NCBI GenBank assembly: GCA_028534125.1
Contig: CM052839.1
Coordinates: 41,106,001-41,170,000 of the forward strand
Direction of reading: 5' to 3'
DNA from: Lama glama
Lineage: Eukaryota
DNA: 64,000 bases
Shown: positions 1 through 64,000 of the stretch, one piece after another
Numbering within the stretch: position 1 is the first letter of the stretch
How the letters are laid out: each line of letters opens with the position of its first letter
Program-made: the position numbers and the translations under genes
Notes under the pieces: model-generated
Databases searched by the model: none
Told to the model about the DNA's origin: nothing
Seen by the model: the letters and a program-made list of their open reading frames with translations, nothing else

Positions 1-1683
1 CTATCCTCAGCCAGTCAGAAGCGCACAAGTTCAAGCTCAAGGCCAAATGTGTCCCGTGAAGCCAAGTATTAGAGGTTTTTGAATGGACCGCTTGCTGATT
101 CCTCCTATCCCTACCCTTTGTCAGCCCAGGTGCAGGAGTCAGAGGGGACTGTTTTGCCTTTCTCTGCATCCTTCTACAGAGAAGGAGGCCTGGGGCCACC
201 CTTGGGAAGGAGGAGGACACAGAAGGTGGTGGTGGTGATGGGGGGCGGGGGGAACGAGGACTCCCTGGCAGTTTGGGTTCCTGTGGTCTCAGTTGCTCAA
301 CTTCCTCTTCCCCATCAGCAGTTTGGACACCTTCCACTGCCTTCTTGAGGCCCCTGTCTCCCTGCCCTGTGCGGTCACCACCCTTTGAGTCATCGTCAGC
401 TGGACGGAAGTTTGGGGTTTACAATGGACAGATGTGGGTTCGTGCAATTAACTTATCTCATCTTGCTATGTTGCGAAGAGCAGAGATAAACACGTGTACC
501 TGGTGGGAGCTGAGGACATCAGAGCGTCAGTGATGTGCCAGCAAATTCACATCCCCGGTTTTTAAGCCTCCCGTGAAGGGAACAGGGTGAGGAGTAGGAT
601 TCCCATTTCACAGAAGGAGAAACTGACTGAACAAGGATGCACAAGCGACTGGAGTGCAGCTCAGGACCGAGACATGAAGGCTGGACCCTCCCCCTGTGCT
701 GTCCCTCAGTCAGAGGGGTCAGGGGTCCTCTGGAGGCCGGCTTCCCTCACCCACCCTCAGCCCTGCTCCCTGGAGGGAGCTCAGATTATTGCTTGTGACT
801 TAGAAGAGACACTGGAGGCCAGTGCCGGGAGAAGGCACCTGCCAGCTTTGTGCTGGGGAGTCGGGAGCGGGTGTTGGTTGATGAGGCAGTGGATGCTGCC
901 TCTGCTGCCCCTTCCAGGTGTGCAGACCGCTGGCCTCTGCTTGAACCTACGTTTCTGTTGAGACATAACTTAGATGACACGCTCACGTTTTGTGTGCTCG
1001 GCTCGATGGATTTCACATGCCTGCGCCATTTTAAGCCCTATCCCTTCCTCTCCCTGGGGGTGGAGATTGGCAAGAGGACGAGAGAGACCTCGATGCCCTG
1101 GTCTTCTCTGGATCGATCTCCAGTTCTGGTTTCCCTTCTCTGGAAAGGGCAGTGGGCCTGGGGTGGTGGGGGCCCTGCGTGGTCCTTGCTTTCGTGAAGT
1201 CTTACGGTCTTTCCAGGAAAAGCAGGACCTGCAGTGACACCCCGGTATAGATGATCAAACACAGAAATAGGCATCGCGGGGCTTAAGAGGTGCAGGAGAG
1301 GGTCTCAGAGAGGCCAGGAGAAGGAGGGGCATCGTCTGAGGAGATGGTTTGAGTGGGGCCATGAAAGAGTGAGCAGAGGGCATGAAGGAGGCTGAGGATG
1401 AAGGAATGGCCTCCAGCAGCCATCCACACCCCTCCCGCCTCCCCAGTCCCCATGACTCACACTGAGGAGCCCACCACCGTCTCTCTGGGTGGAGCCAGGA
1501 GCAGCCCCAGGGGGACGCTCCCCTGCTGAGCCCCCACGCCGCCCCCCTCCCAGCATGGGTGCCCCCGGGAGCTCTGCAGGCCCCCGTTGGACCAGATCTG
1601 AATCCCGGCTCCTCCCTCCAGGCTGGAGAGAGTCTCTCCAGGTCCAGGCGCCTGTGAGGAGGGGCAGAGCCTGCATGAAGCAG

Positions 1684-2273
1684 TGAAGGAGGATTAACAA
1701 AATCCCCGCACTTAGGCTAATAGATTGCTTATTCTTATTCTTGCCCTTAAAACGGTCAGCTAAACTGACTGACCAGTTGCTACTCACCAGCTCCAGGCCC
1801 ATTGTTAAAACTAAAGCCATTAATTTTACTGTTTCTGCTTCAGTCTAGTAATCGAAAGTAACAATCATGCTTGGTTTCTGAGTCATTCTCCAGGGAGAAG
1901 ATCACAGAACTGTAACCTTACAAAACAGCCTGAATCACCAAGAAGACCACGCCTTGGGCGCTTATAAAGAGACGGAAAGAGCGGCAACCACTAGCCTCTG
2001 AAGACTTGGTCGCCTGGAGACAGCTTGACGCCACTCTGAGTCTGATGAGAAGATAATTCTGTTGATTGTTATCCATGCCTTACCATTTGAGCTATGGCCA
2101 CATAATCACCCTGCCCCGTCCCCAAGGTGGGTTCACAGGTTTGAAGGCACCAGCCTGCTGGGAGTCCCCTTTGCCTGGCAAAGTAATAAAGATGCCTCTT
2201 TTCCTCCAAGCTCCAAGACCCTGTCTCTGAGTTATTTGGCTCGTCAGGGACGGGGGCCGATCTTTCGGCAGCA
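1684..2273 (+). mobile_element. Solo LTR (ERV1-like)
   Basis: Starts TGAAGG and ends TTTCGGCAGCA; 4-bp TSD GCAG (1680-1683 / 2274-2277); AATAAA at 2185-2190. Confidence 0.75.
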
Positions 2274-4562
2274 GCAGCCAAGTCCCCTCGAGGAGCCCTC
2301 CGAGGGTCAGGGAAGGCTCTCAGGCCTCTGGCTGGGGCTGTCACCCATCTGCTTGCCCGCAGTTTCCTCTTCCGCCGTCTCCACCACAGCATGCCCAGCC
2401 CCAAGCTGGAGAGCACGTTACAGCCGTCACATTGGGTGTGGCCCCGGGCTGTGGGACGCACGGGAACCTGGCTGATCTAGCTTCCTTGGCCCCTGGGGAG
2501 TCAGGCCATGCTGGGGTAGCTTCCCTGGAGATGGGCAGGAGGGTGAGGTGTGGGTATCCTGGTGGGGTCCTGCAGAGAGGCAGGCCAGGCCGGATCAGGC
2601 TGTGGATGCCCGTCTCACCAGGCTCCTGCGGAAGGGAAACCAGATGCTCCCAGCCATCTGTCTGCCCTTCCCCTGACTTCCTCTCACTTAGACCTAATCT
2701 CTTTGCCACGTGGATTCCACCATGAAAGCACCTGGAGTGAGGTAGGTGCTCAGTGGATGTCGGATGCCCCCACCACCCCCATCACCAGCTCACCCAGCTG
2801 TCAAGCCCCTCCTCTCGCTGCCAGCCACAGGCACCCACTGCTTTCTGTGTCTCAGTCCAGCCTCCTGGCCTCTTGGGCACACTTGTCCTACAGCTGGTGA
2901 GACACTCCCTCCCTGAGGCCCTCTTGGCTTTCCTTTGAGCTCAGGAGGAGGAAGAGGCAGAGCTGATGGGGAGCCGCTGACCTCTGTGGGGAGAGGGCGG
3001 CTCTGCGATGTGCTGCCTCAGAGACCGACATCCTGCCGAGAGGCCCCACAGCTCAACCATCCCCACATCTTTTCTGGGGCCCCTACAGTTCTCAGGACTC
3101 AGAGCTGCTGCAGCAAGTCTGCCCAGACAGCCCCTACTTTTCCCCACTGGTCTCCGAGCACGTGCATCCCCACTGGGAAGAGGATCCCACACTGGTGAGA
3201 GGCTTTGCGGCTGCAGGACCCCCAGCCCAAGAAGAGCAGGCTCAGGCCTGTAGCCGGCAGGTTTCATCTTCCCCTACAGCATGGTTGATAGGGTTGTTAG
3301 TGCGAAAAGTGCCACTTCCTTAATTTTCTGTGTCACGTGGCAATTTTGCATCATTCTGTTTCTTGCTTAGGGTTTGTGGAGAGGCTGGGGCGAGCAGGAT
3401 GGGTGGGGGAGATCAATTCCCCCGCCCCCTCCCCCCGCAGTTCAAGTGCTTCTCCATCTTCCCGAAGACAAGGTCATCCCAGGGACTATTGCACAGCGTA
3501 CGTCTTCCTATTAAATCTTGTTTTCCCACCAACTATCATTAGAGTAAAGATGTTGTCCCCTGGGGAAAAAGACTGGCTGAGGCTGCATTACCTCACAGGT
3601 AACTATTTTTGTAATTATGATGCTATTTATCCCCTCAGATTAGCTATTATTATCGACACTTTACAGGAACTGAGGGTTTTGGTCACAGTCAGGCCAGTGG
3701 TACGTGGACGAGTCGCAGCCTCTCCTGCTTCTCAGTCTGGCGCACCCCCCTCCTCAACTTTGACACTCAAGACCGTGGCAATGGGTTTCAGTGGTTAAAC
3801 TGAAAAATCAGCCTTTCTGGAAACTTTACAGTCAGGGCAGGAAGAGAAGGGCGTGCTGGGGGCTCCGGATGGTGGCCCTCGGAGTTAATATCTGCAGGCT
3901 CTCAGGTGATGCATGCATCACAGGTTAGGATGAATTTCCTGGACTCGTGTGGCCCTTCTGGGCGAGCCGGGGGCGCTCGTCCGGAGGAGTACATGTGTCT
4001 GTGTATATTTAGAATCTGAATTCCACATGGATCAGGGAAGGGTGGTCCCTTGCTGAGTCTCACTCTGTGCTCAGCCCTGAGCTGGCACAGTCTGAGGACC
4101 TTTGGACCAAGTGGAGGATGTGTTTCCAAGACCGGAAACCACTCAGGGACTCTGGGGTCGTGCCGACGTGGGGGTCCGGGCCTTGATCGCAGCGCGGGGC
4201 GGGGGGGCTCCTGGAAAGGCTGCTCCCCAGTGCGGTCACACTGTGGGTGACACCCAGGGCCCTGGCTCCTCCCCTAGTGAGGGCCTTTCCCTCCTCCCTG
4301 ACCACCCTGGTCACAGGGAAACAGAGGGAGTTACTAGAAGGGAACTTGGCCAAGTGGCTTTGGGGGAGGGGAGGGAGGGGAGGCGCACGGTGGGACTCGG
4401 GGAGGGGCTCCTCACTGGCTCTACCTGCAGAACCCGAGACTCGGCCGGGGGTGGGGGTCTCAGGCGCTGCTGCTGGCTCTGCCCACTCTGTGACCTCTGT
4501 CTTTGCCCCAGCTCCAGAAACAGAACCAAAACAGAGCTGAACAAAGAAGCCCGAAGCCGGAG

Positions 4563-4576
4563 GAAAAGCAGAAGTG
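4563..4576 (+). promoter_or_regulatory. Purine-rich PU.1/ETS-like element GAAAAGCAGAAGTG upstream of CD300A
   Basis: Ends 74 nt before the ATG; the identical 14-mer lies upstream of the CD300C-like ATG (40583-40596, minus). Confidence 0.45.
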
Positions 4577-4649
4577 GGAGTCCCAAGGCACGACCCGCCT
4601 TGAGGGGGACTGAAGCCTTGGGGGCAGCTGGGACCTTCATGCTGGAGAG

Positions 4650-4710
4650 ATGGCCTGGAGGGACTGGCTCCTGTGTCTGCCCCCAGCCATGCTGCTTCTC
4701 TGGGTCCCAG
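4650..4710 (+). CDS. CD300A: CD300A exon 1, signal peptide MAWRDWLLCLPPAMLLLWVP(G)
   Basis: 61 nt, donor CAG|GTGAGG, phase 1; LLLWVPG leader typical of CD300A. Confidence 0.85.
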
Positions 4711-7700
4711 GTGAGGGACTGCCCGGGGAGGGGGCAGGGGGGCAGGTGGGGGCGTATCAAGTAACTCAGAATGGGGTGTGCTCTGTCCACCACGGAAGAT
4801 GGACAGACGCAGCGGCCGCATCCTCAGACGGGCAGGAGTGAGGGTTGGTCTCCCCCTCTGCATCCACCTGACCTTGGATGAGCCACAGTGGGGCAAAGAG
4901 GTGGGCACAGAGGAGGGGCTTTGCAGGGAGGTTTCAGCTGAATTATCACAAGAAGAAGGAGGGCAAGAGGCAGGTTGCACCAGAGTGGGTGGCAGGGGGA
5001 CTGCTGAGCGCACCTGGGACATGTGCTTTGACAAGAGGTGCCCTCCTGGCTCACGGGTTCCAGGAGGAAGAAGCTTGGGGACCAGGCAGGGCAGACCCTG
5101 GTCTCAGGGACATGGAGGTGAACGAACAGCCAGGGAGGCTCAAGGGGCCAGTCTCCAAGGAAGGGACATGCAGACTCCCGTGGGGGGAGGGGAGGTCGGG
5201 GAGGGAGAGCACCTGCAGGACCAGGAGGAGGAGACATGCTGGGGAGATTTCTCTCCAGCCCCTCTAGGAGCATTTACAGCATCTGTAGTCATGCTAGGTG
5301 TATTCACAGCATCTCTAATTCTTTTGGTTGTTTTGCCTATAAATCGCATCTTTTATTCCATTCTGTTTGCCTACTAGATGTCTACAGAAAAGCTATGATT
5401 TTTGGTGTAATAATTTGGAAACTGGACATCCCCTCACCCCTCATTCTTCTACCGACCTCTCAGGTGTCCTTGCGTGTTCACGGGATCTGCCCGCACGGAG
5501 GGTTTGCTGTTTCTCTGCTTTCTTCTCTCATCGATCATGGGCTGGTTTGGCCAGAATGATGCCCAGGACCGAAATGGCAGTGGGCATTCCCGTCTTGTCC
5601 CCAGCTAGGCAGGCGTCCAGTGTTTCCATTAAGCACGAAGAGGGCACCGGTTCACATTTTTAAAAACAGCATTCGGTGTCGGATGCTTTTTCATTACCTG
5701 TCGAGACGATTACAGGCGTAGCTCGTTTTACTGCGCTTTGGTTTATTAAGCTTCATAGATTCCACGTGTTTTACAAATTGAAGGTTTAATTGAAGGTTTG
5801 TGGCAGCCCCACGTCGAGCAAGTCTGTCGCTGCCATTTTTCCAACAGCATTTGCTCACTACGTCTCTCTGCCACATTTTGATAATTCTTGCAGTATTTCA
5901 AACTCTCCACCAGCAAAAAGGTATAACTCACTGAAGGCTCAGATGATGGTTGTCATTTTTCAGAGATAAAGTAGTTTTTCATCAAATGATGTACATTGTT
6001 TTTAACGACATAATGCTGCTGCACACTTACTAGACTGTAGTATGGTGTAGACATAACTTTTATATGAGAAACCAAAGAATTTGTGTGACTCGCCGATACT
6101 CCCTGGATTGCAGGGATCTGGAACCGAGCCTGCATTACCTCTGAAGTATGGCTGTTTTTTTTCTCCTTTGAGCTTTGAAAGTGGTGAATTCTATTAAGAG
6201 ATTTGGCCAGATTTTAGTCTTGCTATATTACGCTGAATTCATGAGAAGAATTAGGGAGGTTTTTCCTATTTCTTTATTTTCTGCAAATGTTTAAATAAAA
6301 TTAAGATTATCTGGTCCTTGAAGGTTTTGAGGAACTAACTTTGTGAAACTGTTTGGGTTTTGCTTAAAAAAGAAAAGGAAAAGAACTTCTTCTTTATTTT
6401 TTTCATTTCCTCCCAACTTTACTGAGAGAGAATTAACAAATAAAAACTGTGTTTAGGTAAGGTATACAACGTGATGTTTTGACGCACATGTACGTTGTGA
6501 AATAATTACCACATCGCTTCACATAGTCATCACCAGGAAAGGACTTTGTGTGTGTGTGTGTGTAGCGAAAGAGTTTAAAAGATTAATCTTAAAAAAAGAA
6601 AAACTACATCCCCAAGAATGGGAGATGGGCTGATCCGAGGGAGGGAAAGCCAGAAAGGACTCCTTGCTAACATTCATTGCTATTGGCCTACATTTGTAAA
6701 AAATCTATTTAAAAAATCTATTTTGGGTCAATATTGGTCATTAATGTTTTTCTAGGAAATCATCAGTTTTGTCCAAGTTTCCAGACTTATTTGTAGAGAC
6801 TTGCAAATTATCCTGGCTAGTTTCCTTTTTAATTGCATATGTGTGTCTTTTTTTTTTTTCTTGATTTGGTTAAACGCACGAGAATGTCTATTACACTGTT
6901 TGTTTCTCCCAAAAGAAAAATCAGCTTTTCAGTGTATATTCTAGTTCTGCCGTTTTCTGTTTCCTAATTCACTGATTTCTGTGCTGGCTTTCGTTTCTCT
7001 TCTCCTGGGTTGGGTCTGTGTGGGCTTGTTCCTCTCCCGACTCCCTGTGTTGGGTGATTCTCTCGCTTATCTGGGACTTAGTGGATGAGACTTTGCGATC
7101 CTTAAGTAAAACATTAGGACAATAGAGGAACATCTTGTTAGGAGAGACAGAGAGAGAAGGGGACAGACAGACCCAGAGGGAGAGACCGAGAGAGATAAGG
7201 AGAGACAGAGACACAGGGAGAAAGATGCAGGGAGAGAGACAGAGAGATAGAAACAGAGGGAGACAGAGAGATGGAGCAAAGGGAAGTCAGACCCTGGAGA
7301 CGGATGGTTGGGTGTGTAGGTGGGGGTGGGGGGCACCTAAGACCAGGGAGGGGAGCCAAGAGCCAGGCAAAGAAACATGACAACATACAGTCAAGGAGAG
7401 GTGAGGACTAGAGTCGGGATGTGGGGACCAGAAGCAGCATCTTGAATGAAGGAAAGCTGGGACAGACAGTTATCTATTAAGCACTTGGTACATGTCAATA
7501 TTAGTGATTTTTATGTTTCTAGAAAAATCACACCTTCGTCCAGATTTACACATTCACCGTAGAGAATTTCTGCAGAGGACCAGCTCTGATTCTTTGAATT
7601 TTGTCTATCTCTGTGCTTATTTTACCTTTTCATGTCTTAATTCAGCTAGACAGAGGATTATCTATTTTTATCAGATTGAATTTTCTGAGATTCCCACTTT

Positions 7701-10700
7701 CTTGGTCAAAAACAGCTGAATAGCAGCAACTTCATACGGTTCAACCTAATATTATTTACCAGGCATTTAACGCCCATTATCTCTTTCCGCACCGTCAAAT
7801 GTCATGTGAGGCTTATCAATCATCACCATTTTATAAATGAGGTATCTGAAGCTCAGAGAGGTTAAGTAACTTGCCCCAGGACACACAGCTGACAAGTCAC
7901 GAGCCACCGAGCATCTCAGGAAATGTCACACCTGTGACAAGGCTACATAAGGTCTTCTCTGTAGGGCATCTGCACACCCAGGCCGGGAAAGGATGCCTGA
8001 TGGGCCCCTGGGAGTGGGAGTGGTGGGAACTTGCGGTGATCAGCTTTGGGCTGCTGTGGACTGAGAGCTGCACTGGGTGGGAGAGGTGCTCATGCCGAAA
8101 TGTTTGTTGACAGCCTATGTGCTGCACACTTGTAGACATTGCAGATTTAAGAAGGAGGCCCCTGTCTTCCTGGAGCTTACATTTGAGTATCTTCAAGTGA
8201 TTTAAGAACCCAAAAGAGCAAGTAAAATTAAAAGAATTCTTTCCTTTTTTTGTGTATATATATATATATATTTTATTGAATAGAATTCTAACTCTAGGAA
8301 CAGAGAGCAAGCCACACCACCCCCTCCACCAATCTAGGGGCCCGATCTGGGGGGCTGGCGAGGACCTGTACACACACAAACTGCGTGTAGGGGCAGGGGA
8401 CAGGCCCTCTGCCTGGTGGCCAGCATTAACCACACGCCCCACTCAGTCTCCCAGCTCAGTAGCTGAGAACCGCCTGGGAGAATAGCAGATGAAAAACTGA
8501 GAAAGAAAACATGAATTTTCTCGAAAATTAAGTCTGCAGGAGCTGGGCAGACTGAAGTAAGCCCCAGGATGCAATGAAGGTTGTCATCAGTAAATTTGTG
8601 TGTGTGTGAATGATTTATTTTATCCACAAAATTTGCCGAGCGTGTGCAGTGTTTTTGTGACCTATTTAGCAGCCGTCTCCCTGCCGTGGTGTGTCTTCCC
8701 TTGGTGGGAACAGACTGGTGTGTGAGGCTTCTTCAGGTCTCTGAGATGCTCAGGGCTGTGGTGGCCCTCGGGGAGGGAGAGCTGGCTGCTTGGAGGCGAA
8801 TTCTAACTGTCCTGACAAGTTTCCAGGTGGGGGTTTCCTGGACAGTGAGGGGTGGGAAAGGCAAGGAAAGGAGGTTGGGTCTGGAGGAAGGAGCTGCTGT
8901 GATCACAATCTGGGGGGTGCTGGAGGGAAGGGGAGGACATCCCAGGTGTGGTCTGGCTGACGTGGGGGTGACTGATGTGAGATGGGGAACTTTGGAGGGT
9001 GACCCCCAGGGCGTCTCTGACCCAGGTCCACCTGATGAGGAGCCGGACTCGGCTGTGTTTTCCAGGCTGCTGGTCCCTGAGAGGCCCCCGCAGAGTGACG
9101 GGCGTCGTCGGGGGATCGCTGAGAGTGCAGTGTCAGTATAAGAAGGAATTCATAGATCATATCAAATACTGGTGCAAATCCCCATGTTTTTTACCGTGGA
9201 ACATAGTGGAGACCACAGAGTCAGAGAGAGAAGTAAGGAATGACCGCGTGTCCATCAGGGACCATCCTGCAAACCTCACCTTCACAGTGACCTTGGAGAG
9301 CCTTAGAATGGACGATGCGGGAACATACTGTTGTGGGATCGATAAATCATTTTCACTCGACCTCACCTCTGAGGTTGAGGTGTCTGTGTTCCCAGGTGAG
9401 CCATGCACACCCACGCCCCCTGTACCAGCAACAGGGTCACCTGAAGAGCCAAGACAGAAATCAGATCAGAGGCTTGGAGCAAACTCTGTGTGTGAGAGAG
9501 AAAGAGAGAGAGTCAGGGAGCTGGCATCGCTCCTCAATCCGGAGCGATGGGCGGGGCGGGTACTAGCCAGGGGAAGGGGAGGCTGGGAGAGCAGCGTGCA
9601 AAGGAGAGAGAGGAGGGCGTTCTGCGGGCAGACCTGCACAGGGGAAGGTGCGGGGGTGCTGGGTAGTGAAGGTGCCCAGTACACAGCGAGCGCTGACAGG
9701 TGACCGTCCGAGCTGCAGTTGAGACAGATGTCTCTGACTGGCAGCTTGTGGCTATGGCTGGAGTCTGGGGGTGGAGGTGACTTTGGGGCTCTCGGGGGGA
9801 CCCTAGCTTCATCAACAGGATGGAATCAGGACTGTTGGGGGCGGTGCCTGTCCCCTTTGGAAGTGCTCACTTGGCCCCTGGGAGGGGTCCTGGGGCCCCT
9901 TTCCAAGTAAGCATCTTGTATGAAATCAACCAAAAAAGGTGTTGGTGAGTGATGGGAGAGTCAGAGAGAGACCTCTGGGTCTGATCTGTGTTTCTGCAAC
10001 AGCATCAACACCAGCACCAATGTCAACCCCACCTACCACAACCAAGACCTCAACAACCACATCCAGGATGTCAGCTCTGTCATCCACCGCCCCGGCCACA
10101 GTGAGTGCCACTTACAGTGCCAGCAGCCAGGAGGAGTCCCAGCCCGTCCTGGACCAGAGGTAAGGTGCCTTAGTCCCCGTGTCCCAGAGGTGAGCCTCCT
10201 CCCCTGGCCAGGTGGTCCATCTGGGGTCGGGAGCCTGGTCCCTGTTGGCTGGGGGCCTCTGGTTCTCTTTGTACCCAGGCTGGAAGCAGGTCTGATCCCC
10301 TGACTGGGGTTGTTGGGGCCACGCTAGGCCTGCCCGGGGCTCCAAGAGAGGGCTCAGGCTGGGCACAGGTTGGGGAAGGGGGATGGAAGGAGAGTGGCCT
10401 ACTAGGAACGGGCTAAACGCCCCACGTGTTGTCCCCATTTGTTCCTCACACCCTGTACCATTATTACCCTCATTTTATAGGCAAGTGAACGGAGAGGGTA
10501 AGGGCCATGTAGCTACCAGAGGCAGGCTGGGCTCCCAGCCCAAGTTTGTGTGATTCCAAAGTCGTAGGCTCTCTCGTCTAAACTCGTGATTCTTGACCCT
10601 TTTTTGGGGTCACAAAACCCCAGGAGAATCTGGCAACATTTATAGATTCTCTCCCCAGAAAAATGCATGCTATCATAAACCACCTCTGGGGTTCACAGAC

Positions 10701-13700
10701 TCCCTATTCCGACAACACCTGGTGTCCTGCAAGTCGATTCTCGCACTGACTCCCCACAGTTAGCACAGAACCCTCGGTCCCCTGAGACCCAGAAGACTCA
10801 GTCCCGTCAGACAGCCTGGCTGCAGACGCCAGCGCCCTCTGGGGATTCCCAGGCCCTTACGTTTCTGACAAACTGGCTACAACGTTGGGAGTTCCCATGA
10901 CCCCCCCCTTGGGTTGATCTTTGTTACAATAACTCAGAATGCAGAGACGTGCTATACTTAAAATTATAGGTTTCTCACAGAGGACAAAGGTCAGGACCAG
11001 CCAGATGAAGAGACGTGCAGGTCAGGGTCTGGGAGGGTCTGAATGCAGCGCTCCTGTGCCCGTTCCCAGTGGAGTCGGGGGGGCATCACCCTCCTGGGAC
11101 ACTGATGTGTTCACCAACCAGGAGGTTCCTCCCAGCCTTGGCGTCTATAGTTTCAGCTGAGGTTCATTACACAAGCCCGATTGACTGCATCATCGCCCAC
11201 GTGAATGACTTCAAACTCCAGCCCCCTTTACTTCCCTGAAGGTCAGGCTAGCTCAGAGCCCCAGATCTTCAATCACATGGTCGGTCCTTCCGGTGGCCAG
11301 CTCCCATCCTGAGTCACGCCATCTCTTAGCAAAAACTCAGGCAAATCCAAGGGGCTTATGAATAGCAAAGACACTCCTGTTACTAGGAAAATTCCCAGGA
11401 TTTACAGCCTCCCTTCCAGGAGCCAGGGGCAAAGGCCAGTTGGATTCTTTTTTTATATGTAGTTCCCTGTGCCAGACAGTAGGTCCTTGTTGTCTATCTC
11501 TTTTATGTATAGTAGTGGGGAAGGTTCTTAGGTCTACTGTGTGTGTATGCGGGGGGATTTAGGTTGGTGGGGGTGTGTCAGAGGGAGACTTGATACCGTC
11601 TACATTTTTTCCCACGTGACCTAGTCTATCTGTGGAAGCAAAGAGGGGAAGGCGTGCTTGGCCGCCCCACCCACCCCGCCCTTTTCCCCTCCAGGCTCCA
11701 AGTGCTGCTGCCCTTGTTAGCAGTTCTGCTGCTCCTGTTGGGGGGCATCTCATTGCTGGCCTGGAGAATGGTTCAGAGACAGAGCAAAGGTGAGTTACTC
11801 CTATACCCCACTCCCCACCCTGGAGGGCCAGGCTCTGCCCACACCCTCTTATCTTCGAGGCTCTGTGTCCTGGTTCCCCGGAGTGGTCATTGGATGCATC
11901 CTCTGAGACCACACATCCTGGGTGACCCTAGAGGCGGACCCCAGAGGAAGTGTCCCTAGGGTGGCAGATCCCAGCTATGGGAGGGGGCTTCTTGGAAAGA
12001 AGCTTTTCCCACGGTGGGCCTAGGGTGGGTGCTCAGGAAGCAATGTCCTTCTTCTGTCTAAACCCTTCTGTGACCTCCCACACACTCCGAAGTCCAGGCC
12101 CCCATAGGACAGTCAAGGCCCTCTGCAGTCTGGCTCTGCCTACCCCTCTGGCCATCCGTTCGCTCTGGAAGGCAGCCGTTCCCAGCTTTTCATCACTTGG
12201 CAAGAGCCACGACCTCAGTCTCCCCTTCTGAGTTTGCTCTGGGCAGCTGGGTTGCCTGCCCCGCCCTCTTTCCCCAGCTCACTCCTGGTCGGCCCTAAGC
12301 GATGCTCTCGGACTTCCTTTCCTCGGGGACCTTCTCCTGGCCCCCAAAGAGTAGCGTGGGGGCCCCTCCTGGGTGTCCTCTGGACCGCCACCATCATAGC
12401 CCTTTTCACAGCAGATTGTCTTCCTTGCCTGCCTCCGCACCAGCCCGTGCAACTTCTTAAGGTCAGGGACCCTGACTCCAGATGGCACACAATCAGTATT
12501 TGTTGAATGAATGTGGCATGTAATAGCTCCAGGGAGCTCCAGGCAGCCTGCAGTCCAGCCGCTCTCCTCTGAGCTCAGGTTAAAGAGAGGAACCTGGAGG
12601 ATGCACCTAGCCACTTATCTGGTGCTCAGTGAGTAGACGCTCAATCAGCACTTGAGTGAACTAACTGAATAAGAGGAACCGAGGGAGGAGTGGAGTTGTG
12701 AGCTTGCTGTTGGCTGGAGGCCCAAGGCCCACCTACAGGAGGGCAGCCATCTGCCTGGGGTGGGCTGTGAGCTGGAAGTCTCCTTCCTGTTCTAAGGGTT
12801 CCTTTTTTTCCCCCCAAAGATGCTATTTATTTTATTTTATTTTTAAATTTTTTTGCAGGGGAAGGTAATTAGGTTTATTCATTTTAGGGGCGGGGGTAAT
12901 TAGGTTCATTTATTTATTTATTTGTTTGTCAGTGGAGGTGCTGCAGATTGAACCCAGGACCTTGTGTATGCTAAGCACATGCTCTACCCCTGAGCTATAC
13001 CCTCCCCACTATTTTTAATTTTTTTCAACAGTGATACTGGGGATTGAACCCAGGACCTCGTGCATGCTTAGCATGCACTCTGCCACTGAGCTACCCCCGA
13101 CCCCCCCACCCCCACCTCCCACCCGATCTTTTCTAAGAGTTATTGATTCCATGCGCATAGGGCTCTTGGGAGAATGTTTGTTCATAGTTATGGAAGCTGA
13201 GCCTTTCAAGGCTGCAGTGAGACTGGAGGTTGCTAACTGGGAGTTGGTCCCTACTGGGGCCGGCCAGGGTCGGGGGACCCTGCCTTACCCTCTCATCTCC
13301 AGTACCCCATGGGGCCCAGCCTCTCCCCTCCAGCGCAGCTCAGGCCTTTCGGAGAGAAATCAGACTCAGTGTATTTGAGCTTGTTGATGGAAAGAAAAAA
13401 AAAACCCACTTCTTCCCCATCTGCTTCTCCTGTATCATGTTCGGGAAACTCTGCCTAAACTTCAGGCCACGCTGCCCCCCACATGGGGTTTCCCCAGCCT
13501 GGACGGCTTCAGATCTGTGGGTCCCAGACATCTCCTTGGCGCCCTTTCGCCTGATTAGTTCCCCATGCCCCGCCTTCTAAAAGAGGGGTGTGTGACTGCT
13601 GCAAAAAACTGGAAAAATAAGTAGAGGCACAAAGAAGGAAATAAATTCGCCATAATAATGATGGAAATTCCCACCGGCCGGAGAAAGCTCACCACTGGTG

Positions 13701-16700
13701 TTTGTGCTGCGTCGAAGTCTCTTGCTTATCTGATTTCTTAAAATGTTTGCTGCATACCGTGATTCCACTTAGATTTTCCTTTTCTTTTTTCTTTTTTCTT
13801 TTTTTTGCACTTCACAGATTGTATGATTTCCCCTGCTAATAGATGTTCTAAAAATTCCTGACTGCGGGTTGACTCGTGTGCGTGGGTTGCAGCTTGTTGA
13901 ACTAACCCTTGTTTAACAGGAGAAAGGCTTTCTGTTCAAGCAGCCAGTCGCTCCCCCTGCTTTGCGAGTCCCAGCTCCTGTGTCCTGAGCGCGTCTGGGG
14001 CTGTCTTCCCCGTGCCTCTGTCCCTGCCCCTCAGCCTGACGCCTGCCCTGTCCCCCGACTCCTGGTTCTTCCCCTCAGCCCAGTCTTGTCATTCACTCGC
14101 TCACTCACGCAGCAAAGCTGACGGAACTGCTGCTGTGTGCCAGGCCCGGTGCTGGGCTCTGGGGGACACGGTCTTGACCAGGGTAGACTGGGTTCCATCT
14201 TTAGTGGGCTTCCTGCCCAGCTGGCTGGCTGTCACCCAGCTCCCTCAATGCCACCTTCCTTCCTCAGTGATGGACTCCATGTCCTCCTCACCAGCCCCCT
14301 TCTTTCTTCCCATCAAAACCCCTGTCCCAGCCGAAGAGAGGGAGGGGGCGTGGAGCCGGGGGGACAGCATTTGGAACAAAACGTGTTCATACCTTATAGT
14401 GCCCAGTGGCGTGTTCTGTTGTGTTGACTGTCGGGGATCAGCAAACACTTCTGTCGTACAAGGTCTCTTGTCTCCTGGCTGTGGGTGTCTCACCTTTGAC
14501 TTTGGGGCTCCCCGAGTGGACAGTGTCTTTCTCTGCAGTGTTTAATGGAGTGGGCTCTAGAGTCACCTGGCTGTGCCCCTCGGCAAGGGCATTCTGGCTG
14601 CGTGGGCACCATCTGCTTGCCACCAGCTCCTGGGGCTCCAGGTCGAAAGGGCCGGGGAGCGAGGCACAGAGCTGCGCTCAGAGGCAGGACATCTGCAGAC
14701 CAACACTGCAGGTGCCAGAAGCAAAAGGCTGTGCGGCCTGACCAGTGATCCATCAGAGCTACCGGGACCTCCCATCTGGGAGGGACAGACCCCCAGGAAG
14801 GCAGTCGGAGCAGATGACCCTGGTGACTTCATGTAGTTTGACGCAGTTCTAGGTCTCTGCAAGGACACGTCCCTTCATTTTTTTCTTTTAAAAAAACTTC
14901 AGGGCTTGTTAAAACACTGGTTAAAACACTCCACCCCAGCATTTATGATTCAGTACATCTAGGGTGGGGCCTGCAGATCTGCATTTTTTAAATTACAGCA
15001 AAAATACATTAAAATACTATAAAATTTGCCATCTTAACCATTTTTAAAAATTGTAGTATGGTTGATTTGCAATGTTGTTAATTTCTGGTGTACAGCAAAG
15101 TGATTCAGTTATACATATATATAAAAATATATGTATATATTCTTTTTCATTATAGGTTTTCATGAGCTATGGAATACAGTTTCCCATGCTATACAGTGGG
15201 ACCTTGTTGTTTATCCATTTTGCATATAGTAGTTCACCATCTGAACCATTTTTAAGTTTACAGTTCAGTGGTGTCAAGTATATTTACTTTGCTGTCAAAG
15301 AGATCTCCAAAGCTTTTTCATCACGAAGACAGCTCCTTTTAAATGAGTTTCCTTCCTTTCTTGCCTTCTCTCACCTGGGAACTTTTTTTTTTAATAGAGC
15401 TACTGGGGATCGAACCCAGGTCCTTGTGCCTGCTGAGCGCACACTCTACCACTGAGCTATTCCCCACCCACCGGAAACATTTTTCTGAGTGACTTTTGAG
15501 GACTAGGTTTGTTTGGCCCCTCTCCCCAGGCTGGAGCCTTCCTGCCCATTCGTTTATTCACTCATTTATTTCCTCATTCACTAATTCACCCACTCAGCAA
15601 GCCCTTGAGTTCCTACCATGCTGCAGACCTGAAGTGACAGGTCCCCAGAACTTGTCCGAGGGCAAGGCCTTCCTCCAGGTGGATCACAGGGTGCCCCATC
15701 CCCGTCTTGTTCTGGGATTCGACCTCCTTACTCTTCTCTTGTCTCTTTAGCTGGTAAGAATCCAGAACCACCCCAGAACCCCAGTCAGGTAAGAAAGGCT
15801 CCGGCAGGAGGAGTGTCGGGTGGCTGGGGGGAACCGCAGAGGATGCTGGCGGAGCAGGGGGGTTGAAGTGTCCCTCGGGCAGTGGAGGTCTGCATGGATC
15901 CTACGTGGATGGGGCGAGGTGCTCCTCCACAGCGGGAAGAACGATGCCTGGGAGATCTGTCACTGGGTCTTGCCACGGGTTCTGGCCAGTCCCTTCCCTT
16001 CCCAGGGAAGGGGGAATGAGGGAGGGTCCTCCCAGCCCAGCCGCTGACCTGACCATTCAGATACTCCCCAGAGAGGACCAGAGTGAGGGAAGGGAGGGGG
16101 GGAAGGCTGGGGCTGGGGCTGGGGCACCCAGAGCACTGAGAGAAAGGAGATGTTTGCAGAGAAGCAGGGATAGAGGCCTCTCTGGGCTGGACCACGGAGG
16201 GGCTCTGTGGACACCCACCAAGCCCCGCACCTCCTACCCACCCCAGGCTGCTGAGCAGAGTGAGCCCTGCTATGCAAATGTGGAGCTGCAGACGTGGCCC
16301 CCTCCGGCAGAGCCCCGGCAGCCTGCCTGGGAGGCGGAGGATGTGGGGTGCAGCACGGTGGTGAGTGCAGGGGCTCAGCTCCTGTAACGGGGAGGGGGGA
16401 CCCGGGCTCCCCGGTCTTGTGCTTCCCTAGGACGAGGACGCACAGAGAAAGGGGCAAGTGCAGATTCTGCTGAGCTCAGTGTCTTTGTAGCTGGGGATGG
16501 GGGTGGGAGATGAGGGGCTATTGGGATGGCAGGTGGCAGTCAATAGTCAATAAAGTACAGCATTTATTAGGCCCCTACTATATATCACGTACCCAGCATT
16601 AAAACCTCTGACTTCTCACTGTTTTGGTCCCATTGTCTCTGGTATGATCCCCGCTTCTCCGATTTGTATCAATGACCCCCTGTAGGTCAGCCCTTAGGCA

Positions 16701-17273
16701 CAGTCATTGTAAAGTAAACTAATGGAAGAGGCTGCCCACCCCTCCAAGGTCGTGACCCGTTAGTGGAAGAGTTTCGGCTGAGGGGTCAGTTGTCAGAGAA
16801 GATGAGGGAGAAGGTTTCCACATCAGACACGTGGCCCTGGGACCAGCCACATCCGTTTTTCTAACTTGGTGACTAATGATCTCAAAGTGGGTCCCGGAGA
16901 CTCCCCCAGCTCTGGTGCCGGGGACTTTGTGCTGTGTCTTGATCAGATGGGGTGGAGCAGGTGGGTGGACAGGATCTTGGAGCCCAGTCCTTGTGGGAGA
17001 AAGAGGACAGGGCAGTGGGGAAGTGTAGAGCCACCTCCTTCCCAGCGGAGACTCCCCGGGTTCCCCTCTGGCGTGCCCCACCCTCCAGCCTAAGCTGGGG
17101 GTTCGTGCTCCCCGACCCCCCTGTCTCTGTCTCTGCAGAGGCCCCCCGGTGAAAGTCTTCACTACACCACGGTGGTGTTTGACTCACCAAGACAGGATTC
17201 CAAGGCCGACAGGACATCCTCCCCGGGGCCCCAGAAGCAGGAGCCAGTGTACAGCCTGGTTAAGAAGACATAA
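4650..17273 (+). CDS. CD300A: CD300A inhibitory receptor (CMRF35-like molecule 8), 309 aa; join(4650..4710,9066..9395,10003..10159,11695..11789,15751..15788,16247..16360,17139..17273)
   Basis: All introns GT-AG with matching phases (1,1,2,1,0,0); leader, IgV, S/T stalk, uncharged TM, tyrosine-motif tail; tail collinear with human CD300A (LLAWRM, QAA.QSE..YAN.EL, LHY..VVFDS, YS.V.KT*); opposite strand to the rest of the cluster as in human. Confidence 0.92.
5713..6154 (+). mobile_element. Internally deleted Tigger1-type (TcMar) DNA transposon
   Basis: Begins TA|CAGGCGTAGCTCG and ends GAAGTATGGCTG; both ends resemble Tigger termini joined directly. Confidence 0.75.
7141..7272 (+). repeat. GA-rich low-complexity tract
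   Basis: Degenerate (GA)n/(GACA)n. Confidence 0.8.
7790..7900 (-). mobile_element. MIR fragment
   Basis: CCATTTTATAAATGAGG..TGAAGCTCAGAGAGGTTAAGTAACTTGCCC..CACACAGCT core. Confidence 0.7.
9066..9395 (+). CDS. CD300A: CD300A exon 2, IgV domain
   Basis: TTTTCCAG acceptor, G|GTGAG donor, 330 nt; [37 protein letters not shown]. Confidence 0.95.
10003..10159 (+). CDS. CD300A: CD300A exon 3, mucin-like stalk
   Basis: ASTPAPMSTPPTTTKTSTTT...VLDQR; CAACAG acceptor, AG|GTAAGG donor; phase 1 to 2. Confidence 0.9.
10700..11460. mobile_element. MER21-like LTR element
   Basis: CAGACGCCAG, AACTGGCTACAA..GTTCCCATGACCCCC and CCAGGAGCCAGGGGCAAAGGCCAG motifs recalled from the MER21 family; ends approximate. 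Confidence 0.55.
11695..11789 (+). CDS. CD300A: CD300A exon 4, uncharged transmembrane segment
   Basis: RLQVLLPLLAVLLLLLGGISLLAWRMVQRQSK; AG acceptor, G|GTGAGT donor; phase 2 to 1. Confidence 0.93.
12825..13098 (-). mobile_element. Two adjacent tRNA-Ala-derived SINEs (vic-1-like)
   Basis: Two reverse heads (GAACCCAGGACC..TGAGCTA..CCCC) and a duplicated GGTAATTAGGTT tail module. Confidence 0.85.
15050..15230 (-). mobile_element. L1 3' end fragment
   Basis: TACAGCAAAGTGATTCAGTTATACATAT..TATTCTTTTTCATTATAGG pattern. Confidence 0.7.
15383..15465 (-). mobile_element. tRNA-derived SINE (vic-1-like)
   Basis: Poly-T followed by reverse A/B-box head. Confidence 0.8.
15751..15788 (+). CDS. CD300A: CD300A exon 5, cytoplasmic (AGKNPEPPQNPSQ)
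   Basis: Strong pyrimidine tract + TTTAG, donor CAG|GTAAGA; aligns with human AGDHSELSQNPKQ. Confidence 0.9.
16247..16360 (+). CDS. CD300A: CD300A exon 6, cytoplasmic (AAEQSEPCYANVELQTW...DVGCSTV)
   Basis: 114 nt, phase 0-0, CCCCAG acceptor and GTG|GTGAGT donor. Confidence 0.92.
17139..17273 (+). CDS. CD300A: CD300A exon 7 (RPPGESLHYTTVVFDSPRQDSKADRTSSPGPQKQEPVYSLVKKT*)
   Basis: CTCTGCAG acceptor, canonical ITIM LHYTTV, distal YSLV, TAA stop. Confidence 0.93.
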   Translation, partial: RPPGESLHYTTVVFDSPRQDSKADRTSSPGPQKQEPVYSLVKKT

Positions 17274-17479
17274 GCTTGCATCTCCAGCCTTGCCATCTGG
17301 AGGCCTCTGTGGGGCACAGGAAGCCTAGGGATGACCCCTCAGCCCTCACCCACGTCCGCCAACACCGCTTCTCTTGATGGTGACCAACAAGGCAGCTGGG
17401 CTCCCGAGGGCCAACCCTCGTGCGCCATCAGCCAGGCTGGCTTCATTGAGGACGAGTGGGAATGTGATTCTGGAAGGAC

Positions 17480-17979
17480 NNNNNNNNNNNNNNNNNNNNN
17501 NNNNNNNNNNNNNNNNNNNNNNNNNNNNNNNNNNNNNNNNNNNNNNNNNNNNNNNNNNNNNNNNNNNNNNNNNNNNNNNNNNNNNNNNNNNNNNNNNNNN
17601 NNNNNNNNNNNNNNNNNNNNNNNNNNNNNNNNNNNNNNNNNNNNNNNNNNNNNNNNNNNNNNNNNNNNNNNNNNNNNNNNNNNNNNNNNNNNNNNNNNNN
17701 NNNNNNNNNNNNNNNNNNNNNNNNNNNNNNNNNNNNNNNNNNNNNNNNNNNNNNNNNNNNNNNNNNNNNNNNNNNNNNNNNNNNNNNNNNNNNNNNNNNN
17801 NNNNNNNNNNNNNNNNNNNNNNNNNNNNNNNNNNNNNNNNNNNNNNNNNNNNNNNNNNNNNNNNNNNNNNNNNNNNNNNNNNNNNNNNNNNNNNNNNNNN
17901 NNNNNNNNNNNNNNNNNNNNNNNNNNNNNNNNNNNNNNNNNNNNNNNNNNNNNNNNNNNNNNNNNNNNNNNNNNNNNNN
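17480..17979. other. Assembly gap (500 N)
   Basis: Run of N; the fixed size suggests a scaffolding placeholder. Confidence 0.99.
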
Positions 17980-18987
17980 ATCCTTTTCACAGATGTAAAA
18001 GCTGAGGCCCAGGGAAGTGAGGGCGTGCACCCGAGTCCGCGCGGTTTGTGCAGAGCCTGGATTCTGGACCCGGCTCTAAGGAGACCTGAATCAATTCTTT
18101 GTGCTGAATTCCTCCATCTGTGAAGGAGGCTTGAGACTAGGCTTGGAAACCAGCCGGAGCTGGTGGTAAGGACGGGTGGGATGGATGACGTAGAAGTGGG
18201 GTTTGAGCTGTTAGAATGCGGTGCGTGCGTGTGTTATGAAACATCAACACTGACTCATGATGTAAGTTCCCTTTCTCTCTTCTCACATCTGCCCACAACG
18301 AGGCCGATTCTTTCTGACCTCCCTCTGTGGGCTCTTCTCCTCGCTGGTGAATTTTAGAGTCAGCAGAGCGATTTAATGAGGACACACGGGGGTGATGCTG
18401 AGATGAGAGGAAGGAGGACTGTGAGGATTTGGAGCCCAGCGACGGGCGGATGCACTGGTCCCCTCGGGGGTCATTCTGCTTCAGAAAGCGGGCCATGGAG
18501 ACCCTGGTTTCATCTGGTTGGACCAATCCCCCCAAGTGCTTTTGGGGCTGATGGAGTTAGGAGATGAGGCAGAGACAGCATTCAGAGGTCTCCTCCTGTT
18601 GCATCACTTTGGTGAATTTACCCAGTCTGGTCCACATCTTTGCAAAGCTAGAGCCCAGACTCCATCCAGACGAGCAGAGATGTCCAGGCTCCATGATGAC
18701 TCAACTCAAGAGATTTATTTTGGAGACGCTCCCTTCCAGGCACCTGAATGCCTTGACCCCCATGTCCAGGCATGCTTCAGTGCCTCTCTCCAGTTTTCCG
18801 GTCTCAGCCACTGGGAGGTTGCCTGAATCATGGAACAGGCAGAAAGTAGCTCATAAGCTTGGGCTGCCTCTAGTGTCCCTGCACCGGGGGCGCCTCCTTC
18901 TGCAGCCAGGCTGGCCTCAAATGCCCCTCATTCCTTCAGTTCCATCTCCAAATATTCTGCTACTGGCATCACGTTCTTTGTTTAGAG

Positions 18988-19805
18988 TAGAGTTTCTCAA
19001 CATTTGCAGTATTCAGGGTTTTTTTGAGTGATTTAAGATACGATTCACATACTATAAAATTCCCCCTTTCAAAGCATACAATTCAGTGGTTCTTAGCATG
19101 TTCACAAAGTCGTGCAATCACCGCCGCTGTCTAATTGCAGAACATTTTCATTATTCCAAAAAGAAACCCTGTACGCGTCAGCATCACTCCCCATTCCCCC
19201 CACTTTCCTTCCCTCAGCCCCTGGCAGCCACTGATTTACTTTCTGTCTCTATCGATTGACCTATCCTGGACACGTCGTATAAATGGAATCATACAACATA
19301 TGGCCTTTCGTGTTTGACTTCTTTCACTTAGCATAACGTTTTCAAGGTTCATCCACGTTGTAGTGTGCATCAGTACTTGGCTCTTTTCTGTGACTCCATC
19401 ATATCCCATTATATGGATAGACCACATTTTTATTGATTCATCAATTAATGGACATTTGGGTTGTTCACACCTTTTGATCACTGTGAATAATACTGCTATG
19501 AACTATCATGTGCAAAGTTTCATGTAGATGTTTCTTTTCAATTCTCTTGGGTCTACACCTACGGTTGAATTACCTGCTCATGTGGTAACTCAATGTCTAG
19601 TTTTGTTTACCGGTATTTTGGATGAGATAAGTCTTTGTTGTGAAGAGCTGTCCCGTACGTTGTAGGATGTTTGGCAGAATCCCTGGCCTCTACCTAGGAG
19701 ATGCCAATGGTACCCCCACCCCAAATGCTCACCTATTGTGACAAACAAAATTGCCTCAGACATTGCCAGATGTTCCTCGTTGTCTTGTCCCTGGTTGAGA
19801 ACCTC
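18988..19805 (-). mobile_element. MER20-like hAT element interrupted by an old L1M 3' fragment (~19020-19600)
   Basis: GTTTCTCAAC end at ~18990; element resumes at ~19614 (GTAGGATGTTTGGCAGAATCCCTGGCCTCTACC..GGTTGAGAACC); L1M-type sequence in between. Confidence 0.7.
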
Positions 19806-19845
19806 TAGTTTAGAGGGTTCATTTGGCTTATTAAAGTGAAGTCAA

Positions 19846-19987
19846 GGGGGAGGGTATAGCTCAGCGGTAGAGCGCATGCTTAGCATGCATGAGGTCATGG
19901 GTTTGATCCCCAGTACCTCCAGTTAAATAAAAAAATAATAATAAATAAAATTAATTACCTCCCTGCCCCCCAAAAAACAAAACAAAA
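19846..19987 (+). mobile_element. Full-length vic-1-like SINE
   Basis: GGGGAGGGTATAGCTCAGCGGTAGAGCGCATGCTTAGCATG head; 13-bp TSD TAAAGTGAAGTCA (19832-19844 / 19988-20000). Confidence 0.92.
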
Positions 19988-21285
19988 TAAAGTGAAGTCA
20001 CGTCATGACCTTGGTCCTTTGGGCCTGGAAGACATTCCATGTGTCTCTCTAAATTTCCTCTTTCCCTGCCCTCCAATTTAAATTAAGTTGAGTTTTATTT
20101 TAAGCTAACTTGTCCTCACAGAGTCAGGCCCCACTCTCGTGCTGGCAGCCACGCCATTCTCTATCATTTCCTCATTCCTTTCTTTACCATCCATTTATTA
20201 ACGGCCTACGGGGCACCAGGTGCTGTCCACCCACTGGGCGGTGGGGAAATAACAAGATAAGAAGGTTCCTGCTTTGCAGCGTTCCTCTTCCTCCTTCTGC
20301 TCATCGCCACCAATAACAAACGTCGGAGAGAGGGCTCAAGTGTTTTCGAAATTTAAAATGGGAAGCCTGCTAGAAGCGCTTACGTCTATGCCCTCACTGT
20401 ACATGGGACACCGGGAGGGAAATGGTAGCACGAGGACCACCGTCCCCACAAGGATGTTCCCACTGCGGGGTTCCTTTGCTCCTGGAATTCAGGATTGGGT
20501 CCGCTCCTCCTGGTATAGCCAAGCCCTGACTTCCTTAGGGTCCCTTATGGACCCAGTCTTGTCAGATGATGTGCAAATCCAAGGTGTTTTTTTTTTTTTA
20601 GTCTAAAAAGTTTATTTTTGAGTCTAAAGGGCTTAAGAGAGTTATTCAATAGAGGAAAGACTGGAAAATCCTTATAGCTGCCACCTGCAGCACCCAGATG
20701 GGGAGAGAGTGTCGGCTTTCTATTATCCTGGTGGTATAATCTGTGTTTTTTTCCTCACTGCTGGTTTGTGTGGGTGGCAAATCCCAGCATGTCAAGGGCC
20801 CACGAGAAGTGCTCATCACCAGGCGAGGCACCAGAAGACACACCAAGTCCCCCCAGCTCCTGTATGAACTTGGGGGTCAGGTGGCCTCCATGGAAATGAT
20901 CACTAATGGGTGGGAGGCGATGTCACTGTCAGAGGGCAAACTAGATTCTACGGCCACGGCCACGCACAGAGGACCTCCCAACTGGGGACCCTGGGCTGTG
21001 CCTTGTAGACGTTCTTCCTCTTCCTGCTCCCAGGTTTGTGCCGGCAGCGCCACATCTTTCTTTGGCTGATAACACTTGAGGATGCCCTAAAGTTCAGGCA
21101 TATCCCCCCTGGCAACAGGGAGGCGAACTGAGCTCAAAGGCCTCCAGCACCTGAGGGCCAGTTATTCCCCGATAAATCTAAAAGATTTAGGCTGCTGAAT
21201 AAAGTCTTAATACTTTTTTTTTCAACCAGGGCCACCATCACCCGGGTTTATCCCTAGAACCTGGAAAGGCATCATGGCTTATACA

Positions 21286-21465
21286 AGACTCGAGATGTGA
21301 GGAGCCTGTACCCTTATGGAGCCTCCTGTTTGCAAAAAGGAAATTGCCGTTGCCCTGGAGGAGACTGACCTGGGCAAGTGAGGAGAGGAGGAAAGGGTGA
21401 GGTTCCCAAGGCTGCAGCCCACAGAGAAGCCCCGGCCGAGAGGGGTGGGTGAGAGAGCAGGGAGT
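21286..21465 (-). pseudogene. Possible relic of a CD300-type 3' UTR/flank, similar to 50399-50582
   Basis: Collinear similarity by eye to the CD300E 3' region (CCTCCTGT.TGCAA.AAGGA, CCCTGG..GA.ACTGA.CTG, GGAGAGGAG.AAA.GG). Confidence 0.45.
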
Positions 21466-21645
21466 TTGTCATGTTCACATAAACCGAGGTACAGGGGTTC
21501 AGGAAGACTCAAGACAAGCCAGAGGACAGAGGGTTCTGTAGGAAGGCTCCTGAAGCACACACCTCGGTCGCCGTCTACCCAACTTCCACTGCCCCAAAGT
21601 GGAGCGCCACCTTGTCTGGGTGTGGTGGTCCCAACTCTCCTCCAG

Positions 21646-22633
21646 TGATTGGGGTAAGATGGGTCTGAACCAGCCAGTGAAACCTCAGGGGGGACCTGGT
21701 AGTTAGGACTCCGGAGATGTTTCTCAGAGAGGCGGTCTGATTTTCCTTCTCAGAAGTCCTGAGTCTGGGTGTGATCACTGTTTGTACACATTCCCTGGGG
21801 GAGAACCAGCCACAGGATGAAGATAGAGATGCAGAGAATAGGAAGGAACTTGCAGCAGCCAGCCCCAAAGGCCGCACGTACCAACCTAAAGCCCAAAACA
21901 CAGTTAACGGTCAAACCTGGAGGAAGCCGCGGCGGCTGTCAGCCATACGCCCTTACAGGGAGGCCAGTCTGAAGATGAACTGTAGAGTCTGGGGAAACAG
22001 CAGACTCAGACTTGGGACAGGAGGGACAGGCGTGCGGGCACAGCCATCCAAGGGGTGACACAGCAATGAACACCAAGATGGCGGAAGACTTGACCCCTAG
22101 TAGATCTTGAGCTTCCTACGCTCATGTAGTACATTAGCATGGTAAATGACATGCCCGCAGGTGCCATGACAGCTTTGAGGCTAACCATAAAAGGTCGAAC
22201 AGAGGGCGGGGGCCCAACTCCTGGGAATCCTAGCCCCTTCCCCAGGGTAATTGGAATGGTCCTCCCACTTGCTAGCATAGGAAGCTACCAGGCCTGGAAC
22301 AGCCGGCCGCACTGAGCAAGCCTCGCGGCCACTCTCGCTCCCTCCTCTTCGGAGACGGCCTTCATTCCGTCTGTGGCGTGTGCGTCTGCTTTTACTTTAA
22401 CCCGAGCACCCAAGCCCCACACCTCATGGCCTTTCTCTCGCCTTTTAAACAGCCTGCACTCTATGTAGTGTGCATCTCTCTTAATAAACGTATCTTTGCT
22501 CAACTGTGGTTCGCTCTTGAATTCTTGCCTGCACGCAGCCAAGGACCCACACTTGGCCTGGCACATCCCCAGGACTCAACCGAGACCTGGGACACGGCCC
22601 TGCTCCTGCCCCACACTCGTGTTTCTGGAATCA
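21646..22633 (+). mobile_element. Solo LTR (ERV1-like, 988 bp)
   Basis: Inverted termini TGATT...AATCA; near-TSD CCAG/CCGG; AATAAA at 22483-22488 followed by U5-like CTCTTGAATTCTTGCCTGCACGCAGCCAAGGACCC. Confidence 0.75.
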
Positions 22634-23049
22634 CCGGGAGGGAAGGTGCAGCGACTCAGGGCAGCTGCTGCTCAGGGTTGATGGGGGGAGGTCTGAATTT
22701 GCCAGAGAGGCTGTCTTTCTTGTTCCGTTCTTATTGCTAACCACAGAGGCACATCACAGGAAACTCAGTTCCCAGCTCTGAGTGTGGACCCAGGTGGCTC
22801 ATCCTGGACACTTCCACCTCAGCTTTGTCTCCACCCAGCTCTGTCTGCTGAAGCATCTGAACCATTACATCCTTCTTAAAGAGAAAGTGGCTTATCCCTC
22901 AGAACTGACCAGGGAGCTAATTCCCGGGGGTTCGGCTTTGTCTTGGGGACCAACTTAGAACATAAGATTTTTTTTTCATGTACTTTTTGTTTTACCTGCC
23001 AAATCAAACCCCTTTTTGAGTGTGTGTGTGTGTTTAATAGTCACCCTAT

Positions 23050-23335
23050 ATTTTTTAATTGAAGTACAGTCAGTTACAATGTGTCAATCTCTGGTGCACA
23101 GCACCATGTCCCAGTCATGCATATATACACATATATTCATTTTCATATTCTTTTCCTTTAGAGGTTATTAAAGGATATTGAATATGGTTCCCTGTGCTAT
23201 ACAGAAGAAATTTTTTTTAAAATCTACTTTCATATGTAGCGGTTAACATTTGCAAATCTCAAAGTACCGAATCTGTCCTTTCCCACCCCCTTTCCTTGAT
23301 AACTATAAGATTGTCTACTATATCTGCGAGTCTGT
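23050..23335 (-). mobile_element. L1 3' end fragment
   Basis: TTTTTTAATTGAAGTACAGTCAGTTACAATG..CCCTGTGCTATACAG. Confidence 0.75.
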
Positions 23336-24791
23336 GTTTTTAATGACTCCAGATCCATTCTGGTCTGCCTTCAGGTGATTTTATGTAAATTTGTGTCCTT
23401 TGCAGGAAGCTAATGCCTTGAGGATGCTGTCCCACTGCCCAGAGCCTCCAGATCTCCTCTCTGGTCTCTCAGAAGGAGCTCTAACTCAGTGTGGTCCTGG
23501 CTTCTGCAGAATATGTTTACTTTTGTGAGAAACTTCCAAAATATCTTAAGGGTGGTGGTACCACTTTGTTTTCTCATCTACCATAGATAAGAGCTCCTGT
23601 CGCTCCACACCCTCACCAGCATTTGGTGTCGTCAATGTTTTAGGTTTGAGCCATTCTAACAGATGTGTAGTGGTAGCTCACTATTGTTTTAATCCCAAGC
23701 TATGCTTCCTACGTCATCTCTGATGGAGGCTGAATCACCTTCACAGGTGACCCTGTGACCTCCCTTCTCAGCTGCAACCTTCTTTTTCAGGATGAAAGGA
23801 AAGTAGTTGAAATGAGAACGTGCTCTTGGATTCCAAGTCAAAGGTACAGAAGGAGACAACAGGGGGCTCTCCTCGTTCATACGACAGTCATTGTGCACCA
23901 AAAAGGGTGCCTGGATTTAGCAGGTACTTTAATTACATTTGTTGAATGGATGAATGAATGGATGAAACAGTGAGGTAATTAAGATCCAACCTGACTCCAA
24001 TCCCATGCTTTCCAGGAAATAGTAACCCTCTCTCCCCGCAAAAGGCCATCATCCTTGGAGTTCCCACTGGACAGGGGTCCTACCTGTTGGGGGCTAAGGC
24101 TGACCCCCACACTCAGGACACCTTTTGTCCTGGCCATGCTGAGCTGGCCCCAGTCATGGGGTTGCACAGACGCAGGGGTGACTCATGACTAGCAATAGGT
24201 GGGTAGGGTCCTGGTCAGGTTTGAGGTTTCCAAGCTCAAGAAAGGTTTGAGGGAAGGTGAGGAGCAGGTGCAGAGCTGGAGGAGATGGCGTCCAGCAGCA
24301 GATGGCACTCTTCCGGCAAGGGGATGGTAGAGTGGTGCTCAGAGCAAGTCCAGGACCCAGGCCCCCTCCCTGAGTTTAGGAGGAGCCCAGGAAAGCCACC
24401 AGAGATGCATCTGGACCCCCATTCTGAGAGGAGCATTGCCGCCCAGACTCACGGGGGCAGGGGTCTGCAGGTCAGGCCATGAGGATCTGGGAAGCCCGAG
24501 GCAGGCGGAGGAAAGCCATGCAGACAATAGAGCCATGGAGAGCGAAGCTTCAGAGGATTGCTGAGGAAAAGTGCTGGAAACTTACTCCTTTAGTCTCATT
24601 TACTAAGAAAACCCCACTCAGGACACATCCAGAAGAAGGGCTCCCAGAGCCTGGCTGCTCTGCCCTCGACTTGCTGCTTTCCCTTGGCTCTGGGTGAGCT
24701 TCCTCCGTGCTCATGCACCTGCTCAGAAGGCCCAGGAACAGAGACTCAAGGGGAAGGAGAAGCTGTGCTTTCCTCTAAAGGGAGCAATTGC

Positions 24792-25410
24792 GGGGTGGAG
24801 GGTGTAGCTCAAGTGGTAGAGTGTGTGCCTAGCGTGCATGAGCTTCTGGGCTCAACCCCCAGCACCTCCTCAAAGACCAAATAACTAAATAAGCCCAATT
24901 ACCTCCCCCTGTTGCAGAAAAATGTGTTACAGCTCAGTTGTGACAGCAACCTGGATCCAGACGAGAGACCAAGCAGCACTCGGAGGGTTGGAGAACTCAG
25001 GTTTATCACACCAGTTGACCCAGAGGAGTGATCACTCCAAGCTCTGGACCCCGTCTGTAGGTTTACACAGGCTTTTATAGGCTGCCAGTTTTACGCTTTG
25101 CAACATCATATGCAAATAGAGTATAACAGAAGTTGACCAACCAGGAACAAGCTTTGTAGAAATAGACCAATCAGGAGTGACAGAAAGTAACCAATCAGGA
25201 GTGAAAGAAATAACCAATCAGAAGTGAGCTCAGGGAACCAATAGAATTTTAGGGGTAAGTAAGCCATTTCAGAGGCAAAAAGTGAGATAGAGCCTCTGGG
25301 CCAGGGAACCGGATGGTGCTGGCAGGAGAGTAGTGGCCCTGCTTGGGGGTCCTGCGGGTCTTTCTATGGGGTTTCCCACCTCACCCCTACTAAAAAATAA
25401 AATTTAAAAA
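24792..25410 (+). mobile_element. vic-1-like SINE split by a solo LTR
   Basis: Head 24792-24870, tail module AATTACCTCCCCC to 24909, A-rich tail resumes at 25384; GAGCAAT occurs on both flanks. Confidence 0.8.
24910..25383 (-). mobile_element. Solo LTR (474 bp) with four CCAAT boxes
   Basis: TG...CA ends, CCCC TSD, TATAAAA on minus at ~25073-25079, CCAAT at 25167, 25191, 25214 and 25238. Confidence 0.8.
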
Positions 25411-25684
25411 AGAGCAATGGGCATCTGCTGTCACCATCTACCTCTACTGACTCTTGGTTACAAAATGCGCTAAAATCACACATGAAGAACCATCTGAGTC
25501 TCCGGCTGTTTACGGGCCTCTGCACCAGGCTCCTAAGAGAGACACGTCAGCTGGAAACGCTGTCTTAGCTCTAGCGCTAATTCATCTCATTTCTATCTTT
25601 CTCCCAACCCTGAGCAGTGGGCATATTAAGCAAGTTTTGCTTGACAGCTTTCACCGGAAGCCAGGGAAATTCCCAGAAGCGTGA

Positions 25685-25690
<6 letters not shown>

Positions 25691-25730
<40 letters not shown>
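25691..25730 (+). repeat. (GT)20 microsatellite
   Basis: Direct observation. Confidence 0.97.
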
Positions 25731-25738
<8 letters not shown>

Positions 25739-26439
25739 GTGCTGGGGACAGACTGGGGCGCCTATGCCAGTGGATTTTCTTTGATGACGTTATGAGAAGT
25801 AACAACCCAACCACAGTATCTCCGACGAGATGAGGGACTTCGTAAATATCAACAGTAAGGAAATGCGGGCAGCCACTGGCACTGGGTGGGCAACCGCCAG
25901 TAGCCCCCTCACCTCTCTTTGGCTTTGCCCCCTGCAGAGCTGCTGTGCCCCTGAGTCTGGTCAGGTCTTTGGGAGGCTGAATCCAAGTATTCACAGAGCG
26001 GGTGCCTCTGGAACTGGTGGACTGTGCACCTTGGTCCCCAACAGGGCGACTCAAAGAGTCTGAGTCTGGCTCAAATTCTGTCCTTTCTGGCACTGCGGAA
26101 ATTTCAGGCCAGTCACTGCCCAGAGCCCTAAACCAAGTGTAAGGTGCGAGAAAGTTTCTCATTGGCTGAAGGGCAAAGAGAGGGAATTACAGCATCCTTG
26201 GGAAATGGGGCGGGGCGGGGTGGGGAGGCTCCAGCTCCCAACCCTGCTGGGGACTGGAAGACTCCCTTCTCCTTTGTCCCCAGATGAGGACTCTTCTGGT
26301 GGCCTCTTAAGGCTGAGAACCAGGGCCGAGCTATTAGGACAAAGGGCAGGGTGGACACGTCCTCACGGGTGTTCAAAGGGAAACAGTCCATGTGGACCCA
26401 GGGAGTAGAAAGGGGGCTACAGGGGCTGGATCGGGGGCA

Positions 26440-26790
26440 GGAATGGGAGAGACTGACCAAAGGGCTGACTAAAGGTAAATAACTCTGGGGATCTAAAGCA
26501 CAGTGATTATAGTTAATAGTGCTGTGTTGTGCACTGGAAATTTGCCAAGAGGGTCAACCTTACGTGTTCTCACCACACCAAAAAAAAAAACAAAAAACTA
26601 AACTAAAATTAAAATAAATAAAAAAGCTAACTGTGTAAAGTGATGGATGTGTCAACCTGACTGTGGTGCTTGTTTCACAATGTACATGTCTATTGAATCA
26701 TCACGTTGTGTGCACCTTAAAAATCACATTTACACCTGAAGTACATGTAATTTTTATTTGTCCGTGATACCTCAATAGAGCTGGGGAAAA
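26440..26790 (+). mobile_element. L1M 3' end fragment
   Basis: GTGATTATAGTTAATAGTGCTGTGTTGTGCACTGGAAATTTGCCAAGAG..TACCTCAATAGAGCTGGGGAAAAAA. Confidence 0.7.
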
Positions 26791-27834
26791 AACCATAGGG
26801 AAACATTCCAAACGTGTGTCTGTCTGTGTGTTCGCCTGGGTGTGTGTCAGGGGCTGCATCTCAGATGGACTGTTTCTCCTCACGTGGAGTGAAGTTCCCT
26901 TTGGTCCGAGGACCACGACCCATGTGACACCAAGTGACCAAATCCCAGGGTGTCACTGCTGTGAGTGAGGCCTTTCCAAGAGGCCTCTTCCCCACAGACT
27001 TTTGTACTTATTAAGATGATTTAAACAACCTCATTTAAGAGAGGCAACATTATTTCCCTCAGACAGTTTTCTTTCATCTTATTTAAACAACATTGTTGAA
27101 AAGAGACAACGTCATTTAACCAGACAGCTCTTTTAACCATCCTCCCTGACCTGGAGGTAGTTTCTGAGACCCAGCGGCCCCACGGGGGATCCCAGCAGTC
27201 GTGCTGAGGGGAGAGGTGAGGGCTAGACTCCCAAGTCACAGCCCCCAGGAAGCCCCAGTCCCTGAGAGGTGGGAGGGGGGCAGGGAGCTAGGGGAGCCAG
27301 GATGGAGGAGGAGGAGGATGGGGAAGGATGGGGGGGAGGGGAAAGGAGGGAGGAGGAGGGGGAGGAAGGCCAGCACTGGGCCCCTCCTCAGCCCCATGTA
27401 CCCAGAGCATCACCCTCCCTGGGCAGAGGGGCCATCCAACCTCTCACGACCCAGAACCAGGACTCTCCACAGAATCACCCTCCTTAGGGTGTGTGTGTCT
27501 GTGTTTGTGTGCATTGGTCAGGGTTCTTATGGGCACGAGCCATCGAAACCCAATTTGACAAGCTCAAGAAAAAAATGTTTAAAAACCCCGCGTATCAGAA
27601 GCTCAGACCTAGAGCATGGTGAGCTGGTCTCAGGCGTGGAGGGGGCAGCTCCAGGCAGGGCTCCCCCTCTCTCTTCTGCATCCCTGTTGCTTCTCTCCGG
27701 GCCTCGGTCTCCGGCTCTGCATCCAAGTTCTTCCAGCAGTGGGGACACAACCGTCTGAACTCGGGCTCTATCCCAGTGGCTCCTGACGGTGAGCCCTGAC
27801 CCGCAGGGGTGGGGTGGGGTGGAGGGGGTACTTG

Positions 27835-28216
27835 CTACCCAAAGAAGTGGAAACGAGGGGCTGGCACTCCAGCCGGCAGTGATGCATCGGAAGGGCCCTG
27901 AGCGCTGTCCTCAAGCTGGGCAGGGCAGGGCAGGTGTCTGGCCAGCCTCCAGGGTCCCCAGCCACAGTCACCGCATCCTGACCGCTCAGAGGTGTTTCTT
28001 CCACGGCCCGTGTCTCCTCTGGAAAGGGGGTCGGGGGCTGGAAGTTTCTGCTCATCCATCAGTGTAAGGTTCAGTGGGCCAGAGGACAGGTTTACATAGA
28101 CGGGCTGTCCCCTTTGCTCCTCAGGGTCCCTCTGAGATCCCTTCAACCAGAGGTTGATACCAACCAAGACGAGCAAGATGGGCACTTTCACAAACGCCAG
28201 GAGCACGTAGTGGGTC
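27835..28216 (-). CDS. CD300LB: CD300LB exon 4, TM with Lys and cytoplasmic tail with YVN motif
   Basis: CTCACAG acceptor; RTHYVLLAFVKVPILLVLVGINLWLKGSQRDPEEQRGQPVYVNL...HFFG*. Confidence 0.85.
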
Positions 28217-31200
28217 CTGTGAGAGCGGGCAGAGTGGTCAGAGCCCTGGGCCCCTCCAGGCCCCGTCACCCCAGAGCCCTGACACCGGGGTGCCTTGGCC
28301 GGCTTAGCAAAGCCTGTGACCCTGGACCTGCCAGCCCCACTCCCAGGTCTTCCCCGGCAACCACCAGGGCTCCTCCAAATAACCTCAGGCTTTTGGTTTC
28401 GTTCTGTTCGAGGCCCACCTTCCTTTCTAATTCACCTTTGTCCGAAGCGCCGACAGGTCACCCACGACAGGCCGATTACCTGCCTGTGTGACTCACGGCT
28501 CCCGCTAACGCCACCTCCGGGTTGCCACATCACCCTCCCTGCTGACTTACATCCTAGAGATTTGTGTCTTGTCTCCCGGGAACCACTAGGTCATCAGTGC
28601 TTTTTGTTGACAATCGAACGGGCAGAGGATGCTGGCAGAGGAGAGGTCTGCAGAGGGGTTTTCTGGCCAGGCGAGCACAGGAAGATGGACAATGGGGAGC
28701 AATGTGGGCTGGACGGACACGGTGGCCGGGCTTTGGGCCTTGACTCTGACTACGCTGGGCTCTGGCATCTGGTGACCGCACAGGAGTCCCCAGGCTTGGC
28801 TACTCCAAAGGAGAGGCCCCAGGGAGGGGTGGGAGAAAGGACCACAGTCACTCACCTGATGTAGGAGACGGAGGACATGGCCATAATGCTGTTGGCCATT
28901 GTCCCGGAGGGCAGGCTCTCTGATGTGCTCAGAACAGCTCTCTCTATACACAGGCAAAGTTGGAAGTTGGCCACAGGTTATCGGCACAGACTGGGGGCTT
29001 CGTGACCCCCTCATAACGCCACCCCCGCCTGCCCGCCCTCACGGGAGCCCCCCTCCCTGGATCAGGAGACTTCATCTCTTTGGATTCAGCCCCTCCAGCT
29101 TCTCCCCTTTCTGTCAAGTCATCTGAATCACAGCACACGTTTTCCCTCATCATTTTCAGGTGTGACAAGAAGAAATAAAAGTTAAGCAGAAGGAAGCACT
29201 GCAGTTTATTCCGGGGGTGGGGAGAAATCTTTTTACACCCTCTCTGCTGACCTTGTAAGTAGGACTTTTAGTTGAGGGGTCGGGGGGAGGGGGGAACCCC
29301 TGGTCCTTTCTACTCAAACAGAGCCTGCACACGGCTCAGGTACAGACAGTTCCAGGGGTGGGGACAGCTCAGTAGTAGAGCACGCTTAGCATGTACCAGG
29401 TCCTGGGTTCAACCCCAGTACTTCCCATTAAAAAGACTAAAAAAAGTTAAAAATTTAGAAGGAGGAAGGTATAGCTCAAGTGGTAGAGCACACACTTAGC
29501 ATGCACAAGGTCCTGGGTTCAATCCCCAGTACTGCTTCTAAAATTAAATACATAAATAAACCTAATTACCGCCCTCCCCCCCCCAAAAAAAAACCCTTAA
29601 AAAAAAAAAGAACAGATAGTTCTGGAAATGGGGCCTCTAGTTATTGGGGTGGGTAACGAGGTGGGAGGACTCCAGAAGGCTGGTGACTGAGAGGATCCAT
29701 TCCGGTGAAATAGTGAACAGTGGCAGTGATGGAGGAAACATCTTTATGAGAAACTATGAAGATGGTTTATGTGAGCAGCCTGGTCCCCAGAGAGGAGAAG
29801 CACCGAGAATGCTGGAACAACCCTGCGTTGTCCAGGTTGCTGGGGCTCAGCACTGGGAACCCCTGGGTTACCCCAGATGCCCCTTCCCTCCTCCATGTAA
29901 CGACAGGTCTGGGGTGTGACTACCAGAGTTTGACCACCTCCTAGAGTGAGGCCCTGGGACATCACTGCACGTGCCTCGGAGAGGCCTCAGGGACGGGATG
30001 GGGCAGCTGCGCTGGGCTGCTCCTCTGCCTTGGCTCCTCCCACTTCCTTCCCATCTGTCTGTCTGTCCCTCGTTCTCTTTCACACTTGCTCTCAGGCACT
30101 ACCTTCTACCCTTGGAGAGGAGCAAGGCAGAAGCCCTCACTCTTCCAGTCCTGAGCAGTGTAGACGAGGCAGCTCTTACCTGGGACAATGGTCACTTTAA
30201 TTTTTGCCCCAAGGTCAGTCCCAGTCTTCTCAATCCCGCACCAGTAAGTGTCGGTGTCATTCTGTCTGAGCTCCAGCATGGTCACCATGAGCACGCGGCC
30301 TTTCTGGTCGTCCCTGATCGACACATGGTCCTCCTTCACTTCTTGCTCTGATCCTTCAGTTTGGACGAGGATCCTGCATAACTCCCACCTTTCTCCTCGG
30401 CACCACCACTTCCTGTAGGTCTCCCATCCTGGGTCATAGCGACACTGAATGGTCACTGATCCCTGCTCTACGCCTTGCACGGACTCTGGGCCTTGGATGG
30501 AGAAATAACCTGGAAAAAAGAATCCTAAGTTACAGCTCCTGACAGCCTGAGCCAGGACACACAGATGTCCTTCCTGGCCAGCCCCCAGTCGATGCCTCAT
30601 GTTTACCTTCTCCTTTGTTCAGTGTCCCAGTCCCCACCAGCTCCCTAGGAGATGGTGTTCTGGCCCATTTGGTTCCCCATCTCCCTACACCTGCTCACGG
30701 CATCTGATTTTCTGACACTTTTTCCTTGTCTTCTCAACACTGTTCTTGCTGGCCTCCTCCTTCTTCTCCAATGACTCTGCCCCCGAGGTCTCTACTGATT
30801 TCTCTTCTCTTCCTCTCTCTTTAAATCTTGATGTAAACAGTGGCATGTTGATAACTATTTAACAACCAGCCATCTGGGGGGAAAGTCTCCAGTCTGGCAC
30901 ATTTTCCAGTTTCTACAGTATAAATTTTCCCACCATGGCTGATTTCAGGCTACCAACGCGATGTCACTGGACACAGAGTTGAGAAGAGATGTGCCACATC
31001 TGAGCCAGTGTGAGGCAGCGACACCTCCGGGGAGCCCCGAGCTCTCCCTCCAGCCTTCATCTGGTCTCACTTTATTGTAACCCCACGGAGTGATTTTCCA
31101 CTCCCCCGCCTAGATGCTGATGAATCCCAAATCCGTATTTGTAAGCCAAATTCCCCCTCCGCCGTCACTGTCCACGGACAGCTCATCTCACACCAGGAAG

Positions 31201-34200
31201 GGAATGAGCTCTGGACATAGGAAGACATATCTGCCACAGGCTAGTTGGGAAACCTTGGGTAAGTTGCTTAATCTCCTCGAGTCTTTCTTCCTTATTTGTA
31301 GAATGGCTTGCAGGTTGTCATGGGACTTGGATGGGCGTTGAACCCCAGACATATGAGGGCTGCCCCATCAGTGAGAGCCCATCAGTAGGACCTCATCTGG
31401 TGCTCAGATGGTGAGAGCAGCATCGGGGGAGGGTCCCCAGCTCCACTGCGCCCCTCCTCCAATCCCTTCCGCATTTCGCTGCTGCCAGAGTTTTGTACCA
31501 AAACTGTCCCCACCTCATCCTCAGCACCGCCTGCTGTGAGCACTTAGATGTTTATCAGGACCTCTCCTACAGCCACTCCCCTGTGCCTCAGAATGATTTA
31601 AAATGCCTAAGTTTGGCATTTAAGTCTTTTACAGTCAAGATCCAAGTTCTCTGCCCAGTGCCACTTCCTGCCCCGGCTCCCACTCCGTCCTGCTTCCCAC
31701 CCCCACTTTCCTCTTCCCCTCACCCTGATGCGCCCCCCCAGGCAGCTGTGTCATTGCCCTTCTCCACCCCCTGCCAGTCTATCGCTCACCCTTCAACATT
31801 CAGCATTCAATCTTTGCAGCATCAGTCCCCTTCCCAACGGAACGGCTTCCTCTCTTGGCTCCACGCCCCTCTGCATGGACCTGAATGCTGCGCTGGTATT
31901 TTGTCATTCTTAGCAGTGTTTCTCTCTGTCTCTGTTCCAAAGAGCAGAGATCCTGTGTTTGTTTGTCTGTTTTCTCTCTATCCCACCCCCGCGTTTTGCA
32001 CAGTGTCTAGATCCTGGTCAGTATCGATAAAGTTTATGATTGTTTTTGAACAGAAGCTGGTCATTATGATCTGGGACATAATCATTTCAAGGCTAGGGTT
32101 AACTATAATTTCCACACCAGTGGGAGACAAAGCATAAGGATGCTGAAATATAAGGATGCGATGGTAAAGGCTGGAAACAAATCCAAATGCCACCAATGGG
32201 AGGTGGGGCTAATAAATTACGGCCCATCCATAATAAATCACGGCTAAAAGGAAAAGACAAATCACTCATACGACAAGAAAGATGTCCCAGATATATTATG
32301 ATCAGGTTAGAACAAGTTGCCAAACAGAGTATCTGTGATACCATGTCTGTAGTTTTTCTAAAGCAGGTGCACAGGGTAAAAAATCAGAAAATAACGTGTT
32401 CTGATTTTTTACCAGTGGTCAGTGTTGAGATTGGGCTTTGGGGGGGTGGGGGTGGATTTCACTTTCTAGATCACACATTTCTATTTTGTTAAAGCTTTAC
32501 AATATCATTAACTGATAAAGCAATAATTTTTTGAATTAAAAAGGAGGCGATTAGGAGACGGATTGCTAAAAACAGCAATTGATGTAAATTAAAATCTAAC
32601 GCAGGGGTGGGCATAGCTGAGTGCTAGAGCGCATGCTCGGCGCACACGAGGTCCTGGGGTCGATCCCCAGTACCCCCACTTAAAAAATAAATAAATAAAC
32701 CCACTTACCTTCCCCTCCCCCCCAACAGAGAAAAAAAAATCGAATGCAAGAATCAGCAGAGGGTCATTTTTTACCCCTTAAAAACATGACACAGCTATAG
32801 TAGAAAGCAGAGGTTCAACACAGATTCTATTTGCCAACAATCACGAACAGCAGGGAAGAGATGCTGCTGCTTTGAAAAAGAAGTTTCATTAATGCCAGCT
32901 TCAGTCATTCATTCTGACAGCAAAGCACTCACAATGCGATGGGGGTTGTTTTTGAAAAAATAGGTGGGAGGCTTTTATAAACACACATTGTGATGGATGG
33001 AGCTCTTCACTGGGTTTATGTGTGTTTGTTTCGAAGGAAGAGAGGGAGAGAAATGATAAGACCGCGGCGAGCTGGGAGCAGAGCTCCGGGGAACGGGGCT
33101 AATGGGTTTTAAAAGCACAAGCCGGTCTGAATGTCAAGTTTTTGTTTTTGTGAGTCTGAGATAAAAGCTTTCTCCTTCGTGTCAGTCCCGCGGGAAGGTT
33201 TGCCTCGTGTGGAAAATCCCTGTGTGAACAGTCCTGTCTCAAAATCGAGACAATGTGGATCTCCACCCCTGGGCTGACCGCAATGACAGAATGACACCTA
33301 AAATGAGGCAGCCATGGGGGTGCTCAGAGCAGAGGTGCCCGTGGGGCTGCGGGATGTGCAGTGGGGTCTGAGCCCGTCTCAGTTTGCACTTACGGGGCCA
33401 GGGTGACTTCTGGCGCCCCTGAAAATTCTTGCCAGCCCGAGCTCAGGAGAGTGATTTCTGGGGTACAGGTCTGAATGACAGGCCCCTGGTCATTCTTGTA
33501 ACACTTTCCCTCGTTGGGAGAACAGGGGTCTCTTCTTCCACTTGCAAACACTTACTAAGCGCCTGCTGTATGCCAGTGACTGTGTCCCTCTCAGGGTTGT
33601 TGGGGGATCGGGTAGCCAAGCGGACGAGAGACTGTCCCCCGGAAGCTGGGACTTTCTGGCTGCGCCCCGTCCACTTTCTCTCCTTTCACAGAAGTGACCC
33701 CAGTGGCTATTGGTGTCTGGAGGTGAAAACTTGGTGGGGTGACTTTTTTTTATCCTTGACTAACTTCACCCCCTGCCCACATTTTTTCAGCTTTGAAGGT
33801 GGAGGGACCCCCATCCCATCTCTGCAGCACCCACCCTCCCCGAGACACAGATCAGCCTCGGTGGGTCTCAGCCTTCAAATGTGTGTGGGGTGTGTGTGTG
33901 AGGGAGACTTGTGTGAGCCTGTGCGCACGTGTGCTTAACTGTGTATGTGTGTGTTTGTGTGTGTGTGAATTTGTGTGAATGAGAAAGACTGTGTGTATGT
34001 GTGGGACCGTGTAAGTGTGTGTATCATTTTGCATCTCCGCGAGTGAGTGTATGTGTTGTGCCTGTGTGTATGCACGTGTGTGTGGATGGATGAGTGTGAC
34101 TATGTATGAGTGTGTGAGAATGTAGGTGTGAATGGGGGTGTGAGTCCCTGTGGGTGTCTGTATTCACCTCCATTGTGTGGATGTGTTGTGTGAGTGTGTG

Positions 34201-35349
34201 TAGCAGGGTGTGATACCCTTCTTCTTGGCCTCCAGGTGAGCTGGATGTTGGGATAAAGACAGAGAACAGATGGGGGTCCTGGAACTCAAATGCAAAGCTG
34301 GAGCCCTAGAGGAGGTGCAGACTTTCTGCACCGTGGTCCTTTGGGAATTCTGAGCCACTTGGAGCCCCACTTAATAAACGTGGCCATCCCAGAGAAGCCG
34401 CTGCCCTCACAGCTGGTCTACGGGTGGCGTCACAAGGTTTCTGCATCATCAGTAAAACCAGCAATGGCAGTGGTACTTAGGGGGAAGGCCCACAGCCCTC
34501 ATCTGCTTGTATCCATGTGAATAGTGGAGTCCTGTGTCATTAGCACTAAAAGGGCTCAGGGACCCCCACTCACACCAGAAGCCCATGTCTTAGAACAAGG
34601 AGGGACTGGCCGAGTCACGCGCCCCAGTCGGGACTGGAGCTCGGCTCTCCGATTCCTTGGCCGTGCTCTTTCCCATGGTCCCTCAATGGACCATCTGTAC
34701 GTGTCAGGTGGTCAGTCCCCAGACCTGGAGAGAAGGCTGTGTGACCCACACACACTGCACACATGGTGCGAACTCCCACACTGTCCCCTTGTGTCCTCTA
34801 AGTGTGGGCAGTGGTTTTCCACAGAAGAGAAGCCCCTCCCGTCGCCCACTTAGGTCCCTGAGCAATTTCCTCTTCAAAAGTCTCAGTTCCAGGGCATGAT
34901 GTCCCGGGTCCTTCATAATCCTGGCTTTCGCGTTCCCAGCCTCACTTCCAACCAGTCACCCCAAAGCTCTTTGCAAACGGAGCGGTCCCTCTGCACAAAC
35001 CCACTGTCCTTTCTCAAGCTGCTGACCCTTGGCCATGCGGTTCCCTCTCTTGGGAATGCTTTTCCCGCTTGGCTCTTTTTTTAATTTTTTCCCTGCTCCT
35101 CTTTGAATGATCAGTCCTAGTTCTCTTTTCCCTTCATGTCCTCAGAGCCTGATGCATGCCTGGCATAAAGAGGCCCCCAGCACGCTTTTGCTGAATAAAT
35201 GAACGAAGCTGCCTCCCATTTCCCCCGTGTGACACCTCTCTCAGTACCGAGCCGGACACCCCGTCACCCCCGACCCCCACCCTAGCCCTGCCCCAACCAC
35301 CGCACTCACCTGGGAGGCTGAGAAGGAGCAGAGCGGGGGGCAGCCACAT
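27835..35349 (-). CDS. CD300LB: CD300LB activating receptor (CMRF35-like molecule 7), 279 aa; complement(join(27835..28216,28856..28943,30180..30509,35310..35349))
   Basis: Leader MWLPPALLLLSLPG, IgV FSIQGPESV..GWETY.KWWCRG, TM HY.LL.FVKVPILL.LV and tail KGSQR.PEE..QP.Y.N match human CD300LB; GT-AG introns, phases 1,1,2. Confidence 0.92.
28856..28943 (-). CDS. CD300LB: CD300LB exon 3, stalk ERAVLSTSESLPSGTMANSIMAMSSVSYIR
   Basis: TGTATAG acceptor, CAG|GTGAGT donor, 88 nt, phase 1 to 2. Confidence 0.85.
29355..29610 (+). mobile_element. Two vic-1-like SINEs in tandem or nested
   Basis: Heads at 29355 and 29461; flanking near-TSD ACAGACAGTTC / ACAGATAGTTC. Confidence 0.85.
30180..30509 (-). 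CDS. CD300LB: CD300LB exon 2, IgV domain with all four cysteines
   Basis: 330 nt, TTTTTTCCAG acceptor and G|GTAAG donor; QC..WWCRGERWELC..DTDTYWCG. Confidence 0.95.
30838..31030 (+). mobile_element. MER63-like hAT element
   Basis: CCCACCATGGCTGATTTCAGGCTACCAACGCGATGTCACTG..GAAGAGATG; second copy at ~55875-56050. Confidence 0.65.
32604..32739 (+). mobile_element. vic-1-like SINE
   Basis: tRNA-like head, AATAAATAAAC tail, near-TSD AAAATCTAACGCA / AAAATCGAATGCA. Confidence 0.88.
33880..34215 (+). repeat. Degenerate (TG)n tract
   Basis: Direct observation. Confidence 0.85.
35310..35349 (-). CDS. CD300LB: CD300LB exon 1, signal peptide MWLPPALLLLSLP(G)
   Basis: CACCATG Kozak context, CAG|GTGAGT donor, 40 nt. 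Confidence 0.92.
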
Positions 35350-35490
35350 GGTGCTGCCTCCCAGGCTCCTCGCCCCTCTGACCCGTGCCCACAAGTCACA
35401 CTTGGATCCCGGCTGGACGCTCAAAGTTCTGTCTGAGCACAGGTTTGTACCCTCGGCTTGTCCAGACTCGCTTTTGAGCTTCTTACTCAT

Positions 35491-35500
35491 TCACTTCCTT
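35491..35500 (-). promoter_or_regulatory. PU.1/ETS site AAGGAAGTGA upstream of CD300LB
   Basis: Consensus-like GGAAGTG about 145 nt upstream of the ATG; an equivalent site lies upstream of CD300E at ~57295-57305. Confidence 0.5.
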
Positions 35501-36421
35501 TTATACAGTGAGTATTTCCTGCTTTTAATTATTCAGCAAAAGGAGGGTTGTTTTTTGGCAGGGCTGGGTCATAGGGCATGAGATTTTGCACTAGGTAAGA
35601 AAGAGGAAGCAAAGAGGCTGTGATGGGGAGGGGGGCGGAGATGTGTCCACAGAAGGGTCAGAGGAGGGGGGATCTGGCCTGTCAGGCCTTTGGTCCCCGG
35701 GGTACAACAGTCTGGGTGCCAATTCCAGAAATGGTTCTCCAAGACAATAACGGGTCCCAGCATCAAAGAACCACCCCCAACTCAGGGGTCAGGTGAACAT
35801 GCTTGGACACCCGGCGATGCATTTGTTCAAAGGCACTTGTTACAGCCAAGTGCACGAAGTGCAGGCTGTGAGATGACACAGACAGCAGCTCCACAAGCAC
35901 CTCTTATAAGCTGTGTGACAGTGGACAACTTAGCCTTTCTAAGCCTCAGTGTTTGTATCTGTAAATTGGACTAATAAGAATTGTTAAGGGAATTAAATGA
36001 GAAAATGTACGTGAAGTTCTAAGGACAGAAAGGGTTAGCACTCTAATAACCAGGGTTATTATTAACAACCTGGGCAAGACTTCAGACACTAGATGAAGAG
36101 GAGGATAAATTAAGGCCAGGACAGGGGGCTGAGAGGAGGCTGGCGGACTGGCTTTCCTCACTAGTAATAGGACAGATTCTAACCTTAACCTGATAAAATT
36201 TAATTCCGATTGCTATAGATACAACCCAGTAGCTAAAACTGTTCTTGAAGAACAGTTTTGGGAGGCAGGTAAAGATATTTTGTCCCAGGTGTCCAGAGCC
36301 AACTGTGGAGGGAGGAGCTCTCTTGTAGGCTGGTGACACAGGACACATTCAGAAGGGCTGGAGAAGTAAGAGGTCTTGGTCATGCACCAGGGCCCTGGGG
36401 GCACCAAGAAAGTCTTGGGAA

Positions 36422-36530
36422 GGGGAGAGGGTATAGCTCAGTGGTAGAGTGTGTGCTTAGCATGCACGAGGTCCTGGGTTCAATCCCCAGGACCTCCATT
36501 AAAAATAAATAAATAAACCTAATTACCCCT
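36422..36530 (+). mobile_element. vic-1-like SINE
   Basis: GGGGAGAGGGTATAGCTCAGTGGTAGAG..GGTTCAATCCCCAG..AATAAACCTAATTACC. Confidence 0.9.
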
Positions 36531-37506
36531 CTTCCATAATACATGTATATAATTCATCACAGTAATGTAATAAAGGAGAAAAATCATACAGTTATAAATA
36601 AATATAATGCATGCAAAGCATTAAAGAAAAATCCATTATGATTCATGACAAGCTAGGAACAGAAGGGTTTCATGAGTAAATGTTCTGCAAACACTGAAAC
36701 CAACGGTGAATCATAAAAAGACTTCCCTTAAAAAGCAGGAGGAGAATAAGAGTGTTGAAAGTCATTACTTCATTCAACACTGATTAAGTTATGGCACAAA
36801 CAAACAAACAAAAGAAACAAAAGATATGAGAGTTGGAAAGGAAGAAACAAAATTCTAACTAATTATAGATGAATTGATTGTCTACATATAAAACTGAAAA
36901 GAATGGGTCCAATTTTTAGCAGGATTGCTAGATAGATACATGATCCGTGTCCAAATGTCACTCATGCAAAGTGTGGCTTCAAAATTTAATGAAAAAGATA
37001 CCATTTTTAATAACAATAACTACATAAGAGATTTATAATTAAAGTTAGCAAATATGCGAACAAGCTCTAAGGAGAAAATAATATGATGTTATTAAAAGAC
37101 ATTTTTAAATTTTTAAAAAATTGTGGTTAGATGCATATAACATAAAATTTACCATCTCAACTGTTTTGAGTGTACAGTTTAGTGCTATTAAATACCTGCA
37201 TAATGTTGTGTAGTCATCACTGCCATCCATCTCTGGAACTCTTTTCATCTTGTACAACTGAAACCCTGCACCCATTAAACTATGACCCCCTCATTCAGAG
37301 TTAGAGGAGGAGCTTAGGGCTTCAGAAGTATTCATGATGTTTATGACTTAAGCAGCAAGGTGAGCACTCAAGTGTTGAAGAGTATGCCTGGTTGAAAGAG
37401 TACATTTATTAGGTATATTCTATTGTTTGCATGAGACGTTGCAGGAAAAAATTGTTTCCCAAAAGTTTATGGAGTATTCTGAGAGACACACAACAGGGGT
37501 GCTGGA

Positions 37507-37512
37507 TTTATT
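37507..37512 (-). terminator. Candidate poly(A) signal AATAAA, 2 nt after the CD300C-like stop
   Basis: TGA CC AATAAA on the minus strand. Confidence 0.45.
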
Positions 37513-37514
37513 GG

Positions 37515-37701
37515 TCAGAGGTCATTACCATCCACCAGAGCAGGCTGTGGTCCTGGGTCGGGATGGATGGGCAAGAGATGTTGCTGGTTCCCAGAGCTCC
37601 TCTGAGGCCTGTTGACCCAGAGGACAGCACCGAGCATGCCCAGGAGCAGGGGCACCTTCAGGAAGACCAGGAGCAGGAAGTGGACGCTGCCCAGCAGGGA
37701 C
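37515..37701 (-). CDS. CD300C: CD300C-like exon 4, TM with Lys and tail
   Basis: [40 protein letters not shown]...DL*; CCCACAG acceptor. Confidence 0.85.
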
Positions 37702-40496
37702 CTGTGGGAGACACGGTGACAGACAGTGAGTGGCATCCTCAGAGGGTGGCCCTGGTGCCCCCGACTTTCCCCTACCCCAGTGCCCAGGTCCTGAGGCCAT
37801 GACAATGCACATAAAGATCACCCCTGGGCAGGCAGCCCCACCCTGTGTGCCTCTGCCCCTTTCTCTCTGCTTAATAATTGCCCTTGAGAATTAGGACTGT
37901 GGACATAGGCAGGGCATGGCCACTGGATAGATGCAAGGGAGACCCATCCAGACGGGACCTGGACAGGAGGATTTCTTCATAAACCTCCACATTCGGGAGG
38001 TACCCTATCTCGGGTACAGGAATCAATAATAGACTTATTTGTCTGATGTGTGCTCTCCTATAAATAGCAGTTCCCTTTAAGGAAGGAACTGTTTGTTTTA
38101 CTCACAGGGAGAAACTGGTACTGCCTTGGTACCTCCAAAGGTCCGTAGCAGTTGATGGGATAAATGAATGACCTCCCTCAGCTCCATCCTCCCTCAAGAG
38201 CCTGGATTCTTCAACAGGATGACACTTTGACCGGGGCTTGGGAAAGGCAGGGGTCGGAGTGCAGGGGCCACCGATGCCCAGACCATCTGCTTCCTGCCCT
38301 GCCCTGGGCAGGGGTCCTGCAGGTTCCTTTTGTAGAACATTTGTACTCACTTTTCCCTCTGCCTGGACCCTTTTTTCCTGCACATACATGAACGCCAGGC
38401 TCCCCAAATCCTGCAGATCTCCACTCAAATGATGATCAGCGAGGCTTTCCTGATTATCGTGTATTAAACAGCAAACCCAGTCATCTTCCCACACAGGCTC
38501 TCGCCAAACCTAAGTGATGACTGTCTCTCCATCACAAATTGCCATATTTATATACTAACTACGTGTTGATTTGTTCATGGTGTGAATCCCCCCTTAGATC
38601 ACAACTTCCGTCAGAGGAGGTTCCTGCCCGGGTGGTTCGCAACTGTGTCCACTGAAGAGCGCCAGGCACTTTGTAGGATCTTCACAACTAGGTGTGGAAT
38701 TAAATGAGGGACCTAGAGACAGGCGACCCAAGTCCCTCTACCCTGCCTGCTGACCTCGCAGAGAAGTCACCCAGGTACCGAAACCCTGGGATGCGGGCCC
38801 CTTACCGAGAGTGTTGACCAGGATCGGGGGTCTCCTGCCCAGACACGGTGCTCCAGGTGGGTGCTAGCAGGGTCGTGGGAGAATCTGGGGTGCTTGTGGA
38901 CCTCTCGGGGCTGGCGGCTAAGGGAGAAGTACGAGTCAGGCCCAGTGTCCTCCCCCTGGGTCCCCGCTCTACATCACTGGTGTGGCTCTGCTCACACAGG
39001 CAAGGTCACTCAGGTCATCTGGAGAGACATGCTGTGTTCGGCATCGCCCTGTGGTTGCACCCAGGCCTGACCTGCACCTTGGGCCCCTCCTCAGCCCCTC
39101 TCCAGGTGCACCCTGGCCAGGTGGGCACTTTGAGATGCAGAGAAAGAGAGGGGGCAGGGTCAGCCCGTCAGCCCGGCGGGGCAAGGTGAAGTCCCCCAGA
39201 GGGACAGAGAAAGCCCAGCGCAGGGGTCTGGGCTTCTTTTGTGCTTTCCTCAGGGTTACAACAGAAGGCCTCAAAACCGCAGGAGGCCCTTCTGTTTCTG
39301 GAAGGATCATTGGTGACCTTGGGGCCAGCACAAGAGCAGGACATACGCTAGGAGCTGGGGACGGGGCTGGCGAGGTCAGCGCAGGGCGTGGACTCTCAAG
39401 CAGGCACCACTCAGGGCACAGAGTGAGGGCGCATCTCACATCCTCGGGGCCCCAGGGTCCGGGCTGGCCTGTGTGGGGCGGGGTCGTGTGAGAGTGAGAC
39501 CAGCAGATGCCGTCATGGGCAGGACCTAGCACAGGTCCAGAAAGAGACACGGGGTCCCCTTCAGAGTGGACGTGGCCCTTGCAGGACAGCAGGCAGCGTA
39601 GGTGCCCAAGTGCGGGACACTCTCCGCTGTGGGCCAGGAAGTTGCCAGCCTCACCTATGTCGGGGGGAGCCCCAGGGCAGGCCCCACACGGGGACAGAGA
39701 TATACACGTGGGCAGGCGCACACACCGACTCCGTGTCCCGAGCCACTGCCCAGCCCCCTCCTCGCATCCTTGTCCAGCCTTTCTGTCCCACTTCTTCTCT
39801 GAGGGTCAAGGTGTGACCGGCCCTGGTGCTGGTGCTGGGGGGGGCAGTGGGGGAGCTCACCTGGGAACACAGACACCTCAACCTCAGAGGTGAGGTCAAG
39901 TGAAAATGATTTATCGATCCCACAACAGTATGTTCCCGCATCGTCCATTCTAAGGCTCTCCAAGGTCACTGTCAAGGTGAGGTTTGCAGGATGGTCCCTG
40001 ATGGACACGCGGTCATTCCTTACTTCTCTCTCTGACTCTGTGGTCTCCACTATGTTCCACGGTAAAAAACATGGGGATTTGCGCCAGTATTTGATATGAT
40101 CTATGAATTCCTTCTTATATCGACACTGCACGCTCAGCGATCCCCCGACGACGCCCGTCACCCTGCGGGGGCCTCTCAGGGACCAGCAGCCTGGAAAACA
40201 CAGCAAGTCTGGCTCCTCATCAGGTGGACCTGGGTCAGAGATGCCCTGGGGGTCACCCCCCGAAGTTCCCCATCTCACATCAGTCACCCCCCATCAGCCA
40301 GACCACACCTGGGGTGTCCTCCCCTTCCACACCTGGAAGCTTCTCTGCCTGCCCTCCCTCCCTCCTGTTGCGCTGCTGCTCACCCACCTCCACCCCCGCC
40401 CCTTCCTCTCCCCCAAGAAGGGCTGAGCCCCTCACCTGGGACGTGGAGAAGCAGCAGAGCTGAAGGCAGCCATAGGGCCCCATCCCTCGGGGTCAT
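37515..40496 (-). CDS. CD300C: CD300C-like activating receptor (CMRF35-like molecule 6, with CD300H-like N-terminus), 229 aa; complement(join(37515..37701,38806..38917,39861..40190,40436..40496))
   Basis: Open frame, GT-AG introns, phases 1,1,2; stalk and WVNRPQRSS tail resemble human CD300C; syntenic position next to CD300LB; IgV paired with CD300A. Confidence 0.78.
38806..38917 (-). CDS. CD300C: CD300C-like exon 3, stalk [38 protein letters not shown]
   Basis: CTTCTCCCTTAG acceptor, CG|GTAAG donor, 112 nt. Confidence 0.85.
39861..40190 (-). CDS. CD300C: CD300C-like exon 2, IgV domain nearly identical to that of CD300A
   Basis: 330 nt, 7 mismatches against 9066-9395. Confidence 0.92.
40436..40496 (-). 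CDS. CD300C: CD300C-like exon 1, signal peptide [20 protein letters not shown](G)
   Basis: 61 nt, CAG|GTGAG donor, phase 1. Confidence 0.87.
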
Positions 40497-42563
40497 TCCT
40501 CCAGCACAGATGTCACCTGCAGCAGTGCCAGACCCTGGGCAGGGACAAAATGGACCCTCCTCAGAGGACTCAGTCCAGTCCTCACTTCTGCTTTTCTGGG
40601 CCTCTCTGCTTCCTTGTCCAGCCCTGTCTTATGTCTTCACAATCTTCCACAGTGACTGGAGCTGATCAGGGTGCAGGAGGTGTGGGGAGAGAGGCAGCCC
40701 GACTGGTCCCGGGACCCGGTGCCCTGGGCTTCTCTCAATCCAGTGGCTGGACAGGTCCAGGGTCCCTCGGTCGGGGATGCTGTCCCCTCCTCACAGCTCC
40801 CAGCAGCTCCTCTCTCTCTCTCACATGCAGCCTCTCACAGCAGGGCCAAGATGGGTTCCTCCTGGGTGGGGCCTCCCTGCCTCTGTGATGCATCATTTCC
40901 TTGTGGTCAGGATAGACAGTCCCATCCATCCTCTCTGGCCTTGGTGGAGACCACAGAGGGGCTGTGTCCCCCAACCTGCAGCTCCAGGCACCCACAGAGC
41001 TCTGCCCCTGTGAGACCCTCAGCTCCTCTTCCGGCCACACACGTTGGCACAGTGATGCCGGACAACTTCAAAGGTCTCGTCTTGGTTCTGGGTTCCCAAC
41101 CCGGGTACCAATCCTTCAGGCTGTGGCTTCTTTCCTCTTGTGCACCTTGCTTCCCAGACTTAGATACATAGTAGCAGTGACCAGCCTTCTAAGACCCCTA
41201 ATTCATTCTTGTCCTCTTGCCAAACTATACTCCCTTTTGAGAATCAGGGAAGAAAACTGTGAATGGGTAAGACTTCAGAGGTGGAAGATATGAGTGGGAA
41301 GGATGGGAAGTTGGGGGCCTCGGGGGCTGAGGCTGAGCCTCCCTCGACTCACTGGCACAGAGAGGGCGGTTTTACAAGAGACCCCAAAGGCACCGAGTGC
41401 TGGTGCCCCTCTCGGATCTCCAGTGACAACCAGGAGCCTCTTCAAGGTGCAGAGCTGGGATCGGACCTGCCTAGCAGATGGGAGGCAGGACTGTCCTCAC
41501 TCAGTGTCTTGTTCGCACAATGTGTTGGTTCTTGATGTCATATTTCCCTTGGAAGTGGAATGGGGTAATGAGGGCCTGCTCTCCTTCCCTCCGGTAGGTT
41601 GTTGTTACAGCGTCTCAAGCTTGTCGTCCACAAATCAGGTTGCTTGCTTCCTCCAATTCAGATCTCCTACCCTCCCCACTTCCTGTCCGGGGCAGCAGCA
41701 CCTGCGGCCCAGTGCGCAGCGCTGAGGAATGCAGTGGAGGCAGCTGGCTCTGCTTGACCCCTTCTGTGGCTCCCGCTCATCACAGGTGAAGCCCCGTGTT
41801 CTGACTGTCTCCACACAGCTCATGGTGGTCCCCAGACACCCAGCACTTGCCTCAACATCCCGACTCCAGATCCACCCCCGTGCTGCCGCCCTCCCAACTT
41901 CCAGACCTGCCCGGGCCCTGGAACTCCTCCTCCTCTGCCTGACTCAGCCAATGGGCTTAACTGGACACCTTCCTCGACCCTCCCACGTTAGGCTGGCTCC
42001 CTTTTGATGGTTCCTCTTGGCCCATCTGACACTTCCCTCTTGGCTTTCATCAGACCTGTGATTTGGGTTCCATGTCTGTCTCCATGTGGACAGTGGCCCA
42101 TGAGTGGAGGGGCCACATCATGCTTCCTGCCCGGTGTCCTTCCTGGACGTGCTGGTCGCAATTCATCAACTGGGCTGTTGAATGAATGAGTGACTCAGTC
42201 ATTCCCTCAGCTCTCACCTGCTTTCAGAAGACTGAGTTATCCAACACTGCTGCTCCTTTTCCTCCTCAAGCTGGGGAATAGGACATGTAATGATTCTTGG
42301 AGCCCATGGTGCCACCTGACCGATGGAGGTATCAACTCTCTGGTCTTCCTGGATCCAGGTCTAAAATGCTCCCGTGGCAGGACATTTGCACCTGCCCTTT
42401 CCTTTGCCTGAGGATTCTTCCTCCAGGTGCCAACAGGTGCTCCAGGTGCCTCCAGGTGCTCCATTATTTTCTTCTGAACCTTGCTTAAATATCACCCTAT
42501 TCTTGGGCCTGATAAGAGTCACCTCTTACTACTGTACCAATAACATCCCATCTTATTTTTGTA

Positions 42564-42675
42564 GGGTGGGGAGGTAATTTCTTATTTATTTGTTTTAATG
42601 GAGGTACCAGGGGATTGAACCCAGGACCTCATGCATACTAAGCACATGCTCTACCACTGAGCTATACCCTCCCCC
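42564..42675 (-). mobile_element. vic-1-like SINE
   Basis: Reverse head and tail, flanked by imperfect duplication CCAATAA..ATCTTATTTT. Confidence 0.88.
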
Positions 42676-43588
42676 CACCAATAATACCCTATCTTATTTT
42701 ATGTTACTCCAAGATACTCTTCAACTTGGACTTGTACATTTCCACATGCTGGCACATGTGGATCTGGAGTCGGGATGTTGAGGCGAGCGCTGGGACTCTG
42801 GGGACTGCCCCGAGCTGTGTGAAGACAGTCAGAACACAGGGCTTCATCTATTAATTACCTCAGCCCACCAGCTGGCATGTGAGCTCCATAAAACTGAGCT
42901 CTTTCTCCTGTTTATTCATTGTTGGAACTCAACCCTTGAAAAGGAGATATGCAAATATATATGTAACATATATATGTATATACTTAAAGATGCTTATTGC
43001 AAATGATTCATCCAGCAAAAAAAAAAAATTGGAGGCAAAATGAATGCTCATCAATTAGAAAATGGTGGCCTACGGTATGGTATATTTCACTGCCTGCTAC
43101 TTTGGTCATCTCTCAACATACTTGCTGGATGAAAAAGTAGGTGCAATTACCCAGGTCTAGGCTGCTTTGAATGGAAGAGTCACAATAATAACCGGCCTTT
43201 CAGAGGTCATCAGTGTTGGCAAATTCACCATGGTGCACCTTGAACTGAATCAGTGGGCAGCCTACTCAAGTCTTCCTTTACTTGGATATCTAGTAGAGAA
43301 CTAGGCTATTGAAGAGAAGACCCACTCAGCTACTAAAACAGTTTGCAAACTTGAACTAGTTCTACACCCATAGGCCTTGGATGATGTGGGGAGGGGTCAG
43401 TGACCCATGAAGAGGAGGAAGAAAGGACTCTGTTAAGTTGCAACATTTTAATAGTATTATTCTTCTAGAGCCATCCGCAAAGTACCTGAATACACGAATC
43501 TGGTTGACTCAGCATGAGGAAGGGAGTAATGAGATTGTTCAGGGAATGCAGGATTCTGTTGTGAACTAACACCAATCAGAGAAGCCCA

Positions 43589-44088
43589 NNNNNNNNNNNN
43601 NNNNNNNNNNNNNNNNNNNNNNNNNNNNNNNNNNNNNNNNNNNNNNNNNNNNNNNNNNNNNNNNNNNNNNNNNNNNNNNNNNNNNNNNNNNNNNNNNNNN
43701 NNNNNNNNNNNNNNNNNNNNNNNNNNNNNNNNNNNNNNNNNNNNNNNNNNNNNNNNNNNNNNNNNNNNNNNNNNNNNNNNNNNNNNNNNNNNNNNNNNNN
43801 NNNNNNNNNNNNNNNNNNNNNNNNNNNNNNNNNNNNNNNNNNNNNNNNNNNNNNNNNNNNNNNNNNNNNNNNNNNNNNNNNNNNNNNNNNNNNNNNNNNN
43901 NNNNNNNNNNNNNNNNNNNNNNNNNNNNNNNNNNNNNNNNNNNNNNNNNNNNNNNNNNNNNNNNNNNNNNNNNNNNNNNNNNNNNNNNNNNNNNNNNNNN
44001 NNNNNNNNNNNNNNNNNNNNNNNNNNNNNNNNNNNNNNNNNNNNNNNNNNNNNNNNNNNNNNNNNNNNNNNNNNNNNNNNNNNNNNNN
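43589..44088. other. Assembly gap (500 N)
   Basis: Run of N. Confidence 0.99.
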
Positions 44089-44109
44089 CAGGTAAGCCAG
44101 AGGTAGAAC

Positions 44110-44950
44110 TCACAAAATATAGTTTATTTCACCTGCCCTTTTCCTTGGGGGTGGGTCCAGTGTGTCCCAGACCACCAAATCCCTGAAACTACTGACACAG
44201 CAGGTCCCTGAATCTGAGGGGGGTTCACCCCCAGTCTCTGGAGCACATCTAGCTACTTGTCTCTTCTTGTTATCAAGACCGATTAGATTGATATCATCTC
44301 CACAGTGGGCTAACTACGTTCTGAGCAGTGTCCAGATGATCCAGGCTCCTTCAGATGATATTGTGACAGAGAAAAAGAAGAAAATGAACACCATTCTGGG
44401 ACAAGACTATGAAAGTATACTGTTGCTCATGCTGAGTGAACACAGACCGCCTCTGTTCCTCCTTCCTGGTGGGTGTTGGAAAGGATGCATTGCCAGATCT
44501 ACAGTTGCACCAACACACCAGGCTGCGTCAATGACTCCAGTGCAGCAACCACAACGGACACAGAGCTGTGTCCTGGCTCCCCCTTGGGTGGGTTTCCACC
44601 AACCCGTGTCATTAGTGAATTAAAGATGCATATGATGGTCCCCCCGCTCTGTGTTCTTAAACTTGGAGGGTGGCACTGACCTCTGACATTTCTCCAGGAT
44701 GGGATGTTGATTTCCATTCACTCTCTTGGTCACTGCAGGGGGGCCATTTCGGGGCTTCCACTTGACCTTCCCCAACATGATCACTTTTACCCCACAGGCC
44801 AAGAAATCAGTATGAGAATTGTGCCCATTGTCAGGGAGCTCCATTTCTGGTATGTTTCCAGTCCAAGAAAATGACCATTGAGAGACCTCACCTGCCTTTC
44901 GATCTGGATCTTGCCTCTTGTTCTTTTAGTCATTGCCACCAATCCTTGAA
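44110..44950 (-). mobile_element. Decayed ERV-L internal (pro-pol/RT) fragment
   Basis: Minus-strand remnants in ERV-L order: ACGVKVIMLGKVKWKP, ATVDLA, QQYTFIVL (44401-44425), HCGDDINLI (44281-44307), QIQGP. Confidence 0.7.
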
Positions 44951-46009
44951 GCTGATTGCCATTCGGAATTTGGTACCTGGTCCACCAAGTGTGTTCACCT
45001 TGACCTAGACAGGTAAGTTCTACCACCTGCCTTCTGCTCTTCTGGAACTCTGTCAGCACCACTGATCCTCAGTTATGTAATGGCATCACCTGTGAATCCA
45101 GCACAGAGAGACCGGCCACCGTGGAACCTCTGGTAATACGCATGGTCCCCTCACCAGCATATTTCTTACTTTCCTTGTAAATGGAGTGTCCTCCAGGGCG
45201 TCCCAGGGATGATACTCATTTGGTGGGTTTTCAGGTCAGATATAGCAGTTCTGTCTTAGCATGCTAAATTCTTTGAGCCTATGACCCTCCCTTCCACACT
45301 CTGTCCCTGCCATTCTGGCTCCTGGACTTCGTTTAATGTGGGGCTTCATTGCTTCCCAGCTTCTAAGAGCCATCCCAGCCATGCACTAGTCCCAGTCTCC
45401 CAGGCTTTGCAGGTGTGCAGAGTGTCCCTGTGTTGTGTGCATGAAAGCCTCACGCTGACGGATTCTTCCCAAGTCAGCATTATATTCCACCACCCAGCCT
45501 AGCACCTGCAGATTCTCTCCCAGACACACCCTCCTGGTTCCTGCCAGTACGATTTCATTTTCTTCTTCCCTTGGTAGCCCTGCATATCCCCAGGTGGGCC
45601 ACGCTGGCACCTAACGTCAGTCAGGGGTGAGGTGGTCGGGAGGGGAAATGATGGCCAGTTCCTTAGGGCATGAGCGTGTGCTGTGTACTCAGCATCCTTT
45701 CAGACTTCTGCACAGTCTTCACAACGTGGGGAGCCCCTATATTCTAACAAGTGGACAGGCCACTTCTGGGGACCCAAAGGGAAACTAGGGTGGGGGGATT
45801 CAGATACTCAAGTGCATTGGTAGGTGTGTCAGCCCAAGTCTCAGGGCCTCACTTTTCCCTACCAGGAAACACTTGCCCTAAAACACTTGGTGAAGCTAAG
45901 AAATTAACCCTGACTGAAGTTTCACTTCTCTTAAAATTAGGTCCTGGCCTGATCTACAGCACAACTGTCCTTCCCAATAAAAGAAATGAGAGGCCCCTTA
46001 AATGCTAAG

Positions 46010-46525
46010 AAGGAAGGTATACAGATGTTCACCAAAGGCATGGGCCAGCATGTGAGAGCAACATTACTTATGACAGCCAAAATCTTGACGCTAGTCGAAC
46101 GCCCATCAACAATAGAATGGACACATTTGGTCTATTCACACAGTGGAATATTGCATCACAGTCAGAAAAAACAAACTTCAGATAAAAACTGCATTGAAAC
46201 AGTGTAGACGAAGCTCATAAACACATTGGTGACCAAAGGAAATAAGACAGAAGAGTGTGGATTGTATGGTTCATTCATATAAAGTTGCAGAACCAACAAA
46301 ATGAATTTAGGCTGTTTAGAAATCTAGAGGGGAAGGACGTTGTGACACCGTGACTTTGTAGGCAGTGGCTGGAGGAGAACACGAGAGGGCTTCTGGGGGC
46401 TGGTAGTGTCTGCTTCTTGAACTAGGGTAGGGGCTCGTGGCATGGATGTGTTTCATTTGTGCACATTGATTGAACTGTGCACTATCAATGTGTTCATTTC
46501 TGTGTGTATTTTATACTCCAATAAT
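46010..46525 (+). mobile_element. Old L1M 3' fragment
   Basis: CCATCAACAATAGAATGGA..TATTCACACAGTGGAATAT..GAGGGCTTCTGGGGGCTGGTA. Confidence 0.65.
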
Positions 46526-49500
46526 CAGTTTTAATATTTTACTACAGAAATCTTTCCAAGTCACTGCATACATGTTTACTGAATTCTTTAAACAGCTGCC
46601 TGATGCTGAATTGTGGCGCTTCACCACAATTAACTATTCCTGCAGTGATGGCCGTTGAGCCTGTTTCCAGCTTTTCGCTCTTGCACATTGACGGTGCAGC
46701 TTCCAGTTCCGGGTAAGATTTCGTCTTATCCGGAAAGAGTAATCTAAGTGATGGAAATAAGAACTCAGGCTGGATGCATGCTTGGAGCAGCTATCTAAGA
46801 ATTCTGCTGAATAGGTGGCACCTGAAGGATTGGGGAAAGCAACCAGAAGCAGGGCCAATCCAGCTGTGACTTTTCTGGTTCTGTTTCCTCTAGATCTGCC
46901 TGCCTGAGTGTGAACCCTGCAGCCCAGATGCTGAAACTTCACACTCATCAGGGACTGTAAGAGTTCAGGATGATCGGGAAAAGGGAGCCGGAAGGGACAA
47001 TAAAAGGGTGGAGTTTGTTGTTTGTTTTCTTTCCCTCCCACCCAGCCCCAGCAAGCCTCAGGGCAGAAGCTGCAACTCCACTGCAGCAGCTGGAATTTCC
47101 AACACCTAGAGCCCTGAAAGAGGAGAGCCCTCTCTGAGCAGAGGAACCATGGTCTGAAGAAGGGGGGTGGGGGATGTCGTGGCATGTTCTCTGTCTTTAT
47201 TCGCCCTCTGCTTGACCCTGGACGCTGACTCGGCCACAGGAATTACACAGATAATAGAGGTGAGAAAACCGCAGCTTTCCAGCCAAAAGACCAGGAAGTG
47301 GGGTGGAGGGCTCTGAAAGCTGGAAGGGGGGTCGGAGAGATCAAAAAGAGAGAGCAGCTCAAGAAAGGGACCCTACTAGAACTCCCAGCTCGCTGCCACC
47401 CACCCCTCTCCTAAACTCTGTGCCCCAGTGGGACCTTGAAAATACCCAAGACTGAGAACTTTGGGGAAGATCACCAACAGGGTCACAGACTGGCCGCTGG
47501 GGGGCGCGCACGGGCCGGATCCGAAAGCACCTCCCAGGCTGGGAAAGCTAAACTAAGTTGGAACCCCAGTTCTCAGAAGCCAGATCAGCACCTAAAAATT
47601 CCTAATTTCACCAGCTTGACTGCCTGCCATTTAAGAAATGGGATTCACAGTTAAAGACGTTTGGGGGAAAGTGATGGAATTATGTTGCATGTGTGTGATG
47701 GTGGTTTCATGAAATAATGCATGTGTGAAAAATTTACAGAACTGTACATCACAACAAAATGGATCTAACAATACGTAAAATTTGAAAAATAATAAAAGCA
47801 GCAAGAAAAATTCTTCCAACTGTGCACTTTCAATGTATGCAGTCAATTTTATCCCAACTGCACTTCAATCAAATTGTTAAGAATGGAAGGGGGGGGGTCG
47901 ATGTTTCCTGCAGTCCTGTCCCCGGCCCCTTCGCAAGTTCTTGGCTGCAGGCAATAGCGCCAGGGCTCACTGGAACACCCGATCCCAGGAGAAGGCTCAG
48001 CCCTCAGATGTAAACACAAGCAGAAGCTGTTCAGCCTCTTCCTCCCTCACCCTTCCCTCCCTGGAACTGGCCCACCACGCCCTCTCTTGCTCCTGTAGGC
48101 ACAGCCCTTTGTCGCTTCACCTCCAAGCCCCCGACCCCTGCAAGGCCCTCTGAGGGTGAGAAGTGGCAGGAAGAAGACTCGGTTGGCTACATCTTGGGAA
48201 GGCTAGTCTGGTGGAGCCAGGTGGGAAGGGAAGCCCTAACCCACGAACCAAGTGTGACATTTCAGTTTGAGGACTGGTGATGACAAGGGCTATCTTTTTG
48301 AGCCCGTCTAAGCAGCTAACAGGGTAGGTAGTTCCACAAAACAGCATTGACTTTGAAAGTCAAGAACTGAGCCAGAGACGAGGTTGGCTAGAGATGCACA
48401 TGTGACAGTCCTGCGCATGGAGGTGATGCTAGGGAGAGGGGTGGGGGTGCAGGGACCCAAGAGCAAGGAGAGGGATTCAGCAAAGAAGAGAGAAGAGAGG
48501 GAGAGGGAGCTGGGGACAGAGGGAGGGAAGCACCTAGGAGGGGAGATGTGTGGGAACGTCACTTAGGAGGTCATTAGAATAAGTGATTTCGGTGCAGTAA
48601 AGTGGCCAACAGTCCAGAGCCAAGGGAAGTATGCAAAGAGGCAGGAGAGGGAGCATCTGGGACAAAAAGAAGTGAAGGCAAAAAGCACTTCTCCTTCCTT
48701 ATCCCCTCCCCGCGGCGGCCTCTGCTTCACAGAGACTCAGGACCACAGAGGAAGCTGTCCCGAAAGAGGGGCAGCGGGTCTGACTCAGGGAGGGACCGTG
48801 GCCCAGGGCAGGAAGGGTCTGATGTGCACGGTGGTGGGGCTGCCTGGAAGGGGTGTTAAGGCGGGGCTGTTACTCAGCGAGGCTGGGTGTGAGCCTTGAG
48901 CGCTGCGTTCTTCCCAAAGTGCAGATCCAACAAGTCTCCGTTGCTCCCTCCTCCCCGGCCTCTGGAGCCTTTACCTCCCAGCCCTGCTCCACACTTCATG
49001 CTGCTTTGCCAGCAACCTCCTCCTCAGGTCCTCACACAGACCTGCAGTGGGGTCCTGGCCAAACTGGATGCTTTGCTTCCCCCAAGCCCCTGAAGGCACA
49101 GCTCCACCTTAGCTCCCCTAAGTCAGCTACCACGGCACTGCCACAGTTTCACCCCCCGCCCCGGACATACTTCCACCACAAGAAACTGTGACAATCACAC
49201 TCTGTTTGCTGACAAGTCCTCTGCGGGTGACTATTATGGTGATTTTCTGCCGCTCAGTTTTCACTTATGCTGCTGCTGCTCTAAGTATGTCCTCTCTCTC
49301 TCTTCTTCCTCTCCACCCCACTCCCACCCCAGTCGGCTGACATTCTACACCTCCTTTAACATCATTCTCCAGTGTCACCTCCTTCCACTGATCCATCCAA
49401 TATGACATAATGTTTTCCCCTCTGACATCATGAGGCATCTTGCTGGTGACTGTGCTGTGGCTCTTACCAGCCTTGCTTATGCTACATTGACTTGTGAGCT

Positions 49501-50457
49501 TATCTTTTTTATAAAGTGCATCATAATCTCCTCTCTTGCTCACTATTATGTTTCCTACATCACCCTGTGTATCTTATTATTATTATTATTATGAGCCTCT
49601 TTAGATTGAATTTTTCCTTCAGCTGAGTTTGGGGCCAGCCCCAGATCTCCCTGAGATGCCATGAATGTCCCCACCCTTGTGGGAGCCAATCAGCGCTCAG
49701 GCTCGGAGAGAGGCAGCCCTGCATGAGAACTCAATGCTCAGAGGAGCTCCCAGAGGAAAGGATTGGTCTGGATGCAGAAAGTTGAGTGAAAATGGTGACG
49801 CTTGCTTGTGACAGACTGTGCAACTTCTCCTTGCAAACTTCAGGGATAGAGCAATAGACAAGCATTCAAAAACCAACTGAGCCCTTTCCTGGGCTAGGTT
49901 TGCCTGTAGTGGCTGTGGCATCATACCATCCCAATGTGGTAAAAGTTATTTCCTCACCTCTGTGTCCTACACCTGCACCTGCGCCTGGAAACACATCTGC
50001 CTCTTCTGTGAAAAGGGTTAATTGTCAACAGACGGTCAGACTTCTCCTAACATGGATCAAGCTGGACGCTCTGTTAGCTCCATGTACAGGAGACCCTCCA
50101 AGTCAAGGATTTCCAAAAGTATACAGGGGCACCCACTGCCTCCTTTTCCTAGTACTGCTCCAGCTGGCCCCAGAACTTTAAATTGAAGATGCTCAGCCAT
50201 GGCTGAACCAGGCAGAGATGCATTGGTCATAGGGACAAAAAGAGAAGGGGGATTGAAGCCCAGTGAGACCCAAGAGGAGTTGGAAGGGAGGAAGAAGCCC
50301 AAGGGTGCAAGACAGAGGGAAGCTTCGTGATCACACTCTGTCAGGGCCAAACTCCCCTGTGACGGTCCCTGAGGAGGGGGTGGGGGTCCTATGAGCCCAG
50401 GACTGAAGCTGTGAGTGCTGTGTCCTCGGGGAACCTCCTGTCTGCAAGAAGGAGGTG

Positions 50458-50463
50458 TTTATT
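50458..50463 (-). terminator. Candidate CD300E poly(A) signal AATAAA
   Basis: TTTATT on plus, about 195 nt past the stop. Confidence 0.45.
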
Positions 50464-50658
50464 TCCCTGGGGACACTGAGCTGAGAAGCCTTTGTGCCAA
50501 GGAGAGGAGAAAAAGGCCAGGCTTCTGAGCATGCAACTTCCAGAAAATTCTTGCCTTTGGGAGGTGGGCATGAGGGCGAGGAACCAGGGGGTCTGTGGAG
50601 GAGAAAAGAGGATCGCAAACAGGGGCAGAGGAGACCCAGCCCTCCTCCGCCTAAGGAC

Positions 50659-50986
50659 TCAGAGCAAGTGTCTTCTAAGATCCAGGACTCTCCCTTGACC
50701 ACTTCCCCCAGAAGACCTGAGTCCCTCCAGACCACACTCTGCTGCCTCCCCGTCCTGGAGTCCAGAGTCCAAAGGTCTCCCTTGTCCAGTCTGAAGGGCT
50801 ATATTCCTGGACAGGGCTTTCCTGGGGACGGTGCACTGCACAGGATTCCCCTGCTCAGGCTGACTGCCTCTCCCTGCAGGGCCCCTGTGAGGTCTGTTCA
50901 CCCAGAGGGCAGCACCGACCGTGCTCAGGAACAGGGGCAGCTTCAGGAAGACCAGGAGCAGGAAGTGGACGCTGCTGAGGAGGGAC
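50659..50986 (-). CDS. CD300E: CD300E exon 4, TM with Lys and extended tail
   Basis: CCCTGCAG acceptor; [40 protein letters not shown]...RRHLL*. Confidence 0.82.
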
Positions 50987-53900
50987 CTGCAGGGGTCACA
51001 GTGACAAAAAATGAGCTGCCTCCTCTGGAGAAGGACCCTGGACCCTTCTCTCTCCACCTCTCCCTGTGCCCTGACTCTAAAGCCTGGATAACTCAGAATC
51101 AAACCCGGAAGAGACCCACGCTGGGCAGACCCTCCCCGGGGCCCCTGGCAGCGCTCCTCTTTTGGTCGGGAAATGCCCTCCGGACCCTCCTTAGGGAGAT
51201 GTGATGGAGCAAAGAGGGAAGAGAGACCCAGGTGGTGGCTGCTTTCCAGAAGTCTGCTCTCAAGCTTACCCTCTCTGTCCCTCCCCCCCCCCCACAACTT
51301 TCCTTTATCAGCTAACGTCTTAACCAACCCTCACCCCTGCGTAAGGCCCTTGTCCCTCAGCTCCCTTCCCTTCAGGGTCTGGCAGCAGCATCACAGCCTT
51401 TTCTGAGCGCCTTTGGGAGGAGGAGAACAGACCCAAACTTCAACTTAGAGCCAACCCATCTCCCCACAGACCCCACAAAGCACCTCCTGGTAGCAGGGTC
51501 TTTGTTACAGCAAAGACCTCTGGAAGTGGGCCCAGCCTAGGGACCAGAGAACCAGGACCCCAAGTCCAGAACTGGTTGAGGCAGGAGAAGGAGGTGGGAG
51601 CGGGAGGAGGGGCTGCTCGTCCACCTGAAACCAGCCTCCGTCTGTGTCCCAGCAGCTGCACCACAGGGGACAACGTTCATAGAAGAGGTGACATTTTCCA
51701 CTCAGAATCCCAACGCAGCTTTGGAGAATATAAAAATTAGGACCGGATTTGGAGGAAAAACCAGCAGAAAGTGAGATTAAAAGGTCCTGGTGTGCTGCCA
51801 ACCCGTACCCCAGGGTGCCCTAAGGCTGCTGACCCCCCTCCTCCGTGGTCTCCAGGCCTTGAGCCATGACCTTGTGCAGCGCGTTGACACCTCCTTGGTG
51901 CTGAGGGTCTGCCCAGCATTCACGGTGGGGAAGGGAGCAGGTGCAGCTGGACATGTGGTCCGCCCTGTGGTTGTACTTGGTGCTATAGATAAAATCACAC
52001 GTCAGGCACTGCTCTCTCCCCAGCCATGTACTAACAACTATTTGGATCTCATGTCGCAAGGAATCATCCACTCACAGAAAGGACTTGGGAGTTGCCCTGT
52101 GGCTAGACCACCTCCTGAGCACATGAGACTTTTCCAGACCTGGCCATAAGTGCCACCTTTCTCCATCTCAGGTCTGACTCTGCCTGGGGTGAGAGCAGGG
52201 GTCTCTCAGGGGCTTCCCCAGCCTGGTGAAGAGCCCCAGAGGAAGGAAGGGCAGGAATGAGTCTGAAGAAGGCAGCTCATCCTGTGGCCCAGAAGCCTCA
52301 CAGAGACAGTGGGACGGGGCTCACAGGCCCAGGTCTGTCCCGGTTCTGCTGATGGATTTTAGGTAGGGTGACCAACTTGCCCTAGTTTGCCTGGGACTTT
52401 TGCAGTTTTATCACTGAAAGCCCCGCATCCAAAGAAACCTCTCAGTCCCGGACACACACTGAGGGTAATTTTAGGATGGATCCAGTGGTAAGAGTTTCAA
52501 AAGGCAGATAGGAAAATGGTGCGTGAGAGTTGACGGTACTGGTAAGAGAAATATATAGAGTCTACCGTGAAGGCTGGAGCTGGCTTAGGAGGGAAGTGAG
52601 GTCAGGGCAGGGAAGGGGGGAGCAAGACACTGGGAGAAAATGGAGAAGGGGGTCAAAGGACAAGAGGTGTGTGTGAGCTTGAGAATGGGGATAGTAGGGT
52701 GAAGGAACTGGAGGGCTGATGCATGGAACATTGTGAGAAAGCAAAATGTTTGAGGTTGGGTTCTGGACATGGACCCGTTTAGGGTGACAACAAGATGTGC
52801 GTTGTTGCCATGGAGTTGGATTCTGAAAGAGTGGAAATGCAGGACACTGAAGTTGAGAGTCACAAAATCTGAGACAAGGATGTTTAACAAGTTATTCACA
52901 AAAACCTCCCAAGATGATGCCAGGGACTAGGGTGGAGAAATCGCTAGGTTCCCGCTGAATGTTGAGGAATAATCTGGAAGCCAAAGGATGGCCATGTTAG
53001 GGAGAGGAAGAGGGTGGGTGTGGCCACATGACACAAATTTTAAAGGATGCAGGTGGGAAAGTGTTAGGTTGGAAGTTGTGATGGGAGGTTGGGAGAATGG
53101 GGCCACGACTTCATGGCCATATAGTATATGGGGAATAGGAGAGAGAGTGGCTTCCACTCCGAAAGCCTGCCTCCTGACACAGGAGTGAGATCAACTTCAG
53201 GACAGAGTGGTAGAGGCAATGTCCTGTGAGCAAGCCGAAGATGTATGTATGCAGACTACAGCTGCTGAAGGGCAGAGTGGAAACAGCCTTGGCTCAGGTT
53301 GGAGGGGCCTCCCAGGTAATGCAGTGAGGCCCAGACTCTGTGAGAATTAGGGCACCTTGAGCTATGCCTGCAACACATGCCAAGGCTGAAGGATCAGCCC
53401 CCTTTCTCCCTGCCCATATTATAGACTCTTCCCAACGCTACTGAGACAGAGGACAAGACCCAGAGACACTCTTCAGTAGAGCACCCATCTTTGTCCCCAG
53501 GTCCAGTGATATCCCATAAGTTCTGCTGCTGGACCAAGGGGAGCTCTCACCTGGGAAAACAGACACCTTAACCTGGACTGAGGGGTCATATGACAACACG
53601 TCCAGGATCCAGGCTCTCTGAATTCTACACCAGTAGGATCCAGCGTCATTAGCATTGAGGTTCTCCATGGTCACTGTGAAGGTGAGGTCATCAGCATAGT
53701 CTCTGATGGACACGTGGCCATTCCTTTCTTCTTTCTCTTCTCCTTTGGTCTCCACAATGACGTCACGTGATGTGTCATACTTTCCTCTGCACCAGTATTT
53801 GTTATACCCCTTGTACGCCTTCTCGTACTGACACCACACTCTCAGAGAGCCTCCCATGGTTCCCATCACAGAGCTGGGGCCCGTCAGGGACAAGCAGCCT

Positions 53901-56900
53901 GGAAAACACAAGCCACATCCCAGGACTCCATCCCAAAGGTCCTCAGCAGCAGCTACCTGCTTAAAGCCCAAGGGGAAAGTTACCATGGAAGTGTGGACTG
54001 TTCTAGGCTGGGGGATGGGGACCTGGAGGGACACCTGAGCTTAAGATCTAAACCAGAGGGTCTGGAAACTGTGGTCAGCAGAACCAGTACAGACCTGAGC
54101 CCTGTGAGCCCAGAAATGCTGAGTAACTGCGCAGGGGCCCTGCCCCTTGGGGAGGGGGAGAGTAGGACCAAAGCTGGAGGTGGGAGCAGGGATTGCCGGC
54201 TGTCCTGCCCTGTCCTGCCCTGTCCTGCCCTGTCCTTAGCCCTGCAGCCCCTGCCAGGCATGAGATTTGGAGTGAGGCCTCTGCATCCCAGTTTTTTGGG
54301 GGTTTTTTCCTTTTTTTATAACTCAAACTTATTCTTTAAAAGTGTAATTTCTTGTTTATTCTGTTCTCCATATGTTCCCAAGGGAGGAAAAGCAAATCTC
54401 TGGGTCTCATCACAGACCTTCAGATTTAGAAGGTGGCTTTTAATACCTTAGCCCAATTTTCTGTCCAACCCATAAATATGTCAGAAGCAAATATTCATGC
54501 AGGGTGTTGACAAATGATACCAAGTTACTGGTGTTTGAAAGAGGAAACGGGATCGGATTGAGAAGAAAGCTGTTATTGGTAGCTTTCTAGTTCTTGAGTT
54601 GGCCAATGAGTTCACAGATGCTTGTTAAACTACACATTATTATATTATATAAAAGAGGGCTCTGCATGGACCAATGATGGCAAGGTATTGAGCCATGACC
54701 AATCCGATTTTGGGCACCAGAAGTGAAGAGAAAAGAAGATTCTGTTCATTCCAGAAGAGTACTCTCCTCTGTCCTGCTAGAATGCTGTCTGAACGCAAGA
54801 TTCGCAGGCTTTATGTAGGATTATATAGATGCATACATGTATCTTTTGATTAAAGTGTTTTGCTGGTGGCTTGCAGTCCGTGGGAGCTAGTGCAGGAGAG
54901 CGATCAGTTCACAATGGAAGCAGTAGATGGGGTAGCAGAGCGGTCTGCAGAAAGCACCTGGAACAGTTTTGTTAATACTACCAGCACGGAGGTTCTGGAT
55001 ACCTCCACGGCCAGAGCGAAGAGCCCTGGGAGGAGCCAGACCTGAATTTCATTTTCAATCCTTTTACTTAGTTGATATGTCATAGGCTAAGCCCTTTACC
55101 ATCTTATCTGTAAAATGGGGATAATGCTAACTGCCCTGCCTGGGTCCTAAAGTTGCTCAGAGGGTTGAATTGTGTCATAGGTTTGAAAGTGTTTGTAGGT
55201 TGTAAAACGCATAATAAACAAGAGTTCTATCCTTGCTTACTTAATATGGGAATTCACTTCCTCCAGTTTCATCCTTTCTCTCCTTGTTCTGGAATTGCCC
55301 TCAACACCTTTCTTTATATCCCTTCCTCATTCCCCATTCTCAGGCTAGCAGTACAACCTTCCTGGGTGTCCTCCATAAATTTAAAGTAATCACATTTTTT
55401 CCAAACAGTGTTTATGACCCCAGATGGGTGCAGGGGGTGGAGGAGAATGCTGGGAAAGATAGGAGGGAGCTGGATCAGGAGCTGAGATGAAAAAGATGAA
55501 CTGGAATTTTAATCTTTACAAATGACTTCAGTGTTTTAATCTGAACCCATGAGGAACGTCAGCTGCAAACGTACCCTAGATGGAAAAATAAACTGGTAGG
55601 GCTGGTGACATCAGCCAGTTCCACATAAAGAGGTGGAAAGAGGTTTCCATCTTCAGTTTAACTGCACCCAGACTGGAGCATTTAAGTCATTTCATCAGAT
55701 TTAAGGAAGAAGATTTTAAAAAGCAACAACACGCTAGGAGGAGGCTATAGCTTAGTGGTAGAGTGCGTGCTTAGCATGCACGAGGTCCTGGGTTCAATCA
55801 CCAGTACCTCCACTGACAGACAAATAAATAAACCTAATTACTTCCCCCCTGCCAAAAAAATAGCAATGACACGCTAGTAAACCAGCTCTCTGGGGAAGGG
55901 TGGGGAAGAAGCCCTGATTTGCCAGTTTCCAAGGTGTAAACATTCTCGCCATGACTGATTTCAAGCTAATAACATGCTGTCACTGAACGTGGTGTTGGGA
56001 AAACACACTCACCTCTCGTGAGCCAGTGCAAGCTGCCTCCAGCCACCACTGCTTGGGTGCCCACTTTATTAATCATTTGCAAAATATCCGTGGTCATTGT
56101 CATCATCATTTAAGACATTTTGGACACCTCTCATGTGTAACGAGATGCATCACTTGATGTGTCCTTCTGAGCGTAAGATCTCGATGAGCCTTAGGAGACC
56201 TTGACGATCATCTAATCCACTCTCATTTTCCTGATAAGAAATCTAAGTTTTGGTCAGTGTCACTCAGCTGGTCTTCTCTTAAATCTCTGCCTTTTCCATC
56301 CAATTTTCTGGAAAAGTCTGTAATGTTGGGCAAGTTCTGTTTCATGAGGGAACCCAACATAAAAATTATTCTACAAATGTTATTAAACCCTCTGATTTTT
56401 TATTATAAATTTACTTCCCACAGAAAAATGTGCTCTCATGCACTTTGAATGCCTTTTTAAAGATTTTCTCTTCTGAAAGTCCAACCTTTGAGAGACGATT
56501 TTATTAGCTTATTCCAGGAGGCATTTAAGGTGGAAGCTTAGGTTGGCATCCCAGACCCTTTATTAATTCCTTCTAATAAACCTTTCCTACCCTTTTAAGC
56601 TAAGCTCTGACAAAATGGAACTTTTGCGAATTCCTGTGCTTTCCATGGTCTCTGCTCTCTCCACACGTTTGCATAAGCTACTCCCATTTTTCACTCAGCC
56701 AACTCATTCATCCTTCAAGCCTAACGTCCAGTGATGACTCAGTAAAGACCCACATCCTTCTAAGAGTAGAGTTAGGGGCCCCTGTTGTGCATTCTCTTCA
56801 GACGTGAATGAATCTCTTCTCTCCAAGTTCCGTGCTGTCGCGTAGTAACCTGACTCCCTCATTCAACCATGAATCTCTGAGTGCAGAAGCTGCTCTTAAT

Positions 56901-57170
56901 AACAGCATGCAAAACAGTCCTGGCACACAGTTGGTGCTCAAAAAGGGTATGCAGGATCTGTGGGTGAATGTTTGACTCTATAGAAGGATATACAGATAGA
57001 TAAATGGATGTATCTTTCCCATTTCTGCTGACACTTTGCCCAGAGGCAAAGTGAACTCAGGACAGACCTCCCACCCACTGTCTGCCCTCTGCAACACCAG
57101 GTTCCCAAAGTATCCCCCAGCCCCACTCACCTGGAAGGCAGAGAAGGAGCAGAGCTGGGGACAACCACAT
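50659..57170 (-). CDS. CD300E: CD300E activating receptor (CMRF35-like molecule 2), 275 aa; complement(join(50659..50986,51871..51982,53551..53898,57131..57170))
   Basis: IgV VWCQYE..YKGYNKYWCRG.YDTS..IVETKGEEK.ERNG and DAGSYWC.IQ..W.LD match human CD300E; stalk VN.G..LST.EV; TM LKLPL; phases 1,1,2. Confidence 0.9.
51871..51982 (-). CDS. CD300E: CD300E exon 3, stalk APSTTTGRTTCPAAPAPFPTVNAGQTLSTKEVSTRCTR
   Basis: TTTTATCTATAG acceptor; weak donor AAG|GTCATG; 112 nt, phase 1 to 2. Confidence 0.78.
52365..52455. mobile_element. MER81-like hAT MITE
   Basis: TAGGGTGACCAAC..GTTTGCCTGGGACT terminus. Confidence 0.6.
53551..53898 (-). CDS. CD300E: CD300E exon 2, IgV domain
   Basis: 348 nt, TTTTCCAG acceptor and G|GTGAG donor. 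Confidence 0.95.
55737..55860 (+). mobile_element. vic-1-like SINE next to a MER63-like element
   Basis: tRNA-like head; flanking near-TSD AGCAACAACACGCTAG / AGCAATGACACGCTAG. Confidence 0.88.
57131..57170 (-). CDS. CD300E: CD300E exon 1, signal peptide MWLSPALLLLCLP(G)
   Basis: GACCATG context, CAG|GTGAGT donor, 40 nt, phase 1. Confidence 0.88.
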
Positions 57171-58185
57171 GGTCCTATCTCCCTGGCTGGTATCCCCAGA
57201 AAATCCAGGTCCCGGCTGGAATCCAGGTGTTTACAACACAGCCTGCGTCAGCCACCTTCTACTTGTTCAACATTCCTTTGCATTTCTCTCTTATCCACTT
57301 CCTTTTTAATCTCTTAGCTACTTCCTAATTTGAAGCCTTAGAAAAAAGGGGAAGGATGGCAAAAGACACTTCAGAGAAAAGACTAATCAGCAAGGGAAAT
57401 CTGCTGGTTTTTTGGTTCATTTAGTGACAATATAAGGTTTGGGTCACACCCTGAGCTTTCATGAAAGTCAATCCCAAAATACAAAAAAACTCCAACAAAG
57501 GAGACCCTTTGTCCCTTGCCTCTCTCCCTCTTCCTGTCTTGGGCTGCTTTCTTAGTCTAATCAACCACCTCTGGCTGCCTACTTTTGGATCATAAAACAC
57601 CTCCACTTAAAGATCTGGGGCTAGGACTCCCCAAATCTCTCTCAACCATGACTTCCATGTAGATGACCTCATTCCTCTTCCTTTAGCCTAATATCCCTTC
57701 TGGGCTCCAGACTCAACTTTCTAGCTTCCTGTGGAGAAGCTTCTCCTAGTTATATGTACACTATTAACCTAATTCAGACACAAGCCCCATCGCCTCATTT
57801 ACTAACCATGTACCCTTGGGCATGTTGTTAAATCACTCACACCCTCAGTTTCTACATCTGTAGAGTGAAAGTACTCATTCCTATCCTATGGGAAATAAAT
57901 GAGTGAATGAAAGCAAAGCACTTGGCACAGTGCCTGGAACAGTAAATTGTTCAGTAAATGTCGAATATTTTTAGGATAGTCTTGGACCAATGTAACAGCT
58001 TCTCCCCTGGTTTCTCAGCCCTCTGCACCTTCCCTCCAATGTAACTGACACATCAGAAGCATATTTTTCTCTAAGACACAGGTATCTGAAAATATAATTC
58101 CACTGACAACCCCATCTGTTTCTTCTACTTTTTCTTCTCTTTCCCCAGAGGTTGATCTCCATAACGTCTACATTCACTATCTTTT

Positions 58186-58637
58186 GTTTTTTGAGGTATC
58201 AAGTTCTATTTTTATTGGATATGCATTGTGTTTGTTTAATTTTATTTTATTGAGTTACAATCTGTTTACAATGTTGTGTCAATTTCCAGTGTAGAGTTCA
58301 ATTTTTCAATCAAACATGAACATGCATATATTCCTTGTCACATTCTTTTTCACTGTGAGCTACCACAAGATCTTGTGTAAATTTCCCTGTGCTATGCAGT
58401 ATAAATGTGTTTGTCTATTCTATATGTACCTGTCAGTATCTACAAATTTCGTACTCCCAGTCTGGGGGTCCCACGCCCCTCCCCACTGGCAACCACAAGC
58501 TTGTATTCTATGTCTATGAGTCTGTTTCTGTTTTATATTTAAGGTCATTTGTCCTCTTTTTTTTTTTAAATTCCACATGTGAGCAATATCATATGGTATT
58601 TTCTTTCTCTTTCTGGCTTACTTCATTTAGAATAGCC
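58186..58637 (-). mobile_element. 5'-truncated L1
   Basis: 13-bp TSD TTCACTATCTTTT (58173-58185 / 58638-58650); L1 3'UTR motifs. Confidence 0.82.
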
Positions 58638-59338
58638 TTCACTATCTTTTAGAACTCCCTACTGGATGATTTGTCATTCCAATCTTTTGCTGTAAGTTAA
58701 TATCTTCCCTCTTCGACTATGTCTAATGAAATATGACTTACAGGTTGAGCCTTGGATAGAACAATCAAGCCACACAGGTCCTGTGCCCATGTAGTTACTA
58801 CCCACTCCCCTGGGGGACCCAGAGTGAGCTGAGCTGACAGTAGGTGCATTACTGTGTTCCCCCATGTCATTTTTTCAGCATGGACAACAGCTGAAGGATT
58901 TGTTTGATCTTGCAGAGAGGATCAAACAAATCTCCAGTCCCTTCACAGTTCTGCTTTTATGTTGTTTTCTTCTGCTTCCCTTTTTTCCCCAATATGATCC
59001 GGGAATCGTTTAAAAAATAAAGGAAACGGGAGTAAGTAAAATCTGGTGCTGATGGTTGAAAAATATAAAATATGACTAATGTGGGCACATTTCATTACAA
59101 TTCAATAAGAAAGTACAGATTGCTGGCAATATGATAGATGAGTCAATACAGAGACTTCCTTCTAGACCCAAACAGAAATTCTGTATAAAACGCAGCCGCC
59201 AAAGTTGTAATACATAACTGAAGTCAAAATCAAGCAAAGGAAATCCCCGGGTGCCAGACACATTGAGAACTGAAATTCAGGACTGTGAGCAAGATCTGAT
59301 ACCTTACAACTAATGGGAACTATTAGAAATGGATGTGG

Positions 59339-59609
59339 TTGCAGAGGGGAGAGGGGTGGGAACGGACTGACTGGGAGTTCGAAATTTGTAGATACTGACA
59401 GGCATATGTAGAATAGATAAACAAGATTATGCTGTATAGCACAGGGAAATATATACAAGATCTTGTGGTAGCTCACAGCAAAAAAGAATGTGACAATGAA
59501 TATATGTATGTTCCATGTATAACTGAAAAAATGTGCTCTACTCTGGAAATTGACACAACATTGTAAACTGAATATAATTCAGTAAAAAAAAAAAAAAGAA
59601 AGAAAAAAA
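59339..59609 (+). mobile_element. 5'-truncated L1 with poly(A) tail
   Basis: 14-bp TSD AGAAATGGATGTGG (59325-59338 / 59610-59623). Confidence 0.87.
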
Positions 59610-60377
59610 AGAAATGGATGTGGGCTTTAGGAGGAGAGAGGCTGGCCACTCAGGGACAGGCGCTGATGCTGCAGGTCTAAACCAGATTGGAGCTGGAGCA
59701 GAGCTCACTCTCAAAAGCTGGGATCCATGAAGAGTCCCCACAGCCTCAGAATGGAGTGAAGGGGAGCTTCACTGATGGGCTTAGGGAATCATCAAGCCAT
59801 CTTGACCCCCTACAGCCACGAGGAGTTAGAGTCTCCCATAATATCAGCAGTACCAAGGTTGGGAAACCCTCAGCTAAGGAAGAAGCATCTCAGGCAGAGG
59901 GAACAGCACATGCAAAGGCCCTGAAATGAGAGAAAATTGATGTGTTTAAAGAACAGGGAGGAAACCAGTTAAGTCTGCAGACTGATAAGCTGGAAGGGAG
60001 GGTAAGAAAGGCTGAGAGGGGGCCTTGTGAAGTATGTTAAGGAGTTTGTATTTTAAGTGACAGCAATGGGAAACCGCTGAAGGATTTTGAGTAATGTGGA
60101 TTCTGGTTTATGTATGAAAATAATCACTCCACTATGTGAAGAACAGATTGGACATGGAAAAAGCAGGAGCAGGAAGATGAGTCAGAGGCTCTGCTGTCAT
60201 CCAGGAGAGAGGTGGTGGTGGCTTGACATAGTGATGGACCAAAGTGCACGGCCCTGAGTGTTTTTTGGAGGCAGATCCATCAGGATTTGTGATGGACTAA
60301 ATGTAGGACGTTAGGCAAAAGGAGGAATCCAGAGTGACTCCCAGGTCTTCTCCGGGCAAAGCTAGGTGTCAGTTTTT

Positions 60378-60505
60378 TTTCCTTTTGGTGGGAGGAGGTA
60401 ATTAGGTTTACTTATTTATTTATTCTTAGAGGAGGTACTAAGGATTGAACCCAGCACCTCAGGCATGCTAAGTATGCACTCTACCACTTGAGCTATACCC
60501 TTCCC
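60378..60505 (-). mobile_element. vic-1-like SINE
   Basis: TSD GGTGTCAGTTTTT on both sides. Confidence 0.88.
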
Positions 60506-60509
60506 ACTG

Positions 60510-60892
60510 GGTGTCAGTTTTTGCTTAAGCTGCCATAACAAAGCGTCACAGGCTGGGTGTCTTAAACAACAGAAGTTTGTTTTCTCTTAATTCTGGAGGC
60601 TGGAAGCCCAGGATCAAGGTGTCAGTAGGGTTGGCTTCTTCTGAGGCCTCAGTTTTATAGATGGCTGTCTTCTCCCTGTGTCCTCACATGGTCATCCTTC
60701 TGTGTGTATCTGTGTCCAAACTTCCTCTTCTTATAAGGACACTGGTCACATTGGGTCAGAACCCACACTAATGACCCCACTCTAACTTAGTTACCTCTTT
60801 AAAGATCCTGTCTCCAAACATAGTCACATTCTGAGGTACTGGGAGTTAGAATTTCAACATATGAGTTTTTAGAGGACACAACTCAGCCCATA
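60510..60892 (-). mobile_element. MLT1 (MaLR) LTR
   Basis: GCTGCCATAACAAA..TTAAACAACAGAA..GTCACATTCTGAGGTACTGGG..TCAGCCCATAA. Confidence 0.8.
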
Positions 60893-61129
60893 AAACTGGT
60901 GCCACTTCCTAAGGTGGGAGAAGGGCTTTGAAGATTATGATGGAATATAGAACTCCACAATGAAACATAAGAAAATACGGTATGCCAGGAGATGACAGAT
61001 AGATGGAGAGAGAAAGAGAGAGAGAGATGGAAGCTCTTGGATCTAAGAGCAAACAGGCAAATGACAAGTGTGCTGTCCCTACAGATTCTCTTGAGCATGA
61101 GCACAGAATGTTGCCCTGCTCATAACTGC

Positions 61130-61650
61130 AGAGCACACTTGGCAACAACAAAATCCACAGTAGAATGGATAAACACATTGTGGTATATCCTTGCAGTGGA
61201 ATCTTAGTCAACAATGAAAATGGACAAACTACAGCCGCAATGTGATGGATCTCAAGCGCAGTGTTACATAAAAGAAACAAGTCGTAAAACAGTATGAACG
61301 GATGATCCCACTTCTATAAAGTCCCAAAGTAGGCAAGACCAAACTATAATACTGGATGTATATAAAGGTGGCAAGATATTTTTAATTAAGAAAATGATTT
61401 ACGTGAAGTTCTAAAACATATGAAGCTAAGACATAGGTGATAGAAATCAGACCAATGGTTGCCTGGAGTGGGCATGTGGGCTGTCCATAAAGGGGCACAA
61501 GGGAACATTCTGGGTTAACAAGAAATGTCCTATATCCTGATCGTGGTGTTAGTCATAGGAATGTATAGATTCACTAAAATTCACTGGACTATACATATAC
61601 AGCAGGTGCATTTTACTATATGTAAAGTGTACTATAATAAAGTTGACTTT
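61130..61650 (+). mobile_element. Old L1M 3' fragments
   Basis: GTAGAATGGATAAACACATTGTGGTATATCC..AATAAAGTTGACTTTTTAAA. Confidence 0.7.
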
Positions 61651-63108
61651 TTAAATCAAGGGAATGAATATCACAAAAGCCAGAGTAATGGTTATTTCCA
61701 GTGAGGGAGGGAGAGGGTGTGAATAAGAAGTAGATTTCTGTTCAATTTCTTAACCTCATTGGTTGTTATGTAAACTTTGTTTTAAAATTATTCTGCAAAC
61801 TACACATACATGTTTTATACAGTCTTCTCTGAGTATGGTGTATTTTATATTTAAATGAATATGTGTGTGATTAAATATATATGCAATTAAATATACTTAC
61901 GTATGCAATGTCCATGGATTTTGAGAGAGAAAATGCCCACGAATGCCTCACTTTATAGAGGAAAACAAAACCACATTTTTAAAATGTAGGGACTCCAAAT
62001 GTACACTATCCATTTATACTGTCTTTTATTTAAAAAAGGAAAAGAAAAAATAATTCAATACACTTCACCCAACTGAGAAATCAACCCAAATAATTTTAGT
62101 TTGAGGAAGAAGCAATATAAAGGAAATAACAGTGGGAAACAAAATCAGTTAAACTTCAGAATTTATGTCTAAATCATTATTGTATGATTTTATTATAACA
62201 CAGTTATTATATTTATTAAAAATGCTAAAGTTAATTCTTGGAAGAGAACACATAATTGGTTTTAATTAATACAAATAAGTGTTTGGGTCCCAAAGCTCAT
62301 ATCATCACAGCTATTTCTCACTTCCTTTCAAGATTCTGGGGAAGAGAATGGTGGCCGGGTCAGTGGGTTCTATTCAACCACTGAAGGGTGTGGGTCTTTC
62401 TTCTTAAGCAGGACTCTGTAAGTGGAAAATCAGATATTCTGGGTTGACAACAAAGTCGTAAGCTGGCCATGTGGGGATGGAATCTGGAGCTTCTGGGGAA
62501 GACCTAGGGCATCTCAGGGAAACAGTAAATGGTAGAGCTGCAGCCATCGAAAGAGGTTAGATGGGGTTCTTGGTAAAAACAACCCTGTTCTTCCTCAAGC
62601 CCAGTGCTGAGAGCTTTGCCCAAATTATTTCTAAAGTTCACAACAAAGCCATAAGGTGGGTACCATTATCCCCACTTTACAGATATGAAAACAGAAGCAT
62701 GGAGACATCCTGAAACCAGGTATCATCTCATTAAGATCACCAATCTCAGTTTAGTTTGTTGTCCTTTGGTGCCCCAATCACCCTCCCCGACCCCGTGACC
62801 AGGTGATCTGGCTTCACCAGGTGCCTCAGGAATCAGGGATCCACTCTTCCGAGGCTCTGCGCCCGTAACCGCCAAGCTTCTGGCTTGTCCACAATCTGCT
62901 CCTCATGAGAAGCTTCGCTGTTGACCCCTTAATTCACTGGCCTCCCGCCCCTTCAGAAGGTACATCTCTTCCTGCCTGGCACAGCTGAGGTCCCAGTTTC
63001 TTTGTGAGGATGACGGTATCCACCTCATAAGGACTGTGGTGAAGAATAAATGAGATCATTGATGCCAAGTCCTGGGCACAGACTGCGGCATAATGTTAGC
63101 AGCTGGTA

Positions 63109-63109
<1 letters not shown>

Positions 63110-63158
<49 letters not shown>
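63110..63158 (+). repeat. (CA)n microsatellite, about 24 units
   Basis: Direct observation. Confidence 0.96.
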
Positions 63159-63160
<2 letters not shown>

Positions 63161-63371
63161 GTGGGCTGACAAAACATCCCCCATCTCTGCAGTTCCCAGT
63201 GAGCAGCCATGGTCTCGACATCCTCCCACTCACCTGAGTAGGTGGGTAAGTGTTTTCATGAGACCTGTTATTACCTGCTCTCCCAAACATCCTTGATCAC
63301 ATCCCTTCTTCTCCATCCCCTGTCCCCACACAGGGAAGATTCTATAAATGACAAGTCCCAGCCCCACTCAC

Positions 63372-63447
63372 CTAGAGGCACAGAAGGGGCAGAGCTACAA
63401 ACAGACCCAGCAAAAGGCAGAACTCCCAGATCCTTGTCTTCTGACAT
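63372..63447 (-). pseudogene. Orphan degenerate CD300 leader exon
   Basis: GCTCTGCCCCTTCTGTGCCTCTAG|GTGAGTGGGGCTGGG parallels CD300E exon 1 GCTCTGCTCCTTCTCTGCCTTCCAG|GTGAGTGGGGCTGGG; ETS site CAGGAAGTG just upstream. Confidence 0.65.
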
Positions 63448-64000
63448 CTCACCTAGGAGTTCCGGCCCTCCACACTCTCACTTCCTGTCCATATTTTCTG
63501 TTATCTGTTTCCTTCCTCTGCTGTTTCTTCCCTTTAAACTTTGAAGTTATCAGGAAAGGGGGAGAACCTGCTAAAAAGGAAAATGACCCCAAACCACAGC
63601 CACAGGGGGGAGCTTGATGACACCTTGTCCCACACCCACTTCACCTGCGAGGGATCCCGCCCAGCCACCCGGCCCATTTCCTCTGGATCCCACACTGTCC
63701 TTGATTCTCAGCGGGGTGGCTTTGCACAGCTCGGGCCCTACCCTGCAGGCTGTGCCCGCCTGCTGTGGTCACACTGCAGGTCCTCTTGGGGGATGGTTTC
63801 TGGTCCAGCTGTGAGCAAGGTTTACATCCTGCACAGTTCAAAGCATCTTTGACCTGAACGCTCTCTTTAGTGTCCCATGGAGAGGAGCAGGGACGTACAC
63901 CATTCTTACAATTCTAGATGTCAGAAGTCCAAAAGCAGTTTCCCTGGCTTTTTCTAGGATCTAGAGGCTTCTTGCATTGGCTCATGGCCCCTCATCACTC

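What the first reader, a model, noticed from the sequence alone, without database searches (positions are those of the whole stretch)
8926..9400. IgV exon of inhibitory CD300A is ~98% identical to that of the activating CD300C-like gene: sharply bounded gene-conversion tract
Seen: 9066-9395 (+) and 39861-40190 (-) differ at only 7 of 330 nt, giving 4 aa changes (R/S, Q/R, C/R, F/L). Similarity extends about 140 nt into the upstream intron (8926 pairs with 40328) and falls off right after the donor GTGAG; leaders, stalks, TM and tails are clearly diverged. Established: CD300A/CD300C are paired receptors, but the human IgV pair is noticeably less similar. Inference: recent concerted evolution limited to the ligand-binding exon, keeping the activating receptor matched to the inhibitory one, as expected under pathogen pressure. 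Five of the 7 differences fall in codons that change the amino acid.
Basis: partly seen in the sequence, partly recalled or inferred. Interest (0 to 1): 0.75.

Follow-up and report, generated by a model that had tools for sequence, protein, structure and literature searches.

The report
CD300A/CD300C-like IgV exon gene conversion
In a camel-family genome, the ligand-binding exon of an inhibitory immune receptor gene and of a neighbouring activating one has been copied between the two genes, a real but already described way in which such receptor pairs stay matched.

Summary
9066-9395 (+) and 39861-40190 (-) differ at 7 of 330 bases. High identity runs from 8926 to six bases past the splice donor. 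Beyond that the two genes cannot be aligned better than shuffled sequence.

Copy A is an intact CD300A (CLM-8) gene with an uncharged membrane segment and an ITIM tail. Copy B is an intact CD300C/CLM-6-like gene with a lysine in the membrane segment and a short tail.

Interlocus gene conversion is the best explanation. At 7 sites both window copies share one residue and both Camelus copies share another; no site groups by gene. Trees that hold the CD300A domains together are rejected (p-AU 0.004 for camelids, 4e-6 for all).

This is not new in kind. Conversion of this same domain between CD300A and CD300C is published for primates (PMC12447643). The mouse pair is 92% identical (PMC2194075). 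Seal and badger pairs are equally alike.

There is no sign of positive selection between the copies (pN/pS 0.29). The finding is a new member of a known kind, of modest interest.

The parts
8926..9065 (+). Converted part of intron 1 of gene A (CD300A), 140 bases up to the acceptor
   Evidence: 7 mismatches and 2 one-base gaps against 40328-40191; no alignment upstream of 8926
9066..9395 (+). IgV (V-set) exon of gene A, phase 1 at both ends
   Evidence: 7 of 330 bases differ from copy B. The translation matches PDB 2q87 CMRF35-H at E 1.8e-28 and 9z0m CLM-6 at 5.1e-28. Best named protein is Vicugna pacos CLM-8.
9396..9401 (+). Splice donor GTGAGC, the last bases of the high-identity tract
   Evidence: identical in both copies; after it 25 of 36 columns match to 9436, then nothing above shuffles
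39861..40190 (-). IgV exon of gene B (CD300C/CLM-6-like)
   Evidence: tblastn with Camelus ferus CLM-6 P0007
40191..40328 (-). Converted part of intron 1 of gene B (138 of its roughly 245 bases)
4650..4710 (+). Gene A leader exon (ATG to donor GTGAGG)
   Evidence: 20 of 20 residues identical to alpaca CLM-8 P0006
10003..10159 (+). Gene A stalk exon
   Evidence: 49 of 51 residues identical to P0006; AG/GT borders
11695..11789 (+). Gene A membrane-segment exon, no charged residue in the hydrophobic run
   Evidence: 30 of 31 identical to P0006
15751..15788 (+). Gene A cytoplasmic exon 1
   Evidence: 12 of 12 identical to P0006
16247..16360 (+). Gene A cytoplasmic exon 2
   Evidence: 38 of 38 identical to P0006
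17139..17273 (+). Gene A last exon with one canonical ITIM (LHYTTV) and the stop codon
   Evidence: 43 of 44 identical to P0006
40436..40496 (-). Gene B leader exon
   Evidence: 20 of 20 identical to Camelus ferus CLM-6 P0007; 12 of 20 residues and 45 of 61 bases identical to the gene A leader
38806..38917 (-). Gene B stalk exon
   Evidence: 32 of 33 aligned residues identical to P0007; 11 of 51 columns identical to the gene A stalk
37515..37701 (-). Gene B membrane segment (Lys inside) plus short tail and stop; AATAAA follows
   Evidence: 60 of 61 identical to P0007

Best explanation
Two neighbouring genes of the CD300 cluster of a South American camelid lie in opposite orientation about 31 kb apart. 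One is the inhibitory CD300A. The other is an activating CD300C/CLM-6-like gene. A tract of about 476 bases was copied from one gene to the other by non-allelic (interlocus) gene conversion. The tract holds the last 140 bases of intron 1, the whole IgV exon and the splice donor. The ligand-binding domain is therefore almost the same in both receptors, while leader, stalk, membrane segment and tail stay gene-specific and give opposite signals: an ITIM tail in A, and in B a membrane lysine that would pair with an adaptor such as DAP12.

Shown: the tract, its borders, the intact gene structures, and clustering of the IgV by lineage. Inferred: the molecular mechanism (mismatch-repair copying during recombination), its repetition in both camelid lineages, the age of the last event, and any selective reason. 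With remembered mammalian rates, 2.1% divergence suggests very roughly 5-10 million years.
For: Tract and borders.

Similarity covers intron and synonymous sites, so protein-level constraint alone cannot explain it.

Gene structures are intact with canonical AG/GT borders, and each exon matches the named camelid CLM-8 or CLM-6 protein.

Of 96 compared IgV columns, 81 are invariant. At 7 columns both window copies differ together from both Camelus copies. No column groups by gene, and 8 are other variants. Against other mammals, Arg at site 5 is derived in the lamine copies and His at site 8 is derived in the Camelus copies, so both lineages were homogenised after their split.

IgV tree of 63 rows: window A + window B + alpaca CD300A 99/88*, all camelid rows 98/93*. 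The AU test rejects a camelid CD300A clade (lnL 30.1 lower, p 0.004) and a clade of all 30 inhibitory-type rows (lnL 695 lower, p 3.9e-6).

Gene B against Camelus ferus CLM-6: 11 of 96 IgV residues differ, against 2 of 114 elsewhere (Fisher p 0.007).

The same process is published for primates (PMC12447643, sections 12 and 13 read).
Against: The run index only shows that 14 of the 24 listed runs hold half or more of the words of 37400-40700. That does not test the tract.

The intron part is more diverged than the exon: 9 of 140 against 7 of 330. This is p 0.026 with gaps counted and p 0.13 on mismatches only. One single event is therefore not assured.

Donor and recipient cannot be told apart.

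The tree has few columns (113) for 63 rows. I chose 59 of the 120 listed proteins by hand, and some are automatic gene models. 10 of them could not be typed as inhibitory or activating.

The window A-B sister branch itself is weak (86/0).
Confidence: 0.85

Rival explanations
1. Assembly artefact. The IgV exon of one gene, or an allelic haplotype of it, was pasted into the other gene during assembly, so the near-identity is not in the animal.
For: The two copies share runs of up to about 110 identical bases (positions), which can mislead assemblers. The window has two 500-N gaps. Two residues peculiar to B, seen as the words YWRK and NLTLT, occur in none of the 120 listed proteins.
Against: The copies are not identical: there are 7 exon and 9 intron differences. 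The tract ends at different, non-repeat sequences. The Camelus ferus CLM-6 protein, a public record of another genus that I take to be a gene model from a separate assembly, has the same build: a B-type leader, an A-like IgV, and a B-type stalk and membrane segment. Near-identical inhibitory/activating pairs recur in seal, badger and bat records.
Confidence: 0.06
2. No sequence transfer. The two exons are alike only because the ligand-binding domain is under very strong purifying selection since an old duplication.
For: pN/pS between the copies is below 1 (0.29). Both receptors are said to bind the same lipids in humans (PMC4819222, passages).
Against: 140 intron bases are 93-94% identical while the neighbouring intron is unalignable. 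Synonymous divergence is only 3 differences over 64 sites. The domain is not conserved between lineages (11-12 of 96 residues differ from Camelus), yet it changes in step in both genes (7 sites to 0).
Confidence: 0.02
3. One conversion in the common ancestor of camelids followed by slow divergence, rather than repeated lineage-specific events.
For: Camelus and lamine pairs are both about 95-97% identical. The exon and intron parts differ in divergence, so an older layer exists.
Against: Derived residues are shared by both paralogues within one lineage only: site 5 in lamines and site 8 in Camelus. The distance between paralogues (3 of 96 residues) is far below the distance between orthologues (11-12 of 96).
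Confidence: 0.05

Closest known systems
[quoted passage not shown]
   Same: The same gene pair and the same domain (about 112 residues of the extracellular Ig domain). Sequences cluster by species or family instead of by gene. Motifs are shared by both genes within a lineage. Tail and membrane segment stay diverged. The second disulfide is lost in some lineages.
   Different: That work is on primates and at protein level. Here the case is a camelid and the DNA borders of the tract are seen: 140 intron bases, the exon and the donor. The membrane residue here is Lys, as in 7 of their primates, not the human Glu. Whether B is the strict orthologue of human CD300C is not settled.
Mouse MAIR-I / MAIR-II (CD300a / CD300d) paired receptors (Yotsumoto 2003, PMC2194075; passages read)
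   Same: The inhibitory ITIM receptor and the activating partner have Ig domains 92% identical. The partner has a membrane Lys and a short tail.
   Different: No conversion tract was described in the passages I saw. Different order of mammals.
Human CD300a / CD300c (PMC3219710 and PMC4819222; passages read)
   Same: The extracellular domains are called highly homologous (80% identity for the whole extracellular part). Antibodies could not tell the two apart.
   Different: Human CD300c uses a membrane Glu. I could not read a figure for the human IgV exon alone. Figure 5 and the supplementary tree of PMC12447643 were not visible to me.
Conversion between other paired immune receptors such as Siglec-5/14 and Siglec-11/16 (recalled, no call)
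   Same: The exon or exons for the ligand-binding domain are homogenised between an inhibitory gene and a neighbouring activating gene.
   Different: Other gene families. Not examined here.

Membership tests
Interlocus gene conversion tract (concerted evolution of paralogues) | A stretch of high identity bounded by diverged or unalignable flanks in two old paralogues | tested here: met
   7/330 exon and 9/140 intron differences. Flanks score no better than shuffles (62 of 200 and 69 of 200 shuffles reach the observed score).
Interlocus gene conversion tract (concerted evolution of paralogues) | Identity also at non-coding and synonymous sites | tested here: met
   The intron part is 93-94% identical. 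There are 3 synonymous differences over 64 synonymous sites in 96 codons.
Interlocus gene conversion tract (concerted evolution of paralogues) | Inside the tract paralogues group by lineage; outside it they group by gene | tested here: met
   7 lineage sites against 0 gene sites. AU tests give p 0.004 and 3.9e-6. Outside the tract B matches Camelus CLM-6 at 112 of 114 residues and is unrelated to A.
Interlocus gene conversion tract (concerted evolution of paralogues) | Both copies confirmed in the animal by reads that span tract and unique flanks | not testable with these tools
Only an index listing of runs is available.
CD300A / CLM-8 (inhibitory) | Single V-set Ig domain of the CD300 type | tested here: met
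   PDB 2q87 CMRF35-H at E 1.8e-28. The homologues carry PF07686.
CD300A / CLM-8 (inhibitory) | Uncharged membrane segment and a cytoplasmic tail with ITIM (I/V/L/S)xYxx(L/V) | tested here: met
   The membrane exon has no K/E/D/R in its hydrophobic run. There is one canonical ITIM, LHYTTV. Two further tyrosine motifs (PCYANV, PVYSLV) miss the -2 position (peptides, read by eye; consensus as given in PMC2194075).
CD300A / CLM-8 (inhibitory) | Orthology to named CD300A proteins over all exons | tested here: met
   Outside the IgV, 192 of 196 residues match alpaca CLM-8 and 182 of 196 match Camelus bactrianus CLM-8.
CD300C / CLM-6 (activating) | Charged residue in the membrane segment, and a short tail without ITIM | tested here: met
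   There is a Lys in the membrane segment of the last exon, and the tail has no tyrosine. 18 of the 20 activating-type proteins were not checked one by one. Of the 16 printed, 14 have Lys and 2 have Glu.
CD300C / CLM-6 (activating) | Strict orthology to human CD300C | tested here: inconclusive
   The order A(+), X(-), B(-), C(-) fits the human gene order as I recall it. However, alpaca P0027 has the same leader and a tail more like ruminant CLM-6, so camelids have at least two CD300C-like genes.
CD300C / CLM-6 (activating) | Association with DAP12 or FcR gamma and an activating signal | not testable with these tools
   Needs expression and co-precipitation.

The most novel reading that the evidence does not exclude
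The IgV exon of CD300A and its activating partner behaves as a shared, fast-evolving cassette across Laurasiatherian mammals. It is re-homogenised independently in many lineages, with the tract pinned at the splice donor. At the same time it changes about six times faster between camelid lineages than the rest of the activating gene. Within South American camelids, distinct IgV haplotypes may be segregating or being exchanged: alpaca CLM-8 differs from window A at 8 of 96 IgV residues but at only 4 of 196 elsewhere. Loss of either cysteine of the WCxxxC pair in different genes would be part of that turnover.
Probability: 0.3. Interest if true: 0.45.

Novelty: new member of a known kind. Interest (0 to 1): 0.3.

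Why it matters
The finding extends a process described in primates, and implied in mouse and human, to camelids and, by the tree, to carnivores, bats and pangolins. It also gives the DNA borders of one tract. For camelid immunology it means that reagents against the CD300A ectodomain will almost surely also bind the activating partner. It further means that annotation by best hit to the IgV cannot tell the two genes apart. It does not open a new kind of biology.

Tried and rejected
Read support. I asked for runs and tried to lay four of them on gene B.

Earlier notes of the scan held nothing near this place or under these words.

A figure for the human IgV pair was not obtained. PMC3597807 is not held. 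PMC4819222 and PMC5011699 gave no number. PMC3219710 gives 80% for the whole extracellular domain only. In the PDB search the CD300A and CLM-6 chains ranked 9th and 10th behind polymeric Ig receptor chains, so their alignments were not printed.

Direction of transfer was considered and dropped. Gene C aligns only from 12 bases upstream of the exon, so it cannot polarise the intron part. No camelid DNA other than the window was on hand.

Positive selection between the copies is rejected as unsupported.

The alpaca protein P0027 as the 'unconverted' orthologue of B is rejected. Its stalk (25 of 35) and membrane exon (33 of 40) fit B much worse than Camelus CLM-6 does, and it is not encoded in the window.

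All comparisons were exon by exon.

The claim that the camelid case is not in print rests on the held library only: only PMC12447643 holds CD300 together with gene conversion or, in substance, concerted evolution; one unrelated paper.

Full report
WHAT IS THERE

The window holds four CD300-type genes (tblastn with four named camelid proteins; borders read).

Gene A lies on the + strand. Its exons are a leader at 4650-4710, an IgV exon at 9066-9395, a stalk at 10003-10159, a membrane segment at 11695-11789, and three cytoplasmic exons at 15751-15788, 16247-16360 and 17139-17273. All introns are GT-AG. The membrane segment is uncharged. The last exon carries one canonical ITIM.

Outside the IgV, gene A is identical to alpaca CLM-8 (P0006) at 192 of 196 residues and to Camelus bactrianus CLM-8 (P0008) at 182 of 196. 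It is therefore CD300A of a South American camelid close to, but not identical with, the alpaca record.

Gene B lies on the - strand. Its exons are a leader at 40496-40436, an IgV exon at 40190-39861, a stalk at 38917-38806, and a membrane segment plus tail at 37701-37515. It is also intact. It has a Lys inside the membrane segment, a short tail without tyrosine, and AATAAA just after the stop.

Outside the IgV, gene B matches Camelus ferus CLM-6 (P0007) at 112 of 114 aligned residues. Two more genes, X and C, lie on the - strand.

THE OBSERVATION

The two IgV exons differ at 7 of 330 bases and 4 of 109 residues. The self-comparison of the window gives one outstanding hit, 8926-9436 against 40328-39821 (94.5% of 511 columns).

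The 140 intron bases before the acceptor carry 7 mismatches and 2 one-base gaps, and upstream of 8926 nothing aligns. After the donor hexamer, identity drops to 25 of 36 columns up to 9436. Beyond that, 400 bases on either side score like shuffled sequence.

Leader (12 of 20 residues), stalk (11 of 51 columns) and membrane segment (8 of 61) are diverged or unrelated. The third IgV exon of this type, in gene C, is 74% identical to A and 68% to B. The homogenisation therefore concerns A and B only.

WHY GENE CONVERSION

Constraint on the protein cannot explain intron identity or the low synonymous divergence of 3 differences over 64 sites in the 96 codons that I could use.

The domain is not slow-evolving either. 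B differs from Camelus ferus CLM-6 at 11 of 96 IgV residues but at only 2 of 114 elsewhere (p 0.007). A differs from alpaca CLM-8 at 8 of 96 against 4 of 196 (p 0.02). For A against Camelus the contrast is not significant (12 of 96 against 14 of 196, p 0.19).

The changes go in step in both genes. Of 96 columns, 81 are invariant, 7 separate both window copies from both Camelus copies, none separates CD300A from CLM-6, and 8 are other variants.

I polarised these sites against 32 other cetartiodactyl rows. Arg at site 5 is derived in the lamine copies, since 30 of the 32 have Ser. His at site 8 is seen in no other row, so it is derived in Camelus. Each lineage was therefore homogenised after the split. 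Parallel change is the only alternative.

I built a maximum-likelihood tree of 63 IgV rows. These were 59 proteins that I picked from the 120 listed, plus four window exons. I left out 61 proteins, mostly isoforms and two-domain models. The tree puts window A, window B and alpaca CD300A together (99/88*) and all camelid rows together (98/93*).

Inhibitory and activating rows also pair by lineage in monk seal (100/98*), badger (100/98*), Eptesicus (100/80*) and pangolin (96/79).

Holding the four camelid CD300A rows together costs 30.1 log-likelihood units (p-AU 0.004). Holding all 30 inhibitory-type rows together costs 695 (p-AU 3.9e-6).

LIMITS

The tree has 113 columns for 63 rows. Ten rows could not be typed as inhibitory or activating. 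Many rows are automatic gene models.

The sister branch of window A and B is itself weak (86/0). The intron part is somewhat more diverged than the exon (p 0.026 with gaps, 0.13 without). That fits nested or repeated events but does not prove them. Donor and recipient are unknown.

From then on I left that stretch and its exact copy in A out of every search and worked beside them.

The run index lists 24 runs. 20 of them hold part of 37400-40700 and 14 hold half or more of its words, across 11 studies. That does not test the tract itself.

Three points argue against a chimera. The copies differ at 16 positions. The flanks are unique sequence. The Camelus ferus CLM-6 record, from another genus and presumably a separate assembly, shows the same mosaic build.

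WHAT IS KNOWN

[quoted passage not shown] They place it in about 112 residues of the extracellular domain, in several primate lineages including humans.

That paper also reports clustering by species or family, lineage-specific motifs shared by both genes, Lys in place of the membrane Glu in seven species, and loss of the second disulfide in lemurs and lorises.

The mouse pair MAIR-I/MAIR-II has Ig domains 92% identical, and the activating member has a membrane Lys and a 20-residue tail (PMC2194075, passages). For humans, 80% identity of the whole extracellular domain and cross-reacting antibodies are stated (PMC3219710, passages). Figure 5 and the supplementary tree of the 2025 paper, which would give the human IgV figure, were not visible to me.

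In the held library, only that one paper combines CD300 with gene conversion, and no paper treats CD300A in camelids. The camelid case, the DNA borders and the spread over Laurasiatheria thus seem unreported. They are extensions of a known process.

Among typed inhibitory/activating pairs within a genus, the window pair (93 of 96) is among the highest. It is matched by monk seal (110 of 112), badger (106 of 111) and Camelus (104 of 109). Ruminant pairs are much lower (Bos 69-75%). The pair is therefore not exceptional.

The seven differences are 4 non-synonymous and 3 synonymous. On the 96 usable codons pN/pS is 0.29, so nothing suggests adaptive divergence.

By comparison with the other camelid rows, A gained Arg and Gln, and B gained Arg (for Cys) and Leu.

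The lost Cys is the first of a WCxxxC pair that is general in these domains. It is also missing in pig, peccary and one serow protein, so its loss need not inactivate B.

VERDICT

Gene conversion limited to the IgV exon and the adjoining intron is the best explanation (0.85). It is a new member of a known kind, of modest interest.

Noticed in passing
window 28090-35349 (-): A further CD300 gene (X). It has a leader near 35349-35300, an IgV exon at about 30510-30181 (about 40% identical to A/B at protein level), and a membrane exon at 28212-28090 with a Lys and a tail tyrosine in a YVNL context. From memory it looks CD300LB-like. It is not converted.
   Followed up: partly
window 50845-57179 (-): A further activating-type CD300 gene (C). 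It has a leader at 57179-57123, an IgV exon at about 53902-53552, and a membrane exon at 50988-50884 with a Lys. Its IgV is 74% identical to A and 68% to B at DNA level, so it lies outside the homogenised pair.
   Followed up: partly
window 40081-40083 (-), codon 36 of the IgV exon of gene B: The first Cys of the WCxxxC pair is Arg in B. The alpaca CLM-8 record P0006 instead has Tyr at the second Cys. The first Cys is also absent in three pig, one peccary and one serow protein.
   Followed up: partly
protein P0027 (Vicugna pacos, named CD300H-like); not in the window: Its leader is 20/20 identical to the leader of gene B. Its IgV, stalk and tail differ, and no exon for them is in the window. 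Its tail resembles ruminant CLM-6 tails. Camelids thus have a second CD300C-like gene, outside the window or in one of its two 500-N gaps.
   Followed up: partly
window 37515-37590 (-): The tail of gene B and of Camelus CLM-6 runs 22 residues past a GNQ motif, at which the hippopotamus CLM-6 protein ends (ENQ). This looks like a lost stop codon in camelids.
   Followed up: no
window 16340-16360 (+): In the window and in alpaca CLM-8, a tyrosine motif of the CD300A tail reads VGCSTV, where Camelus has MVYSTV. So the lamine protein has one tail tyrosine fewer.
   Followed up: no
protein P0006 against window 9066-9395: Alpaca CLM-8 differs from window A at 8 of 96 IgV residues. Six are private to it and five of these lie within about 20 residues. 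Elsewhere it differs at only 4 of 196. This could be an allelic IgV haplotype, a short conversion from an unseen donor, or errors in that record.
   Followed up: partly
protein P0010 (Camelus dromedarius, named CD300H) against window 9396-9560: This 379-residue model reads through intron 2 of CD300A. Its residues after the IgV match the read-through translation of the window. It is therefore an intron-retaining model of CD300A, not CD300H.
   Followed up: no
window, e.g. 12887-13104, 19844-19988, 29355-29594, 36419-36535, 42553-42679, 55736-55877, 60362-60508: There are many copies, on both strands, of a dispersed repeat of about 100-140 bases, 74-91% alike. It is presumably a SINE. None lies at the borders of the tract.
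   Followed up: no
window 58231-58497 and 59334-59601: An inverted repeat pair, 84% identical over 269 columns.
   Followed up: no
window 25681-25730 and 63110-63170: Dinucleotide simple repeats that match each other at shifting offsets.
   Followed up: no
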